DNA of 64,000 bases, from contig JANQFW010000042.1 in NCBI GenBank assembly GCA_028277625.1, positions 2,675 to 66,674 on the forward strand. The letters are read 5' to 3'. Positions within the stretch are counted from its first letter, which is position 1. Each line of letters begins with the position of its first letter. Shown one piece after another: positions 1 to 64,000 of the stretch. A program made the translations under genes and the position numbers. Below the pieces are notes generated by a model that worked only from the letters and a program-made list of their open reading frames with translations, was not told the DNA's origin and did not search any database. Source of the stretch: Candidatus Gastranaerophilales bacterium. GTDB lineage: Bacteria > Cyanobacteriota > Vampirovibrionia > Gastranaerophilales > JANQFW01.

Positions 1-1212
1 TTGCGCCCAACCGGTCCAACCTGGTGTTACAGAATGCCTAAACTTGTAAAAGGGTACCTTTTGCTCATACTCTTTTACAAAGTCTACAAACTCAGGCCTT
101 GGACCGACTATACTCATTTCACCTTTTAATATATTAAACATTTGTGGTAGCTCATCAAAGCGAGCTTTTCGAATAATTGTGCAAAACGGTAAAATCCTAT
201 TATCTTGAGTATTACCTTTATCCACCATCCCTTCTTTATCAGCATTTTCTACCATTGTCCTAAATTTATATACTTTAAATGGTTTCCCATCCTTGCCTAT
301 TCTTTCTTGAACATAGAATATTTTCCCACCATCTGCATATTTAATAGAGCACACAACAAATATCATTATTGGAAGTGTTGCAATTGCGATGATTGAAGCT
401 GCATAAATATCAAATAATCTTTTGATTATTTTGTAAAAAGGTTTTTTATTATGCAGTACCAGTGTAAGAAAATAGTCTGCGGTGTTAGTTTTAACTGGGG
501 TTTTTTGGGTTATATGCTCGTAGGCTGTTGTGTACTTTAGAACTTTAAAATTTTTATTACTGTTAATTACTTTAGAAAGTTCTAATAGTACGTTTTTTTT
601 GATTTTTCCGGTTATGCATAGAAAAACAAAATTGATTTTATTTTCCTCAAAAATTTTATTAATATCCAAACAGGTCCCCAGAACTTTTTTTCCGTTTATC
701 ACATAGCTTTGCTTTTCCGGGTCATCATCTACAAAGCCTACTATATTTAGCTTTAATTCTGGGTGGTTAGTAATTTCTTGCGCTAATCTTTGCGCTGAAT
801 GCCCTGCTCCTATTATTAAAATATTTTTTTCTGCTTTTAAACTATTTGTATATTTATAAAATAAAGATCTCCATACAGTTGTAACAGAGAAACTTAGAAG
901 TGTTGTTGTTATTAAATAAATTAAGTACGACTTATCAAAATTAAACAGTAATAAAAGAGTACCTGAGAATACTAAACCAAGTATAAAGCCTTCGAATAAA
1001 AAATAAATTCTTTTAATAAAGTCTTCGCAAGTGAAAGCATAGAAATCTTTTAGCCATAAGATATATAACCAGGTTAAAGGTAAAACAGCTGAGCTGATTA
1101 ATGTAGTCGTCATATTTATCCGGAATATTTGATTAAATACAAAGAATGAGCCTGCAAAAATTATAAAATCGATTAAATACAATAAGTATATGGCGTTAGA
1201 AAATTTTCTCAT
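1..1212 (-). CDS. Polyprenyl glycosylphosphotransferase (bacterial sugar transferase, WbaP/EpsB-like), C-terminus cut by window start
   Basis: Not in the ORF track because it runs off the edge. The reverse complement reads in frame from ATG at 1212-1210, with GGGGAG upstream. Start of protein: MRKFSNAIYLLYLIDF. It has N-terminal hydrophobic helices and a Rossmann-like ILIIGAGHSAQRLAQEI segment. The sugar-transferase core follows: KRLFDIYAASIIAIATLPIMIFVVCSIKYADGGKIFYVQERIGKDGKPFKVYKFRTM ... GPRPEFVDFV. The frame is still open at base 1. Confidence 0.85.
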   Translation of the reverse strand, partial: MRKFSNAIYLLYLIDFIIFAGSFFVFNQIFRINMTTTLISSAVLPLTWLYILWLKDFYAFTCEDFIKRIYFLFEGFILGLVFSGTLLLLFNFDKSYLIYLITTTLLSFSVTTVWRSLFYKYTNSLKAEKNILIIGAGHSAQRLAQEITNHPELKLNIVGFVDDDPEKQSYVINGKKVLGTCLDINKIFEENKINFVFLCITGKIKKNVLLELSKVINSNKNFKVLKYTTAYEHITQKTPVKTNTADYFLTLVLHNKKPFYKIIKRLFDIYAASIIAIATLPIMIFVVCSIKYADGGKIFYVQERIGKDGKPFKVYKFRTMVENADKEGMVDKGNTQDNRILPFCTIIRKARFDELPQMFNILKGEMSIVGPRPEFVDFVKEYEQKVPFYKFRHSVTPGWTGWAQ

Positions 1213-1564
1213 TTAAATATACATCTCCCCAGTAAAAAAATCTCGTCTATTTCCACCCATCAACTATTTTTGGATTGACCTTCTCAGTATTATAGATTGC
1301 TTTAATTAATATTTAAATAATCTGAAAAGTATTTTTAAGTTAGTAATTATAAGTTTATCATAGCAAAAATATTTATTTGGTTCACACCCTTGTTAAATTT
1401 TATGAATAAGATTTTTTCATCTGACTATTAGCAATGCAAAGCAATTTACAAGTTTTAGGAAAAACAAATTCTGCACCATATAACACTTTAAGTTACAGAT
1501 ACAGAATTTAAGTTTATAATAATTTCTTCTGAAGTACATCATACTTTGAGATCTTCAGGAGTAG

Positions 1565-2800
1565 TTAACTTTTTTTAGTTAGTTCCTCAGCTAATACATT
1601 GTTTTGTGATTTGTTATTTAATAACATCTCGTACGCTTGAATTAAATATGTTTTTTGCTTTGTCCATTGCAGGTAGGAATTTATGCGCTCTAGCCCTGAC
1701 TGCTTCATTGCACTTCTAAGCTCTGAGTTGTCTAATAAACAAATTATTTTTTCTGCAAGGTCTTTGTGATCATTATTCTTCGCGTACAATGATGCATCTT
1801 GTGCTGAATAGCGCCCTTCTTTTAAATCAAACTGCACAATAGGCTTACCTAGAGCCATGTACTCCAGCACTTTATTCATTGTTGATTTATCATTCATTTC
1901 ATTATATTCATCCGGGTTTACGCATACATCTGCAGTGTTTAGATATTCCAGCATTTCTTTATCTGGGATTCTACCCGTGAATATAATGTGATCATCTAGT
2001 CCGAGCTTTGTACAATGAGCCTTTAATTCATTTAAGTAGGGGCCGCTGCCAATAATACAATATAAAATATCATCTCTATTTTTTTCTTTTAAAATATAGT
2101 TGGCCGCATTAATTAAATAATCAAGCCCTTCTTGTTTGCCTATTACGCCAAGGTAACCTACCATATATTTTTTGCCTTGTTTTAAAGCATTTATTGAGGG
2201 TTGAATTTTAATTCTTTTAAGGTCTGGACCACTTCTGACGATAAAAACCTTTTCCGGGTTCATACCGCAACGTTTTATTGCGATTTCTCTGTAAGATTCG
2301 TTTGTTGCAATAGAGATATCGCAACTTTTGTATGTTAATTTTTCTAATAAAACTAAAACGTCATAGAGAAATCCTCTTTTATTAAATTTTGCCTCGTAGA
2401 GTTCCGGGTTGATGTCGTGGTGGTCAAAAACAAACTTTTTGCCTAATAATTTGAATAAAAACCCTATTAAAAATATGTTGTCTGGTGGGTTGCAGGCATG
2501 TATTACGTCAAAGCCCTCTTTAAAAAGAATTTTTGTGGATAAAACTAATTCCCAAAATAAAGCACAGCTATACTCTATAACGTATGAAACTACGCCGGAA
2601 CCTTCATTTGGCATGGGGTGGCGATAAACAGATATATTATTAATTCTTTCAAAGCTTTTGTTGTAACCTTTTCCTTTTGGACAGATTATACTAACTTTAT
2701 AACCGGCTTCTGTAAGAGCATTGGCTTCTTGCCAGACTCTTGTATCGAATGGAACCGGTAAATTTTCTACGATTATGAGTATTTTACCAGCATAGTCCAT
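1565..2800 (-). CDS. Glycosyltransferase family 4 (WbuB-like)
   Basis: 411 aa. N-terminus ILIIVENLPVPFDTRVWQEANALTEAGYKVSIICP is typical of GT4/WbuB-type enzymes. C-terminal GT-B half contains PDEYNEMNDKSTMNKVLEYMALGKPIV. The start overlaps the upstream dehydrogenase stop by 17 nt, which indicates an operon. Confidence 0.85.
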   Translation of the reverse strand: MDYAGKILIIVENLPVPFDTRVWQEANALTEAGYKVSIICPKGKGYNKSFERINNISVYRHPMPNEGSGVVSYVIEYSCALFWELVLSTKILFKEGFDVIHACNPPDNIFLIGFLFKLLGKKFVFDHHDINPELYEAKFNKRGFLYDVLVLLEKLTYKSCDISIATNESYREIAIKRCGMNPEKVFIVRSGPDLKRIKIQPSINALKQGKKYMVGYLGVIGKQEGLDYLINAANYILKEKNRDDILYCIIGSGPYLNELKAHCTKLGLDDHIIFTGRIPDKEMLEYLNTADVCVNPDEYNEMNDKSTMNKVLEYMALGKPIVQFDLKEGRYSAQDASLYAKNNDHKDLAEKIICLLDNSELRSAMKQSGLERINSYLQWTKQKTYLIQAYEMLLNNKSQNNVLAEELTKKS

Positions 2801-4109
2801 TGTATTCTCCGATTAATTCTTTATCATGTTTTATTTTTACAAGGTCAATAACTGTTTTATCAGCTAAATTATTGGTTTGTGAATCTGAAACTTCGAATAT
2901 CTCTTGATACTCTTCTTCATTGTTAGATATAACAATAACTTCTGAGTTGTCTATAACTTCATTTAAGTTGCACAAAAGCTTTGATAAATGCGGAAGTTTA
3001 CTATCTATATAGCTCTTGTTGCTACCCATTAATCTTGAGAGTTGCACATGATTATCGTATATTCTTACTTCACATCCCTTGCCTATGAGTCTTTCTACTA
3101 TTTCAACTATAGGACTTTCTCTTAAGTCATCTGTGCCGGCTTTAAAGCTTAAGCCCAAAACCCCTATTTTTTTCTTTTCTGTTTTCAAAACCTCTTTTAG
3201 CGCAGTATCTTTTTGTATTTCATTGCTTCGAGAGATATTATTTATAACCGGTGTTTCTACGTTTAAGCCTTTAGATATGTTTACAAGTGCGCCTAAGTCT
3301 TTTGGTAGGCAAGAGCCCCCGTAAGCAAAACCCGGCCTTAAATAATATGGTGATATATTTAATTTTTTATCCATACAAAGTAAATTCATAACTTCATGAC
3401 TGTCTATGTTTAAGTTTTTACAAATATTTCCGACTTCATTTGCAAAAGTTATTTTTAGTGCATGGAAAGTATTGTTTACGTACTTTATAATTTCTGCGCT
3501 GTGAAAGCTTGTTTTGATAATAGGTGCATTAATATCGTTGTAGATTTTTGACATTATTTCTATTGCGTTATTAGATTCTGAGCCTAGCAGTGTAAAAGCA
3601 GGGTTAAAATAATCTTTTACTGCTGTGCCTTCTCTTAGGAATTCAGGATTTGAAACTATTGCAAAGTCTCTGTTTCTTTGCTTATTGCTGACTTGCTCGA
3701 TAATCGATGCTACATTAGCACCTGTGCCGGGCGGGACAGTGCTTCTTATTGCAATTGTGTGAAAGGAGTTTTTTTGGGTGAGAGCTCTTCCGATGTTTTC
3801 AGCGACCTTATAAATATTTTTTAGGTTAAGTTGCCCGCTCTCTGCGGCTGGGGTACTTACGCAAATGATAGATATATCTGTATTTGCAATTGCGTAGTCT
3901 GTATCGTCTGTTGCTTCTAAATTCTTGCTATTTCTGGCGGTGAATATTAATTCGTCTATTTGATTTTCTACAATTGTAGGAATGCCATTATTGATAAGTT
4001 CCACCTTGTGCTTATCAATATCTACCCCAATAATTTTATGGTCGTTTTTAGCTAAGCAGCCTGCGCTAACGCAACCTACGTAGCCAAGTCCAAAAATACT
4101 AATTTTCAT
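2784..4109 (-). CDS. algD: GDP-mannose 6-dehydrogenase-like nucleotide-sugar dehydrogenase
   Basis: 441 aa. Colinear end to end with my memory of P. aeruginosa AlgD. Matching segments: MKISIFGLGYVGCVSAGCLA, NPEFLREGTAVKDY, RPGFAYGGSCLPKD, GLSFKAGTDDLRESP and the terminal GLCW (AlgD ends GICW). The family assignment is very safe. The GDP-mannose specificity is inferred. Confidence 0.8.
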   Translation of the reverse strand: MKISIFGLGYVGCVSAGCLAKNDHKIIGVDIDKHKVELINNGIPTIVENQIDELIFTARNSKNLEATDDTDYAIANTDISIICVSTPAAESGQLNLKNIYKVAENIGRALTQKNSFHTIAIRSTVPPGTGANVASIIEQVSNKQRNRDFAIVSNPEFLREGTAVKDYFNPAFTLLGSESNNAIEIMSKIYNDINAPIIKTSFHSAEIIKYVNNTFHALKITFANEVGNICKNLNIDSHEVMNLLCMDKKLNISPYYLRPGFAYGGSCLPKDLGALVNISKGLNVETPVINNISRSNEIQKDTALKEVLKTEKKKIGVLGLSFKAGTDDLRESPIVEIVERLIGKGCEVRIYDNHVQLSRLMGSNKSYIDSKLPHLSKLLCNLNEVIDNSEVIVISNNEEEYQEIFEVSDSQTNNLADKTVIDLVKIKHDKELIGEYNGLCW

Positions 4110-4120
4110 GAGTAATTCCT

Positions 4121-6199
4121 TTATTTTAGATAATCATTCAGGTCATAATTTTTGATTTTTTTGTCTATTTTTACTTTTAAAATATTATTTTTAAACTCTG
4201 CTGATTGTATTGAATTTTTACAGTCTATAATAGTTGCAAACATTATATTTTTATCAGATTCTACAAATGAATTAATTGTATTAGTGGGTAGTTTTATGTC
4301 GAAGCTTCTTGATACCCACCCGTATATTGGATCCTGTGCACCATTTATAATATTAGTTTTTTGTGGAGCAGTAGAAAAAACGTATTTTTTAATTTCATGC
4401 TTGTTATTGCTAATTTTAAAGCAGTTTGAGCTTTCTTTAACTGTACAATTTTCATTTAAATGCCAATTTAGGCTATATTTATTATCTTTTTTTTCTGTAT
4501 ATAGCCGATCTATTATTATAAAATATCCTTTTTTTTCAAATAAGACTTCTCTTTGGTGCTTTACTTTTCTTTGTTGCTTTATATAACCGTCGTGCCAGGC
4601 TCTAATATACTCAAAATCGTCATTTGAAAGCATACTCTCGAGGCGAACATTTGCTTTTTTCAGCCATAGAAAATTGCCACCTATCTCGGACTGATTCATA
4701 TTATCTACCATTACTGTATTGTGTGCGGCAGTGCCTTTGAAGTAATTTCTCCATTCTTTTTTAGAGTGGTACGCATAAGTACCCGGATCAATTAAGAATT
4801 CTGTATCATTAACACTTAAACAGAATGAAAGCGCGTCAGCGTGACCATGCGCTGCTATTGATAAAAATCCAAGATTACCAATATCAAAATATGCTTTTAT
4901 GTTGTCATGATTAAAGATATAGTAGCCGCTACTCATTAAAAATCTGGATTTATTTTTTGGTTTTTCTGCTTTAACATCACTGTATTTTTTTTCAGCTTCT
5001 GCGCCAAAATACCATAGATTTTTAATGTCTAGCTTTTCTTTTGCTTTAAATTTATATTCTTTAGAATTAAATAAAAGCACACCTGCATTAAACAATGATA
5101 AAATATTTTCTTTATAATCAGAGATAAACCCGGTAACATATCCATCATCACTGTCGCCTATATTTGGAATATTAAGGTTGTCATCAGTAAATTCCATGAG
5201 GACATTTATTATTTTGTTTAACTTGTCCCAAGATTTTTTAGGTATTTTATGCCCATTTTTTTCTAGAATTAAGAAAGAAATTATATAAAAATCAAGTGAA
5301 AAACAATGATATGCTAGTGCTTGCTCTTTATTTACGCCATCATTAAAGAATTGGTTATCTAATTCTTTGAGTAAAATTTTCAAGCCTTTTTCGCGCCATT
5401 TTTTAGATATTGGCCCAAAATCGTATAAAGAGCCACTAATACACAATCCAGCTGCTTCTCCTATTAAATGATTATTGGCTGAAGAATGCGAAGACGTATG
5501 ATGATTTATGTAGTGAGCGTGTTGATATATGCTATTAAGCAGCTCAAGCATTACAATATCCGGGATCTTATAACCCAGAATGCTTAATGTATTAATGGCA
5601 TAGGACCAGGAAATTAGTCTTATTGCCAGCTCAAGAGAGCTAGTCCAATTTATACCCATTAAGTAGGTATTACTATTTATCCAGTTATATATTTGTTTAA
5701 TTACTTCATCAGCGTAGCGATTATCTCTGGTGATTGTGTATGCTTCTATCAATGGATAAAAGTGCAGAAATCGATTTAATTCCCAGATGTATTTTATATC
5801 ACCTATTTCATGGCTATCACGATAATTTAGTTTGTTGTACAGGTCAACAGGGCAGGACTTCATGCTGGAGTAATCCATATTCCAATTTATGTTTTCGCCT
5901 GCTTTTATTTTGTTTAAGTTAAAAAAGCTAAACTCGTGGTCTAATATGCTATTAGCTTTTTTGAGAATCTTTTCTTTTAAGTCATTATTTTTATTATAGA
6001 ATTTGGCAATCGCTTGCAGGTCTTTTTCTTCTAACAAAAACTTCCCAAAATTTATTAGGGAAAAATCGTAATTTTCCAGATTTTTTTTGCAAGAAACAAT
6101 ATAAAGCTCTTTACTCTTGGCAAATACCCGATGAGTGATCTCCGGCACACCCATTACTGATAGTCTGTTAACATACCATTGTAGTTTATTCTGTTTCAT
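4121..6199 (-). CDS. Heparinase II/III family protein (alginate-lyase-like N-domain), no signal peptide
   Basis: 692 aa. Contains NWTSSLELAIRLISW and HSSANNHLIGEAAGL motifs typical of heparinase II/III-like proteins in polysaccharide loci. The C-terminal half is beta-rich. It lies 11 nt upstream of the dehydrogenase gene on the same strand. Confidence 0.7.
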   Translation of the reverse strand: MKQNKLQWYVNRLSVMGVPEITHRVFAKSKELYIVSCKKNLENYDFSLINFGKFLLEEKDLQAIAKFYNKNNDLKEKILKKANSILDHEFSFFNLNKIKAGENINWNMDYSSMKSCPVDLYNKLNYRDSHEIGDIKYIWELNRFLHFYPLIEAYTITRDNRYADEVIKQIYNWINSNTYLMGINWTSSLELAIRLISWSYAINTLSILGYKIPDIVMLELLNSIYQHAHYINHHTSSHSSANNHLIGEAAGLCISGSLYDFGPISKKWREKGLKILLKELDNQFFNDGVNKEQALAYHCFSLDFYIISFLILEKNGHKIPKKSWDKLNKIINVLMEFTDDNLNIPNIGDSDDGYVTGFISDYKENILSLFNAGVLLFNSKEYKFKAKEKLDIKNLWYFGAEAEKKYSDVKAEKPKNKSRFLMSSGYYIFNHDNIKAYFDIGNLGFLSIAAHGHADALSFCLSVNDTEFLIDPGTYAYHSKKEWRNYFKGTAAHNTVMVDNMNQSEIGGNFLWLKKANVRLESMLSNDDFEYIRAWHDGYIKQQRKVKHQREVLFEKKGYFIIIDRLYTEKKDNKYSLNWHLNENCTVKESSNCFKISNNKHEIKKYVFSTAPQKTNIINGAQDPIYGWVSRSFDIKLPTNTINSFVESDKNIMFATIIDCKNSIQSAEFKNNILKVKIDKKIKNYDLNDYLK

Positions 6200-6339
6200 A
6201 ATACTCCCCGTTGCAATGTGCTACAGGCAGTATATTAATATTTCAGGATGTACGAACAATACTTCCGGTGTTTATTCGAGCGGGTGATTTTTATATTTTG
6301 AAATATATTCTTAAATAAAAAATCATAATGACAATATTA

Positions 6340-6813
6340 TCAATACGGTGTTTTATTATCTTTTTCTTTCCAGCTATTAAAGGTTTTTATTGTTTGCTCT
6401 CTTAAAAAGTTTTCTGTAGGAATGTCTCTATTTTCTATCATCTTTTTGATTTCTTCGAAAAGAAAATCATCTCTAAATCCAATATTTGCAGCATCTTTGC
6501 GAGTATTACCATAATATATTTTAGAAATATTTGCCCAGTAGATAGCACTTAGACACATTGGGCAAGGCTCACAGGAGGTATAAATTTCGCAGCCTGATAG
6601 GTCAAAAGTATTTAAATTTTTACAGGCATCTCGTATTGCGACTATTTCGGCATGTGCTGTTGGGTCATTTGTGCTTGTTACTTTGTTATTGCCTTTGCCT
6701 ACGATTTTATCATCTTTTACTATTATTGCACCAAATGGTCCGCCTTCGTTATTTTTCATTCCGTTTTCTGCCAGGTCTATGGCGCACTGCATATAGAATT
6801 CTTTTTTATCCAT
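6340..6813 (-). CDS. guaD: Guanine deaminase (CMP/dCMP-type zinc deaminase, GuaD-like)
   Basis: 157 aa. Contains GGPFGAIIVKD, NDPTAHAEIVAIRDAC and YTSCEPCPMCLSAIYWA (HAE + PCxxC zinc site). Colinear with my memory of B. subtilis GuaD, which has about the same length. Confidence 0.75.
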   Translation of the reverse strand: MDKKEFYMQCAIDLAENGMKNNEGGPFGAIIVKDDKIVGKGNNKVTSTNDPTAHAEIVAIRDACKNLNTFDLSGCEIYTSCEPCPMCLSAIYWANISKIYYGNTRKDAANIGFRDDFLFEEIKKMIENRDIPTENFLREQTIKTFNSWKEKDNKTPY

Positions 6814-6968
6814 AATTTTTTGCCTTGATATTATTATTTACTTTTATTTTATAGCACAAAAAAAGCCTAAAAAATGTTGACTGCATTCATTTAATAAGTT
6901 TGTCATCCTCTTCTGCCTTATCAGTTGATTTATCTTTAAGAAATTTAAACTAATTAATTAATGAAATA

Positions 6969-7010
6969 TTGACAAACTTAAAGATACGTATTAATATACG
7001 TATAAGGAGG
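6969..7010 (+). promoter_or_regulatory. Sigma70-like promoter, twin palindromic operator and SD of the prlF-yhaV operon
   Basis: TTGACA at 6969-6974, then a 17-nt spacer, then TAATAT at 6992-6997. Two copies of the 8-bp palindrome ATACGTAT (6984-6991 and 6996-7003) flank and overlap the -10. AAGGAGG at 7004-7010 lies 8 nt before the ATG at 7019. Confidence 0.5.
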
Positions 7011-7018
7011 ATATCATC

Positions 7019-7375
7019 ATGAGCTCACAATCATACGACGGCAAAATTACAACAAGCGGATCTTCGCAAGCAATCCGTATAATAAAATCATTTTTCGATG
7101 CGAATCCCGAATTCGAGCAAAAAGCCAATATCAAAGCTTATCCTATCGGAAAAGGGAAAGCACTTATTTCTGTTGTCCCTCAAAGTGAAGTTGAAAAAGA
7201 TGATAAGGAAGATCCTTTATTTGATTCCTTTTTAAGTTTTCTTGAAAAAGATATGATTGAAAATCCCCAAAATCTAACTCCCGTTTCTCAAAAAGACTTT
7301 AGTGCAACTAAAGATCTACTTGAAGGGGTTGAGGTTTCTGAGAATGATGAAATGCCGGAAGATTTTGAATTATAG
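7019..7375 (+). CDS. prlF: Type II antitoxin, PrlF (SohA) family
   Basis: 118 aa. The C-terminal half FDSFLSFLEKDMIENPQNLTPV...DEMPEDFEL is colinear with my memory of E. coli PrlF (AFLRFLDADIQNNPQKTRP...DDEIGDDE). It sits directly upstream of a YhaV-family toxin. Confidence 0.8.
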   Translation: MSSQSYDGKITTSGSSQAIRIIKSFFDANPEFEQKANIKAYPIGKGKALISVVPQSEVEKDDKEDPLFDSFLSFLEKDMIENPQNLTPVSQKDFSATKDLLEGVEVSENDEMPEDFEL

Positions 7376-7387
7376 AAGACAGGGTAG

Positions 7388-7846
7388 ATGCACGAAGACG
7401 GCTGGAAAATTTATTTTCATCCTGCATTTGAGCAGGTAAGGCAAAAATTAATTGAAGATGTTTTAACGTTGAAAGACAAAGACCCTATTAGTTATAAAAA
7501 GCATCCGAAAACAAAATTTTTAAAAAAGATAGATGATCTTATTTTTAAAGAAATACCGCTTGATCCTGCAAATGAAAATTATTTACAGGGAAATACATTA
7601 GGGAGTAAGCACAGACATTGGCGCAGAGCAAAATTATTTAAAAGATTCCGCTTATTTTTCAGATTTCACAGTGAGCATAAAATTATTATTTATGCATGGC
7701 TAAATGATACTAATTCACTAAGAAAAGCTGGCTCCAAGAATGACCCTTATAATCTTTTTGTAAAACGCTTAAAAAATGGAAATCCACCTGGAACTTGGGA
7801 TGACTTGCTAAAAGAGAGTTCTGTACCAACAAATTTACTGCTTTAA
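7388..7846 (+). CDS. yhaV: Type II toxin, YhaV family ribonuclease
   Basis: 152 aa. Contains GWKIYFHPAF, KDPISYKKHPKTKFLKKI, IPLDPANENYLQGNTLGSKHRHWRRAKL, RFRLFFRFHSEHKIIIYAWLND and the acidic/proline tail GNPPGTWDDLL. This matches the YhaV family pattern. Confidence 0.85.
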   Translation: MHEDGWKIYFHPAFEQVRQKLIEDVLTLKDKDPISYKKHPKTKFLKKIDDLIFKEIPLDPANENYLQGNTLGSKHRHWRRAKLFKRFRLFFRFHSEHKIIIYAWLNDTNSLRKAGSKNDPYNLFVKRLKNGNPPGTWDDLLKESSVPTNLLL

Positions 7847-8245
7847 ATAACTACTAAAATTTTTTTCTGATACTGGCTTAAAAGTACAGTTTTCATGTAG
7901 ACTTCCGCCGGCATAAGTCTTTTCTGGATAATTACGGCACATTCCGGGTCTATCTTCATAATCAGGGCAGAGGTTATTTTCTTTTATCAAGCTGCATCTG
8001 AGTATTAAATTGCCGAATGCATCTTTGCCGGTTATTTTAAATCTTTTATATTTAGGGAAAAATAATGCCATAAGCTTAAAGTCCAACATTGCAAACGGTC
8101 CTGCACAATAAATAAATCTACAGCAATCACCACAACGCGAACAGCTACCCTCCAGCCTGTACTTCATCTTTCTAAAATACAAACTTGGAAAAAATTCATA
8201 AAGCAAAATTTTAAAAGGACTCTTAAACATTATTATACTGCTCAT
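7835..8245 (-). CDS. YkgJ-family cysteine-cluster protein (CxxCxxCC putative Fe/Zn-binding)
   Basis: 136 aa. Contains CSRCGDCCRFIY near the N-terminus and CPDYEDRPGMCRNYP near the C-terminus, the two signature blocks of the family. It is convergent with yhaV, with a 12-nt overlap. Confidence 0.65.
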   Translation of the reverse strand: MSSIIMFKSPFKILLYEFFPSLYFRKMKYRLEGSCSRCGDCCRFIYCAGPFAMLDFKLMALFFPKYKRFKITGKDAFGNLILRCSLIKENNLCPDYEDRPGMCRNYPEKTYAGGSLHENCTFKPVSEKNFSSYLKQ

Positions 8246-8615
8246 AAACTAAATTTAGTATTGCTCTTTTCAGAGTGCAGGCTATTTTATCAGCCTTAAC
8301 AGGATTGAATAATCTGAAAAGTATTTTTGTGAGTTTATTATATATTTTACTAACAGTATCAAAAAATATACAAGTCAAAGCGCTGTATAGAAAAAAATTT
8401 TTAGCCTTGCAATTTAGAGAAAAAGACGATAATATAATTAAAGATATATTAACTATATACTTTAGCCCTAGTATTTTAAACTTGTAATAAAATATCCCCC
8501 TATAATTTAAATCAGGATTTTAGCCCGCCTGATAAAATAACAGTTTTAGATGATTCATTAATATCTAAAATTAGGTACTATTTTGATGATTATGGATGAA
8601 TAGCATGGGTGTAAA

Positions 8616-10346
8616 ATGTACAAATTAAATAAAAATAAAATAAAATTCTCTTTGTTTATATTAATTCTGGGTTTAGCCGCTAATTATTTTATCTGCAGCT
8701 TTTTAGCAGCACACTCTCTGGTGTTAGCATTACCAATGCTTTTTATTGGAGGAATTACCTTTTACTTAATAGTTAACCTAATTTTGTATGCCAAGGCTAG
8801 CACTAATTTTGTATTGCTTTTATCAGTAGCAAACCTGCTTTTATTTTTAATATTACTATTTATTCCGTATTTTATATATGCAAAAGCCTTTTCTGTTGAT
8901 GCAAGCTTAATTATTGAAGTAAATTACATTGCAGCAACGTTAGCATACTCGTTTAGCGCAGGTATAACCAAGATTTCTATTGACAGCCAGGCACAAACAG
9001 AACAAAATATTCAAAAAATTATATCTCCAGAGTCAGATACACCCGAAAATAATGCTCCACAAGCTATAAATCCAACTGTAGAAATGCCTGAGCCGACTGT
9101 TCCGAATGAAATGGCTGCGGCTTCATCATCTGAGACCAGACAAGAAGAAGTTATAGAAGTAAACAGCTCTGAACCGGATAATAATATTGAACATAATGAA
9201 GAGCCAAGCGCTGAATCTATATATGGATCTGTTGATAGTGAAATTGAAGAAGAAGCAGACGTATTTTTAGAAGATGAGTCTTCAAGTTTATTAGGAGAAA
9301 CACCTTCTGCATCTTTAGACGAACTACCTGAAATTCAACTAGACGAAAATCAAATTAGGCAAAATGAGGAAGTTAACTATCCACCCTCTACACCACCAAA
9401 AGCAGCACCTTCAACTTCTAGTGATGGCGTGAAAGTTTATGAATTTGAAGATTACTCAGATGAGGACAATGAAGGAGAAGCTGAGGGCCTAAAAATATCG
9501 GGAAATATCAGAGTAGTTGAGGTACAAGAAAACGAAGAAGAAGCGCAAGGCTCAATCGCATCAATTGCAAAACTATTGGTAAACCAGCGAGATGTAGAAA
9601 ATGTAATCCAAATTAATGAAATTATGCAGCAAATCGGTTGTGATACCGGCAATACAAAAGTTGTTTCGATGAATAAAGGTATAGAAATTTATGAGTCATT
9701 TAATAAGCTAAAAGTTGATTACCCACAAATTAAAGACATGGCAATAGTTGAGCAAAATGGCTTTATTATTGCTTCATATTTTGAAAACAAAAGAAAAGAG
9801 CAGACCTGTTGTGCGTTAGGTTCTGGGATTTACCTCATTGTACAAAATTATTTAGCTCAGCTCAATTTGAGCCCTGAAAGAATTTTCTTTGTTTTTGATG
9901 ACCAAACAATTTCTATAAACAACCTGAATGATCAAGTATTCTATATGAGTTTTTCTAATACCCTTAATATACTTGAGTTTAATCAATCTGAAATATTCTT
10001 GAACAAGCAAAATATCACAGAATCTGATTATACTTCATTGCAACAAACAGATGGAATTAACAGAGCTATATTAACCCACAGCAATAAAACTGTGGTTAGT
10101 ATTTATAATGAGGATAATATCAAAAAATACACAAGTGTATCAAATGCAATTTATGACAATTTAAGAGTATTCCTTATGAACATATTAAAAGGAACTCTTA
10201 AGCATATTATTTTAAGCTGTGATAACGAGACCTTAGTGATTTCTAAAAAAGAACAGCAATTATTAATTTTAGGTTATGCCCCTGATTCAACGGTTAAAGT
10301 ATCAAACAAAATTAATGAAATAGAGAATTTAATAAGTAAGGACTAA
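8616..10346 (+). CDS. Membrane protein: 4 predicted TM helices, acidic/Pro-rich linker, two C-terminal Roadblock/LC7-like domains
   Basis: 576 aa.
- Hydrophobic segments lie in aa 12-118.
- A D/E/P/S-rich low-complexity region spans aa 125-310.
- aa ~355-447 (DMAIVEQNGFIIASYFE...CCALGSGIYLIVQNYLAQLNL...ERIFFVFDDQTISINNLNDQVFYMSFS) follows the strand-helix-strand pattern of MglB/Roadblock domains.
- aa ~470-558 (INRAILTHSNKTVVSIY...SNAIYDNLRVFLMNILKG...LKHIILSCDNETLVISKKEQQLLILGYAP) follows the same pattern.
- The stop lies 3 nt before the pilB ATG. Confidence 0.55.
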   Translation: MYKLNKNKIKFSLFILILGLAANYFICSFLAAHSLVLALPMLFIGGITFYLIVNLILYAKASTNFVLLLSVANLLLFLILLFIPYFIYAKAFSVDASLIIEVNYIAATLAYSFSAGITKISIDSQAQTEQNIQKIISPESDTPENNAPQAINPTVEMPEPTVPNEMAAASSSETRQEEVIEVNSSEPDNNIEHNEEPSAESIYGSVDSEIEEEADVFLEDESSSLLGETPSASLDELPEIQLDENQIRQNEEVNYPPSTPPKAAPSTSSDGVKVYEFEDYSDEDNEGEAEGLKISGNIRVVEVQENEEEAQGSIASIAKLLVNQRDVENVIQINEIMQQIGCDTGNTKVVSMNKGIEIYESFNKLKVDYPQIKDMAIVEQNGFIIASYFENKRKEQTCCALGSGIYLIVQNYLAQLNLSPERIFFVFDDQTISINNLNDQVFYMSFSNTLNILEFNQSEIFLNKQNITESDYTSLQQTDGINRAILTHSNKTVVSIYNEDNIKKYTSVSNAIYDNLRVFLMNILKGTLKHIILSCDNETLVISKKEQQLLILGYAPDSTVKVSNKINEIENLISKD

Positions 10347-10349
10347 TAA

Positions 10350-12365
10350 ATGTCGACCAGAAAAAACTTGCTTAACGAGCTTTTGCTGGAAGCTCAAATA
10401 TTAAATAAAGATCAATTAGGTATTATAAACGAAAAAAAAAGTAAATCTGACAAACCTTTCCTTGAGCTGATTAGCGAAACAGCAAGCTTGGATAAAAATG
10501 AGCTTAGCAATCAGTTAAAAGATTTGTTAGAGTTGCAATACGGTGTTGCTTTTATTGAGCTGGCTAATGCTCAAATTGACGAAGATCTGATAAATGTCTT
10601 CTCAGTGGACTTAATAAAGAATCATAAATTTTTGCCGCTAGGGCAAAGCGGTAATATGTTTACACTTGCAATGACTGACCCTGATAACCTTGTTGCGGAT
10701 CAAGATATCAACTTTAGGTTGCAAAACAACAATTTTAAAGATTATAAAATAAAAAAAGTAGTTATTTTTGAAGATGACTTTGACAACTACGCTAGCAGCA
10801 AATTTGCAAAAAAAGAATCTGCAAATCAGGAAATTGAGCAAGATACAGATGAATTGATATCCTCAATAGGTATTGAAGTAGAGCAAGCTACTGCAGATAT
10901 ATCTGATGATGTATCTGACCTGATGAATTCTGCGCAGGAAGCACCTATTATTCAGCTTGCAAATAGCATCCTGGGTGTTGCAATAAAAAGGGGGGTTAGT
11001 GATATCCATATTGAGCCCAGGGAAAAAGAGTTGCAGGTTAGATACAGGCTCGACGGTGTTCTTAGTATTTATAAAATACTTCCTAAAAAAATTCAAAACT
11101 CAATTACATCAAGATACAAAATTATGTCTGAGCTTGATATCTCTGAAAGAAGACTGCCGCAAGACGGTCGTATCAGAGTGAAAATGTCAAATAAAATGGT
11201 TGACTTTAGGGTGTCAACTCTACCAAGCAAGTTTGGCGAAAAAATAGTTATGCGGATTCTGGATAAGTCTAATATTTCTCTTGGGCTAGATCAATTAATA
11301 ACTAACCCTGAAATATTAGAACTGGTAAGAGAAATGATTAGTCGTCCATACGGTATTATATTTGTAACAGGACCAACAGGAAGCGGCAAGACAACTACTT
11401 TGTATAGTGCCTTAAGCGAAAGAAATACACCGCAAGTAAACATATCAACAGCAGAAGATCCTATTGAATATGACCTTGATGGTATAACCCAGTCTGAGGT
11501 GAATAAAGTAATTGGTATGGATTTTGCCAAGATATTAAAAGCGTTTTTAAGACAAGATCCCGATATAATGCTAGTTGGAGAAACAAGGGATAAAGAAACT
11601 GCTAAAATTGCTATTGAAGCGGCATTAACAGGTCACCTTGTATTTACTACACTCCACACAAACGATGCACCAAGTTCTATTATGAGGCTTGAGGAAATGG
11701 ATATTGAGCCATTTCTTATATCTAGCTCAATCATAGGTGTTATTGCCCAGCGACTGCTGCGCCGAATTTGTTCAAATTGTAAAGAATCGTATGAACCTGA
11801 TCTTGAAATGCTAAAGTTTCTGGGAGTTGAAAATTTTTCAAATAAGACTTATTACAGGTCAAAAGGTTGTGATAAGTGTAATAACACCGGCTATAAAGGT
11901 CGAGTTGGTGTCTATGAAGTTATGAAAGTTACAGACGAGTTAAGAGACTGCATCTCAAAAGGAGTAAATACTGCAATTTTGAAATATCAAGCTCAACAAT
12001 CCGGTATGAAAACACTGCTTGAGTACAGTTTGGATATAGCAAGAGAAGGCCATACAACCCTTGATGAAGTTATTAGGGTTACCTTTACATCTGAAGGACA
12101 ATCGTCAATGTGCCCGAACTGTAGCAAACCTGTTGGAGACGAATTTTATAAATGTCCGTTTTGTCAGCATGATCTCAAAAAGACTTGTCCTAAATGCAAA
12201 TCGATACTTCAAGAAGGTTGGTCAAATTGCGCAAAATGCGGATTTAATACTTCTGAAGTAATAACAGAATCAGTTTGCCCAACATGTAGCGGCGACATTG
12301 CATTAGAGATGAACGAGTGTCCATGGTGCTTTACCACGTTAGCAGAATTAAACTTAAATAAATAA
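10350..12365 (+). CDS. pilB: Type IV pilus assembly ATPase PilB (GspE family) with C-terminal triple zinc-ribbon extension
   Basis: 671 aa. N-terminal T2SSE_N-like domain. Walker A GPTGSGKTTTLY. Asp/His boxes (EDPIEY, LRQDPDIMLVGETRD, TGHLVFTTLHTND). The usual tetracysteine CSNC...CDKC is present. An extra 85-aa tail carries six CxxC pairs. Confidence 0.9.
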   Translation: MSTRKNLLNELLLEAQILNKDQLGIINEKKSKSDKPFLELISETASLDKNELSNQLKDLLELQYGVAFIELANAQIDEDLINVFSVDLIKNHKFLPLGQSGNMFTLAMTDPDNLVADQDINFRLQNNNFKDYKIKKVVIFEDDFDNYASSKFAKKESANQEIEQDTDELISSIGIEVEQATADISDDVSDLMNSAQEAPIIQLANSILGVAIKRGVSDIHIEPREKELQVRYRLDGVLSIYKILPKKIQNSITSRYKIMSELDISERRLPQDGRIRVKMSNKMVDFRVSTLPSKFGEKIVMRILDKSNISLGLDQLITNPEILELVREMISRPYGIIFVTGPTGSGKTTTLYSALSERNTPQVNISTAEDPIEYDLDGITQSEVNKVIGMDFAKILKAFLRQDPDIMLVGETRDKETAKIAIEAALTGHLVFTTLHTNDAPSSIMRLEEMDIEPFLISSSIIGVIAQRLLRRICSNCKESYEPDLEMLKFLGVENFSNKTYYRSKGCDKCNNTGYKGRVGVYEVMKVTDELRDCISKGVNTAILKYQAQQSGMKTLLEYSLDIAREGHTTLDEVIRVTFTSEGQSSMCPNCSKPVGDEFYKCPFCQHDLKKTCPKCKSILQEGWSNCAKCGFNTSEVITESVCPTCSGDIALEMNECPWCFTTLAELNLNK

Positions 12366-12387
12366 AAAGATAGAGGAGTTTACTTTA

Positions 12388-13467
12388 ATGTTACTAGAAG
12401 AATTATTACAGTTAGTATTCCAAAAGGGGGGAAGTGACTTACACATATCAGTAGGTTTACCTCCTGTAATAAGGGTTGATGGAAAACTTATTAGAACAGA
12501 CCATCCACCTCTCACTAAAGAAGATGTTCAAAGATTAATATTTAGTATGTTGAATAACGAACAAAGACGAAATTTGGAGCAAAACTGGGAACTGGATTGC
12601 AGTTATGGTGTTTTTGGTTTAGGACGATTTCGTGTTAACGTATATAAAGAACGGGGAAACTACGCAGCAGCACTGCGTACAATTAACTCAGAGGTGCCCA
12701 GTTTTGAGCAACTTGGCTTGCCTTCTGTGGTTAAGGAAATTGCTGAAAGGCCTCGTGGCTTAATCCTGGTTACAGGCCCGACCGGTAGCGGTAAGTCTAC
12801 TACACTTGCTACTATGATAGACCACATTAACCAAACCCGTAAAGAACATATTTTAACAATTGAAGATCCTATTGAATTTTTACATACATCCAAGCGCTGC
12901 ATTGTACACCAACGTGAATTAGCACAAGACACTCGAAGTTTTAGCAATGCGTTAAGAGCAGCTCTTCGTGAAGATCCTGATATTATACTTGTTGGTGAGC
13001 TTCGTGACCTTGAAACTATTTCTTTGGCTCTAACTGCAGCTGAAACAGGTCACCTTGTAATGGGAACGCTTCATACCTCATCTGCTAGCCAAACAGTTGA
13101 CCGTATAGTTGATGTATTCCCGGCAGAGCAGCAACAACAAATTAGAGTTCAGCTGTCTAACAGTTTAGTGGCAGTATTTAGTCAGACATTAGTACCTAAA
13201 CTTGACCATACTGGCCAGAAAAAAGGTAGGGCTCTTGCTCAAGAAATTATGGTAGTAACACCTGCGATTGCTAACCTAATTAGAGAAGGTAAAACTGCAC
13301 AAATATACTCTGCGATTCAAACAGGTGGTGCCCAAAAAATGCAAACACTGGAAAATACTTTAAGAGACCTTTATCAGAAAAAACTAATAACCTATGATGA
13401 TGCATTATCAAAAACAAGCCGTCCTGAAGATCTAAAAAGAATGCTTGGCAGTGGTGCATCTGTCTAA
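12388..13467 (+). CDS. pilT: Twitching-motility retraction ATPase PilT
   Basis: 359 aa. Contains GGSDLHISVGLPPVIRVDGKL, LIFSMLNNEQRRNLEQNWELDCSYGV, GPTGSGKSTTLA, REDPDIILVGELRD, TGHLVMGTLHT and the AIANLIREGK motif. Confidence 0.95.
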   Translation: MLLEELLQLVFQKGGSDLHISVGLPPVIRVDGKLIRTDHPPLTKEDVQRLIFSMLNNEQRRNLEQNWELDCSYGVFGLGRFRVNVYKERGNYAAALRTINSEVPSFEQLGLPSVVKEIAERPRGLILVTGPTGSGKSTTLATMIDHINQTRKEHILTIEDPIEFLHTSKRCIVHQRELAQDTRSFSNALRAALREDPDIILVGELRDLETISLALTAAETGHLVMGTLHTSSASQTVDRIVDVFPAEQQQQIRVQLSNSLVAVFSQTLVPKLDHTGQKKGRALAQEIMVVTPAIANLIREGKTAQIYSAIQTGGAQKMQTLENTLRDLYQKKLITYDDALSKTSRPEDLKRMLGSGASV

Positions 13468-13608
13468 ATATAATATTTTAGCCAAAAGTATCCCCCTTGC
13501 TAAGGGGTAAGGGGGGCAAAATAATTATCACTATTAGCAACTTACTTTGTACAAATAGCTGTGGATAACACTTTTAGACTTTTTCCCTGAAAACATAGGA
13601 GTGGTTTT

Positions 13609-14841
13609 ATGCAAAAATTTAATTACAAAGCAAGAGATGAAAAGGGCAATTTGATTAGCGAAAAAGGCTTTTATGCCGAAAACGTTAGTGCTGCCAGAGA
13701 ACAGCTCTTGCAAAAAGGGTTGTGGATAATTGAACTGAAAGAAGAAAGCAAAGCTGCGGATTTATTAAATTTTGAGCTGGACAGTGTGTTTGCAAAGTTC
13801 GCCGGAGTGTCTTTAAAAGACAAAGTAATATTTTGCAGACAATTTTCATCATTGGTAAATTCTGGTGTGGCTATGCTTAGGGCTATGACAATATTATCTG
13901 AGCAGTGCGAAAATCCAAAATTGAAAAAAATCTTAAGAGACATTAAAGAAAAGCTTGAGCAGGGTTCTTCTTTGTCTGATGCTTTTGCTCAGTACCCAAG
14001 TGTGTTTGATAAGTTATTTATAAGTATGATAAAAGCCGGCGAAACCGGTGGTATTCTTGATGATGTATTAATGAGAATTGCTGCATTTATGGAAGATAAA
14101 GCAAGATTAAACGCACAAATTAAATCAGCACTAACTTATCCGACTGTAGTTACTATTTTAGCAATGGTAATCTTTGTTGTTATGTTGACCTTTATTCTTC
14201 CAAAATTCTCACAAATTTTCTCTAAACTGGGCGGTGAATTGCCTGCTTACACACAGTTTTTGATAAATATAAGTGAACTATTACGCTCTTATTGGTCGCT
14301 TGTACTTATTGCGGGTGTAATATGCTTTGTGTGGGCTTTTAAAAAGATATATTCTTTGGAAAAAGGTAAATATATAATTGATGCCTTGACCCTAAAAGTA
14401 CCTTTATTTGGTCCGTTATTGCAAAAAGTTGCTGTTGCCAGGTTTACTAGAACGCTTGGTACACTTATTAGAAGTGGTGTTCCGATTTTAATTTCATTAG
14501 AAATTGTTCAGGAATCATCAGGAAACGCAGTATTGTCCAAAAATGTAGGTGAAGTTTACGAGGAAATAAAGCAAGGCGGGGCATTATACTCAAAATTAGA
14601 AGAATCCCCTTTATTTCCACCAATGGTTACATCAATGATTTCTGTTGGTGAAGAAACCGGTGAGTTAGACAATATGCTTAACAAAGTTTCTGACTTTTAT
14701 GATTCTGAAATTGAACGAACTGTCGAAGCACTTACTTCATTAATAGAACCACTTATGATGGTTGTATTAGGTGGTATGATCGGAGCTGTAATTGTCGGTA
14801 TGTACCTGCCCATGTTTGCGATATTTGATCAGATCAATTAA
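13609..14841 (+). CDS. pilC: Type IV pilus platform protein PilC (GspF family)
   Basis: 410 aa. The T2SSF repeat is duplicated (FCRQFSSLVNSGVAMLRAM... and FTRTLGTLIRSGVPILISL...). Three TM segments. The C-terminal LIEPLMMVVLGGMIGAVIVGMYLPMF is typical. Confidence 0.9.
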   Translation: MQKFNYKARDEKGNLISEKGFYAENVSAAREQLLQKGLWIIELKEESKAADLLNFELDSVFAKFAGVSLKDKVIFCRQFSSLVNSGVAMLRAMTILSEQCENPKLKKILRDIKEKLEQGSSLSDAFAQYPSVFDKLFISMIKAGETGGILDDVLMRIAAFMEDKARLNAQIKSALTYPTVVTILAMVIFVVMLTFILPKFSQIFSKLGGELPAYTQFLINISELLRSYWSLVLIAGVICFVWAFKKIYSLEKGKYIIDALTLKVPLFGPLLQKVAVARFTRTLGTLIRSGVPILISLEIVQESSGNAVLSKNVGEVYEEIKQGGALYSKLEESPLFPPMVTSMISVGEETGELDNMLNKVSDFYDSEIERTVEALTSLIEPLMMVVLGGMIGAVIVGMYLPMFAIFDQIN

Positions 14842-14851
14842 TTAAGATATC

Positions 14852-15499
14852 TTATCTAAATAGAGGCTTTCTTGTTGAATTCAAAAAAGTGGTCATATTT
14901 TTGTATTGACCATTAGCTCTGTTTATAGAATTACCTGCAGCAGCAAAGTTAAAGTTTGGCTTGGTTGCCAATAAAACTTTACAGTCATTAGGTTTGTTTG
15001 TAGGCTTTTTGTCGTTTCTTGTTATAAAATTTCTGATTTTGGATGCTGAGTAGTTTCTTACTATTGGTATAACGGTACCAACACTTATTAGTGTTGCAAA
15101 CAGATTGCCAACCATAGTAGCACCTTTTTGAAACTTTTGAAGTTCGCTGCCTTTAGTGCTAAGTTCTTGTTGGATTTTATCCAAAGAATAATCTTTGCAA
15201 GATTTTGGCAGAAGTTTACCTTTTGCTACAGCCTTTTTGAATACAGCTTCAAAAGGGCTAGTAAAAGCTAAAAACAAACTGAAGGTAATAATTCCTTCTA
15301 CTATCTCTTGTGGGACTAGAAACTTTTTTTCGTGGTTAGATATTTTATCATTAATACAGACTGCAATGGTTTCTGCGATTGATGAAACACCAAGAGTTAA
15401 GGCCATTGATCTTGATAAAAATTTTGCAGGATCTTTGGTATAGCAGTTGCCGCATTTTTTTGCAAACGAGTATATATTTTTAAACACTGGGTTAGCCAT
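14852..15499 (-). CDS. Hypothetical membrane protein (paralogue of the upstream ORF)
   Basis: 215 aa. Two hydrophobic segments and an AKGKLLPKS loop. The start overlaps the stop of ORF 15492-16079 by 8 nt. No recognisable family. Confidence 0.45.
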   Translation of the reverse strand: MANPVFKNIYSFAKKCGNCYTKDPAKFLSRSMALTLGVSSIAETIAVCINDKISNHEKKFLVPQEIVEGIITFSLFLAFTSPFEAVFKKAVAKGKLLPKSCKDYSLDKIQQELSTKGSELQKFQKGATMVGNLFATLISVGTVIPIVRNYSASKIRNFITRNDKKPTNKPNDCKVLLATKPNFNFAAAGNSINRANGQYKNMTTFLNSTRKPLFR

Positions 15500-16079
15500 T
15501 ATTTAGCTTGCCCCCTGCTTTATTTTTCTTTTTATATTTTTCTGGGAATATTTTTTTCAGAATATTATTAATCAAATAGTTTGTAAGGGGCAGGTCTACA
15601 CTAAACATTGAAATAACAGTTACTGCTATACTAGTTGTATGCTTGACACCATCAGCCAATTTTTTATCCATAAGCAACTCTTTAGGGAGTTTACCATTTT
15701 TGGCTAGCTGATCCCAAATTTTTGCAGTTCCCCACCTTGTACAGATGCCAACACTGGCACCGGCAACTATTTTAGCTAAGGTCTTAGCTAGCGAACATTT
15801 TCTGGTCTCATCGGTTTCTTTTCTATTAGAATACCAATCCATAGCGGGCTGAGAGCTTAACTCGATAGCAGCTACTACTGCCCTTTGTTGATAAGGTTTT
15901 AGCCCGCCAAGTTTTTTAAGAAGACCAGCACCTTTATCACCTACAGTTATTTTAGGAAATGAATCAGCAATATTGCTTGTAATTCTTTCCATTGTGCTGC
16001 CTTTAAATGCTTGGTTTTCTGTTTTATTTATCTGTGTTCTTTCCCGAAGTCTTTTAGAATTATTTCTTAACGCTATCAT
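15492..16079 (-). CDS. Hypothetical membrane protein (paralogue of the downstream ORF)
   Basis: 195 aa. Same architecture as 14852-15499: a helix, a loop, a TM segment, AKNGKLPKEL, then a TM segment ending in a basic tail. The true start may be the internal MERITSN. Confidence 0.45.
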   Translation of the reverse strand: MIALRNNSKRLRERTQINKTENQAFKGSTMERITSNIADSFPKITVGDKGAGLLKKLGGLKPYQQRAVVAAIELSSQPAMDWYSNRKETDETRKCSLAKTLAKIVAGASVGICTRWGTAKIWDQLAKNGKLPKELLMDKKLADGVKHTTSIAVTVISMFSVDLPLTNYLINNILKKIFPEKYKKKNKAGGKLNNG

Positions 16080-16432
16080 AAATATCTTTTTAAATTTCTG
16101 TCGCCCAATATCTTAAATATCGTAATTAAAAAATATTGCCTTGGCAAAGTCTATATATTTATTTGTCTACTGAGAAATAAATAAAAAATGCTAAAAAATG
16201 CTAAATTTGATAAAAAACTATTTAAGTTTAATAACAACTTATTAAAAATATCATTAAATATTTGCTTTTTTTTCTAAAAATCAGCTAAAAAAAAAATATT
16301 AAAAATTGTAAAGCATAGACACAGAGTGATATTTAATATTCATTAAAAGTGAAAACGTTACAGGAGAATATTTAACACTAAAATTGAAGAATGCAATTAA
16401 CCAATAGAGCTGTTTATGAGATATACAATTTT

Positions 16433-17554
16433 CTAATTATTTACAGATGGAGAGTTATATATTTTTATTAATGTATTTAAATCTCTTACCACCGGCGCAT
16501 CTTTTGCATGCTGAATGCTTCTTTTTAAAGGAGCCTCTTCTGATGATTTAAAATCAATATCGTTTTTAACTTCGTAAAAGTCGTACATTAAGTCTAGCGG
16601 GCTTCTACTATGCCCCCAGATACCTAGTGCGTGTCCTAGCTCGTGTGCAATAATTTTATGCAAATACGGCGAGCTATGATATTTACCGATGTTTATTAAA
16701 ACTTTGAATTTAGAAGATCTTTCTTCTGTTAAGATGGGTGTGGTTTTACAAGTTCTATCAGGATTCCAGCTTATTATAATATCGGCAGCTTTTTTATTTT
16801 TTGTAACTGATAGATAAAGATGTTTATTCCAAAGCTTTATAGCGTGCTTTGCGTATTCTTCTATACCTTTTTTAGCCGGCTCTTCAATATAAATAAGCAC
16901 AGGGAAATGTGTCCATCTAAGAGTTTCATTCTTTTTAGATTTTGCAATGCGCGAAAAATAATCACCAAAGCTGTCTTCATATTTAATATCAAAAAACTCT
17001 TCTTTTGTGCTTTCTCTCTCAGGCTTATCTTCTACTATCCAGTCAGGAGGTTCGATTTTTATTTTATTCTCTTTTTCATCATCATCAGTAGATATTACGA
17101 TGGTTTTTGATTGTACTGGAATTTTTTCTGCTAACCTTTTAAATCGCTCATCCAACGTACCTGTGAAGGAGCGTCCAAATACGGTTTCTTCTAACCTTGC
17201 AAGGCGTATTTGCATTGATTCAGTATTGTATTCTGTGTTAAAAAATTTGTTTTCCATTAGCTTTATTAAAGCTTCGTGAGGATAGTCACCTTTTGAATAT
17301 AAATAGCTTTTTATTCTTACTACTCTTTTATTTAAATTGCCTATAGAGGATTGACCATAAATTGACTGTTCAATACGGTTCAGGCGTTTGAAAATATCAT
17401 CTCTATTGTAATTTTCTTTGTATAGCGTACGTTCTACCCGCTCTACTTCTGCTAGTATGTTTACTTTTTGAGCCGGTGCGTTATAAATGCCTTTCGCTGA
17501 TGCGAATGCGAGGGAGCTAATAAATATTGCTATAGTTAATAGTAGTTTTTTCAT
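16433..17554 (-). CDS. Secreted putative zinc metalloprotease (metzincin-like HELGHALGIWGHS)
   Basis: 373 aa. Signal peptide MKKLLLTIAIFISSLAFASA. HExxH is embedded in HELGHALGIWGH near the C-terminus. The N-terminal half has two copies of a roughly 45-aa R-L-x-R-[IL]-E-x-x-[IV]-[YF]-G motif. Confidence 0.55.
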   Translation of the reverse strand: MKKLLLTIAIFISSLAFASAKGIYNAPAQKVNILAEVERVERTLYKENYNRDDIFKRLNRIEQSIYGQSSIGNLNKRVVRIKSYLYSKGDYPHEALIKLMENKFFNTEYNTESMQIRLARLEETVFGRSFTGTLDERFKRLAEKIPVQSKTIVISTDDDEKENKIKIEPPDWIVEDKPERESTKEEFFDIKYEDSFGDYFSRIAKSKKNETLRWTHFPVLIYIEEPAKKGIEEYAKHAIKLWNKHLYLSVTKNKKAADIIISWNPDRTCKTTPILTEERSSKFKVLINIGKYHSSPYLHKIIAHELGHALGIWGHSRSPLDLMYDFYEVKNDIDFKSSEEAPLKRSIQHAKDAPVVRDLNTLIKIYNSPSVNN

Positions 17555-17562
17555 TCTTATAT

Positions 17563-18216
17563 TTACTGATTTTTATACTTTTCATGTGATACAACTTGAT
17601 TAAAATCTTTTCTGGCCTTTTTGGGAGGTGCTTTAGAGTCATCTGGATAGCCAAGTACTAAAAGATTTATGATTTCCATATTATCAGGCAAATTTAGCTT
17701 TTGCTTTACTTTAGCAGAGACGTTTTCGAGTTCGCCTGTTAATTTATTACCTATGGCACCTATAATACATGCCCCTAAACCTTGATTCTGTGCTTCTAGG
17801 GTCATATAAGCTACTGAGTAGGTAACTTGTTCTATTGTTCTATATAAAACTGCATCTACACTACGCTCACCAGGATTATACATTGGTGAGTTAACTAAAA
17901 AATCTATTTTTTCTGGAGTTAGACCAGCCTTAGCTTCAACAGTTTTTCTAAAATTTGCTTTTTCCCAGGCGCTAAGGTCTCCACAGCATGCAATTATTAA
18001 CAGTGCATTTTGCACATGTTTTTGACCATTTGAGAGTTGGCCCATTAGGTTGATTGTTTCTTTATCTTTTATTATTATATTATGCCAGGGTTGGACATTT
18101 ATCCACGAAGGAGCCAGGCGTCCTGCTTCTAAAACTGCGTTAATCTTATCATCAGAAGGCATTTCTTCTTTAAAGTGTCTTACACTATATCTGTTTTGAA
18201 TAACATCAAGGCCCAT
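17563..18216 (-). CDS. Nitroreductase family protein
   Basis: 217 aa. RYSVRHFKEE at the N-terminus, LEAGRLAPSWINVQPW, and a C-terminal LVLGYP block typical of the FMN nitroreductase fold. Confidence 0.8.
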   Translation of the reverse strand: MGLDVIQNRYSVRHFKEEMPSDDKINAVLEAGRLAPSWINVQPWHNIIIKDKETINLMGQLSNGQKHVQNALLIIACCGDLSAWEKANFRKTVEAKAGLTPEKIDFLVNSPMYNPGERSVDAVLYRTIEQVTYSVAYMTLEAQNQGLGACIIGAIGNKLTGELENVSAKVKQKLNLPDNMEIINLLVLGYPDDSKAPPKKARKDFNQVVSHEKYKNQ

Positions 18217-18489
18217 CCTTCTTAACTCCTTTTTATTGTTTGGACTAATTCTGCATTAAATTTTGTACAGTACAAATAATATTCTACTATAGCAAGCTTC
18301 TATCTACAATAAGATGTTACAATTATGTGATGATTGATTTAAGTAAAAAGATAAAAAAGCTAACTGCTAAGTTTGTAGTGTATCCCCAAAAAAAATTTTC
18401 TTTGAGGAAGAATAAGAAATTATGGCAATGCTGTTTGGAATTAAATAGTTTAATATTGCTATGTTTGAAAAATTGGAGGTAATCTTAAT

Positions 18490-21318
18490 ATGTTACAGAT
18501 CCTAGATTTCATCCTTTCAAAGTTTAGCAAAATTTCTCTTATTATCGTTGAAAAAATAATCAATACAATTATTTATATTTTAAATATATTTCGTACTAGT
18601 TTTTATCTAAATAAAGCTGAAAAAAATATCAAAGAAGAAAATTATGAACTTGGAATTAAAAATTTGGAGAAAGCTGCAAGGTACGTTGATAACAATAGTA
18701 CAGGAGAGAGGTATTACATTATTCACTATAAAACTGGCAAGTGTTACTTTCACCTTGCACAGAAAAAAAATGATATAGAGAGTTACAAAAAAGCAAAAAA
18801 TCATTTTGAGAAAGCTATTATTAAATTTTCTTATTATGACAAGAGTGAATATAAAAAATTAAACAAATTCTTAATGAATATAAAAGATAATATTTTTAAA
18901 TATGAGTACAAGCAATATAATTTTGATAGTACCAAAATCAGAAATTCAATAGATAATATAAAGGAAGCACTTGAAGGTTATAAATTTGACTCTTCTGATA
19001 AACTACAAGCCCTAATATATGCTGAAATACAAAGTAACTTAGCTACTTGTTATACTAAAGAATTAGAAAATGAAAATAACAATGATTATATTAAAAAGGT
19101 TCTACTCGCATATCATGAATGCTTAAGAGTTTATAGCCCAAGCGAATACACGGAAAAATATCTAAATAATATTGAAAAACTAGGTGTCTTTTATATAAAC
19201 AACATGTCTAGCAACCAGGATAATTTATCTACTGCTATTAATCATTTAAACAATGCTCTTCACATTTATTTATCCAATTTTAAAGCTTACGAAAGAGAAG
19301 TATCAAGAATAAACTATTATCTGGGAAAAGCTTTTTATAAAATGGGAAAAATTGAAAACTCAAAAGATAACTATAATAAAGCTATTGAATGTTTAAAGCT
19401 AGCAAATAATGATTCTGTGAAAAAAGAAGAATCCGAAAAATTAGCTCAAATACTTGATTTAAAAGGATTATGCTATATGAAACTTTTTAAGTTAATCGAT
19501 AACAAAGCAAATCTGGAAAAATCCAATAAATCCTACGAGGAGGTTTTATCAATTTATCAGTCAGGTAAATCTGACGATAAACTATTAAGACTATGTTACG
19601 TTCGTTGTCATATAGGATTAAATTACTTAAACTTGGCAAAAATTGAGAACGTACAAATTAACTTGGACAACGCGTTAAATAAATACATGCAGGCGTTTAA
19701 TGATTATGAAAACATTATCAAAAATACAAATGAAAACAGACTGCTGGAAATTAATAAAAAAGACAAAATTAAGTACGAAGCCTGCTATCATAGAAGCCGT
19801 ATTTATCTTTTTAAAGCAGAAGTGAAAGATACAAAAGAAAATATAGGCTATGCATTAGAGGACATAGAAGAATCTAAAAAGTCAATTCCATCTAAGGTTG
19901 AGCCTGAATTTATTTGTAAGCTATCAAGCGTCAGGGCAAAAGCTTTAACAATAAAAAGTGAACTTGTGGATAGAGGTAAAAACTTAGAATTAGCAAATGA
20001 AAATATTAGCTGCTCGATCGATAACATAAATAAGGAAAAAAATCCTATTTATTATTCTAACTTTATGAATAGAAAAGGAGATATTTTTATAGAATTGTCT
20101 CATATTAGAAAAAAAAATAAACAGTTAAAAACAGCTGAAGAGGCTTATGAAGAAGCTTTAAGTATTAAAACTCTTGAAAAATATCCTATAGGAAATGCTA
20201 TTACTCATAAAAAGCTGGTTAATTTGTTTATTGAAAAAGCAAAAATTAAAAACACTCAGGAGAATTTAGATGAAGCTTGCAAGCATATTAAAAATGCAAA
20301 TGTTTTTTGTTCTAAAATAGTAAATCTCCCTTATGAACTTGGTAAAATATATGTTCACTGTGGCCAAATTCAACATTTATTCAGCAAAATCAAAAAAAAC
20401 TATAATGGTTATAGCAATGCAAGTGAAGCATCTTTTAATAAAGCTCTAGATATATTTACATCAGAAAATTTTCCCATTTGGCATACGAAAATTGAATATC
20501 AGTTGTGTGATTTAAAAATTACAATAGTAAAAATTGACTATATAAAAAATAAAGAGAATAAGCTAGACAAAGAGATACTTATAGACACTATATTTAAACT
20601 TGAAGACATTCTAAAAATTATGAAAGATCAGGGTTACATTTATAAGCAAGCAAAAATTTGCAGCAAACTTGCAGATTGTTACTTAATGCTAGCATCAGAT
20701 GATATAATTGGAGATAAAGAATCAAAGCATCTTGAAAGTGCTGAAAACTACTTAAATGAGACACAGAATATATTTAAACCTGACTCTAGCCCTTTAGATT
20801 ATTCTGATCTAGCCAATAGACTGGGGTATTTGTCTTATTTAAAATATTTAGAACATTCTAATAATGAAAATCTGTTTAATGAAGCAGAAAAATATTATAA
20901 AGAGGCGCTGGACAAAAGACCTTTCAAAGATTATCCGATACATCAAGCTTATATACTTGAAAATATGGGAGACTTATATTTGGAAAAAGCCTCAAAGGTT
21001 GAAAGCAGTGAAGGCTCTCAAAGATATAAGGATAATGCTAAAGATTGCTACGAAAAAGCGATGTCTGTATTTATCTCGGAAAACTATGTTCATGACATAG
21101 AAAATTTGAGAACCAAGTTGGAAAAAGCATACTTACACGATATATTAATTAATGATGAGCTAAGAAGTAGTTCTATTAACGATGTATTAACCAGTAAAGA
21201 TTTAACAAGCAAATACATTGATGATATATTAAAAAATGACAAGCTAAAAGATCTTATAGAGAAAGAGATTAATCGTAGTGAATCAGCAATACAGCTAAAA
21301 AATCAGGGTGATAAATAG
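18490..21318 (+). CDS. Large TPR-like helical-repeat protein, function unknown
   Basis: 942 aa. GGAGG lies 9 nt upstream of the ATG. Hydrophobic N-terminus. Many roughly 34-40-aa helical units of the form A..Y...A/L...P (e.g. AEEAYEEALSIKTLEKYP, AEKYYKEALDKRPFKDYP). Confidence 0.55.
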   Translation: MLQILDFILSKFSKISLIIVEKIINTIIYILNIFRTSFYLNKAEKNIKEENYELGIKNLEKAARYVDNNSTGERYYIIHYKTGKCYFHLAQKKNDIESYKKAKNHFEKAIIKFSYYDKSEYKKLNKFLMNIKDNIFKYEYKQYNFDSTKIRNSIDNIKEALEGYKFDSSDKLQALIYAEIQSNLATCYTKELENENNNDYIKKVLLAYHECLRVYSPSEYTEKYLNNIEKLGVFYINNMSSNQDNLSTAINHLNNALHIYLSNFKAYEREVSRINYYLGKAFYKMGKIENSKDNYNKAIECLKLANNDSVKKEESEKLAQILDLKGLCYMKLFKLIDNKANLEKSNKSYEEVLSIYQSGKSDDKLLRLCYVRCHIGLNYLNLAKIENVQINLDNALNKYMQAFNDYENIIKNTNENRLLEINKKDKIKYEACYHRSRIYLFKAEVKDTKENIGYALEDIEESKKSIPSKVEPEFICKLSSVRAKALTIKSELVDRGKNLELANENISCSIDNINKEKNPIYYSNFMNRKGDIFIELSHIRKKNKQLKTAEEAYEEALSIKTLEKYPIGNAITHKKLVNLFIEKAKIKNTQENLDEACKHIKNANVFCSKIVNLPYELGKIYVHCGQIQHLFSKIKKNYNGYSNASEASFNKALDIFTSENFPIWHTKIEYQLCDLKITIVKIDYIKNKENKLDKEILIDTIFKLEDILKIMKDQGYIYKQAKICSKLADCYLMLASDDIIGDKESKHLESAENYLNETQNIFKPDSSPLDYSDLANRLGYLSYLKYLEHSNNENLFNEAEKYYKEALDKRPFKDYPIHQAYILENMGDLYLEKASKVESSEGSQRYKDNAKDCYEKAMSVFISENYVHDIENLRTKLEKAYLHDILINDELRSSSINDVLTSKDLTSKYIDDILKNDKLKDLIEKEINRSESAIQLKNQGDK

Positions 21319-21468
21319 ATATTATAGAAAAACATATTAAAAATGAACATTAAATATTATCGATGCTATTGAAGCAAAAAAATAATAATGTTAGAATCAA
21401 TAAATAGAAATAATATTAAATTTAGAGCTAAAAAATATTTATTTAATATATGCAGCCTGGAGAATTTT

Positions 21469-21903
21469 ATGATCAGAAATTTAACTTTTATTAAAACAAT
21501 TTTAATGAAAGGTGTAATAGATAAAGAGGAAATGCATCGACTAGTGGAAGAATATCAAGAAGATGCGTTTTCAATATTGCAGCATCTTGTAACAGAAAGC
21601 CCGCACAGAAAAGAAGAATTTGCAAGGCTATGGGGCGATTCTTTAGGCTTGAGTTACGTAAATCTTAAAAAAACTTTTTTCCAAAAAGATGTAATGTTTA
21701 AAATTCCGCAGGATTATGCAATGGAAAACAAAGTAATTGCAATTTATCAATTTGGTCACGTTACTACAGTAGCACTTTCTGACCCTACTCATCCTTTTTT
21801 AAAAGAAGATGTTGCTAAGTATTTGAATACGCCTGTTAATGTTGTTTTTTCTATGCCCGATGAAATTGAAGATGCGATATTTAGCCAATATCAATCTGAT
21901 TAA
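21469..21903 (+). CDS. Stand-alone T2SSE_N (GspE/MshE N-terminal)-like domain protein
   Basis: The track ORF starts at 21388. I prefer the ATG at 21469, which has GGAGA 6 nt upstream. The sequence GVIDKEEMHRLVEEYQ...LGLSYVNLKKTFFQKDVMFKIPQDYAMENKVIAIYQFGHVTTVALSDPTHPFLKEDVAKYLNTPVNVVFSMPDEIEDAI follows the N-terminal domain pattern of PilB/GspE. No ATPase domain is attached. Confidence 0.6.
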   Translation: MIRNLTFIKTILMKGVIDKEEMHRLVEEYQEDAFSILQHLVTESPHRKEEFARLWGDSLGLSYVNLKKTFFQKDVMFKIPQDYAMENKVIAIYQFGHVTTVALSDPTHPFLKEDVAKYLNTPVNVVFSMPDEIEDAIFSQYQSD

Positions 21904-21937
21904 ATATTATTAAAATTAACTCTTATTCAACTTTGTT

Positions 21938-21986
21938 AATAGAAGCCTTTATGTTAATCTTATTAAGGTTTCTATTATTTTTTTAT
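21938..21986 (+). terminator. Rho-independent terminator candidate
   Basis: AATAGAAGCCTT (21938-21949) pairs with AAGGTTTCTATT (21965-21976), with one G-U pair. It is followed by ATTTTTTTATTT. Confidence 0.5.
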
Positions 21987-22105
21987 TTAGGGAATATATT
22001 ATACTAGTTAATAAACAACTAATTAAATAATACCAAAATAATTTCAAAGCTAGTGGATATTCAACCTAATATAACCACAAGGGAAGGATAAAGAGAGGAT
22101 TAATA

Positions 22106-23653
22106 ATGAATAATAAAAGAGTCTTACTTACGATCATGGATGGCTGGGGCTATGGAGAAGAAAATTCAACAAATGCCATATATATTGCAAACACACCAAA
22201 CTTTGATCATATAACTAAAACATATCCTAATACCAAGATATATGCTGATGGCGAACACGTAGGCTTGCCTGACGGACAAATGGGAAATTCTGAAGTGGGA
22301 CACCTTAACCTTGGTGCCGGCAGAATTGTTTTTCAAGAGCTTACAAGAATTAATAATGCAATCAAAACTGGTGAGCTATTTAAAAATGAACAGTTTTTAA
22401 AAGCTATTGACCACGTTAAAGCAAATGATTCTTCAATACATTTAGTTGGACTTGTTAGTGATGGTGGTGTTCATAGCTCTATGGACCACTTATTTGCACT
22501 AATTGACCTTGCTAAAGAAAAAGGACTAAAAAAAGTCTATGTTCACGCACTTTTAGATGGCAGAGATACTCCTCCGAAAAGTGCTGTTGGCTATGTAGCG
22601 CAAGTAAATAAAAAGCTTTCTGAATGTGGCCTGTCGCAAGTGGCTAGTGTAATTGGTCGTTACTATGCAATGGACAGAGATCAAAGATGGGATAGAGTTG
22701 AAAAAGCATATAATTGTTTAATCTCTGGTGAAGGTGAAAAGGCTGCATCTGGTGAAGTTGGCATAGAAAATTGCTATAAAAATGACATTACAGACGAGTT
22801 TGTTTTACCAACTATTGTTGATGGTGCACAATCAAGAATCAGCGATAATGATGCGGTTATTTTCTTTAACTTTAGGCCGGATAGGGCAAGAGAAATAACT
22901 AAAGCTATAAATGGAAAAGATTTTGATGGATTTGACAGAAAAAAAGTTGTAAATAATCTGTATTATATTTGCATGACTCAGTATGATGAGACTTTTAACA
23001 TGCCTATAGCTTATCCTCCTCAAGAGTTCAAACAAATTCTTGGTGATGTTTTGGAAAGTAATGGTATTAAACAGTACAGAACCGCTGAAACTGAAAAATA
23101 CGCGCACGTTACATTTTTCTTTAACGGTGGTGTAGAAAAGCCATATCCTGGAGAAACTAGAGTTTTAGTTAATTCTCCTAAGGTTGCTACTTACGATCTG
23201 CAGCCGGAAATGAGCGCGCCTGAGGTAACTGAAAAAGTTATTGAAGCAGTTAAAAATAACAAATATCAATTTATATTAGTTAACTTTGCTAACCCTGATA
23301 TGGTAGGGCATACCGGAGTAAAAGAAGCTGCTGTAAAAGCAATTGAAACCATTGATGATACACTTGGGCAAATTTTAAAAGCTGTTAAAGAAGAAAATGT
23401 AACTATGCTTCTAACTGCTGATCATGGCAATGCTGAAAAAATGATTGATTGTGAAACTAATCAGCCGTTTACTGCTCATACTACAAATATGGTGCCATTT
23501 GCCGTTATCAATTATGATAAAGAAATAAAGTTGCAAGAAGGTGGCAAGCTAGCAGACGTAGCACCTACGGTTTTGGACATTATGGAGATTGAAAAGCCAG
23601 AAGAAATGACAGGATTGAGTCTTTTATCCAAAGTTGGTATGACATCTAAGTAA
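22106..23653 (+). CDS. gpmI: 2,3-bisphosphoglycerate-independent phosphoglycerate mutase
   Basis: 515 aa. Contains LTIMDGWG, GNSEVGHLNLGAGR, SDGGVHS, DGRDTPP, NFANPDMVGHTG and ADHGNAE. This is the full iPGM signature. Confidence 0.95.
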   Translation: MNNKRVLLTIMDGWGYGEENSTNAIYIANTPNFDHITKTYPNTKIYADGEHVGLPDGQMGNSEVGHLNLGAGRIVFQELTRINNAIKTGELFKNEQFLKAIDHVKANDSSIHLVGLVSDGGVHSSMDHLFALIDLAKEKGLKKVYVHALLDGRDTPPKSAVGYVAQVNKKLSECGLSQVASVIGRYYAMDRDQRWDRVEKAYNCLISGEGEKAASGEVGIENCYKNDITDEFVLPTIVDGAQSRISDNDAVIFFNFRPDRAREITKAINGKDFDGFDRKKVVNNLYYICMTQYDETFNMPIAYPPQEFKQILGDVLESNGIKQYRTAETEKYAHVTFFFNGGVEKPYPGETRVLVNSPKVATYDLQPEMSAPEVTEKVIEAVKNNKYQFILVNFANPDMVGHTGVKEAAVKAIETIDDTLGQILKAVKEENVTMLLTADHGNAEKMIDCETNQPFTAHTTNMVPFAVINYDKEIKLQEGGKLADVAPTVLDIMEIEKPEEMTGLSLLSKVGMTSK

Positions 23654-23686
23654 ATCTTTTTACAATTAGACAATAATCTTTAAAAA

Positions 23687-23717
23687 CCAGAGGGTTTAAA
23701 TGCACCTCTGGTTTTTT
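23687..23717 (+). terminator. Rho-independent terminator of gpmI
   Basis: CCAGAGG (23687-23693), an 11-nt loop, CCTCTGG (23705-23711), then TTTTTT (23712-23717). Confidence 0.75.
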
Positions 23718-23874
23718 GGTCTTTAAAATACGTTTTATAAAGGATTATTTTAAGAAAAAATTTTTTCATAATTATAATTAGAAAATAAAAAATTCTCCCC
23801 TTGATAGGTGATTAAGGGGTAGATATAAATATCCCTTAATGAGAGATTAGATAAACTATGGGAATAAATTAAAA

Positions 23875-24510
23875 TTGAATGGATTTGGTCGCTTAACGCT
23901 AAATAATTTTAATAATCAAAATCCGATTGCGCCTAAAAACTTAAATATTGGTGCGCAAAATCCTATTAAGCAAGAAAAGCTTAAGAAAACTGAGCGCAAA
24001 AAAAGCAAAAAAAAGGGCGAAAATTTAAACCCTGAAGAATTTGGAATTTCTGAGAACAGTGCTATAGAAAACTTAGCTGCTGAATCTTTAAAATATGAGC
24101 TAAAGCTAGATCTTGTTGAGCAGCAATTAACAGCGCTGGAAAGTGAAATAAAATTAGCCAGAAATTCTGGTGATGAAGATGCAAACTTGTTTGCTGATAG
24201 GCTAGAAGAAAAAAAATTAAAAAAAGAAGAAGATATAAAAAAATTTCGTGAGGAATACAGAAACCTGGGATTTCCTAACAAATTGGCTGATAGCATTGAT
24301 AGCAGTTATAAGAGTATAGCAAAGATATTTAAAACCGAACAAACCAACCAAATCATTGAGTCAAAGAAGAAAAGCTTAGCTACTCCTTTTTTATCAAAAA
24401 CTATCGAGATTAAAAATTCTATCACTAAAATGGTTGAGGAGCAGAAAGATCATCGCCCCAGATCATACAATCCTTTTTCACCCTTTGATAATAATTCATT
24501 GACGCAATAG
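23875..24510 (+). CDS. Hypothetical K/E-rich coiled-coil protein
   Basis: 211 aa. TTG start with no clear SD. The composition suggests a coiled coil. A 126-aa antisense shadow ORF also exists. Weak call. Confidence 0.4.
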   Translation: MNGFGRLTLNNFNNQNPIAPKNLNIGAQNPIKQEKLKKTERKKSKKKGENLNPEEFGISENSAIENLAAESLKYELKLDLVEQQLTALESEIKLARNSGDEDANLFADRLEEKKLKKEEDIKKFREEYRNLGFPNKLADSIDSSYKSIAKIFKTEQTNQIIESKKKSLATPFLSKTIEIKNSITKMVEEQKDHRPRSYNPFSPFDNNSLTQ

Positions 24511-24591
24511 TTAACTAAGCAAAGAAAAACCCTGACAACACTAAGGTTATCAGGGATTCTACAAAGTAAATTTTTGCAAATTTACTTATAC

Positions 24592-25596
24592 TTATTGAAT
24601 TGGCCTTTTATCTGTTACATCAAACTTATTTGCCTCTGCATTTGTTAATTTTTTATTTTCGGTTACAGCTTTGCCTATTATACCACCAGGATTGGTAAAC
24701 TCGCCTGCCGGGTCAACTGTGATACCGCTACTTTCAGCTTTTAATCTTATGTTAGAGTCTTTTTCTGGTGAGTCTAGTCTCATTTGCTTATTTTTGTAAG
24801 AAACATGCGTACCGTCTTTTAGGTCATACTCACCGGCTTTTAGCTTTTTGTCATTCAATGTAGCTGCGCCTTTTTTATCAAAAGTTATAACATCATCTCC
24901 AGCTTTTACTCTGGCTTTTCCTATTACTTGAGGATTATCTGGATCTTTGGCATAAGGAACATATTTGCCGTCAACCTGAAAGTTATCGCCTTTGAATACA
25001 TTATATGTGTGATTATCTTTACCTTTGTGATCAAACTTTATATCATTACCGTTTTCTCCTTTTAAATGATAATGCGGGTCACCCCATGCACCTTTGCCAT
25101 CATCCGGTATTGTAGTAGTATCATCTCCACCTGGCGTTGTGTCTGTACCCGGTGTTGTATCATCTCCACCTGGTGTAGTATCTATACCTGGAGGGAACGC
25201 ATTGCCAATATTGTTATTTACCTGCGTTACATTATTACCGCCAACATTAGTATTAAGTTGTGACAATATTCCACTAAACATATTATCTATAGAGGTATCG
25301 CCACCTGTTATAGTATCTGTAGCCGGTGGAATAGCATTACCAATATTGTTATTTGCTTGCATTACATTATTACCGCAAAAATTAGCATTAAACTGTGACA
25401 ACAGCCCACCAAGTATATTATTATTTGATTGTTGTGAATTTTCTCCCCCAAAATCCATATTTACTTGTTTAGCTAAATCACTAAAAATACTGTTATTTGA
25501 CTGCAACGCGTTTAAACTGTTGAACGCAACATTTGTTTGTTTAGATATTGATTGTGGTAGGCATTGCTTAATTAAATTAGATACATCTAAGCTCAT
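24592..25596 (-). CDS. Repeat-containing protein with W-G-D-P-H motif (DUF1521/VWD-like putative autocleavage module)
   Basis: 334 aa. AAGAGGAG SD upstream. No signal peptide. The N/Q/G-rich N-terminal half carries a duplicated roughly 45-aa unit and GGDDTTPG micro-repeats. AWGDPHYHLKGENGNDIKFDHKG follows (GDPH encoded at 25083-25072), then a beta-rich roughly 160-aa domain. Confidence 0.55.
   Translation of the reverse strand: MSLDVSNLIKQCLPQSISKQTNVAFNSLNALQSNNSIFSDLAKQVNMDFGGENSQQSNNNILGGLLSQFNANFCGNNVMQANNNIGNAIPPATDTITGGDTSIDNMFSGILSQLNTNVGGNNVTQVNNNIGNAFPPGIDTTPGGDDTTPGTDTTPGGDDTTTIPDDGKGAWGDPHYHLKGENGNDIKFDHKGKDNHTYNVFKGDNFQVDGKYVPYAKDPDNPQVIGKARVKAGDDVITFDKKGAATLNDKKLKAGEYDLKDGTHVSYKNKQMRLDSPEKDSNIRLKAESSGITVDPAGEFTNPGGIIGKAVTENKKLTNAEANKFDVTDKRPIQ
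25147..25416 (-). repeat. Intragenic tandem duplication (about 135 nt x2) plus GGDDTTPG micro-repeats
   Basis: The protein units ILGGLLSQFNANFCGNNVMQANNNIGNAIPPATDTITGGD and FSGILSQLNTNVGGNNVTQVNNNIGNAFPPGIDTTPGGD are encoded by clearly similar DNA. Compare ...CCAATATTGTTATTT[AG]C[CT]TGC[GA]TTACATTATTACCGC... at ~25200-25250 and ~25335-25385. Confidence 0.6.
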
Positions 25597-25905
25597 TCCT
25601 CAAGTCTCCTCTTATCTTCTCTTTTAAGGAAATAGTAAAAAATTCTATTTATTGCATCTTTAACTTTTTAAAGCATAAGTAGTTCAAGTTATTTACTGAA
25701 TAACAACCGTTATGTGTTTTAAATTTCTACAAACAGCAATTATTCTCAGAAATTTTTAAACATTCTGCAAAGTACTATATTGTTTGTTTTAGGCTTTTTC
25801 TTATTTCTCGTTCTCAACTCTCTCTGACTATATAAAAACTTTTCTAATGAAAGAATTGCTATTTAAAATATATTGTTTTTATATCTTGAAAAAATAATTC
25901 AATTT

Positions 25906-26643
25906 TTACAGTGGTTTTTTTTTGGGTAATCCTGTTCGTCTTGGATATTTATCTGGTGTGATAGATTTTTTTTGGACTATAATTAAATTTCTTGTTATTG
26001 AGTCTTTTTCTGGAAGTTTGTAGTCTATTTTTTTAATAAATTCACCGCCCAAAATATGCAACGCATTTTGAGATTCTAACAATTCGTCATTAACACTGAA
26101 TGCTTTGTATGCAATAAAATAACCATCTTTTTTAACGAATGGTAGACAATACTCAGACAAAGCATTCAGTTTGCCAACTGCTCTTGAGACACATACGTCG
26201 AATAGTTCTCTATAATTAGCATTTCTTGCCAGCTCTTCTGAGCGAGTGTTTAAAATTTCTATTTTATTTGGCAAGCTTATTTTTGTGAGTAGCTCTTCTA
26301 AAAATTTTGTTTTTTTGCCAACAGAATCAACTGCGCATATTTCTAAATTTGGAAAAACTATTGCAAGTGCAAATGAAGGAAACCCCCCACCTGTACCTAT
26401 ATCTATTAACTTACTAGGTTTATCAAAATTTAGGTAGTTAGTAACCAAGCCAAAAGAGAGTGAGTCTATGAAATGCTTGACAAAGACTGTGTCGATCTTG
26501 GCATCACTCACTATGTTAGTATGGAAATTATATTCATTCAAAAATTCCCAGTATTTGTAAAAATTATCAAGCTGCTCTTGCGATAATGCAATATTAAACG
26601 ATTGCGCTGATTCTTGCAGAAAATTTAGTTTATCTTGCTTCAT
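25906..26643 (-). CDS. rsmG: 16S rRNA (guanine527-N7)-methyltransferase RsmG (GidB)
   Basis: 245 aa. SAM motif IDIGTGGGFPSFALAIVFP and a C-terminal RNLIIVQK block. The start overlaps the upstream ATPase-TPR stop by 14 nt. Confidence 0.9.
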   Translation of the reverse strand: MKQDKLNFLQESAQSFNIALSQEQLDNFYKYWEFLNEYNFHTNIVSDAKIDTVFVKHFIDSLSFGLVTNYLNFDKPSKLIDIGTGGGFPSFALAIVFPNLEICAVDSVGKKTKFLEELLTKISLPNKIEILNTRSEELARNANYRELFDVCVSRAVGKLNALSEYCLPFVKKDGYFIAYKAFSVNDELLESQNALHILGGEFIKKIDYKLPEKDSITRNLIIVQKKSITPDKYPRRTGLPKKKPL

Positions 26644-29167
26644 TTTTCCTTTTAATTTCTTTTAAATATTCGTTAAATTTTTTCTCACCTAGTTCATTAA
26701 ATAATAATCGGAGCTTTCTTTCAATTCTTTCTTTTGAATCTGTTGAGATTGTTTTGCCTAAAACCTTTTGTGCTCTGATAAAAAACTTTAGAGTATTGGC
26801 ATATTGTTTTATATTTAGATAATATTCACCTACATCTAAATAAGCTCGTGATATCCAATAAGGATCATTTGATGATTTAGCTATTTTTATTTCTTCGTTA
26901 AAGCACTTTATGGCTGCTGAATGATTTTCCTTTTCATAATAAATATTACCAAGAATTGAATATGTTTTAAATAAGCCTTCGTAGTTATTATTATTTTGAT
27001 CAACCAATAATGATTTTTTATAAAAATGAATAGCTTTTTCCAGATCATTTTTTTCATCAAAAATAGATGCAAGGTTAAAATAAGAGTCTGACAAGTTGGG
27101 ATTATTTTCTGAATTTGTTATTTGCGTATTGAGCTTATAATATTTTAAAGCTTTTGGAGGCTGCTTTATATCATCGTAGATTAAAGCTAAATTAAAATAT
27201 AATAATGCTTTTACTTTGTCATCGAGTTTTGCATCTTTAATTGCTTCTACTAAATGATAGTATTTTAAGGCATTATCATAATCTTTTTTGTAGCTATAAA
27301 TATTAGCTATACCTAAAAGTGTACTAGCTAAAAGCATATCTGGCATGTGGTGTTGAAAATTTAGCATTTCATTATAAATATTCAATGCGTTGTTGTGCTT
27401 GTAGCTGGCCATATAAATTTCTGCCAGCTGGGTTTGACATTCAAGCATGAAGTCAAGCTCACCTGTGGCTGAAGAAATATTTATAGCTTTTTGCAGATGA
27501 TTAATGGCCTCTTCTTTTTTGCGTTGAGAATATAAGGATTGTGACAAATTTTTATACTGCACCGCAAAATTTTGCTCATTAGAGCTATTATCTGGCAATT
27601 GTGGCACATTTAGATGCTGAACTTCTGCATCTTTTAAGCTATTTAATTCCGCTAAATTATCAGCTTGCATTATAGAGTTGATTGCTTCATTCTGAAACGA
27701 GTCGGCATCCAAAAGTTTCAATTCATCTTGAGTTAATTGTGCAACTATATCTTCCTCTATTTGACTAGCTATCTCATTTACGGATTGATTATCTTGTACT
27801 AGCTCATTATTTTTAGTGGGCAAAACTTGCATATTAGCTATATCATAAAATTCTGGGCTATATTGTTCTTGTAGGGATGAATATATTAACAATTCCGGCG
27901 AGAACTCTTTTTTTATTCCTGTTGCGCGAGGTGTTTTTATTACGCCATTGTTAAATAAATAATTATAGTGATAATATTGCTCTGTATGCATGAGCTTACG
28001 TGATATTGGGATGGTTCTTTCTTTTAGTGTTTTTGAAATTTCCTTGGTGTAAAGATTATAGATAAACTTATGGTGCTCTATTTGCTTTTCTTTGGGGATT
28101 AAATTAATTATTATGTTTTTTATGTAGTCTTTTACGCAATAAGAGTCATTAGCATAGGCAATAAGTTTAGTTGACTTTAGATAATCAAGCTGATCTTGAA
28201 GGTTGGTTATGGTAAATATATTTTTAATTGAATGGGTTTTAAGTGGATGTCTGATTAGCGTTAGGACGTGCAGTACGTTTTTTTGACTATCTGATAAAGA
28301 ATTATAAAAATCCTTTATAATAAAATCATCAAAAGCGTCTTCTTGCATAAAGTAATTTTTAGCCAGGTCAAACGGCTCAATCTTCATTAAATTTAGTGCA
28401 TTAACAAACCATAATAAAGTTTCTGGGTAGCCGTGTGTGATTTCGTAAATTTTTGGGAGCAGATGGTCGGGAATGTCTTTTGATATTTGCTTTAAAAAAT
28501 TTATAGACTGCTCTTTATCGAGTCCACTTAGCTTTATATCATTAATAAACTCGTTTCTTATACCAATATTAGAAATGGGTATATGCTGACCTGCAATTAG
28601 CAGTTTGAGGTCAGGCACTGATGCTAGGTACCTTAAAAATACTAATATGTCTTCTTTAATTTCTGTATTATCTTTTATTAGGCGATCAAAATCATCTATC
28701 GTTACTAACAAAGGTCTCTTTAAGGTCTTTAAATAACTGAAAAGCTTTTCATCTATGCTGTTGTTTATATTATTTATGTCAGTACGTTTAGTTTCTTTTA
28801 TTTCAAGCTTTTTATTAAAAAAATTATAAAAAGATAAAATTATATCATCAAGGTTAGTAATTGCCGAGCAGGTATAATAAAAATGCAAAACCTGGTTATC
28901 TACAAACTTATTAACTGCTCTTATCAAGGTTGTTTTGCCAACACCCTGCAAGCCCCTGACAAATATTAGTTTTTCTTTGCCGGAGTTAAGAGTTTCCAAT
29001 ATATCAAGGATAATGTCTTTTCTGTCTGACAAAGTGTAGAGCATGTCTGTGCTGGCTTTGTTAAAGCGCGCGAGTTTACAAAGTTGCTTAAACTCTTTAT
29101 TGTCATACTCTTGGTATGAATTTATTTTTGCTAATATGTTTTTGTTAACAAAAGTATTTTTCGACAT
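26630..29167 (-). CDS. P-loop NTPase (AAA/STAND-like) fused to C-terminal TPR array
   Basis: 845 aa. Walker A VRGLQGVGKTTL. Walker B-like PLLVTIDDFDRL. A helical middle region. At least 6 TPR units in the last ~300 aa (e.g. YDNALKYYHLVEAI, PPKALKYYKLNTQI, LEKAIHFYKKSLLV). Confidence 0.65.
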   Translation of the reverse strand: MSKNTFVNKNILAKINSYQEYDNKEFKQLCKLARFNKASTDMLYTLSDRKDIILDILETLNSGKEKLIFVRGLQGVGKTTLIRAVNKFVDNQVLHFYYTCSAITNLDDIILSFYNFFNKKLEIKETKRTDINNINNSIDEKLFSYLKTLKRPLLVTIDDFDRLIKDNTEIKEDILVFLRYLASVPDLKLLIAGQHIPISNIGIRNEFINDIKLSGLDKEQSINFLKQISKDIPDHLLPKIYEITHGYPETLLWFVNALNLMKIEPFDLAKNYFMQEDAFDDFIIKDFYNSLSDSQKNVLHVLTLIRHPLKTHSIKNIFTITNLQDQLDYLKSTKLIAYANDSYCVKDYIKNIIINLIPKEKQIEHHKFIYNLYTKEISKTLKERTIPISRKLMHTEQYYHYNYLFNNGVIKTPRATGIKKEFSPELLIYSSLQEQYSPEFYDIANMQVLPTKNNELVQDNQSVNEIASQIEEDIVAQLTQDELKLLDADSFQNEAINSIMQADNLAELNSLKDAEVQHLNVPQLPDNSSNEQNFAVQYKNLSQSLYSQRKKEEAINHLQKAINISSATGELDFMLECQTQLAEIYMASYKHNNALNIYNEMLNFQHHMPDMLLASTLLGIANIYSYKKDYDNALKYYHLVEAIKDAKLDDKVKALLYFNLALIYDDIKQPPKALKYYKLNTQITNSENNPNLSDSYFNLASIFDEKNDLEKAIHFYKKSLLVDQNNNNYEGLFKTYSILGNIYYEKENHSAAIKCFNEEIKIAKSSNDPYWISRAYLDVGEYYLNIKQYANTLKFFIRAQKVLGKTISTDSKERIERKLRLLFNELGEKKFNEYLKEIKRKNEAR

Positions 29168-29340
29168 GATGCCTATAATAATATATTTTATAATTGCATT
29201 TATATAGTATATAATACTTTTTAAAAAGATAAAAGGGGTGAGCCTATCTTAAAAAAAATAGTTGCAAAGTGGATTCGATATTGATAAGATATATGAGTAA
29301 TTATGCTATGAATTTATAGCTAAGTTGGGGAGTAAATATT

Positions 29341-29595
29341 ATGTTATTGGATAATCAAGTATCTTTTGAACATTTAATCAGTACATTTGCAACATCAGGA
29401 ATGATTGGTTTGGGTAAAATACCTAACCCTGCCACAAACGAAATTGAAAAAAATCTGGATCAAGCAAAGTTTTCTATTGACACATTAGTGCTACTAGAAG
29501 AAAAAACTAAGGGAAACCTTACTGATGATGAAGAAAGATTTTTGAAAAATACCATAGGTACATTGCAAATGAACTATGTTCAAGAGTCTCAATAA
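29341..29595 (+). CDS. DUF1844 domain protein
   Basis: 84 aa. GLGKIPNPATNEIEKNLDQAKFSIDTLVLLEEKTKGNLTDDEERFL matches the DUF1844 pattern (NP.TG...dL..Ak..IDlL..L.eKTKGNL...E). Confidence 0.7.
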   Translation: MLLDNQVSFEHLISTFATSGMIGLGKIPNPATNEIEKNLDQAKFSIDTLVLLEEKTKGNLTDDEERFLKNTIGTLQMNYVQESQ

Positions 29596-29715
29596 ATTTT
29601 TATCTGTTGAATTAGAGCGAATAGTTACAACCACGCAAACGCAAGGCCAAAAGTGAACTATATTTAACTTGATAAACATTTATTTTTAAATTATATTATA
29701 TTTGCAGATAAAAAT

Positions 29716-29789
<74 letters not shown>

Positions 29790-29822
29790 TTTTTTCTATT
29801 ATAAAAAAAGAGGTATAAGAAA

Positions 29823-30260
29823 ATGAATGTAATAAAAGTTAAAAGAGTAGGGCTTAAGCCAGTGTCTGAAGAGTTTAAAAGAGAAGGGCAAGACTGTGAA
29901 AAAATATACCCTAATGGTATTCATATTCTAAAACAATCCCCTATAAAAAGAGCTTATCCTGAGGAAGCTCTAAATCTTAAAACTGAGGGCGGTCTTACTG
30001 CTAAACTTGAAGTAAGAAAAATGACAGAAGATTTTATGAAATTTAAAAAGGGTAAAGTATTTCTAAGCTTATTATTTCCGATCTCTCATAATGAAAGTGA
30101 AAAAGTACTTAACATAGGAATGTTTGAAGAGGGTGAAAAAGGCTTTAAAAACTTTGCATTTAATCTTTTTGAACAAGCAAAAAAATTTCAAAATCCTACT
30201 ATTGATCAAATCGAAAGCTTAGGCAAAAAACTATTTGCGGAAATAAAAAAAGCGAAATAA
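29823..30260 (+). CDS. Hypothetical protein
   Basis: 145 aa. AGAGG upstream. No recognisable motif. A strong terminator follows. Confidence 0.5.
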   Translation: MNVIKVKRVGLKPVSEEFKREGQDCEKIYPNGIHILKQSPIKRAYPEEALNLKTEGGLTAKLEVRKMTEDFMKFKKGKVFLSLLFPISHNESEKVLNIGMFEEGEKGFKNFAFNLFEQAKKFQNPTIDQIESLGKKLFAEIKKAK

Positions 30261-30338
30261 AATACTAAACAATTTATTCCATTAGTCTTAACAAAGACTC
30301 AAAATATTCTTACTACTAAATTAATTTTAAATAACAAA

Positions 30339-30375
30339 AGAGAGATTAGAAACATATCTAATAATCTCTCTTTTT
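30339..30375 (+). terminator. Rho-independent terminator
   Basis: AGAGAGATTA (30339-30348) pairs perfectly with TAATCTCTCT (30362-30371). TTTT follows. Confidence 0.65.
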
Positions 30376-30495
30376 AAAGCTTATTACAATCTTAAGAAAT
30401 TAGATAAGAAATATAAAAATATTTGATATAACTATTTTTTAAATTTAATGTTGGTGATTAAATGGTCATTATATAAGTTTATTTAAATGTAGAGT

Positions 30496-30768
30496 GTGAT
30501 TATGAGTGGAATAACCTTAGTAAAAGTAGGAAAAAATAGTTATATCAACCCCCAACATATAGTGAAAGTATCATCTTACAAAGATGCGTTTGATAAAACT
30601 GCACAAACCCGAATCCTCACTACTGACGGTTTCTCTACGCTTGTCCGAAAGCCTTTAGAATCAATTGTTAAAAAACTAATTGGCGAGAAAGAGGAAGCCT
30701 CGAAAGCAGGTGACTTTACTATCAAGGCAGGAAAAAAAGAAGGCTCTGTTCTGGATTTGACGGCTTAA
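30496..30768 (+). CDS. Hypothetical protein; possibly the 5' part of a frameshifted or recoded gene
   Basis: 90 aa. GTG at 30496 or ATG at 30502. An A7 run at 30732-30738 lies 28 nt before the stop. The -1 frame is open from 30714 to 30914 without any start codon. Confidence 0.45.
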   Translation: MIMSGITLVKVGKNSYINPQHIVKVSSYKDAFDKTAQTRILTTDGFSTLVRKPLESIVKKLIGEKEEASKAGDFTIKAGKKEGSVLDLTA

Positions 30769-31102
30769 CCACAGAAAAAAATCATGTACTCGGAGATTTA
30801 GGGTATTTTGAGCATGAAGATTGCCAAGGTTCAATAAAGAAATTGATAAAAAAACAGGCTACACTACTATTAGAAACAAATAAAGCTTTTTGGCGTGGGG
30901 CGATATTAAGCTAATTTTTCCTTCAGGTATTCTATCAGCTCCTTATCTAGCGTTTCAAGGTGAAAATTTAGCCATTCTTCTAAAGTTTTTGCTATAAGAA
31001 TTAAGTAAAATAGAGAAAATCATTTTTATTAAGTATCAATTGACAACAAATATATCTTTGTATTATTCTGGAATATAATAAATAGCAAGGGGGGATAAGT
31101 TA

Positions 31103-31264
31103 ATGTTAAAAACTGGTTTTACTGAGGTTAAAGCGCAAAATAAACTAAGTTGGAGACCTATCTTTACAAAGCACGGCAAAGATAACGGCAACTTATCCTT
31201 TAAAAACGTTGATTTAAACCAAAATAAAGCAAGTAAGTCCACAAAATTAGATTATAAAGCATAA
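31103..31264 (+). CDS. Small hypothetical ORF (53 aa)
   Basis: ATG preceded by AAGGGGGG with an 8-nt spacing. Below the track length cut-off. Product: MLKTGFTEVKAQNKLSWRPIFTKHGKDNGNLSFKNVDLNQNKASKSTKLDYKA. Confidence 0.3.
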   Translation: MLKTGFTEVKAQNKLSWRPIFTKHGKDNGNLSFKNVDLNQNKASKSTKLDYKA

Positions 31265-31308
31265 ATAAAACAGAAAAAATTTAATACCCATACTACAAGG
31301 GTGAGAGA

Positions 31309-32379
31309 GTGAGTATTAATCATTTATTTAGCAAGGTTACATATGGTAACTATTACTTGGCAAATAATAAATCAAAAGAAGCAACTGAAGAACCTACAGT
31401 TGCTATCTTAAGCAGTTTGAATTTTTGGAAAAGCAAGCAAAGTTCAAGCGACATTGTTGATCTAGGTATAAAAGACTCAAGGGGACTACTCGAGCAAAAA
31501 AAACCTGAAAGCGCACTAAAGAAATATCTTTATATTTATAAAAACTATAAAAATTTATTAGAACAAAAGGAAAAAGAAACAAAACTTTTGCAAGTCTTAA
31601 CGGGTATGGCAGAGTGCTACAAAGATTTGCGACAGTATAATTTGGCATTGCCTTACATTAAAGATGCTAAAGCTATATCAAAAAATCTTGATAATGCACT
31701 TAAGCTTGAAACAGAAATAAAAACAGAGTTAATCAAAAATCCACAAGTACGTAAAAACAAAAAAGAAAATATTAAAAAAGAGACTCTAAAAAAAGCGCAA
31801 AAATTAGTCGAAGATTATTCCCCCAAATATAAAAGTGCATTAAACGGGATAAATATAATTTATGATAAGCTACGACCCAATAACTATGCTGAATGGCGAG
31901 CGCCAGAAAAAACAATTGCTATAAGTGAAAGGTTTGCATTTTCACACCCAACGGTTGTAGCAGCTTACTTAGTTCACGAAACCATACATGCTGGAGATCG
32001 AGATAGTGTAGACTCTATTACAGAGGAACAATGCGCATACATAGAGGCAATAAAATTCTGGGAACAGAATAGAGGCTCAAATAACGAGCTTGAATTAGAT
32101 AGTCATACTGACCTATACAACAACAGCCCAGAAGACTTTAAGGAAAAAATAGAAAACTCTTATAACGAGACTTTATCACTAGGAAAATATTCCCCGGGAC
32201 ATGTTGAAAGAAAGTGGCGACATAATTGGAAGGCAATAACATATCAAGTTAAAGATCCTAACGAATACTGTGGACACAGAATTGAACTTTGCAATAGATT
32301 CAAGCAAATTCCATCCAACAAACAAAGAAATTTTTCCGCATCAGAGCCAACAAATTCTAAATTTAAAACTCTTGCATAG
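31309..32379 (+). CDS. Hypothetical protein with TPR-like N-region and HExxH motif (VHETIHAGD)
   Basis: 356 aa with a GTG start. The HExxH is followed by acidic residues (EEQCAYIEA). The peptidase assignment is speculative. Confidence 0.45.
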   Translation: MSINHLFSKVTYGNYYLANNKSKEATEEPTVAILSSLNFWKSKQSSSDIVDLGIKDSRGLLEQKKPESALKKYLYIYKNYKNLLEQKEKETKLLQVLTGMAECYKDLRQYNLALPYIKDAKAISKNLDNALKLETEIKTELIKNPQVRKNKKENIKKETLKKAQKLVEDYSPKYKSALNGINIIYDKLRPNNYAEWRAPEKTIAISERFAFSHPTVVAAYLVHETIHAGDRDSVDSITEEQCAYIEAIKFWEQNRGSNNELELDSHTDLYNNSPEDFKEKIENSYNETLSLGKYSPGHVERKWRHNWKAITYQVKDPNEYCGHRIELCNRFKQIPSNKQRNFSASEPTNSKFKTLA

Positions 32380-32532
32380 CAAAAATTTAGGATTATCTTT
32401 TCCCAAAATGGCAAAGGCTATATATGCAGCTTATATCAACAGATTGAAAGAGCCTGCTGAAGGAAGAAGGATAAAAAATTGACCTTATAAGATTATGCTT
32501 TAGATTGAAGCTTAATTCTATATCAAAATTAT

Positions 32533-32572
32533 AAAAAGCCTGACTTTAAATTCAAGAAAAGTCAGGCTTTTA
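32533..32572. terminator. Bidirectional terminator hairpin
   Basis: AGCCTGACTTT (32537-32547) pairs with AAAGTCAGGCT (32558-32568). It has an A-run upstream and a T-run downstream. It sits between convergent genes ending at 32379 (+) and 32590 (-). Confidence 0.7.
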
Positions 32573-32589
32573 AATTTTATTATTTTAAA

Positions 32590-34197
32590 TTACCTTACGT
32601 TCGTAAGCTCTTTTTCTTTTTGTTTTTCTTCTTCAATCATTGCATCTTGTAATTTGTCTTTGAAGACCTTTGCTCTCATTGCGTTCGCCTCACCAGACTT
32701 GACAATTCTGATCATATAACTGTCTAGATCTCTCTTGATCTCAGGTGCCATTAAGTAAAGCCCAATCATATTTGGTATAGCCATTGAGAAAAATAATGCG
32801 TCAGAAAAATCAACTACACTAGATAGGCTCATACAGGACCCTAGGATTATGAAAGTACAAAACATAATTTGATATACGGTTTCTGTAAATTTGTTTTCTC
32901 CAAATACGTATGTAAATGCTTTTTGTCCGTAGTATAGCCAAGTAATAGTAGTAGAAAGAGCAAATAATATAACAGCAATTCCTAATACAAAAGGGAACCA
33001 AGGCAATACACTTGCAAATGCAGCAGAAGTCAACTCAACACCGCCTATTTGACCATTAGTCTGGTAAGTACCTGTAATAATAATAATTAATGCTGTCATT
33101 GTACAAATTAGTACACTTGCAATGAATGGTTCTAAAAGAGCTACAAAACCTTCGGATACGGGTTCATCAGTTTTAACCGTAGAGTGAACAATCGGCGCAG
33201 AGCCTACACCCGCCTCACTTGAGAATGCGGAACGTTTGAAACCTATAATAATTGCTCCTATGACCCCACCTTTTACAGCCTGAGGAGCGAAAGCAGATTT
33301 GATAATTAGTAACAAAGTTGCAGGTATTTGTGTAAAATTTAATAAAAGAATGGCCACACCAGCTAAAAGATAAACTCCACACATAACAGGCACAACTTTT
33401 TCGGTTACTTTTGCAACGTATTTGATGCCACCACCAATCAGTATTAGTAAAACTGCTGATAACACAGCACCAAAGATCCAGCCATTGTTATAAAATATAC
33501 TGCTTTCTCCACCGGTTAAGTAAACAAGCTGGCTAGTAGCTTGATTAACCTGAAACATATTACCACCGCCAAAGCTTGAAAGTGCGCAGACAATAGCAAA
33601 AAAGAATGCTAAAAATGTACCAAACTTTGCTTTGCCCTGCTTTGCCAAGCCTTGCTTTAGATAGTACATTGGTCCACCCGAAATAGAACCATCTTCATTT
33701 ATTTTTCTATATTTAACACCCAGTGTGCATTCTGCAAATTTAGAGCTCATACCTAACAGTCCGCCGACTATCATCCATAAGGTTGCACCTGGACCACCTA
33801 TTGATATTGCTATAGCAACACCTGCTATACTACCAAGTCCTACTGTTCCAGATACGGCTGTAGCTAATGCCTGAAAGTGTGAAACCTCTCCGCTTGAGCT
33901 GTTATCGCTATATTTACCCATTACCAAATCAATGGCATGTTTAAAGCCTCTAATATTTATAAACTTTAAAAATACTGTAAAAAATAATGCTCCTGACATT
34001 AACCAAACAATGATAAGTGGTAGTTTGGCTCCATTAACATCCCATGAATAAAAAATTATGCTAGCCAACTTGTTTGAATAAGGGCTAACATATTGATTTA
34101 CTGTGCTATCTATTGCATTCAACGGTATATTAAATAATACCAGTACGCCAAAGCACACCGCAAATATCGTTATTACTGTTAAAATAGCTCTTATCAT
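32590..34197 (-). CDS. Alanine/glycine:cation symporter (AGCS family)
   Basis: 535 aa with about 11 TM segments. Contains GEVSHFQALATAVSGTVGLGSIAGVA, GGPGATLWM and FSSEAGVGSAPI, which are typical AGCS blocks. A charged C-terminal tail of about 50 aa. Confidence 0.9.
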   Translation of the reverse strand: MIRAILTVITIFAVCFGVLVLFNIPLNAIDSTVNQYVSPYSNKLASIIFYSWDVNGAKLPLIIVWLMSGALFFTVFLKFINIRGFKHAIDLVMGKYSDNSSSGEVSHFQALATAVSGTVGLGSIAGVAIAISIGGPGATLWMIVGGLLGMSSKFAECTLGVKYRKINEDGSISGGPMYYLKQGLAKQGKAKFGTFLAFFFAIVCALSSFGGGNMFQVNQATSQLVYLTGGESSIFYNNGWIFGAVLSAVLLILIGGGIKYVAKVTEKVVPVMCGVYLLAGVAILLLNFTQIPATLLLIIKSAFAPQAVKGGVIGAIIIGFKRSAFSSEAGVGSAPIVHSTVKTDEPVSEGFVALLEPFIASVLICTMTALIIIITGTYQTNGQIGGVELTSAAFASVLPWFPFVLGIAVILFALSTTITWLYYGQKAFTYVFGENKFTETVYQIMFCTFIILGSCMSLSSVVDFSDALFFSMAIPNMIGLYLMAPEIKRDLDSYMIRIVKSGEANAMRAKVFKDKLQDAMIEEEKQKEKELTNVR

Positions 34198-34475
34198 AAA
34201 TTCTTCCCTATCTAACCTACACTTTAGTAGACAAAACTTCCTAAGTATTCCACTCTTTCCTAAATTTTATTGGGCATTATATTTGCTTAAGCTTGATATA
34301 AGATATTACATTTAAAGATTTGCCCTTAAATTTTGCCTAACTACTCTTGTTATCTATAGCTCATGGTATAAAAGACAACAAGCTTTAATTTACCATAAAC
34401 ATTGATGTATTTTTGTAAACATTTGAATTATTATCTAAAATTATTAAAACAAGTAGAAATTTAAAATTGCTACAC

Positions 34476-34508
34476 AAAAAAGGAGTACTTTTCAGTACTA
34501 CCTTTTTT
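34476..34508 (-). terminator. Terminator hairpin downstream of the KamA-family gene
   Basis: AGGAGTACT (34481-34489) pairs with AGTACTACCT (34494-34503) with one bulge. A-run and T-run flanks. On the minus strand the hairpin is followed by TTTTTTG. Confidence 0.65.
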
Positions 34509-34542
34509 AATATTTTTAATTTTATATTTTTTCTTGTAAAAA

Positions 34543-35649
34543 TTAAGACACAGGCTCTAAATCATCTAACCAATAAGCATTGTCATCTCTTTTATATACA
34601 AATACTTTTCCAATTAAATCTGTATTTTGTGCTCTGTGGTACTTAAGATATATGTGTTTTTCATCTATGCCGATTATTTCAATTTTTCCGCTTGAATGTG
34701 ACATTACATATTTAGCTCTTATTGCTGTACCTGAAGCGTATTTTTTTGACTCTTCAAACATGAAGTAAGCCCTTGTCATTGACACTGCATATGGTTTATT
34801 TCCTGCTGTTGGCCTACATTGGAAGAGGTAATACGGTGCACATCCACTAAAGGCTAACTTGTTGTACAAATCAGCCAAAATGTTGGGATCATCGTTAACA
34901 CCTTTTAATATCGGACATTGATTACATAAGGTTACGCCTGCATCATTTAATGCTTGAATTGCATCTATTGCTTGAGGAGTAAGCTCATTTGGATGATCAA
35001 AGTGGGTCATTATGTATATTCTTGTTTCCGGGGCGCTATATTTTCTTAACATTCTAAGAAGCGCACCGTCTTCGGTTATGCGCATTGGGTTGAAAGATGG
35101 CATTTTTGAGCCAATTCTGATAATTTTTACATGTTCTATTGCATGCAATTCTTTAATTATGTATTCTAAATGTTCTGTTGATAATAATAATGGATCACCA
35201 CCTGTTAGTAAAACATTTGTTATTTCAGGGTGACTTTTAATGTATTCTATACCTTGTGTGGTATCCACAGCCACTTCTGCATTATCTTCCATAAAGAGAC
35301 GTTTTCTAAAACAATATCTACAAAAACCACCGCATGTTTCATTGCAAAGCAATAGTGCTGTATGCTTATACTTGTGCTGTACACCAGGAGCAACTGTTAT
35401 TGCTTTTTCATTGCAGGCGTCCAGTTTTCCATTATCGTCTAATTCTGCTGCATCAGGGATAATGATTCTTCTGATTGGATCATTTTCATTCTTCCAATCA
35501 ATTAAGCTTAGATAATAGTCATTTGCCCTAAAAGAATATTTATCACAAACACTTTCCAGCGCTTGTAGTTCTTTTGCGGTCAAACCAGCGACTTTGTCAA
35601 TGCCATTTACATATTTTACTGCATTTTTTTTACTCTCGATTTTAGCCAT
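34543..35649 (-). CDS. KamA-family radical SAM aminomutase (lysine 2,3-aminomutase-like)
   Basis: 368 aa. Contains VQHKYKHTALLLCNETCGGFCRYCFRKR (CxxxCxxC cluster), LLTGGDPL and HFDHPNELT. It is shorter than canonical KamA, so the substrate is unassigned. Confidence 0.85.
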   Translation of the reverse strand: MAKIESKKNAVKYVNGIDKVAGLTAKELQALESVCDKYSFRANDYYLSLIDWKNENDPIRRIIIPDAAELDDNGKLDACNEKAITVAPGVQHKYKHTALLLCNETCGGFCRYCFRKRLFMEDNAEVAVDTTQGIEYIKSHPEITNVLLTGGDPLLLSTEHLEYIIKELHAIEHVKIIRIGSKMPSFNPMRITEDGALLRMLRKYSAPETRIYIMTHFDHPNELTPQAIDAIQALNDAGVTLCNQCPILKGVNDDPNILADLYNKLAFSGCAPYYLFQCRPTAGNKPYAVSMTRAYFMFEESKKYASGTAIRAKYVMSHSSGKIEIIGIDEKHIYLKYHRAQNTDLIGKVFVYKRDDNAYWLDDLEPVS

Positions 35650-44288: not shown

Positions 44289-45449
44289 GTGGAGCATATG
44301 GGTATATCGGAAATAATTAATTTTATCCAAACTTATAAGATTATTGGTCTGACTTTAGATAAGGTTTTGCTGTTTTTTACCTTTATAATTATAACGCTTA
44401 TTACCAGCAGAATTTTAACGCTTGTGGTTATTAACTTTATAAAAAAACAAGCATCTAAGACATCTACACAATACGATGATCACGTGATAAATATAATGGA
44501 AAAGCCTATTGTATTGCTGGTGTATGTTGTTGGGTTTTATTGTGCACTTTTTTCCTTGGGGCCAACTAATGGTGTACTACCGCTAAAGTCAATATTAACA
44601 GGGGCAGCAGAAACTTTTGTTGCTATGATCGTAACCTGGCTATGTTTTGACTTAATAGAAATATTAGATAAATTTTTAGTTGGTAAGTTTAAAGAGCAAG
44701 AAAAAGCAGATGCAGCTATAATTCATTTTTTTCCACTATTTAAAAGGTCACTAAAGATAGGTGTTGCTCTTATTGCACTAATCATCATTATACAAAACAG
44801 AGGTTATTCTGTATCGTCTTTACTTACAGGTTTTGGAATAACAGGTTTAGCAGTTGGTTTTGCCGCAAAGGAGTCGATTGCCAGTATATTTGGTTCTTTT
44901 TCTGTTATTGTCGATAAGGCTTATAAAGTTGGAGATTGGATTGTTGTTGATAAAACTGTTGCAGGTTCTGATGTTGAAGGCATTGTTGAAGATATTACTT
45001 TGCGCTCAACTAAAATAAGGGCATTTGATGATACTCTAATAATTGTTCCAAATAACCAGGCTGCAAATAGTACAATTAAAAACATATCTCGCCACAGAAA
45101 ACGTCGTATTTCTGAGTATATAGATATAACTTATGATACGCCACCGGAAAAAATTCAGATGGCTGTTGATATTTGTAGACGAGTAGTGGAAGAGCACCCT
45201 GGAATGTTGGACTATAAACAAATACATCTTAATCAGATGGATTCTCATTCTCTTAGGATATTTCTTTATGTATTCACCAAAACAACTGATTGGGGCGAGT
45301 ATTTAAAGATAAGACACGAATTATTTTTAAAGATAATAAGCGAATTTAATGCACAGGGCATAGAATTTGCGTTCCCTACTCAAACTTTATACTTGAACAG
45401 AGACTCTGGTATTGACGTGAATATGGTCAGTACAAGAGACTTTAACTAG
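44289..45449 (+). CDS. Mechanosensitive ion channel family protein (MscS-type)
   Basis: 386 aa. N-terminal TM helices. The pore-helix/beta-domain junction reads GFGITGLAVGFAAKESIASIFGSF...KVGDWIVV...GIVEDITLRSTKIRAFDDTLIIVPN. GTG at 44289, with an alternative ATG at 44298. Confidence 0.9.
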   Translation: MEHMGISEIINFIQTYKIIGLTLDKVLLFFTFIIITLITSRILTLVVINFIKKQASKTSTQYDDHVINIMEKPIVLLVYVVGFYCALFSLGPTNGVLPLKSILTGAAETFVAMIVTWLCFDLIEILDKFLVGKFKEQEKADAAIIHFFPLFKRSLKIGVALIALIIIIQNRGYSVSSLLTGFGITGLAVGFAAKESIASIFGSFSVIVDKAYKVGDWIVVDKTVAGSDVEGIVEDITLRSTKIRAFDDTLIIVPNNQAANSTIKNISRHRKRRISEYIDITYDTPPEKIQMAVDICRRVVEEHPGMLDYKQIHLNQMDSHSLRIFLYVFTKTTDWGEYLKIRHELFLKIISEFNAQGIEFAFPTQTLYLNRDSGIDVNMVSTRDFN

Positions 45450-45469
45450 TAACCAATATAAAAAGGAAA

Positions 45470-45497
45470 AGCAACCCTAAAGCTAGGGGGTTGCTTT
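45470..45497. terminator. Hairpin between convergent genes
   Basis: AGCAACCC (45470-45477) pairs with GGGTTGCT (45488-45495). The T tract is short. Confidence 0.4.
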
Positions 45498-45520
45498 AAT
45501 GTGTACTCAGATCAAATGTT

Positions 45521-45793
45521 TCAAAACAGCTTTCTTATCAGAACTAAAAGAGATAGGCAGAAGGATTTCAACTTTTCATAGAGCAATTTCAACAAAGCTT
45601 TGAATGATAACAATTTTTGACCTTGCTGTATATCTACTTTTTCAGTAAAATAATCAACTTCGTTTTCTGAATTTTTTACCTTTTTGTAAGTAGGAGTATT
45701 GTCTCCATCTTGATTAGATGAATTAGCGCTTGCAGCCGGATTTATTAAATTTTGATTAAACCTATTGGGTGGCTGTATATACATGGCTGTCAC
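45521..45793 (-). CDS. Hypothetical protein
   Basis: 90 aa. Polar N-terminus and hydrophobic C-terminus. No family recognised. Confidence 0.35.
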   Translation of the reverse strand: MTAMYIQPPNRFNQNLINPAASANSSNQDGDNTPTYKKVKNSENEVDYFTEKVDIQQGQKLLSFKALLKLLYEKLKSFCLSLLVLIRKLF

Positions 45794-45986
45794 CTCGTAC
45801 TGGCGTTATGTTAACCCTAATAAAGTTTTTTTACCGATAATTCGTAATATTAGATAATCAAAAATAGGACTGTAAGGTAATTTATTATCTGGAGTATTGT
45901 TACTTTCCAGACAATTTTACTATACCCGTAGTATAACATATTGTATTTCCTTTTTAAATATAAACAATTAAAAATATTACGAAAAA

Positions 45987-46634
45987 TTAATATAATTTGT
46001 TATAATTTTTTTTGTAGCCAAACTTATATTGATAATTATCATTATATTTCATTGCATTTTGATGAGTTCTAAAGTAATTTATCCTGCTAAGATAAAATGG
46101 CAATTTTTTTAAATAATCTAAAGGTTCTACAGGCGATCCATTATATATAACCTCAAAATGCAAATGAGGGCCTGTTGACCTACCAGTTGAGCCAACTTTT
46201 GCAATAATATCACCACGTTTTACATATTGTCCATGCTTTACTAAGTTTTTGGAATTATGGCAATATTTAGTTTTTAAACTTGGTAAATTATAGTAATCAG
46301 GATAAGCATGCCTTATTATTACCATATTCCCACAATTACGGTCTTTTTTACTTGTTAAAACATAGCCGTCTTGCAGCGCATATATAGGTGTACCATGCGC
46401 TGCAGCTATATCAATACCGGCATGAAATTTATACTTTTTGAGTACAGGGTGCTGCCTATATCCATATAAAGATGAAATTTTTCCTAATACGGGACCTTGA
46501 AAGTATTGAGTTTGAGCAAAACATATAGTATGATTAACTAATATTATAAGTATTACTAAATATAAGAGAACATTTTTATTCATTGCAATCTCTACTTTAT
46601 TATTACATTTTATTTTAACTAAGTTTTCATCCAC
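45987..46634 (-). CDS. M23 family metallopeptidase (LytM domain)
   Basis: 215 aa. Signal/anchor LLYLVILIILV. Contains HAGIDIAAAHGTPIYA and GSTGRSTGPHLHFEV. Confidence 0.9.
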   Translation of the reverse strand: MDENLVKIKCNNKVEIAMNKNVLLYLVILIILVNHTICFAQTQYFQGPVLGKISSLYGYRQHPVLKKYKFHAGIDIAAAHGTPIYALQDGYVLTSKKDRNCGNMVIIRHAYPDYYNLPSLKTKYCHNSKNLVKHGQYVKRGDIIAKVGSTGRSTGPHLHFEVIYNGSPVEPLDYLKKLPFYLSRINYFRTHQNAMKYNDNYQYKFGYKKNYNKLY

Positions 46635-46706
46635 TTTATAATTTATATCGTGTATTTTTTAATTTAATTTAATATTTTAGGTTATTATTATAAAGAGCGA
46701 GATCGA

Positions 46707-48167
46707 ATGTTGGAAAAGAAAAAAAATATGAAAAATATACCTAATCTGTTTGGAATTATACTTGCCGGCGGTAGCGGTGGTAGGTTATGGCCATTAAGCA
46801 GGGAAATGTACCCTAAGCAATTATTAAGATTCACCAATGAAAACACCTTATTCCAAGCTGCATATTTAAGATTAAACGAGCTGGTAGAGTCCAAAAATAT
46901 TTTTACAGTGACAAACTTAAAGCATTTTTCTGATATAGAAATACAACTTAAAGAGCTTAATGCGTCTGTTGACAATGCTATTATTGAGCCTATTGATAAA
47001 AATACAGCGCCGGCAATTATATTATCGGTCTTTTATATCTTAAAAAAAGCGTGCAAGGACAACGATGACCCACTGTTTTTAATAGCACCTTCTGACCATG
47101 TTATTCAGGACAACAAAATTTTTACAGAACTGTTAGAACAAGGCACTAAGCTTGCAGAAGAAGGCTATATTACTACATTTGGAATAAAGCCTGACAAGCC
47201 GGATACAGGATATGGATATATTGATGCAAGAAGAGATAAGACTTTATCTAATATAATTAGCACCGCTCGCAGGGTTCATTTATTTAAAGAAAAGCCTGAC
47301 ATAGAAACAGCTGAAGAATATTGCAGAAAAGGTAGTTTTTATTGGAATAGTGGCATTACAATATTCAAGTCATCTGTATTTATTAAAGAAGTTAAACAAC
47401 ATGCACCGGAAATATTAAATATTATACAAAACTCAATATTTACAGATATTGTGCCTGCTGTCATGTTTAATGACTATGTTAAAATGCCTGATATCTCGGC
47501 GGATTATGCAATTCTGGAAAAATCTAAAAAACTAGCTTTACTTCCAATGGAATGTGGCTGGAATGACATGGGTTCATGGCAAGCTATTTATGATTCTGGC
47601 AACAAATCTGACAGCAATAATTTTATAACAGGTAATGTTATAGACTTTGACAGCAGAAACTCTTTAATACTAAGCAATTCAAAACTTGTATCAACTATAG
47701 GATTAAAAGATACAATCATTGTCGAGACAGAAGATGCTATATTAGCGTGCGATAAAAACAGAACTCAAGATGTAGCTAAAATATTTGATATACTTAAACA
47801 AAATAACGATCTTGCCTGCAAAGCACATAGCACAACGTATAAAGTTTGGGGTTATTCAAAAATACTGCAAAGGGAAGATGATGTACTTGTCAAGACATTG
47901 TATATAAACCCAAAGTCAAAATTCAGTCAACATTTGCATAATCACAGAAGTGAGCACTGGGTTGTTCTTTCCGGCAAAGCTAAGGTTATAAAAGAAGATC
48001 AGGAATTTATCCTTAACACGGGTGATAGTATTGATATTCCCAGCAATACCAAACATTCATTAGAAAATGCTGAAGATACTATTTTAAAAATAATAGAAGT
48101 TCAAAACGGCAGCGTTCTAGAAGAAGGTGATATTATTAGGTTTGACGAAAGTTGCCAATACATCTGA
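46707..48167 (+). CDS. manC: Mannose-1-phosphate guanylyltransferase / mannose-6-phosphate isomerase
   Basis: 486 aa. Contains GIILAGGSGGRLWPLSRE, TFGIKPDKPDTGYGYI, FKEKPD and WNSGI. The C-terminal cupin has HRSEHWVVLSGKA. Confidence 0.9.
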   Translation: MLEKKKNMKNIPNLFGIILAGGSGGRLWPLSREMYPKQLLRFTNENTLFQAAYLRLNELVESKNIFTVTNLKHFSDIEIQLKELNASVDNAIIEPIDKNTAPAIILSVFYILKKACKDNDDPLFLIAPSDHVIQDNKIFTELLEQGTKLAEEGYITTFGIKPDKPDTGYGYIDARRDKTLSNIISTARRVHLFKEKPDIETAEEYCRKGSFYWNSGITIFKSSVFIKEVKQHAPEILNIIQNSIFTDIVPAVMFNDYVKMPDISADYAILEKSKKLALLPMECGWNDMGSWQAIYDSGNKSDSNNFITGNVIDFDSRNSLILSNSKLVSTIGLKDTIIVETEDAILACDKNRTQDVAKIFDILKQNNDLACKAHSTTYKVWGYSKILQREDDVLVKTLYINPKSKFSQHLHNHRSEHWVVLSGKAKVIKEDQEFILNTGDSIDIPSNTKHSLENAEDTILKIIEVQNGSVLEEGDIIRFDESCQYI

Positions 48168-48237
48168 CCATTGTCACCTCTTATACTATAAGTAGATTGT
48201 TTAGCGTTTTTCAATCGAATGCTTGCTAGTGATTGAT

Positions 48238-49239
48238 TTACTTGATAATTGTTGCAACCGGCTTTAATTTATCAGAAATAACAATATTCAAATCTTTAGC
48301 CCTTTGTGCATTCACATACATTTTTCGCTTTAATGTTGGCCTTGGTTTAATCTTAGCAGGATCAGCACCATTAAGTATCTTTTTGGCAATTCTGGCGGCT
48401 TGATAGCCCTGCTCAAAAGGTTCAACTGATACAGAGCCTAATCCTCCGCCATTAGCTACAAATGGCCAAAAACCAATTTCTGGGATTTTAGAATTTGATG
48501 TTGTCCATTTCATAGCTATCTTATAAGGCACATGATTACCTTTTCCGTCTTTTAATGTATGATATAAAATCACAAAAAAAGCATCTGCTCCAGACTGATA
48601 TTTATTAACAACTTCTTTCCAATTTTCAAAAGAATTTGTTGAATATGAGGCGAGTATATTAACTTTTTCTTTTAAAAGATCTTCTTCCAATTGATGACTT
48701 ATCAACAAGCTAGAAGGAGAGTTGTCGGTTAGTATAACAATATTATGACTATCTTTTTTCAATAAGTTTAAAAAGGCTACACTATCTCTTGCTCTAATTC
48801 TCTCTAGAACACCTGTAACATGAGAATTTGGAGCGTTATAACTAGAAGGTTCATTATTGACCCCAGTAAAAACATATTTTATATTGGACTTTGGATCATA
48901 CTTAGCAGCAATGTGGCTTGTTGCGTTATCATCTGAAGTAATAACTATATCAGGCTTCCACTCTTTAATTATTCTTTTTGCTTTCTTCGCAGCAGCCTCA
49001 ATATCTTCACTAGAGCTTTTCCTCTTAGTATCCATATAAAAAACTTTATACTCATGTGGCGTATTTTTTAAACCAGTTTGAATTCCTTGATTTATATGAT
49101 TTGTCCAACTAAATTCTTGATGATATGACGCTATATGCAAAATTTTTGGTGCATTTGCAACCGAAATAGGAGTTTTAAAAAAGATATTAAACAAGAAAAG
49201 TAATAAAACTAGCGCTATTAACTTTTTAATTATGCTCAT
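48238..49239 (-). CDS. Periplasmic substrate-binding protein (ABC_sub_bind/BMP-like), orphan
   Basis: The track ORF extends to 49281. The ATG at 49239 has AAGAGG 8 nt upstream and begins a signal peptide, MSIIKKLIALVLLLFLF. The alternating beta-alpha pattern (DIVITSDDNAT, IVILTDNSPSS, DAFFVILYH) fits a type I periplasmic-binding-protein (PBP) fold. No permease or ATPase gene is adjacent. Confidence 0.55.
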   Translation of the reverse strand: MSIIKKLIALVLLLFLFNIFFKTPISVANAPKILHIASYHQEFSWTNHINQGIQTGLKNTPHEYKVFYMDTKRKSSSEDIEAAAKKAKRIIKEWKPDIVITSDDNATSHIAAKYDPKSNIKYVFTGVNNEPSSYNAPNSHVTGVLERIRARDSVAFLNLLKKDSHNIVILTDNSPSSLLISHQLEEDLLKEKVNILASYSTNSFENWKEVVNKYQSGADAFFVILYHTLKDGKGNHVPYKIAMKWTTSNSKIPEIGFWPFVANGGGLGSVSVEPFEQGYQAARIAKKILNGADPAKIKPRPTLKRKMYVNAQRAKDLNIVISDKLKPVATIIK

Positions 49240-49694
49240 ATGCGCAGCCTCTTTTAAAACTAGTTGCCTTGCTAAACCCATAAAAGATCATTAAATTAAT
49301 AAAACAATTTTATCTTTATTTATACAAATTTGTCAATCTTCTAATTGTGTATATACAACTTATTTACAACTATAGTTTGAGTGTGAAATAAATGCTTATT
49401 ATTTTTCTACAAGGCACCAGCGATCTAATAAGTTATCAGGTATCGGACCTTTTTTACATCTGTAACTTGTCCTCTTATCAGATTTATCAAGTCCTCAGAG
49501 TCACTTTTTCCACAGAAGCTCACGTACCTTAAAACATATCTAATATAATTTTTTGTAAATTTATCTTAATATAAGAAAAATTTTATTCAATTATTATAAG
49601 CTATTTTCCTTAATAAATTTAGGAAGTAATTATTAAGTCAATAAGCTTAAATATATTACGGCTAGAACCTAAATATCTGGGGACTAAACAGGAA

Positions 49695-52625
49695 GTGGAA
49701 ATTAAGAGCAAAAATATAATAAATAATACTGCATTCAAGGCTAATACAACGCAGCCTCAACAATTGATTGTAGCTGATTCTAACGCACAGGCTAATACTA
49801 GAAAAATCAATGACATAAGTACTCAAAGGTTAAACTCAGCATTGCAGGCTCAAACATTGCCTAAATTAGGATATAAAAAAATAGCAGAGTTTAAGCCGCC
49901 TTATTATGATAAAGCACAAATGTACAAGCTTGATAACGGTCAAAAAGTAATAATATTAAAAGCTCCATTGCCTTTTGAAGTTAAAACATTTGTAAAAGCC
50001 GGATCTTTTAACGAAAATGATGCCTTTAGAAAAGATAAAAATGGCAATCCTTTAAGTAATAGAGGCATAAGCCATTTTATTGAACACAACCTTTTTAACG
50101 GGTCAAGCCGGCTAGAGTCCGATGAATTAGTTAAAAAAATAAATAAAATGGGCGGCAAGTATAATGCCAGCACAGGAACTTATCAAACAGACTATTATAT
50201 TATTTCGCCAATACAAAAGCAGGAATATATAGACAATGCATTGCAAATGCATGCTAATATGCTACATTTTCCTAAATTTAGTCAAAAAGCACTAGATAAA
50301 GAAAAAGGCATTGTTACATCAGAAATACACATGTATGAGGATAGCCCTTATGACAAGTCTTATAATACATTATTAAAAAATTTATTTAATATAAAAACGC
50401 CTTATCAAGGCTTAGTTGCCGGCGCAGATAAAAATATTAGGAATTTAACCCAACAAGATGTTAGGGATTATTATAATAAATGGTATACTCCTGACAACAT
50501 GACGACTGTAATTGTTGGTGATGTTGACAGTGAGAAGACTATTCAACAAGTAAGCCGATATATGAACCAAAAGAAATCCCTGCCAACTGACATGGATGAC
50601 TTTATAAATAAAACACAAAAGCACTATCAGGAATTAAAGCCTATAGATAAAACTGTAAGAAATGACATGGCAGATTCTAATGTTGATTCGGTGATATTAA
50701 GTATGGGCTTTAGTGGCCCTAAAAGTAAAAACTATAAAGAAAGCCTTGCAGTATCAGCGCTTTGCTGCGCATTAACAGGCTTTGAAAATGCCAGGTTGAA
50801 TAAAGCTTTAAAAGAGTTTAATACTGATCCAACAGTAGACAGAAGTGTAATTAGTCCTAAGTTAGATGATCCGCAAGTTATAAGCTTAAGCGTAAACTTT
50901 ATGCCGGGTGAAGAAGAAAAAGGGTTAAAACAAATATATAAAACGATATTCGATATAGCACAAAAGCCTACCTCCGATAAAGAATTAACTATTGTTAAAA
51001 ACAAGCTGAAGGATGCACTTAACAAAGTTAGTGAAACATCTGGAGGACTTGTTATCCTTATGGGTGATGCGCTTATGTCTCATGGAGATATTAAAGCCTA
51101 TACGCAATTACCTAAATTGATTGATGGTTTAACAGCACAAGATATGCAAAAAGCAGCTAAAAAATATTTGGATTTAAATAAAACAGCTATAGTTATGGTT
51201 CACCCTGAAGAGAATAACAATACTAATAGTTCTCAAAGCACTAACAGTAGACAAGCAGAAAAAGCGTCAAATGTTAGCTTTACTGGTAGTATCGGCAGCT
51301 TAAACTTTGATAATATAAAAGAAAAAGACTTAAAAAATAATTTTCACTTAGTATTAAATAATGATCCCAAGACCATAAGAACAAGCTCTATCATAGAGTT
51401 CAAGGCGAATAGCATGCCAAAGACAAAACCGGGCGTTACAGAAATCCTTGGGTTGATGATGACAAAAGACACTAAAATGCATAACGAAGAAAGTATCAAT
51501 GAAATTATAGATACTAATAACCTAGGAATTATAATTAATACAGGAGGCGATTATATTAGTGTTGAGGCTGACTGCCCTAATGAGAATTTAGGGCTGGCAA
51601 CTGATATAATGAATGAAATGCTGCTGCAGCCATCATTTAGCGAAACAAGCTTTAAAAAAGCCAAGGAAGAAATAAAGGTAGCGTTAAGCAGCGCAACTAA
51701 AGATCCAATAAGTCGTGCTTTTGAAACTTTATATCCTAATGACTATTACGGCTTTAGTGATAGAAAAATCTCAGAGGGCATTGATAATGTAACATTAGAT
51801 GATGTAAAAAATCTATATAATACAATAATTGATAACTCTCAAGGTAGAGCTGTAATAACTGGCCCTTTAAGCAAAGACCAAGGTCAAATAAATCAAGTAG
51901 AAAGTAAGATTGCAGCACAATTGCCTAGCGTAAGCCCATATAAATATGAAAAGAACTACCAAAACACAAAGTTAGATAAGCCCATAGTAATTACTGAAGC
52001 TGTGAATAGAAATCAAGCGCACATAATTGAAATGTACAAAATTGATATAGCTGATGATGCTGATTATATTGCCCTAAAGGTTCTCAATGAAATTCTGGGG
52101 GGGAATAGCCTATCCAGGTTATTCCAAGACTTGAGAGAAACTCAAAAAATGGCACCATATAGAGTTAGATCAAGCTGCGAATATGATGGCAAAGCCGGCA
52201 CTGCGCTTATGGAAGTAAAAGTAGATACCAAAAATACTGAAGACGGTAAAATTAAACCTTTGTATGAAAATTTAAAAGGCACTCTAGATGGATTTAAAAA
52301 GCATGTTAATGATTTAAAAACAAAACCTGTAACTCAAGAAGAACTTGATGCTGCAAAGCTTAATCTAAAAAGTAATCTAATATTAGGTGCACAGTCATCT
52401 ATGGGCAAATCTCTATTGGTAAGAGGCGCTCTTAACTCACCTTATGGCGCAACTGAAATTCAAAGGCTTTTAAAATGTATTGACGAGCTTAAGCCGGAAG
52501 ATCTTCAACGCGCAGCAAAAAAGCATTTTGCAAACCCATCTGTTATATCTGTACTTGCCAGCAAAGACACTATAGACAACTCTAAAACATACCTTGAGAG
52601 CTTAGGTGAGTATAAGGCCTACTAA
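49695..52625 (+). CDS. M16 (pitrilysin/insulinase) family peptidase, double-length
   Basis: 976 aa with a GTG start. Inverted zinc motif HFIEH in GISHFIEHNLFNGS, with downstream GIVTSEIHMYED. A second M16-like half starts after about aa 520. Confidence 0.85.
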   Translation: MEIKSKNIINNTAFKANTTQPQQLIVADSNAQANTRKINDISTQRLNSALQAQTLPKLGYKKIAEFKPPYYDKAQMYKLDNGQKVIILKAPLPFEVKTFVKAGSFNENDAFRKDKNGNPLSNRGISHFIEHNLFNGSSRLESDELVKKINKMGGKYNASTGTYQTDYYIISPIQKQEYIDNALQMHANMLHFPKFSQKALDKEKGIVTSEIHMYEDSPYDKSYNTLLKNLFNIKTPYQGLVAGADKNIRNLTQQDVRDYYNKWYTPDNMTTVIVGDVDSEKTIQQVSRYMNQKKSLPTDMDDFINKTQKHYQELKPIDKTVRNDMADSNVDSVILSMGFSGPKSKNYKESLAVSALCCALTGFENARLNKALKEFNTDPTVDRSVISPKLDDPQVISLSVNFMPGEEEKGLKQIYKTIFDIAQKPTSDKELTIVKNKLKDALNKVSETSGGLVILMGDALMSHGDIKAYTQLPKLIDGLTAQDMQKAAKKYLDLNKTAIVMVHPEENNNTNSSQSTNSRQAEKASNVSFTGSIGSLNFDNIKEKDLKNNFHLVLNNDPKTIRTSSIIEFKANSMPKTKPGVTEILGLMMTKDTKMHNEESINEIIDTNNLGIIINTGGDYISVEADCPNENLGLATDIMNEMLLQPSFSETSFKKAKEEIKVALSSATKDPISRAFETLYPNDYYGFSDRKISEGIDNVTLDDVKNLYNTIIDNSQGRAVITGPLSKDQGQINQVESKIAAQLPSVSPYKYEKNYQNTKLDKPIVITEAVNRNQAHIIEMYKIDIADDADYIALKVLNEILGGNSLSRLFQDLRETQKMAPYRVRSSCEYDGKAGTALMEVKVDTKNTEDGKIKPLYENLKGTLDGFKKHVNDLKTKPVTQEELDAAKLNLKSNLILGAQSSMGKSLLVRGALNSPYGATEIQRLLKCIDELKPEDLQRAAKKHFANPSVISVLASKDTIDNSKTYLESLGEYKAY

Positions 52626-52782
52626 AGAGACAAGTAAAACTGAAGTCAACGTAAACACTATTGGTGATTTTTTGCCTCTTAATGCTACATTTTCTAGTGC
52701 ACCAACAAAAGAAAACGATAAAATTATGCTGCGAACGCTAAAAGACTATTTGCCTATTGAGTATACAAGAAATAAAAAATAA
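52606..52782 (+). CDS. Small hypothetical ORF (58 aa) overlapping the M16 gene 3' end
   Basis: GTG at 52606 is the first codon after an in-frame TAG. The frame then stays open for 58 codons in AT-rich DNA. Non-repetitive product: ...NTIGDFLPLNATFSSAPTKENDKIMLRTLKDYLPIEYTRNKK. Weak SD. Confidence 0.25.
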   Translation: MSIRPTKETSKTEVNVNTIGDFLPLNATFSSAPTKENDKIMLRTLKDYLPIEYTRNKK

Positions 52783-52906
52783 AACTGTTTTTAACCAATT
52801 TAAGTTAAATATTGTTAAATATCTTCTTAAAAAACCTAATTTTAAGCAATAAATCCTATTATTTGTTTTTTTAATATTTGGGGAATAATTCTGGGGGATT
52901 GCAAAA

Positions 52907-53785
52907 TTGGGAATGGAAGTAAATGGACCAGGGCCAAATTTTACAAGAAATGCGCAAAATGCTGTAGGTGAAACTCAGCAATATTGGAGTAGATTTACTA
53001 ATAATGTTGATAGCTTTACCAGTAGTGTTGCAAAAGGACAATCTGCTAATTATAGTATGGCAAATAAAACTTGGCTTGAAAAAGCAATAAATGCACCTGT
53101 AATAGGCTTTTCTAAAATTTGGAACGGACTAGTACATGGCGATGGATTTATAAACCCGACAAATGGAAGTAATAACTTTATTGCACGTAGTGGCAGAGGT
53201 ATAGCTAGAGGCATTAAATCAAGCCTTGAGTATATTGGAGTAACTAGCGCTAACAATATCAATCCAAGATTAGGCAAATTACCATTTGCAGCTGCAGCAA
53301 TTACATTAGGTGTTGGAATTTTACCGGGCGCATTTAAAACTTTACGCGACTTGTTTAATGGAGATATAAAAGGTGCCGCTGGTGAAGCTGGCAGAACTAC
53401 GGTTACTGGACTTGGTGCTGCATTAACTGGCGCTGCATTGTATGCAACCGGTGCAGGTGCTATAATTGCTACTGTCGGGACTGTGCTTGGAACCCTAATT
53501 GGCAATGGAGTTGGAAAAGCTATATTTCAACGCACAAAGCCAATTGATCCTTCAAGTTATTATAATTTTAATAATGGATATGATATGCCATATATGCCAG
53601 TTGATAGCTTTAGTGCAGAGTATGGATTGCCTCCTCTTCCTATGTTTGGCAGACAAGGACCTTCTCCGATTCGTCAGCTTATGATGCAAGAAGAAGCTAT
53701 TGCTGCAAACCAGCCTTATGGTAACGGAGTAACTGACAAGGGTTATATGAGAGATTTAAATACTTATATAGATGCAATAACTTAA
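52907..53785 (+). CDS. Hypothetical Gly/Ala-rich (glycine-zipper-like) membrane protein
   Basis: 292 aa. TTG start 8 nt after GGGGGA. The central segment is GAAGEAGRTTVTGLGAALTGAALYATGAGAIIATVGTVLGTLIGNGVGKAIF. Confidence 0.5.
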   Translation: MGMEVNGPGPNFTRNAQNAVGETQQYWSRFTNNVDSFTSSVAKGQSANYSMANKTWLEKAINAPVIGFSKIWNGLVHGDGFINPTNGSNNFIARSGRGIARGIKSSLEYIGVTSANNINPRLGKLPFAAAAITLGVGILPGAFKTLRDLFNGDIKGAAGEAGRTTVTGLGAALTGAALYATGAGAIIATVGTVLGTLIGNGVGKAIFQRTKPIDPSSYYNFNNGYDMPYMPVDSFSAEYGLPPLPMFGRQGPSPIRQLMMQEEAIAANQPYGNGVTDKGYMRDLNTYIDAIT

Positions 53786-53870
53786 AAATCCTACCGTACT
53801 GGATAATGGATGAGATTTGACCACGAGATATAATGGAATGTTCGTTTAAAATTTTCTGGTGGTGAAGACT

Positions 53871-64000: not shown

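Follow-up and report, generated by a model that had tools for sequence, protein, structure and literature searches.

Immediately upstream of the type IV pilus genes pilB, pilT and pilC, a Candidatus Gastranaerophilales genome encodes a 576-aa protein in which a predicted four-helix membrane domain is joined, via an acidic tether, to two C-terminal Roadblock/LC7 domains. The domain is a known one; its architecture here is new, and the lineage that has it is uncultured. The Roadblock domains known from bacteria are those of small, soluble proteins that partner Ras-like GTPases, and the combination of four helices, acidic tether and tandem Roadblock domains sets this protein apart from the known bacterial Roadblock proteins. 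From the architecture and the gene order, we infer a function as a regulator or docking platform of PilB/PilT, and in gut-type Melainabacteria the protein probably serves the type IV pilus motor as a lineage-specific adaptor or regulator. The locking of the gene into one operon with pilB-pilT-pilC, together with the lack of a nearby GTPase, suggests another route by which an ancient NTPase-platform fold can be linked to a type IV pilus motor. The protein is a concrete candidate for the way in which these non-photosynthetic relatives of Cyanobacteria arrange or control their pili, and may help explain the Roadblock genes without an assigned role in archaeal type IV pilus loci. Neither Pfam nor NCBIfam has a model for the family, which is why its members are left annotated as 'hypothetical'.

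Architecture of the tandem Roadblock protein

The ORF is a real gene rather than a chance ORF, judging from the conservation of the N-terminus 'MYK' and of the whole architecture throughout the family, which has 44 representatives at 50% identity (Table 1). The family was found by an exhaustive representative search; word-indexed homologue searches yielded only three close relatives, or nothing, probably because the low-complexity linker swamps the word index. The query sequence alone has no match in Pfam, and NCBIfam returned nothing useful. Promoter-like sites are as numerous as expected from shuffled sequence, and the promoter and terminator scans are uninformative.

Table 1. Features of the tandem Roadblock gene and of the pil genes that follow it, in positions of the window (the whole 64-kb stretch of DNA analysed)
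Feature	Positions	Strand	Basis and remarks
Whole gene	8616..10346	+	576-aa membrane-tethered tandem Roadblock protein; ATG start; stop included
N-terminal four-helix membrane domain (aa 1-125)	8616..8990	+	Hydropathy and AlphaFold; predicted N-in/C-in
Acidic, proline-rich disordered linker (aa 126-308)	8991..9539	+	Composition; pLDDT <50
Helix-turn-helix motif G-x-I-S-S-I-G-K-L-L-V-N-x-R-D-I-E-N-I-I-E (aa 309-339)	9540..9632	+	Most conserved element of the family
Roadblock/LC7 domain 1 (aa 352-447), α-β-β-α-β-β-β	9669..9956	+	Model (pLDDT 85-93); family profile; PF03259 in relatives
Roadblock/LC7 domain 2 (aa 470-575), α-β-β-α-β-β-β and C-terminal helix	10023..10340	+	Model; hhalign; PF03259 in relatives
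pilB junction	10338..10349	+	SD-like AAGGA (10338-10342) and tandem stops TAA TAA (10344-10349)
pilB	10350..12365	+	671 aa; extension ATPase; Pfam T2SSE (4e-132), MshEN N-domain (1e-12), C-terminal double zinc ribbon DZR (4e-7)
pilT	12388..13467	+	359 aa; retraction ATPase; Pfam T2SSE (9e-50); syntenic in relatives
pilC	13609..14841	+	410 aa; inner-membrane platform protein; Pfam T2SSF (7e-74)

The hydropathy profile of the query shows three strong and one weaker hydrophobic helix in the membrane domain, the fourth helix being strongly hydrophobic in most relatives, and AlphaFold places helices at residues 6-29, 39-57, 63-89 and 104-121, along with two short strands (pLDDT 85-97). Both termini are predicted to be cytoplasmic, with the C-terminal modules facing the cytoplasm; this topology fits the positive-inside rule, given the Lys-rich N-tail (MYKLNKNKIK) and the basic loop 58-62, and leaves predicted periplasmic loops of only ~9-14 residues. 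Several polar or special positions are conserved in the domain (LP...G, N...Y.KA, INP). There is no sequence match to the domain in Pfam or the PDB, and Foldseek, searched with the full-length model, returned only Roadblock and longin matches. An internal duplication of the membrane domain (helix-strand-helix twice) was considered and is undetectable by hhalign.

The acidic region that follows (aa 126-310) contains 20.5% Glu and 5.9% Asp (26% Asp+Glu) and 8.6% Pro, with a net charge of -42, and includes two small conserved motifs, LxxLP at aa 234-238 and I-S..IRVxE at aa 294-302. The linker ranges from ~70 to 266 aa in the relatives and is nearly always acidic. One relative encodes its membrane part and its Roadblock part as separate ORFs, which shows that the two are modular.

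The helical motif that precedes the first Roadblock domain is more conserved than any other segment, with 3.04 bits per column; residue E328 never varies, and conservation reaches 98% at I317, D326 and I331. It is predicted to be helical, with packing that is not confident (pLDDT <50), and it has no match in Pfam at E<=10, MshEN included. A likeness by eye of IGKLLVNxRDIENIIE to the pattern 'LGxLLV...I' raised the possibility of half an MshEN motif, that is, the c-di-GMP motif of the PilB N-terminus; this candidate was rejected as unsupported, and hhalign against the PilB N-terminal alignment gave only a 5-residue match, ISSIG, at 0.6% probability.

For the C-terminal region, AlphaFold predicts the α-β-β-α-β-β-β fold, with a five-stranded sheet, twice. 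Foldseek matches the model to Roadblock3, MglB, LAMTOR2/3, LC7 and a Streptomyces Roadblock protein at a probability of 1.00; target TM for archaeal Roadblock, MglB, LAMTOR2/3 and dynein LC7 is 0.6-0.8, with rmsd of 1.8-2.7 Å. PF03259 is matched by 32 of the 44 family members (best E 1.9e-15). Among ten sampled members, seven reach at least 23 bits, the curated cut-off, some in domain 1 and some in domain 2: scores on domain 1 of the relatives are as high as 40 bits, and domain 2 is above the cut-off in members P0015 and P0036. Ten family members also match Pfam MAPKK1_Int. The family profile matches the Roadblock structures 9jue and 7yh1 over domain 1 (E ~1e-5), and the family profile of the whole C-terminal part finds Roadblock 7f8f over domain 2 (E 0.0025); 7f8f is still the best match of a profile restricted to domain 2, but with an E of just 0.021. 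Sequence comparison by hhalign identifies the two modules as homologues of one another (probability 95.7%, E 3.8e-9, 97 columns).

The initial annotation, made from the sequence alone, had described four hydrophobic helices, an acidic and proline-rich linker of ~185 aa and two Roadblock/LC7-like modules at 9678-9956 and 10023-10289 (aa 355-447 and 470-558). All of these elements reappear in the present analysis, with module boundaries in the model slightly wider than those first drawn, and a Roadblock/longin-like fold emerges from Pfam, the family profile and structure prediction alike. The designation of the modules as 'MglB-type' stands for the fold, at which level Foldseek retrieves MglB, and falls for the sequence: searched against the PDB, the family profile finds no MglB chain at E<=1 and retrieves archaeal Roadblock proteins and dynein LC7, to which the modules are nearer by sequence.

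Conservation in the family peaks in the helical motif before the domains and in helix α2 of both Roadblock domains; in known Roadblock dimers, helix α2 forms the platform face. The pTM of the two-domain AlphaFold model (0.77, with 45 of the 272 residues disordered) suggests that the two domains could pack as an intramolecular pseudo-dimer.

Gene order, the pilB junction and the search for a GTPase

Throughout the family, the Roadblock gene is the first of the unit gene-pilB-pilT-pilC. Homologues with identities of 25-70% adjoin pilB, directly upstream and on the same strand, in 19 of the 19 informative loci, with no counter-example among these, and the gap to pilB in the relatives is ~2-33 nt. 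Both pilT and pilC come after pilB where the contig continues, pilC being present in the 13 loci that reach that far. At the query locus, the gap is exactly 3 nt, as the initial annotation had it: the stop codon of the Roadblock gene (TAA, 10344-10346) is followed by a second TAA (10347-10349) and then by the pilB ATG at 10350. The SD-like AAGGA lies within the last codons of the Roadblock ORF, 7 nt 5' of this ATG. The upstream neighbours vary, those in the window and in the closest relatives being different from the others. Between close relatives, identity is 68% for the Roadblock protein vs 94-98% for the motor proteins.

A contig scan with patterns specific to close relatives identified two relatives as Candidatus Gastranaerophilales. 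Examples of Melainabacteria assemblies that carry a family gene are GCA_028282645.1 and GCA_028280605.1; the gene is also present on the contigs Ga0074198_1000010 and Ga0334895_1000007, which are 590-680 kb long. A 1025-aa protein retrieved at E 6e-5 (P0046) has a single C-terminal Roadblock domain and is not encoded beside pilB; it was treated as an outgroup and is not counted in the family.

A P-loop motif scan and Pfam searches of the main ORFs of at least 100 aa detected no Ras/MglA-like GTPase in the 64-kb window, which bears out the initial reading of the sequence; the sole GTPase found there is the translational GTPase BipA (36250-38052). No Ras-like GTPase was detected in the flanking DNA of ~20 relatives, up to 10 kb a side.

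Resemblance to known Roadblock and motor-platform systems

MglB of Myxococcus xanthus and Thermus thermophilus, a Roadblock-fold GAP of the Ras-like GTPase MglA, shares the fold with the query modules; it acts as a two-domain Roadblock platform and is functionally tied to type IV pilus motility, as the query protein would be. However, MglB is a soluble, single-domain homodimer, and its gene is paired with mglA, whereas the query protein joins a four-helix membrane part to two fused domains via an acidic tether. Unlike mglB, the query gene has no GTPase gene nearby and is fixed to pilB, and the family profile does not detect MglB.

The best profile and structure matches are archaeal Roadblock/LC7 proteins (arCOG02603 in type IV pilus loci; the Asgard structures 9jue, 7yh1 and 7f8f). 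These are small, soluble, single-domain proteins, for which no membrane anchor, tether or tandem fusion has been described. Ragulator, in which LAMTOR1 anchors the LAMTOR2/3 and LAMTOR4/5 heterodimers, is a membrane-anchored platform of Roadblock dimers that recruits NTPases to a membrane, as the query protein would, and LAMTOR2/3 (p14/MP1) is among the top fold matches of the query model. Ragulator differs in being eukaryotic, in consisting of separate chains, in being anchored via lipidation of a separate subunit and in its clients, the Rag GTPases, which have Roadblock domains of their own. Any resemblance would be one of working mode, and the query protein is not a member of this complex.

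An analogous role is proposed with respect to PilM/PilN and GspL, membrane-tethered cytoplasmic modules that are encoded with the motor and dock the ATPase to the inner-membrane platform. The architecture is unlike that of the query protein: PilM and GspL have an actin-like fold, and the PilM/PilN and GspL group is characterised by a single membrane helix and periplasmic domains. Neither the query nor its family has a Pfam match or, by Foldseek, any fold similarity to the PilM, PilN or GspL families, the fold being Roadblock rather than actin-like or PilN/PilO. The Streptomyces conservon CvnA-D is also a bacterial membrane-associated complex with a Roadblock protein (CvnB), but it comprises four separate proteins, namely, a membrane histidine kinase, a DUF742 protein, a GTPase and the Roadblock protein. 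The first three of these were not found near the query gene, its conserved neighbours being only pilB, pilT and pilC; some loci also have spoIID and murJ on the upstream side.

Candidate role at the type IV pilus motor

Roadblock homodimers and heterodimers are platforms that bind an NTPase or a partner helix. We give about an even chance to the interpretation that the protein forms a Roadblock pseudo-dimer which is tethered to the membrane, faces the cytoplasm and docks or regulates the PilB/PilT/PilC motor. Under this scenario, the two Roadblock domains would pack into the equivalent of the homo- or heterodimers of MglB, LAMTOR2/3 and dynein LC7, and the membrane-held platform and conserved helical motif would together engage the motor, at PilB and/or PilT or at the cytoplasmic face of PilC. 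The platform would then bring in the ATPases or govern how they reach the pilus base, and the protein would act as a lineage-specific accessory motor subunit with no need of a dedicated small GTPase, perhaps assuming part of the role that PilM/PilN or the GspL cytoplasmic platforms play elsewhere.

The motor-platform role draws support from the architecture and fold, the gene order with pilB, the lack of a GTPase nearby, the conservation pattern, the confident domain arrangement in the two-domain model and published precedents of Roadblock proteins. Roadblock genes are frequent in the type IV pilus loci of archaea (PMC4858521), and Roadblock dimers that lack the C-terminal helix bind a helix of a partner (PMC10933270). 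In the list of pilus genes published for a Gastranaerophilus genome, pilA, pilB, pilC, pilT and pilD appear, and pilM, pilN and pilO do not (PMC5877343), so that the platform genes are possibly missing. Weighing against the motor-platform role is the far faster evolution of the Roadblock protein compared to the motor proteins, which is unusual for a core subunit. Also against it, the characterised bacterial Roadblock proteins (MglB, MglC and CvnB) belong to small-GTPase modules, and MglA accompanies MglB homologues in most genomes (PMC4316618).

A stronger version of the motor-platform role, which we consider possible though doubtful, is that the pseudo-dimer binds hexameric PilB and/or PilT directly, without any small GTPase, gates their access to PilC and might replace the cytoplasmic PilM/PilN ring in Melainabacteria. 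No other Roadblock platform is known to regulate a motor of type IV filaments, so that this one would then be the first.

It is unlikely, on the whole, that the protein works from the membrane in the manner of MglB, as GAP, GEF or platform for an MglA-type GTPase whose gene lies elsewhere in the genome, such that the GTPase itself would contact PilB/PilT and set where and when pili form, as in Myxococcus and Thermus. The model is close to MglB in fold (Foldseek TM 0.65-0.71, rmsd ~1.8-2 Å), and Roadblock and longin dimers are generic GTPase platforms (PMC10933270, PMC3747258). Moreover, MglA is encoded in 200 of the 238 genomes that have MglB homologues, and members of MglA group 5 are found in Cyanobacteria (PMC4316618). 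The failure to find a Ras-like GTPase in the window or around the relatives is weak evidence against such a regulator because, in Asgard archaea, the GTPase and Roadblock genes are usually in separate operons (PMC10933270). However, the conserved gene-order partner is pilB itself, and the family profile that finds archaeal Roadblock proteins and dynein LC7 misses MglB.

An improbable alternative is a signal-transducing sensor, in which the four-helix domain would sense a membrane cue, such as the pilin pool, the state of PilC, lipids or membrane potential, and relay it via the tether to the Roadblock module, altering motor activity. The membrane domain is indeed predicted at very high confidence, its conserved polar and special positions are unlike those of a generic anchor, and the modularity of the membrane and Roadblock parts is compatible with a sensor, but the short periplasmic loops leave no ligand-binding ectodomain, a disordered linker of such variable length is a poor conduit for conformational signalling, and neither Pfam nor the PDB profile search nor Foldseek produced a match to a known sensor fold or family.

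Least credible is a function unrelated to pili, for example, in the cell envelope, in which case the gene would be next to pilB only because the two are transcribed together or because the gene order was inherited: 5-7 relatives have spoIID and murJ upstream of the gene, and the Roadblock protein diverges far faster than PilB, PilT and PilC, yet the upstream neighbours are those that vary, the junction with pilB is invariant and very short, and the spoIID-murJ set is parted from the gene by a gap of >300 bp and an opposite-strand ORF.

Tandem Roadblock domains and their relation to MglB

The 576-aa protein encoded directly 5′ of pilB belongs to the Roadblock/LC7 superfamily, as both its fold and profile matches at the family level indicate. 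The sequence alone has no Pfam match; in a scan of each of the 44 members of its family, PF03259 (Robl_LC7) was matched in 32 (best E 1.9e-15) and the related MAPKK1_Int/LAMTOR3 family in 10, and 7 of 10 sampled members reached the curated 23-bit PF03259 cut-off. The best-matching stretch is the first of the two C-terminal domains (module 1) in some members (P0034, 40 bits) and the second (module 2) in others (P0015, P0036). The family profile over module 1 matches the Asgard archaeon Roadblock entries 9jue and 7yh1 (E about 1e-5) as well as dynein LC7, and over module 2 it matches Roadblock entry 7f8f (E 0.0025, or 0.021 with a module 2-only profile). The two modules also match each other in a profile-profile comparison (95.7% probability, E 3.8e-9, 97 columns) and hence stem from a duplication.

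From a 26-sequence alignment, AlphaFold2 models aa 305-576 (pTM 0.77; pLDDT 85-93 over aa 350-576) with two copies of a helix-strand-strand-helix-strand-strand-strand arrangement, the second bearing an extra C-terminal helix. At E≤1e-3, Foldseek matches in the PDB are confined to Roadblock and longin proteins, namely, Asgard Roadblock3, MglB, LAMTOR2/3 (p14/MP1), dynein LC7 and Streptomyces Roadblock (target TM 0.6-0.8, rmsd 1.8-2.7 Å, ~95 residues for the Roadblock matches), along with the multi-longin Mon1/Ccz1. Because the modelled domain limits (aa 352-447 and 470-575) coincide with the module positions in the initial annotation, and the profile and fold evidence concur, the Roadblock assignment is well supported for both modules. 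The designation 'MglB-type' holds at the level of fold: the fold is that of Roadblock proteins and MglB is among the structural matches, but the family profile does not retrieve MglB at E≤1, and the modules are closer in sequence to archaeal Roadblock proteins and LC7. MglB is a soluble, single-domain protein, whereas the protein analyzed here is membrane-anchored, carries tandem Roadblock domains, has no adjacent GTPase and shows no sequence relatedness to MglB; thus, it is not a member of the MglB family. Identity with the conservon protein CvnB was excluded, as was homology to PilM, PilN or GspL.

Inside the Roadblock domains, conservation across the family is highest in the α2 helices and in the domain 1 β1-β2 hairpin. 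In Roadblock dimers of known structure, such as those of MglB and LAMTOR, the platform face consists of the α2 helices.

Membrane anchor, acidic linker and conserved motif

The overall layout proposed from the sequence, with four hydrophobic helices, an acidic/proline-rich linker and two C-terminal modules in an ORF that stops 3 nt before the pilB ATG, was recovered in full. By hydropathy, aa 1-125 contain three strong helices and a weaker fourth, which is strongly hydrophobic in most relatives. The full-length model places these helices at aa 6-29, 39-57, 63-89 and 104-121 (pLDDT 85-97 over aa 1-125) and adds two short strands, which lie in the outer loops. The N-terminal tail is rich in lysine, the loop at aa 58-62 is basic, and both outer loops are short and nearly uncharged. 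Under the positive-inside rule, four helices with basic inner segments imply an N-in/C-in topology, so that the Roadblock modules would face the cytoplasm. Pfam, PDB profile, fold and profile self-comparison searches with the membrane domain detected neither relatives nor an internal repeat.

The linker (aa 126-310; 26% Asp+Glu, 8.6% Pro, net charge -42) is disordered in the full-length model, which also includes a short predicted strand at aa 273-276. Across the family, its length ranges from ~70 to 266 aa and it is nearly always acidic; two short motifs are conserved within it (see table).

Conservation across the family peaks not in either Roadblock domain but in a helix-turn-helix motif shortly upstream of both, at aa 309-339 (consensus G-K-I-S-S-I-G-K-L-L-V-N-x-R-D-I-E-N-I-I-E). 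It reaches 3.04 bits per column there, compared with 1.9-2.5 in the Roadblock elements; residue E328 never varies, and I317, D326 and I331 are conserved at 98%. The segment is predicted to be helical, with packing that is not confident in either model. Such behaviour is typical of elements that bind a partner. Within the motif, at aa 314-318 and preceded by an acidic run, lies the pentapeptide ISSIG (in this protein, IASIA), which also occurs at a conserved spot in PilB (~aa 170-174) in all relatives; profile comparison gives this likeness no significance, and it could reflect chance or a shared short linear motif.

Features of the window
Feature	Position (nt)	Strand	Details
Toxin-antitoxin island	7019-7846	+	PrlF/YhaV
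Tandem Roadblock protein ORF	8616-10346	+	576 codons, ATG start
Linker motif LxxLP	9315-9329	+	aa 234-238; conserved amid variable disordered linker
Linker motif I-S..IRVxE	9495-9521	+	aa 294-302; conserved amid variable disordered linker
ISSIG-like pentapeptide	9555-9569		Roadblock protein
PilB	starts 10350	+	671 aa; T2SSE 4e-132, MshEN N-domain, C-terminal double zinc ribbon (Pfam)
ISSIG in PilB	~10857-10871
PilB zinc-ribbon extension	12111-12329		aa 588-660; Pfam DZR 4e-7, UPF0547, Zn_ribbon_3
PilT			359 aa; second gene downstream of Roadblock ORF
Sigma-70-like match	13445-13474	+	TTGGCA, 18-nt spacer, TATAAT
PilC			410 aa; third gene downstream of Roadblock ORF; T2SSF 7e-74 (Pfam)
Two overlapping ORFs	14852-16079	-	215 and 195 aa; converging on pilC
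TPR protein	18490-21318	+	942 aa
Stand-alone MshEN-domain protein	21388-21903	+	171 aa; Pfam 2.8e-7
STAND NTPase with TPR repeats	26630-29167	-	845 aa
Two adjacent large HEAT-repeat proteins	38125-42678	-	725 and 784 aa
YhdP/AsmA-like protein	56363-60922	+	1519 aa

The family and its place in the pilus motor operon

Across 1.84 billion cluster representatives, an exhaustive HMMER scan yielded 44 proteins at E≤1e-3, of which 42 also pass E≤1e-10. The majority have 520-660 aa and can be aligned with the query over their full length (23-34% identity), and the N-terminal MYK and the four hydrophobic helices are kept across the family; P0046, an outgroup with another architecture, is the only protein that does not adjoin pilB. 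No NCBIfam model covers the family, and no source names it. Two close relatives of the protein (68-69% identity) come from MAGs titled Candidatus Gastranaerophilales, a group of non-photosynthetic Melainabacteria.

In the window (G+C ~32%), the TAA stop codon of the Roadblock ORF (10344-10346) directly precedes another TAA, which makes up the exact 3-nt spacing to pilB, and AAGGA lies within the final codons, 7 nt 5′ of the pilB ATG. We collected DNA around family members from assemblies and JGI metagenomes and located PilB, PilT and PilC by tblastn. The link to pilB extends to the homologues: pilB (37-94% protein identity to that of the window) is the next same-strand gene in all 19 distinct loci with enough downstream sequence, the window included, and none of these loci lacks it. 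The gap is about 2-33 nt, and pilT and pilC come next wherever the contig extends (13 loci). The adjacency holds even for the most distant member, P0045. At L026, the locus of the most distant member, the membrane part (1506-2183) and the Roadblock part (2212-3993) are separate adjacent ORFs, split within the low-complexity linker, and pilB starts 3 nt beyond the second ORF; the split may be genuine or else due to an assembly frameshift. Close relatives share 68% identity in the Roadblock protein vs 93-98% in PilB, PilT and PilC.

The upstream neighbours are variable: 5-7 loci have spoIID-murJ, whereas the window and its closest relatives carry a variable toxin-antitoxin island and a CxxCxxCC gene in its place. 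This island lies between the dCMP deaminase and CxxCxxCC genes and encodes PrlF/YhaV in the window and one relative's locus (L003), and PemK/MazE with an HI1420-type HTH pair in another (L001, 7221-8299). The PilB zinc-ribbon extension recurs in relatives. A sigma-70-like promoter scan of the region showed no enrichment over shuffled sequence; its best match (11/12), which spans the pilT end and the 141-nt gap 5′ of pilC, hints at a possible internal pilC promoter.

The combination of a four-helix anchor, acidic tether, conserved motif and tandem Roadblock domains, strictly coupled to pilB in one uncultured lineage, is new. Full-text literature searches found no description of such a protein. 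The finding is solid and moderately surprising, and offers a route to testing GTPase-independent Roadblock function.

Possible roles at the pilus motor

A mechanism has to account for the tandem Roadblock module, the firm anchor with its flexible acidic tether, the extremely conserved, exposed helical motif and the invariant operon position before pilB, pilT and pilC. The cytoplasmic module is probably a pseudo-dimer. Roadblock dimers serve as platforms: the partners are MglA for MglB, Rag GTPases and the LAMTOR1 helix for LAMTOR dimers, and a helix of the intermediate chain for dynein LC7 (PMC10933270; PMC3747258). On the simplest reading, to which we give an even chance, the protein would act as a membrane-tethered adaptor for some component of the co-expressed pilus motor. 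It would bring one or both of PilB and PilT to the platform in the inner membrane, or control their access to it. For a Gastranaerophilus genome, the named pilus genes comprise pilA, pilB, pilC, pilT and pilD but not pilM, pilN or pilO (PMC5877343), which fits a direct link to the motor. The analysis shows architecture, fold, topology logic and gene order; each step of the mechanism is inferred, and the host organisms are not yet open to manipulation.

In the main alternative, which seems rather unlikely, the protein would be MglB-like and membrane-tethered and would regulate a GTPase whose gene lies elsewhere. No MglA-like gene is present in the window, as initially noted: a P-loop motif scan of all its ORFs found only PilB, PilT and three large proteins, and Pfam, applied to the main ORFs of at least 100 aa, only the translational GTPase BipA and the STAND NTPase. 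Around ~20 relatives (up to 10 kb per side, several contigs being much shorter), no small ORF has an N-terminal P-loop. These searches cover the window and the relatives' neighbourhoods, and a distant partner is possible, given that, in a survey of prokaryotic Ras-like GTPases, MglA was present in 200 of the 238 genomes that have MglB homologues, and Cyanobacteria have one of the MglA groups (PMC4316618). Both remaining roles are less likely than a motor adaptor or an MglB-like regulator: a sensor role for the four-helix membrane domain is improbable, and a function unrelated to pili very much so.

Among the other genes of the window, the two ORFs converging on pilC match nothing in Pfam or NCBIfam and do not resemble pilins. 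The stand-alone MshEN gene, directly after the TPR protein gene and ~6.5 kb downstream of pilC, encodes a protein that can be aligned with positions 3-137 of TIGR02538, the PilB model, and that could regulate the pilus motor by binding c-di-GMP or mimicking PilB.

Follow-up and report, generated by a model that had tools for sequence, protein, structure and literature searches.

An inherited C-terminal tail of three predicted zinc ribbons on the type IV pilus extension ATPase PilB of a Gastranaerophilales-type genome, a candidate docking platform

The 64-kb stretch of DNA analyzed here (the window) comes from a Melainabacteria/Gastranaerophilales-type genome and contains a pilB-pilT-pilC operon, whose gene order recurs in the loci of relatives. 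The first gene, pilB (10350..12365, forward strand), encodes a bona fide PilB, a type IVa pilus extension ATPase of 671 aa with a C-terminal extension, as indicated by the T2SSE domain (440.8 bits), the NCBIfam model TIGR02538 and the Geobacter PilB structure 5tsg, which it matches with E = 2e-145. TIGR02538 was the best-scoring family (611.5 bits, model positions 2-562 of 564 aligned to aa 8-578), followed by GspE at 562 bits; the score lies below the NCBI equivalog cut-off of 675.65, a shortfall that is expected for a divergent phylum. The PilB-typical N-terminal MshEN domain (aa 64-147; 10539..10790, forward strand; PF05157, 48 bits) precedes the Pfam-defined T2SSE ATPase core (aa 195-576; 10932..12077, forward strand) with the Walker A motif GPTGSGKT. 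The catalytic motifs G341-K347, E411, H429 and H436 are invariant among homologues, as are all four residues of the core GspE/PilB tetracysteine CSNC...CDKC (C474/C477/C507/C510; 11769..11879, forward strand) in an alignment of 93 of them. This core tetracysteine, known from GspE and PilF, binds zinc. Downstream, pilT for the retraction ATPase (12388..13467, forward strand) starts 22 nt 3′ of pilB in a synteny conserved in relatives, followed by pilC for the platform protein (T2SSF; 13609..14841, forward strand), both assigned by Pfam.

The NCBIfam PilB model stops at residue 578 of the window PilB, the Geobacter and Myxococcus PilB structures reach query residue 580 or so, and Thermus PilF can be aligned no further than query residue 592. 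The window reading frame continues with 85 further residues (587-671), beginning at codon 587, an ATG at 12108-12110, and forming three CxxC-x10-CxxC motifs that read CPNC-SKPVGDEFYK-CPFC, CPKC-KSILQEGWSN-CAKC and CPTC-SGDIALEMNE-CPWC. A flexible linker (aa 581-587; 12090..12110, forward strand) connects core and tail, with AF2 pLDDT values below 50 at residues 581-584 and an identity of 0.16 between the two Vampirovibrionia groups compared. It is followed by ribbon 1 (R1; C588-x2-C591-x10-C602-x2-C605; 12111..12164, forward strand), ribbon 2 (R2; C613-x2-C616-x10-C627-x2-C630; 12186..12239, forward strand), a linker of low conservation in which a short helix is predicted (aa 631-642; 12240..12275, forward strand) and ribbon 3 (R3; C643-x2-C646-x10-C657-x2-C660; 12276..12329, forward strand), which has an acidic, diverged surface and whose last cysteine sits 11 residues before the stop. 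In every ribbon, spacer position 8 is occupied by an aromatic or hydrophobic residue. Cysteines make up 12 of the 91 residues from 581 to 671, compared with 5 of 580 in the core. Judged from this motif, the tail ribbons probably bind zinc. They share the CxxC...CxxC pattern with the core tetracysteine of the same protein, but the latter lies inside the ATPase fold, has a spacer of ~29 residues and is found in nearly all family members, whereas the tail ribbons come in addition, stand on their own and are restricted to certain lineages. The initial annotation had recognized the 85-aa triple zinc-ribbon extension past a complete core, which Pfam, the sequence and the homologues confirm; of the spacers that it gave as 11, 10 and 12 residues, only the second was counted correctly, all three being 10.

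In the alignment of 93 homologues (50-93% identity) none of the 12 tail cysteines varies, and conservation reaches 90% or more at P594, G596, P603, F604, Q606, L609, K610, W624, S626 and P658. W624 of R2 is invariant in alignment A2 and at least 90% conserved in A1, and G631 is invariant as well. R1 is the best conserved of the three ribbons, with an identity of 0.62 between Vampirovibrionia groups. The R2-R3 linker reaches only 0.08 between groups and tolerates a 40-aa insertion in two homologues (P0057 and P0059). The invariance of the cysteines excludes the sequencing error near position 12100 that had been considered as a cause of the extended reading frame. An artefact by frameshift or read-through at this point can be dismissed for practical purposes: we found nothing in its favor, public assemblies yield over 100 clusters of homologous proteins with the same in-frame architecture, the tail contains a Pfam domain above its cut-off, and the pilB stop codon is followed at normal spacing by a Shine-Dalgarno-like GAGGAG and the start of pilT.

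The Pfam domain in question is DZR (double zinc ribbon, PF12773), which covers R1 and R2 (aa 588-631) over its complete length (model positions 1-45 of 45) and scores 30.4 bits with the whole protein and 42.6 bits with the tail alone, both above the cut-off of 27.3. The AF2 model likewise resembles the Pfam families DZR, Zn_ribbon_3 and UPF0547 in its units of a knuckle plus a beta-hairpin, predicted with pLDDT values of about 60-85 and separated by low-confidence linkers. DZR is a generic fold family to which no function has been assigned, and its definition includes neither a third ribbon nor a PilB context. Rubredoxin-like knuckle pairs, as proposed in the initial annotation, were not borne out. 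Rubredoxin is an iron-binding protein of ~50 aa with an aromatic core, in which CxxCG and CPxCG are ~29 residues apart; the spacers of the PilB tail are 10 residues long, and Pfam returned no rubredoxin match to the window PilB at E ≤ 0.1. We therefore regard the units as zinc ribbons that share only the generic knuckle motif with rubredoxin. Sequence searches of the PDB with the tail yielded nothing significant (top match a MetRS zinc knuckle, E = 0.042), nor did Foldseek with the tail model against the PDB (best E = 0.023, only generic multi-zinc modules, to which we attach no functional meaning), and the NCBIfam search with the tail returned noise only.

Among 118 close homologues, three ribbons were counted in 105, two in 11 and none in 2, and throughout Vampirovibrionia three ribbons are the usual state, in Gastranaerophilales-like and Obscuribacterales-like PilBs alike. 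The PilB1 proteins of oxygenic cyanobacteria have one ribbon in all 80 species sampled. The suggestion that the tail is specific to the lineage of the window hence does not hold, since three ribbons are standard in Vampirovibrionia and one- or two-ribbon kin exist in cyanobacteria and several phyla. Of the 150 best-matching PilB cluster representatives, about 29% have ribbons, usually two and frequently with a receiver domain behind them; among the carriers are Planctomycetota, Nitrospiraceae, Binatia and Deltaproteobacteria, a taxonomy based on the few recoverable cluster names. The label 'Stenomitos sp.' of one three-ribbon PilB (P0148, on a 7.6-kb MAG contig) was not trusted. Because our NJ tree has no support values and its midpoint rooting is arbitrary, we preferred a rooting-free nearest-neighbor statistic, according to which ribbon presence is clustered on the phylogeny (concordance 0.77 versus 0.33 expected, permutation p < 1e-4). 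In the tail-less homologue P0075 no tail remnants were found past the gene, and the loss is a clean deletion. The tail is a real C-terminal module that PilB has inherited.

The two-ribbon ATPases of Planctomycetota, Deltaproteobacteria, Nitrospiraceae and Binatia have the architecture MshEN-T2SSE-DZR(-Response_reg), for which we found no describing paper and which is known here only from database domain matches. As in the window PilB, the double ribbon directly follows the core and has the x10 spacing. R1 is the counterpart of its first ribbon (32-34 bits with the X_RA HMM on R1), and the second is similar to R2 and R3 and also to the ribbon of cyanobacteria (21-28 bits). The window PilB differs in having three ribbons instead of two, in taxonomy and in lacking the low-complexity linker and receiver domain into which many of these ATPases run on.

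A tail that works on the motor itself should be weighed at this point. The ribbons could form an intramolecular or inter-protomer brace, packing on the C-terminal ATPase subdomain near the core tetracysteine or on the neighboring protomer and thereby tuning the hexamer. The conservation of the R1 non-cysteine surface between orders (0.54) is comparable to that of the ATPase C-subdomain, which is what contact with a conserved surface, for example that of PilB, would predict, and the DZR of the other phyla, placed between ATPase and receiver domain, could pass a conformational signal to the core, which already has a structural Zn tetracysteine. Since the AF2 output gives no inter-domain contacts for the PilB tail, it is compatible with docking back onto the ATPase. 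However, residues 581-587, which link core and tail, show little conservation and are modelled with low confidence, and pilB-pilT-pilC is intact in natural two-ribbon and zero-ribbon variants, that is, in lineages without R3 or without the whole tail. The homologous cyanobacterial ribbon, moreover, has been reported to bind another protein, Hfq (PMC4390875). On balance, we consider such a brace rather unlikely.

The cyanobacterial ribbon provides the closest precedent. Seen in 80 species, it has the form CxxC-x10-CPYC, and its profile aligns to the window R3 (hhalign of A3 against A2, 96.9% probability, E = 1.6e-10). The initial annotation had pointed to the Synechocystis PilB1-Hfq pair, and this alignment makes it the right comparison. 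The C-terminal tetracysteine 'zinc finger' of cyanobacterial PilB1 was reportedly described by Schuergers et al. in 2014 as an Hfq-docking extension. Binding of Hfq by this finger is stated in the literature (Schuergers & Wilde 2015, PMC4390875; review PMC12288463), and the PilB of other bacteria is said to be without this domain (PMC4390875). Both the finger and R3 form the extreme C-terminus of a pilBTC-encoded PilB and both are CxxC-x10-CxxC ribbons; neither the finger nor the window tail is found in the classical Geobacter and Myxococcus PilBs. In cross-HMM comparisons the cyanobacterial ribbon scored 39 and 28 bits with R3 of Obscuribacterales but only 7-10 bits with R1 and R2, and the match to Obscuribacterales R3 extends down to EW..CPYC.T.R, Obscuribacterales-like relatives retaining GEW..CPYCQT.R. 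At the level of sequence comparison, R3 is thus identified as a homologue, and putative orthologue, of the cyanobacterial PilB1 C-terminal zinc finger. Because R3 matches the finger known to dock Hfq, the window tail appears to be an elaboration of a docking tail already known rather than a new invention.

The two tails also differ. Cyanobacterial PilB1 has one ribbon preceded by the basic stretch GLEAELKAKRK, whereas the window PilB has three ribbons and no basic stretch, its place being taken by R1 and R2. Apart from the cysteines, the window R3 (EMNECPWCFTTL) shares little with the cyanobacterial ribbon (PEWLDCPYCMTPRF), and HMM cross-scores between the cyanobacterial ribbon and R3 of the window's own order are weak (5.6-9.5 bits). 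The near-invariant cyanobacterial surface motif PEWLDCPYC[MT]TPRF is not present in the window PilB, which has LEMNECPWCFTTL there. As this PEWLDCPYC-TPRF surface was lost in the Gastranaerophilales-type lineage, the partner of R3 may not be a cyanobacterial-type Hfq, and the score of only 5.6 bits of the G_R3 HMM on cyanobacterial ribbons makes conservation of the same partner doubtful. An Hfq-like reading frame was found neither in the 64-kb window nor in ~100 kb of related loci (phmmer E > 0.7), a result that applies to these loci and says nothing of the whole genome. Queries were an E. coli Hfq and those of Synechocystis and Anabaena, the latter two verified: the Synechocystis query aligned with 3hfo from end to end, and Anabaena 3hfn was among the hits. 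Our literature search found no paper naming both Hfq and Melainabacteria. Among the neighbors of pilB, a 576-aa protein encoded upstream was tried as a tail-specific partner and rejected: its gene is conserved upstream of one tail-less and one two-ribbon pilB, and this persistence beside pilB genes without the tail argues against such a role; it is absent upstream of the three-ribbon pilB of Obscuribacterales. The upstream protein that had been annotated as 'Roadblock' has no Roadblock match in Pfam. Farther along the window, 21388-21903 encodes a 171-aa MshEN protein.

The initial annotation had left the choice between partner docking and nucleic-acid docking. The former is the best-supported function, since R3 aligns with the cyanobacterial finger and this finger is reported to bind Hfq; the latter is not favored in view of the tail pI of 5.0. 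Zinc ribbons are common among nucleic-acid-binding proteins, R1 plus R2 are mildly basic (pI 8.5), and the weak matches of the tail include RNA polymerase subunit M, the transcription factor TFS4, PolD DP2, RadD and the ZRANB2 finger, so that a module binding DNA or RNA at the pilus base could be imagined, for instance in DNA uptake or as an RNA tether replacing Hfq. [quoted passage not shown] We regard this function as improbable.

The very high cysteine density might instead suggest a metal or redox sensor, in which the 12 extra thiols per protomer release Zn upon oxidation or zinc limitation and thereby switch pilus extension. Stand-alone, ribbon-bearing PilB1 paralogues of Acaryochloris lie inside an island of Fur-family, zigA and metallothionein-SmtB genes, a setting that hints at some connection of PilB with zinc supply. 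This support is purely circumstantial; no link between pilB and metal regulation was found within the window, and the Acaryochloris paralogues retain every cysteine and thus are no zinc-sparing replacements. Sensing of this kind seems a remote prospect to us.

We therefore favor, with moderate confidence, the view that the tail, an inherited feature, serves accessory proteins as a docking platform on the pilus motor and is probably shaped by zinc. It consists of three independent four-cysteine knuckles of the zinc-ribbon type on flexible linkers. R1 and R2 represent the DZR unit that occurs past the ATPase core in many PilB-type ATPases of other phyla, often as a connector to receiver domains, and R3 the putative orthologue of the cyanobacterial finger that, according to the literature, docks Hfq at the pilus base. 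With six tails per hexamer, we infer that a ring of small, rigid, zinc-stabilized knobs would be exposed at the C-terminal end of the ATPase domains, and through these knobs accessory or regulatory proteins that govern pilus extension may be brought in or held in place. The intact pilBTC operons of two- and zero-ribbon variants and the DZR-Response_reg fusions speak for an accessory add-on interface rather than a catalytic part.

More speculatively, and in our opinion with a small chance of being correct, the cyanobacterial finger could be what is left of an ancient tail with several ribbons that was common to a large PilB subclade spanning several phyla. The Vampirovibrionia tail would then be a multivalent hub with one regulator per ribbon, R1 and R2 serving a widely conserved partner and R3 a lineage-specific one. 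If this were true, the multi-ribbon hub would constitute a general, undescribed control layer on type IV pilus extension ATPases.

In the cyanobacterial pilus field, the PilB finger and its Hfq/EbsA complex have been treated as an invention of cyanobacteria only. Our comparison shows a clear homologue of this finger in non-photosynthetic sister lineages, where it is part of a three-ribbon array; two-ribbon versions, frequently joined to receiver domains, are found in several unrelated phyla on ATPases of the PilB type. PilB models that stop at about residue 580 overlook this conserved and probably functional module during annotation. The tail may thereby be recast as a modular interface of long standing on the extension motor, and the natural zero-, one-, two- and three-ribbon variants provide material for dissecting the role of this interface.

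The pilB gene of the window (10350-12365, + strand; 671 codons, by translation and Pfam) is followed by pilT (12388-13467, +), which starts 22 nt after it, and then by pilC (13609-14841, +), both identified by Pfam. The protein matches the Pfam domains MshEN (residues 64-147) and T2SSE (residues 195-576, 440.8 bits) and, past the ATPase, the 'double zinc ribbon' DZR (residues 588-631), for which the isolated tail reaches 42.6 bits (gathering threshold 27.3). Residues 8-578 match the NCBIfam PilB model TIGR02538 over its full length (positions 2-562 of 564), and no NCBIfam model covers the remainder beyond residue 578. Alignments to the Geobacter and Myxococcus PilB structures end at about residue 580, and that to Thermus PilF by residue 592. 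From M587 (12108) onwards the tail reads CPNC-x10-CPFC, CPKC-x10-CAKC and CPTC-x10-CPWC (ribbons R1, R2 and R3); the initial annotation had this three-ribbon layout right, but its spacings of x11 and x12 are both x10. Cysteines account for 12 of 91 residues in 581-671 versus 5 of 580 in the core.

PilB homologues recovered by homology search share 50-93% identity, and the few available source names are Candidatus Melainabacteria, Gastranaerophilales or Obscuribacterales. Three ribbons with spacers of 10/10/10 are present in 105 of the window protein plus 117 close homologues, two in 11 and none in 2. In an alignment of 93 sequences all 12 tail cysteines and G631 are invariant, and P594, G596, P603, F604, Q606, L609, K610, W624, S626 and P658 are conserved in ≥90%. 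A comparison of the Gastranaerophilales-like with the Obscuribacterales-like group gives identities of 0.62 in R1, 0.51 in R2 and 0.34 in R3, as against 0.77 in the ATPase, 0.53 in its C-subdomain and only 0.08-0.16 in the linkers. The ribbons, R1 above all, are therefore under selection comparable to that on parts of the ATPase, with the connectors free to vary; two homologues (P0057, P0059) accommodate 40 extra residues between R2 and R3. The tail is thus real and strongly conserved, neither chance nor artefact, and its occurrence with invariant cysteines in over 100 homologous protein clusters rules out an extension of the ORF by a sequencing error near 12100, as had initially been considered. 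In the tail-less relative P0075 (locus L086, 9738-9899) the pilB stop directly follows ...RVTFSGM, and no traces of ribbon codons were found in the 163-nt AT-rich spacer before pilT; the whole tail was lost cleanly in one Gastranaerophilales-like lineage.

AlphaFold2 with the full alignment gave a mean pLDDT of 78, with 57-74 in the tail and a collapse of confidence at residues 581-584 and 638-640. The tail modeled alone (32 Vampirovibrionia sequences; mean pLDDT 73.7, pTM 0.37) has short beta-hairpin elements wherever a CxxC pair occurs, and a short helix separates R2 from R3. The models depict small, autonomous, flexibly tethered knuckles, whose mutual arrangement the low pTM leaves undefined. 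A Foldseek search of the tail model against the PDB gave no significant match (best E = 0.023), the non-significant ones being generic multi-zinc modules only (GATOR2, RadD, UBR4, PolD DP2), and a PDB sequence search with the tail gave no significant match either. CPxC-type knuckle pairs with hairpins of about 10 residues form zinc ribbons, and the motif suggests that the tail ribbons bind metal. In true rubredoxin the spacer is about 29 residues long; with spacers of x10 and no rubredoxin Pfam match, a rubredoxin identity was rejected.

The C-terminal zinc-finger domain of cyanobacterial PilB has been reported to interact with Hfq (PMC4390875, PMC12288463) and was said to be absent from the PilB of other bacteria (PMC4390875). 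Following a tblastn match on Acaryochloris plasmids, species-representative genomes were scanned and yielded 80 cyanobacterial loci, at all of which PilB ends in ...TD[ST]GLEAELKAKRKxxLTCRxCxAxLKPEWLDCPYC[MT]TPRF.., that is, with one CxxC-x10-CPYC ribbon. In a profile-profile comparison of 26 cyanobacterial tails with the Vampirovibrionia tails, this ribbon aligns with R3 (window residues ~640-669; 96.9% probability, E = 1.6e-10), and ribbon-specific HMMs concur, with reciprocal scores of 39 and 28 bits for the cyanobacterial ribbon and R3 of Obscuribacterales, whereas R1 and R2 reach 7-10 bits. In two-ribbon clades the first ribbon scores 32-34 bits to R1, and the second 28.5 bits to the cyanobacterial ribbon, 25 to R3 and 21 to R2. 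The simplest reading would be that R1 and R2 form the widespread DZR unit and R3 an additional copy of the second type, with R3 alone, behind a basic stretch, retained in oxygenic cyanobacteria. The window R3, LEMNECPWCFTTL, is strongly diverged from the cyanobacterial PEWLDCPYCMTPRF, and a window-type R3 HMM yields only 5.6 bits on cyanobacterial ribbons; homology is therefore clear by position and profile, whereas the interaction surface is not conserved.

Two Acaryochloris marina loci, L001 (pREB6, 5776-7803) and L088 (pREB2), encode stand-alone PilB1 paralogues that keep the C-terminal ribbon and have no pilT or pilC downstream. The island around them is duplicated and includes several repressors of the Fur family as well as zigA (zinc metallochaperone GTPase); the pREB2 copy also holds a metallothionein and an SmtB-type regulator, an unexplained link to zinc homeostasis.

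Among 1.84 billion cluster representatives (50% identity) scanned exhaustively with HMMER, 16,645 relatives reached E ≤ 1e-30. C-terminal ribbons, mostly two, occur in at least 44 of the best 150 of these: a motif scan found 42 and missed the three-ribbon P0121 and P0148. The few source names among them are Planctomycetota, Deltaproteobacteria, Nitrospiraceae and Binatia, so that, together with the 80 cyanobacterial loci, the tail can no longer be regarded as specific to the window's lineage, as first proposed. In 130 representatives, the nearest neighbour of a ribbon-bearer by ATPase-core identity was also ribbon-bearing in 77% of cases versus 33% expected (permutation p < 1e-4); ribbon-bearing is thus a matter of descent, not of scattered occurrence. 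In a neighbour-joining tree, arbitrarily rooted and without support values, ribbon-bearers form, with one exception, two adjacent clades separate from the tail-less classical PilBs, a topology that fits a single gain followed by losses as well as repeated gains. Some of the best-scoring representatives (among P0123-P0139; ~1000 aa, query matched in two stretches) are tandem double T2SSE ATPases with the second unit before or after the PilB-like one; they lack the zinc-ribbon tail and make up a separate branch of the neighbour-joining tree. Eight of the tested representatives (P0140, P0142, P0153, P0164, P0172, P0200, P0236 and P0241), from Planctomycetota, Deltaproteobacteria and MAGs, have a Pfam-confirmed MshEN-T2SSE-DZR-Response_reg architecture, in which the double zinc ribbon and a linker rich in Pro and Ala connect the ATPase to a receiver domain at the C-terminus (P0236 is 1528 aa long); no description of it was found in the searchable literature.

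Among members of this tail family, experimental information exists only for Synechocystis, where Hfq docking has been reported. An accessory protein-docking platform on PilB is the explanation we consider best and somewhat probable, because the tail is modular (pilBTC operons are intact in natural variants with zero, two or three ribbons) and flexibly tethered, its ribbon surfaces are conserved, and in other phyla it joins receiver domains. The main rival, an intramolecular or hexamer-bracing role, seems rather unlikely. Nucleic-acid binding, the other option of the initial annotation, is disfavoured because the tail is acidic (pI 5.0; R3 4.05), and a zinc or redox switch would be speculative. 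As to partners of such a docking platform, no Hfq-like ORF was found in the window or the fetched loci, and this negative holds for those sequences only. The ORF directly upstream (8616-10346, +; 576 aa) stops 4 nt short of pilB; hydrophobic segments at its N-terminus are followed by a long, acidic middle part of low complexity and by a C-terminal half (~250 aa) that is conserved. It matches nothing in Pfam or NCBIfam, and so lacks the Roadblock match its earlier label implied. Conserved at 27% identity in Gastranaerophilales, it precedes pilB in Gastranaerophilales-like genomes regardless of tail state, including one tail-less and one two-ribbon pilB, and is absent upstream of three-ribbon Obscuribacterales-like pilB; being independent of the tail, it was rejected as a tail-specific partner.

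Elsewhere in the window, a stand-alone 171-aa protein (21388-21903, +), after a 942-aa TPR protein (18490-21318), is an MshEN domain matching the N-terminal 137 positions of TIGR02538 (E = 4e-10) and may act as a regulator that binds c-di-GMP or mimics PilB. A YhaV-family toxin (7388-7846, E = 1.5e-53; within 7019-7846, +) is preceded by a 118-aa ORF, likely its antitoxin, and its end is overlapped on the opposite strand by a CxxCxxCC putative zinc/iron-chelating protein (7835-8245, -); a CxxCxxCC protein is also present near pilBTC in L086. Directly downstream of pilC, two overlapping ORFs on the opposite strand (14852-16079, -; 215 and 195 aa) are lysine-rich with hydrophobic segments, and neither has a Pfam match.

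We found no papers on double-zinc-ribbon PilB proteins or on the tail in Melainabacteria. The tail is built on a DZR unit already flagged by databases and is of a known kind, the C-terminal zinc-finger extension of cyanobacterial PilB1 expanded to three ribbons. What is new is that R3 is homologous to the finger that docks Hfq and that natural ribbon-number variants and DZR-receiver fusions exist; on present evidence, the statement that this domain is 'lacking in other bacteria' (PMC4390875) is too narrow.

What the first reader, a model, noticed from the sequence alone, without database searches (positions are those of the whole stretch)
24592..25596. Repeat-rich protein with a W-G-D-P-H motif: candidate self-cleaving (DUF1521/MIIA- or VWD-like) module
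Seen in sequence:
- The 334-aa product has an N/Q/G-rich N-terminal half with a duplicated roughly 45-aa unit and (G)GDDTTPG micro-repeats.
- Then comes GKGAWGDPHYHLKGENGNDIKFDHKGKDNHTYNVFKGDNF, with GDPH encoded at 25083-25072.
- A beta-rich domain of about 160 aa follows.
- There is no N-terminal signal peptide.

Established knowledge:
- A GD|PH dipeptide junction is the autocatalytic cleavage site of eukaryotic VWD/RGM/mucin domains.
- It is also the cleavage site of the bacterial DUF1521 metal-ion-inducible autocleavage domain, described in the rhizobial effector NopE1 and in a Vibrio coralliilyticus protein.

Inference:
- This protein may be an exported or contact-dependent factor.
- It may split at D173|P174 on encountering Ca2+ outside the cell.
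- Such modules are rare and poorly explored outside proteobacteria.
Basis: partly seen in the sequence, partly recalled or inferred. Interest (0 to 1): 0.65.

Follow-up and report, generated by a model that had tools for sequence, protein, structure and literature searches.

The report
Bacterial VWD-like domain with self-cleavage motif
A gut-associated relative of cyanobacteria encodes a protein whose folded C-terminal half is a cysteine-free bacterial cousin of the von Willebrand D domain of mucins and keeps that domain's Gly-Asp-Pro-His self-cleavage motif, so it very probably cuts itself in two, although cleavage, export and function are untested.

Summary
In detail: a 334-aa ORF (24592..25596, minus strand), WGDPH at residues 171-175, a 45-aa tandem duplication, TTPGGD-type micro-repeats and no signal peptide.

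The C-terminal ~172 aa is a divergent VWD-fold domain.
- The AlphaFold model has pLDDT 94.
- All 48 best PDB fold matches are VWD domains (MUC2, MUC5AC, VWF, FCGBP, RGMB).
- The family profile reaches proteins that pass Pfam VWD at E~1e-30.
- The window protein itself hits no Pfam model, neither VWD nor DUF1521.

G-D-P-H is invariant in the family (152 of the first 158 proteins retrieved) and lies between strands β1 and β2, as at proven VWD cleavage sites. Self-cleavage at D173|P174 is therefore the best-supported mechanism, inferred and not shown.

Three Paracoccus-type relatives sit inside T3SS injectisome clusters. This gene and its Melainabacteria-type relatives stand alone among housekeeping genes.

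The domain is charge-neutral, unlike the acidic MIIA domain, so the Ca2+ trigger is open.

Verdict: a new, unannotated member of a known kind, of moderate interest.

The parts
24592..25596 (-). Complete gene, 334 codons plus stop. It is a stand-alone transcription unit.
   Evidence: The identical protein P0001 is in the public collection.
25606..25610 (-). Shine-Dalgarno AGGAG, 9 nt upstream of the ATG.
   Evidence: read
25123..25596 (-). N-terminal region, residues 1-158: N/G/T/S-rich, acidic (pI about 4) and predicted disordered. It is hypervariable between paralogues.
   Evidence: pLDDT 35-54, no secondary structure; composition; variability
25162..25421 (-). Tandem duplication of a 135-nt (45-aa) unit, 1.9 copies at 80% identity.
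25118..25191 (-). Micro-repeats of 18/21 nt encoding (T)TPGGDD-type units, 3.2-3.7 copies. Copy number differs in the paralogues.
24595..25119 (-). VWD-fold beta-sandwich domain, residues 160-334. It has no cysteines and is charge-neutral.
   Evidence: pLDDT >90; all top PDB matches are VWD; profile links to Pfam-VWD proteins and FCGBP
25072..25083 (-). G172-D173-P174-H175 motif between strands beta1 (169-171) and beta2 (175-179).
   Evidence: topology as described for FCGBP in PMC10880436
25075..25080 (-). Codons of D173 and P174, the predicted scissile Asp-Pro bond. Predicted products are 17,884 Da (residues 1-173, pI 4.05) and 17,818 Da (residues 174-334, pI 8.9).
   Evidence: inference from homology
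24520..24555 (-). Intrinsic terminator with a 10-bp stem (5 G-C pairs), a 6-nt loop and a T-run. It lies between this gene and the convergent 211-aa ORF.

Best explanation
The gene encodes a two-part protein. Residues 1 to about 158 form a disordered, repeat-bearing, fast-evolving acidic region. Residues about 160-334 form a cysteine-free bacterial von Willebrand D (VWD)-fold beta-sandwich.

Shown:
- The fold and the homology to VWD.
- The G-D-P-H motif is invariant and lies in the turn between the first two strands of the sandwich, as in VWD domains that self-cleave.

Inferred by homology:
- Once the domain folds, the side-chain carboxylate of D173, assisted by H175, attacks the D173-P174 peptide bond. 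A cyclic anhydride forms and the bond breaks.
- The products are an acidic N-fragment (residues 1-173), which still carries two edge strands of the sandwich, and a basic C-fragment (residues 174-334).
- With no disulfide to tether them, the two pieces are held only non-covalently and can separate.

Inferred from family features:
- The protein is probably exported by a route that does not use a Sec signal peptide. Some proteobacterial relatives are encoded inside T3SS injectisome clusters. In this lineage the route is unknown, and the flagellar export apparatus is one candidate.
- Cleavage probably takes place on folding outside the cell.

Whether Ca2+ gates folding or cleavage is open. The biological role (effector, adhesin or matrix protein) is unknown.
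For: Fold:
- The AF2 domain model has pLDDT 94.3 and pTM 0.90.
- In the Foldseek PDB search the 48 best hits are all VWD-domain proteins: MUC2 at E=7.7e-6 with TM up to 0.65, then MUC5AC, MUC5B, VWF, FCGBP, RGMB, vitellogenin and Cypridina luciferase.

Sequence:
- The family profile A2 hits FCGBP at E=4.7e-5 through WGDPHY..DG..FD..G.
- The broader profile A3 hits FCGBP at E=9.9e-35, with single VWD domains aligned over profile positions 4-122.
- A2 retrieves proteins at E~1e-30 to 1e-20 that carry precomputed PF00094 or that NCBI names 'VWD domain-containing protein'.
- Relatives P0079, P0149, P0099, P0120, P0086, P0091, P0092, P0163 and P0189 pass Pfam's VWD cut-off.

Motif:
- W, G, D, P and H are invariant in 26 of 26 clusters.
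- G, D, P and H are the only invariant columns across the 43-sequence superfamily alignment.
- 152 of the first 158 proteins retrieved have GDPH.
- The motif lies between strands 169-171 and 175-179. This is the position at which FCGBP is cleaved, with D and H both required (PMC10880436).
- Bacterial GDPH proteins NopE1 and VIC_001052 are experimentally self-cleaving after the Asp (PMC6506597).

Export:
- Only 9 of 222 complete N-termini have any hydrophobic segment.
- P0163, P0192 and P0189 lie inside T3SS clusters.
- Some relatives have PA-IL lectin, PKD or RTX fusions.
- A few members have lipoprotein- or Sec-like leaders.

Diversification, as is typical of secreted or surface proteins:
- Paralogues occur within one MAG, and there is a tandem duplicate with a different repeat number.
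- Identity to the closest relatives is 85-92% in the domain but 59-68% over the whole protein.
Against: - No cleavage, export or expression data exist for any member of this subfamily.
- The window protein itself reaches no Pfam model at E<=10.
- The Gln of the FD(F)QG motif, which contributes partially to FCGBP cleavage, is Lys here (FDHKG).
- No secretion genes are near the gene in the window or in the six other Melainabacteria-type or Cyanobacteriota-MAG contexts. All are stand-alone among housekeeping genes.
- Only some Gastranaerophilales have complete flagellar gene sets (PMC4040986).
- Two core members have GDPI or GDPS, so the His is not absolutely required for whatever the domain does.
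- Profile A3 contains one eukaryote-type VWD repeat (from P0118), which inflates the FCGBP E-value.
Confidence: 0.6

Rival explanations
1. It is a true MIIA/DUF1521-type switch. The domain is unfolded in the low-Ca2+ cytoplasm, passes through a T3SS-type channel, binds Ca2+ outside the cell, folds, and only then cleaves at GD|PH.
For: - Four of 26 family members give weak DUF1521 hits, the best at E=0.0029.
- One distant relative, P0079, passes both the VWD and the DUF1521 Pfam cut-offs.
- Paracoccus-type relatives sit in T3SS clusters.
- Eukaryotic VWD domains carry a bound Ca2+ (PMC7599080, PMC11796319).
- Several acidic or amide positions are conserved across the superfamily: D189, N199, D209, N248, D261, E278.
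- A protein with no Sec signal needs something to stop it cleaving in the cytoplasm.
Against: - The window protein has no DUF1521 hit at E<=10.
- The broad profile retrieved no PF07481-annotated protein.
- The domain is charge-neutral (28 acidic, 29 basic residues, pI 8.0). MIIA has 42 acidic and 21 basic residues, and neutralising that charge is the proposed basis of its Ca2+-induced folding (PMC6506597).
- There is no injectisome in the window or in related Melainabacteria-type loci.
Confidence: 0.2
2. It is a non-cleaving VWD-like binding or structural domain. GDPH is conserved only because it forms a particular tight turn (with a cis Gly-Asp bond) needed for the fold, and the protein works as one chain.
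For: - Many eukaryotic VWD domains, such as those of VWF and the last two of FCGBP, work without cleavage (PMC11796319).
- P0049 (GDPI) and P0050 (GDPS) keep the domain but not the His.
- K191 replaces the helper Gln.
Against: - Every GDPH motif tested in a VWD or VWD-like context is cleaved: MUC2, MUC5AC, 11 of 11 in human FCGBP, RGM, SUSD2, and the bacterial proteins NopE1 and VIC_001052 (PMC8267560, PMC10880436, PMC6696261, PMC6506597).
- The nucleophile Asp, the Pro and the catalytic His are the only residues besides Gly that are invariant across the superfamily alignment. This pattern points to chemistry and not to packing.
Confidence: 0.15
3. It is a clip-and-link protein. Cleavage creates a C-terminal Asp-anhydride on the N-fragment, which then reacts with an amine or hydroxyl on another molecule (its own lysines, a partner protein or a glycan). 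This would attach the variable N-terminal region covalently, as in FrpC-type RTX proteins or the ITIH heavy chains.
For: - The anhydride intermediate is established for Asp-Pro self-cleavage. It is used productively by ITIH3 to form an ester to chondroitin sulfate, and by RTX 'clip-and-link' proteins (reviewed in PMC8267560).
- Several family members carry RTX-like repeats.
- The C-fragment is very Lys-rich: the domain is 14.5% K.
Against: - In FCGBP the anhydride is buried and simply hydrolysed, and no adducts were found (PMC8267560, PMC11796319).
- Nothing in the sequence identifies an acceptor.
Confidence: 0.08
4. It is an intracellular protein. Cleavage, if any, is a constitutive maturation step that stabilises the fold in the cytoplasm. 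The N/Q-rich region mediates assembly or condensation inside the cell.
For: - There is no signal peptide and no neighbouring secretion genes.
- FCGBP cleavage occurs early in biosynthesis and stabilises the domain (PMC10880436).
Against: - All characterised VWD and GDPH proteins are extracellular or secreted.
- Some relatives lie in T3SS clusters or carry lectin, PKD or RTX domains or lipoprotein leaders.
Confidence: 0.12

Closest known systems
Eukaryotic VWD domains with GDPH autocleavage (MUC2, MUC5AC, FCGBP, RGM/hemojuvelin, SUSD2; Pfam PF00094)
   Same: - The same beta-sandwich fold.
- The same N-terminal signature, WGDPH[YF]..DG..FD..G..Y.
- GDPH lies between strands beta1 and beta2, and the Asp and His needed for cleavage are conserved (PMC10880436).
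   Different: - There are no cysteines or disulfides, so nothing tethers the fragments covalently after cleavage.
- There are no C8, TIL or E partner modules.
- A 4-residue insertion lies between GDPHY and FD.
- The helper Gln is replaced by Lys.
- The host is bacterial and there is no signal peptide.
- The protein scores below the Pfam threshold.
Uncharacterised bacterial 'VWD domain-containing proteins' in Rhc-type T3SS clusters (e.g. Paracoccus aminophilus P0163, P. sediminicola P0192, Pseudomonadota MAG P0189)
   Same: - Clear homologues at E~1e-29 to the family profile.
- The same size (320-356 aa) and layout: a variable N-terminal region followed by a C-terminal GDPH domain.
- No signal peptide and no cysteines.
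   Different: - They have IWGDPHF[VI]G and a ...GLLGQT.DGDG.ARNG... C-terminal motif in place of GIIGKA..EN..LT.EEA.KFDVT.
- They sit between sctU and the needle and sctD genes.
- The window gene and its close relatives are never near T3SS genes.
DUF1521 / MIIA domain (NopE1, NopE2 of Bradyrhizobium; VIC_001052 of Vibrio coralliilyticus; Pfam PF07481)
   Same: - A bacterial GD|PH self-cleaving module of about 170 aa in proteins without a signal peptide.
- Similar overall size (VIC_001052 is 370 aa).
- One relative, P0079, passes both the DUF1521 and the VWD models, which suggests common ancestry.
   Different: - The window protein does not match PF07481.
- MIIA is highly acidic and disordered without Ca2+ (PMC6506597). 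This domain is charge-neutral and is confidently predicted to fold.
- The T3SS link is absent here.
Self-processing module of RTX proteins (FrpC of Neisseria meningitidis, ApxIVA): Ca2+-dependent Asp-Pro 'clip-and-link'
   Same: Asp-Pro autocleavage chemistry through an anhydride in a secreted bacterial protein without a Sec signal. Some family members carry RTX-like repeats.
   Different: This is an analogy only. No sequence or fold similarity was detected, and no GDPH/VWD signature is known to me in the self-processing module. It was not tested here beyond the absence of hits.
[quoted passage not shown]
   Same: GDPH between the first two strands of an unannotated VWD-like sandwich (PMC10880436, section 2.7). 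This is another case that Pfam missed.
   Different: They are eukaryotic secreted proteins. The anhydride is used to esterify chondroitin sulfate.

Membership tests
VWD domain (Pfam PF00094 / VWD fold) | Score at or above Pfam's curated threshold (22.9 bits) for PF00094. | tested here: not met
   The window protein has no Pfam hit at E<=10. Only 2 of 26 close relatives give weak hits, the best at 0.011. More distant relatives reached by the family profile do pass.
VWD domain (Pfam PF00094 / VWD fold) | VWD beta-sandwich fold. | tested here: met
VWD domain (Pfam PF00094 / VWD fold) | Profile-level sequence homology to accepted VWD proteins. | tested here: met
   A2 against PF00094-annotated bacterial proteins gives E~1e-30. 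A2 against FCGBP gives 4.7e-5. A3 against FCGBP gives 9.9e-35, and against MUC2 and MUC5AC about 5e-3.
VWD domain (Pfam PF00094 / VWD fold) | GDPH located between strands beta1 and beta2, with the Asp and His present (the self-cleaving subset). | tested here: met
   Strands at 169-171 and 175-179 flank G172-H175. The motif is invariant. The criterion comes from PMC10880436.
VWD domain (Pfam PF00094 / VWD fold) | Conserved intradomain disulfides and the accompanying C8/TIL/E modules (the 'D assembly'). | tested here: not met
   The domain has 0 cysteines. Nothing follows it, since the protein ends at residue 334. No C8 or TIL hits were found.
VWD domain (Pfam PF00094 / VWD fold) | Bound Ca2+ site in the sandwich. 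| tested here: inconclusive
   Conserved acidic and amide positions exist: D189, N199, D209, N248, D261, E278. Model coordinates and a residue-level alignment to the known site were not available.
VWD domain (Pfam PF00094 / VWD fold) | Actual Asp-Pro autoproteolysis. | not testable with these tools
   This needs recombinant protein and mass spectrometry.
DUF1521 / MIIA (Pfam PF07481) | Score at or above Pfam's curated threshold (23.6 bits) for PF07481. | tested here: not met
   The window protein has no hit at E<=10. Four of 26 relatives are sub-threshold, the best at E=0.0029. Only the distant fragment P0079 passes, at 24.0 bits. No PF07481-annotated protein was retrieved with the broad profile.
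DUF1521 / MIIA (Pfam PF07481) | Strongly acidic domain that is intrinsically disordered without metal (42 acidic and 21 basic residues in 171 aa). | tested here: not met
   The domain has 28 acidic and 29 basic residues and pI 8.0. It is confidently predicted to fold, although AF2 cannot tell whether folding depends on metal.
DUF1521 / MIIA (Pfam PF07481) | Link to a T3SS (secreted by it, or encoded in its cluster). | tested here: not met
   The 64-kb window has no T3SS or flagellar genes, and neither do the loci of P0013, P0008, P0009, P0007 and P0022. The link does hold for the Paracoccus-type relatives.
DUF1521 / MIIA (Pfam PF07481) | Cleavage after the Asp of GDPH induced by Ca2+ or Mn2+. 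| not testable with these tools
   This needs biochemistry.

The most novel reading that the evidence does not exclude
Bacterial GDPH proteins may form one large, ancient VWD superfamily. It would include this Melainabacteria family, the T3SS-cluster proteins of Paracoccus and, through bridging sequences, DUF1521/MIIA, which the literature has treated as GDPH proteins 'without VWD domains'. Self-cleavage would be the ancestral activity of the VWD fold.

In gut Melainabacteria, which lack an injectisome, the family would have been repurposed as a multi-copy set of proteins exported without a Sec signal. Cleavage would release, or covalently 'clip-and-link' through the Asp-anhydride, a fast-evolving disordered N-terminal region. 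Possible targets include host mucus, which is itself built from GDPH-cleaved VWD proteins (MUC2, FCGBP).
Probability: 0.12. Interest if true: 0.75.

Novelty: new member of a known kind. Interest (0 to 1): 0.42.

Why it matters
- It extends the self-cleaving VWD/GDPH module to a sibling lineage of the cyanobacteria and to proteins that no curated model currently recognises.
- The T3SS-linked bacterial GDPH proteins turn out to be VWD-fold relatives. The open literature searched does not make this connection: no paper mentions both DUF1521 and VWD, and NopE1 is listed as a non-VWD protein.
- A 172-residue, cysteine-free, unglycosylated VWD domain that can be produced in E. coli would be a convenient minimal model for the still-debated chemistry of GDPH cleavage.
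- Like MIIA, it could serve as a self-removing tag.
- Biologically, it flags a multi-copy, rapidly diversifying and probably exported protein family in gut Gastranaerophilales, whose interactions with their hosts are essentially unknown.

Tried and rejected
- Pfam, NCBIfam and PDB sequence searches with the single protein gave nothing.
- The BFVD viral library gave no significant match, so a phage origin is not supported.
- I tried to retrieve bona fide DUF1521 proteins with the broad profile, and none came back. The DUF1521 relationship therefore rests on weak or bridging Pfam hits only.
- I looked for a conserved gene neighbourhood in the Melainabacteria-type members and found none. The flagellin gene 6.6 kb from P0009 is a single case and is not evidence.
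- I considered a link to the type IV pilus genes about 10 kb upstream and rejected it, because they are not adjacent and are not present in the other loci.
- I considered recent horizontal transfer. The gene's GC (36.1%) lies within the range of neighbouring genes (27-36%).
- The + strand ORFs overlapping the gene (25066..25263 and 25094..25627) are mirror-frame artefacts of the repeats.
- Mapping the VWD Ca2+ ligands failed because model coordinates are not exposed and the papers read give no residue list.
Full report
**1. The observation**

The minus-strand ORF 24592..25596 encodes 334 aa. It has an AGGAG Shine-Dalgarno sequence 9 nt upstream of the ATG. A 309-nt intergenic region separates it from rsmG upstream. 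A strong intrinsic terminator lies downstream at 24555->24530, with a 10-bp stem and a T-run. It is therefore an independent transcription unit.

W171-G172-D173-P174-H175 is present, and GDPH is encoded at 25083..25072, exactly as reported. A degenerate WGDPH-coding pattern occurs once in the window and never in 100 shuffles.

Tandem Repeats Finder confirms the 45-aa duplication: a 135-nt unit x1.9 at 80% identity, 25162..25421. It also confirms the TTPGGD-type micro-repeats: 18/21 nt x3.2-3.7, 25118..25191.

The N-terminal 162 residues are N/G/T/S-rich with pI 4.05. There is no hydrophobic stretch anywhere in the protein (highest Kyte-Doolittle 15-mer average 0.89), so there is no Sec signal or membrane anchor.

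**2. What the C-terminal half is**

The single sequence matches nothing in Pfam or NCBIfam at E<=10, and nothing meaningful in PDB sequences at that cut-off.

Homologue searches define a family.
- There are 26 clusters at 90% identity.
- An exhaustive profile search of 1.84 billion representatives finds 587 representatives at E<=1e-3, 277 at E<=1e-10 and 65 at E<=1e-30.
- All share a domain of about 170 aa that begins with WGDPH. The region upstream of it is hypervariable.

A domain-only alignment (A2) gave an AlphaFold2 model with pLDDT 94.3 and pTM 0.90. It is an all-beta sandwich with two short C-terminal helices.

Foldseek against the PDB returned only VWD-domain proteins as its 48 best matches. 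They are MUC2 (E=7.7e-6, TM up to 0.65), MUC5AC, MUC5B, VWF, FCGBP, RGMB, vitellogenin and Cypridina luciferase.

Sequence evidence agrees.
- Profile A2 hits FCGBP (E=4.7e-5) through WGDPHY..DG..FD..G at the start of several of its VWD domains.
- A2 reaches about 60 bacterial proteins at E 1e-30 to 1e-18. About 20 of them carry a precomputed PF00094, and several are named 'VWD domain-containing protein' by NCBI.
- Nine such relatives pass Pfam's curated VWD cut-off when scanned.
- A broader 43-sequence profile with the window domain as first row (A3) hits FCGBP at E=9.9e-35. Single VWD domains align over profile positions 4-122. MUC2 and MUC5AC come in at about 5e-3. One caveat applies: A3 includes one eukaryote-type VWD repeat, from P0118.

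I conclude, with high confidence, that the domain is a divergent, cysteine-free bacterial VWD domain.

**3. Relationship to DUF1521/MIIA**

The window protein has no PF07481 hit. Four of 26 relatives give sub-threshold hits, the best at E=0.0029.

The composition differs sharply from MIIA.
- MIIA has 42 acidic and 21 basic residues in 171 aa. It is disordered until Ca2+ or Mn2+ neutralises that charge (PMC6506597).
- This domain has 28 acidic and 29 basic residues and pI 8.0.

The protein should therefore not be filed under DUF1521, although it probably works in a similar way.

**4. Mechanism**

Work on FCGBP D10 established several points (PMC10880436).
- GDPH lies between the first two strands of the sandwich.
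- D->A, D->N and H->N mutations abolish cleavage.
- The released piece carries strand beta1.
- Cleavage stabilises the domain.
- The Gln of FDFQG helps only partially.

The chemistry runs through an Asp-anhydride (PMC8267560). The bacterial GDPH proteins NopE1 and VIC_001052 cleave after the same Asp (PMC6506597).

In the window protein the picture is as follows.
- G, D, P and H are the only invariant columns across the superfamily alignment.
- GDPH is present in 152 of the first 158 proteins retrieved.
- The full-length model places strands at 160-163 and 169-171 before the motif and at 175-179 after it.
- The equivalent of the helper Gln is Lys191 (FDHKG).

The best-supported mechanism is therefore self-cleavage at D173|P174 on folding. 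It would give an acidic, disordered N-fragment of 17,884 Da (pI 4.05) and a basic C-fragment of 17,818 Da (pI 8.9). No disulfide is available to hold them together. This is inferred from homology, and no member of this subfamily has been tested.

Two core members have GDPI or GDPS, so the motif is occasionally degenerate.

**5. Context and export**

The window is ordinary chromosomal DNA from a diderm bacterium.
- The immediate neighbours are iPGM, an unannotated 211-aa ORF, RsmG and a STAND-NTPase/TPR protein.
- PilB, PilT and PilC lie about 10 kb upstream.
- There are no T3SS or flagellar genes.
- The gene's GC (36.1%) is typical for the region.

The closest relatives are in Candidatus Gastranaerophilales MAGs.
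- L006 shares synteny with the window.
- L005 has a tandem duplicate whose N-terminal repeats differ: 7 GGDTVT-type units, against 2 x 45 aa plus 3 micro-repeats in the window protein.
- One MAG encodes both P0002 and P0007.

In five further Melainabacteria-type loci the gene stands alone among unrelated genes.

Three proteobacterial relatives are different. P0163 (Paracoccus aminophilus), P0192 (P. sediminicola) and P0189 (a Pseudomonadota MAG) all sit at the same position inside complete Rhc-type injectisome clusters, between sctU and the needle-chaperone and sctD genes. Three other distant relatives stand alone.

Family-wide features bear on export.
- Only 9 of 222 complete N-termini have any hydrophobic 11-mer.
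- Some members carry RTX-like repeats, PKD domains or a PA-IL lectin.

Together these point to export without a Sec signal. In this lineage the route is unknown. Only some Gastranaerophilales have complete flagellar gene sets (PMC4040986).

**6. Comparison with what is known, and novelty**

The protein works like the GDPH-cleaving VWD domains of mucins, FCGBP and RGM, and like the bacterial MIIA domain.
- It belongs to the VWD superfamily by fold and by profile. It fails Pfam's threshold and lacks the disulfides and the C8/TIL/E partner modules.
- It is not a DUF1521 member by any test I could run.

The open literature searched contains no paper that mentions both DUF1521 and VWD. It also lists NopE1 among GDPH proteins 'without vWD domains' (PMC8267560). 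The unifying view is therefore at most implicit in database annotation.

I rate the finding a new member of a known kind. It is an unannotated, phylum-novel subfamily with a different genomic context, but presumably the same chemistry.

**7. Verdict**

- VWD-like self-cleaving module: supported.
- DUF1521 membership: not supported.
- Ca2+ trigger: open.
- Export: plausible but unproven.

Interest is moderate at 0.42. The protein offers a tractable minimal VWD domain for studying GDPH chemistry and a lead into the secreted proteins of gut Melainabacteria. It is not a new kind of system.

Noticed in passing
L007 10001-11020; L009 10001-11071; L010 10001-10963: Uncharacterised proteins of 320-356 aa with a VWD/GDPH domain occupy a fixed slot inside Rhc-type T3SS injectisome clusters of Paracoccus and of a Pseudomonadota MAG, between sctU and the needle-chaperone and sctD genes. 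The conserved position suggests a dedicated T3SS substrate, such as a tip, translocator or early effector, that appears to be undescribed.
   Followed up: partly
L005 4090-5040 and 5578-6516: The family gene is tandemly duplicated downstream of rsmG in a related Gastranaerophilales MAG. The C-terminal domains are nearly identical, but the N-terminal repeat arrays differ, with 7 GGDTVT-type units in the second copy.
   Followed up: yes
proteins P0053 and P0124 (family members, not in the window): Conserved N-terminal (MG[ML]SASQARLL.LTARLSDLELQAQQISNSKIRL) and C-terminal helical segments flank the VWD-like domain. The layout recalls flagellin or axial T3SS substrates. There are no Pfam or PDB matches. 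P0124 has lost GDPH (YYDPVV).
   Followed up: partly
proteins P0085, P0029, P0118 (family members, not in the window): P0085 (1225 aa) combines two GDPH domains with a PKD domain and a C-terminal PA-IL lectin. P0029 and several others carry RTX-like GGxGxD repeats upstream of the domain. P0118 (7101 aa) has ten eukaryote-type VWD repeats with [WAF]GDPHYTT.
   Followed up: no
window 24592-25596: The two predicted cleavage products have almost identical masses (17,884 and 17,818 Da) and opposite charge (pI 4.05 and 8.9). They would co-migrate on SDS-PAGE, so cleavage could be missed without tags or MS.
   Followed up: yes
window 7019-7846: PrlF-antitoxin and YhaV-toxin gene pair on the + strand.
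   Followed up: no
window 8616-14841 and 21388-21903: Type IV pilus / T2SS-like block: a 576-aa ORF with no Pfam hit, PilB-like T2SSE with MshEN and double zinc ribbon, PilT-like T2SSE, and PilC-like T2SSF. A separate small protein (171 aa) carrying only an MshEN domain lies further downstream.
   Followed up: no
window 18490-21318, 26630-29167, 38125-42678: Large repeat proteins: a 942-aa TPR protein, an 845-aa STAND-NTPase (ATPase_2/NACHT-like) with TPRs that overlaps rsmG by 14 nt, and two tandem HEAT-repeat proteins of 725 and 784 aa.
   Followed up: no
window 4121-6199 and 16433-17554: A heparinase II/III-like lyase (692 aa) and a protein with an M10 (matrixin) zinc-protease motif and a weak astacin hit (373 aa). 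Both are candidate enzymes acting on host matrix or glycans in this putative gut bacterium.
   Followed up: no
window 23875-24510: A convergent 211-aa ORF with a TTG start, Lys/Glu-rich and coiled-coil-like, has no Pfam match. It is also adjacent in the syntenic locus L006 (205 aa) but not in L005.
   Followed up: partly
window 29716-29789: A single tRNA gene on the + strand, the only Rfam match in the window.
   Followed up: no
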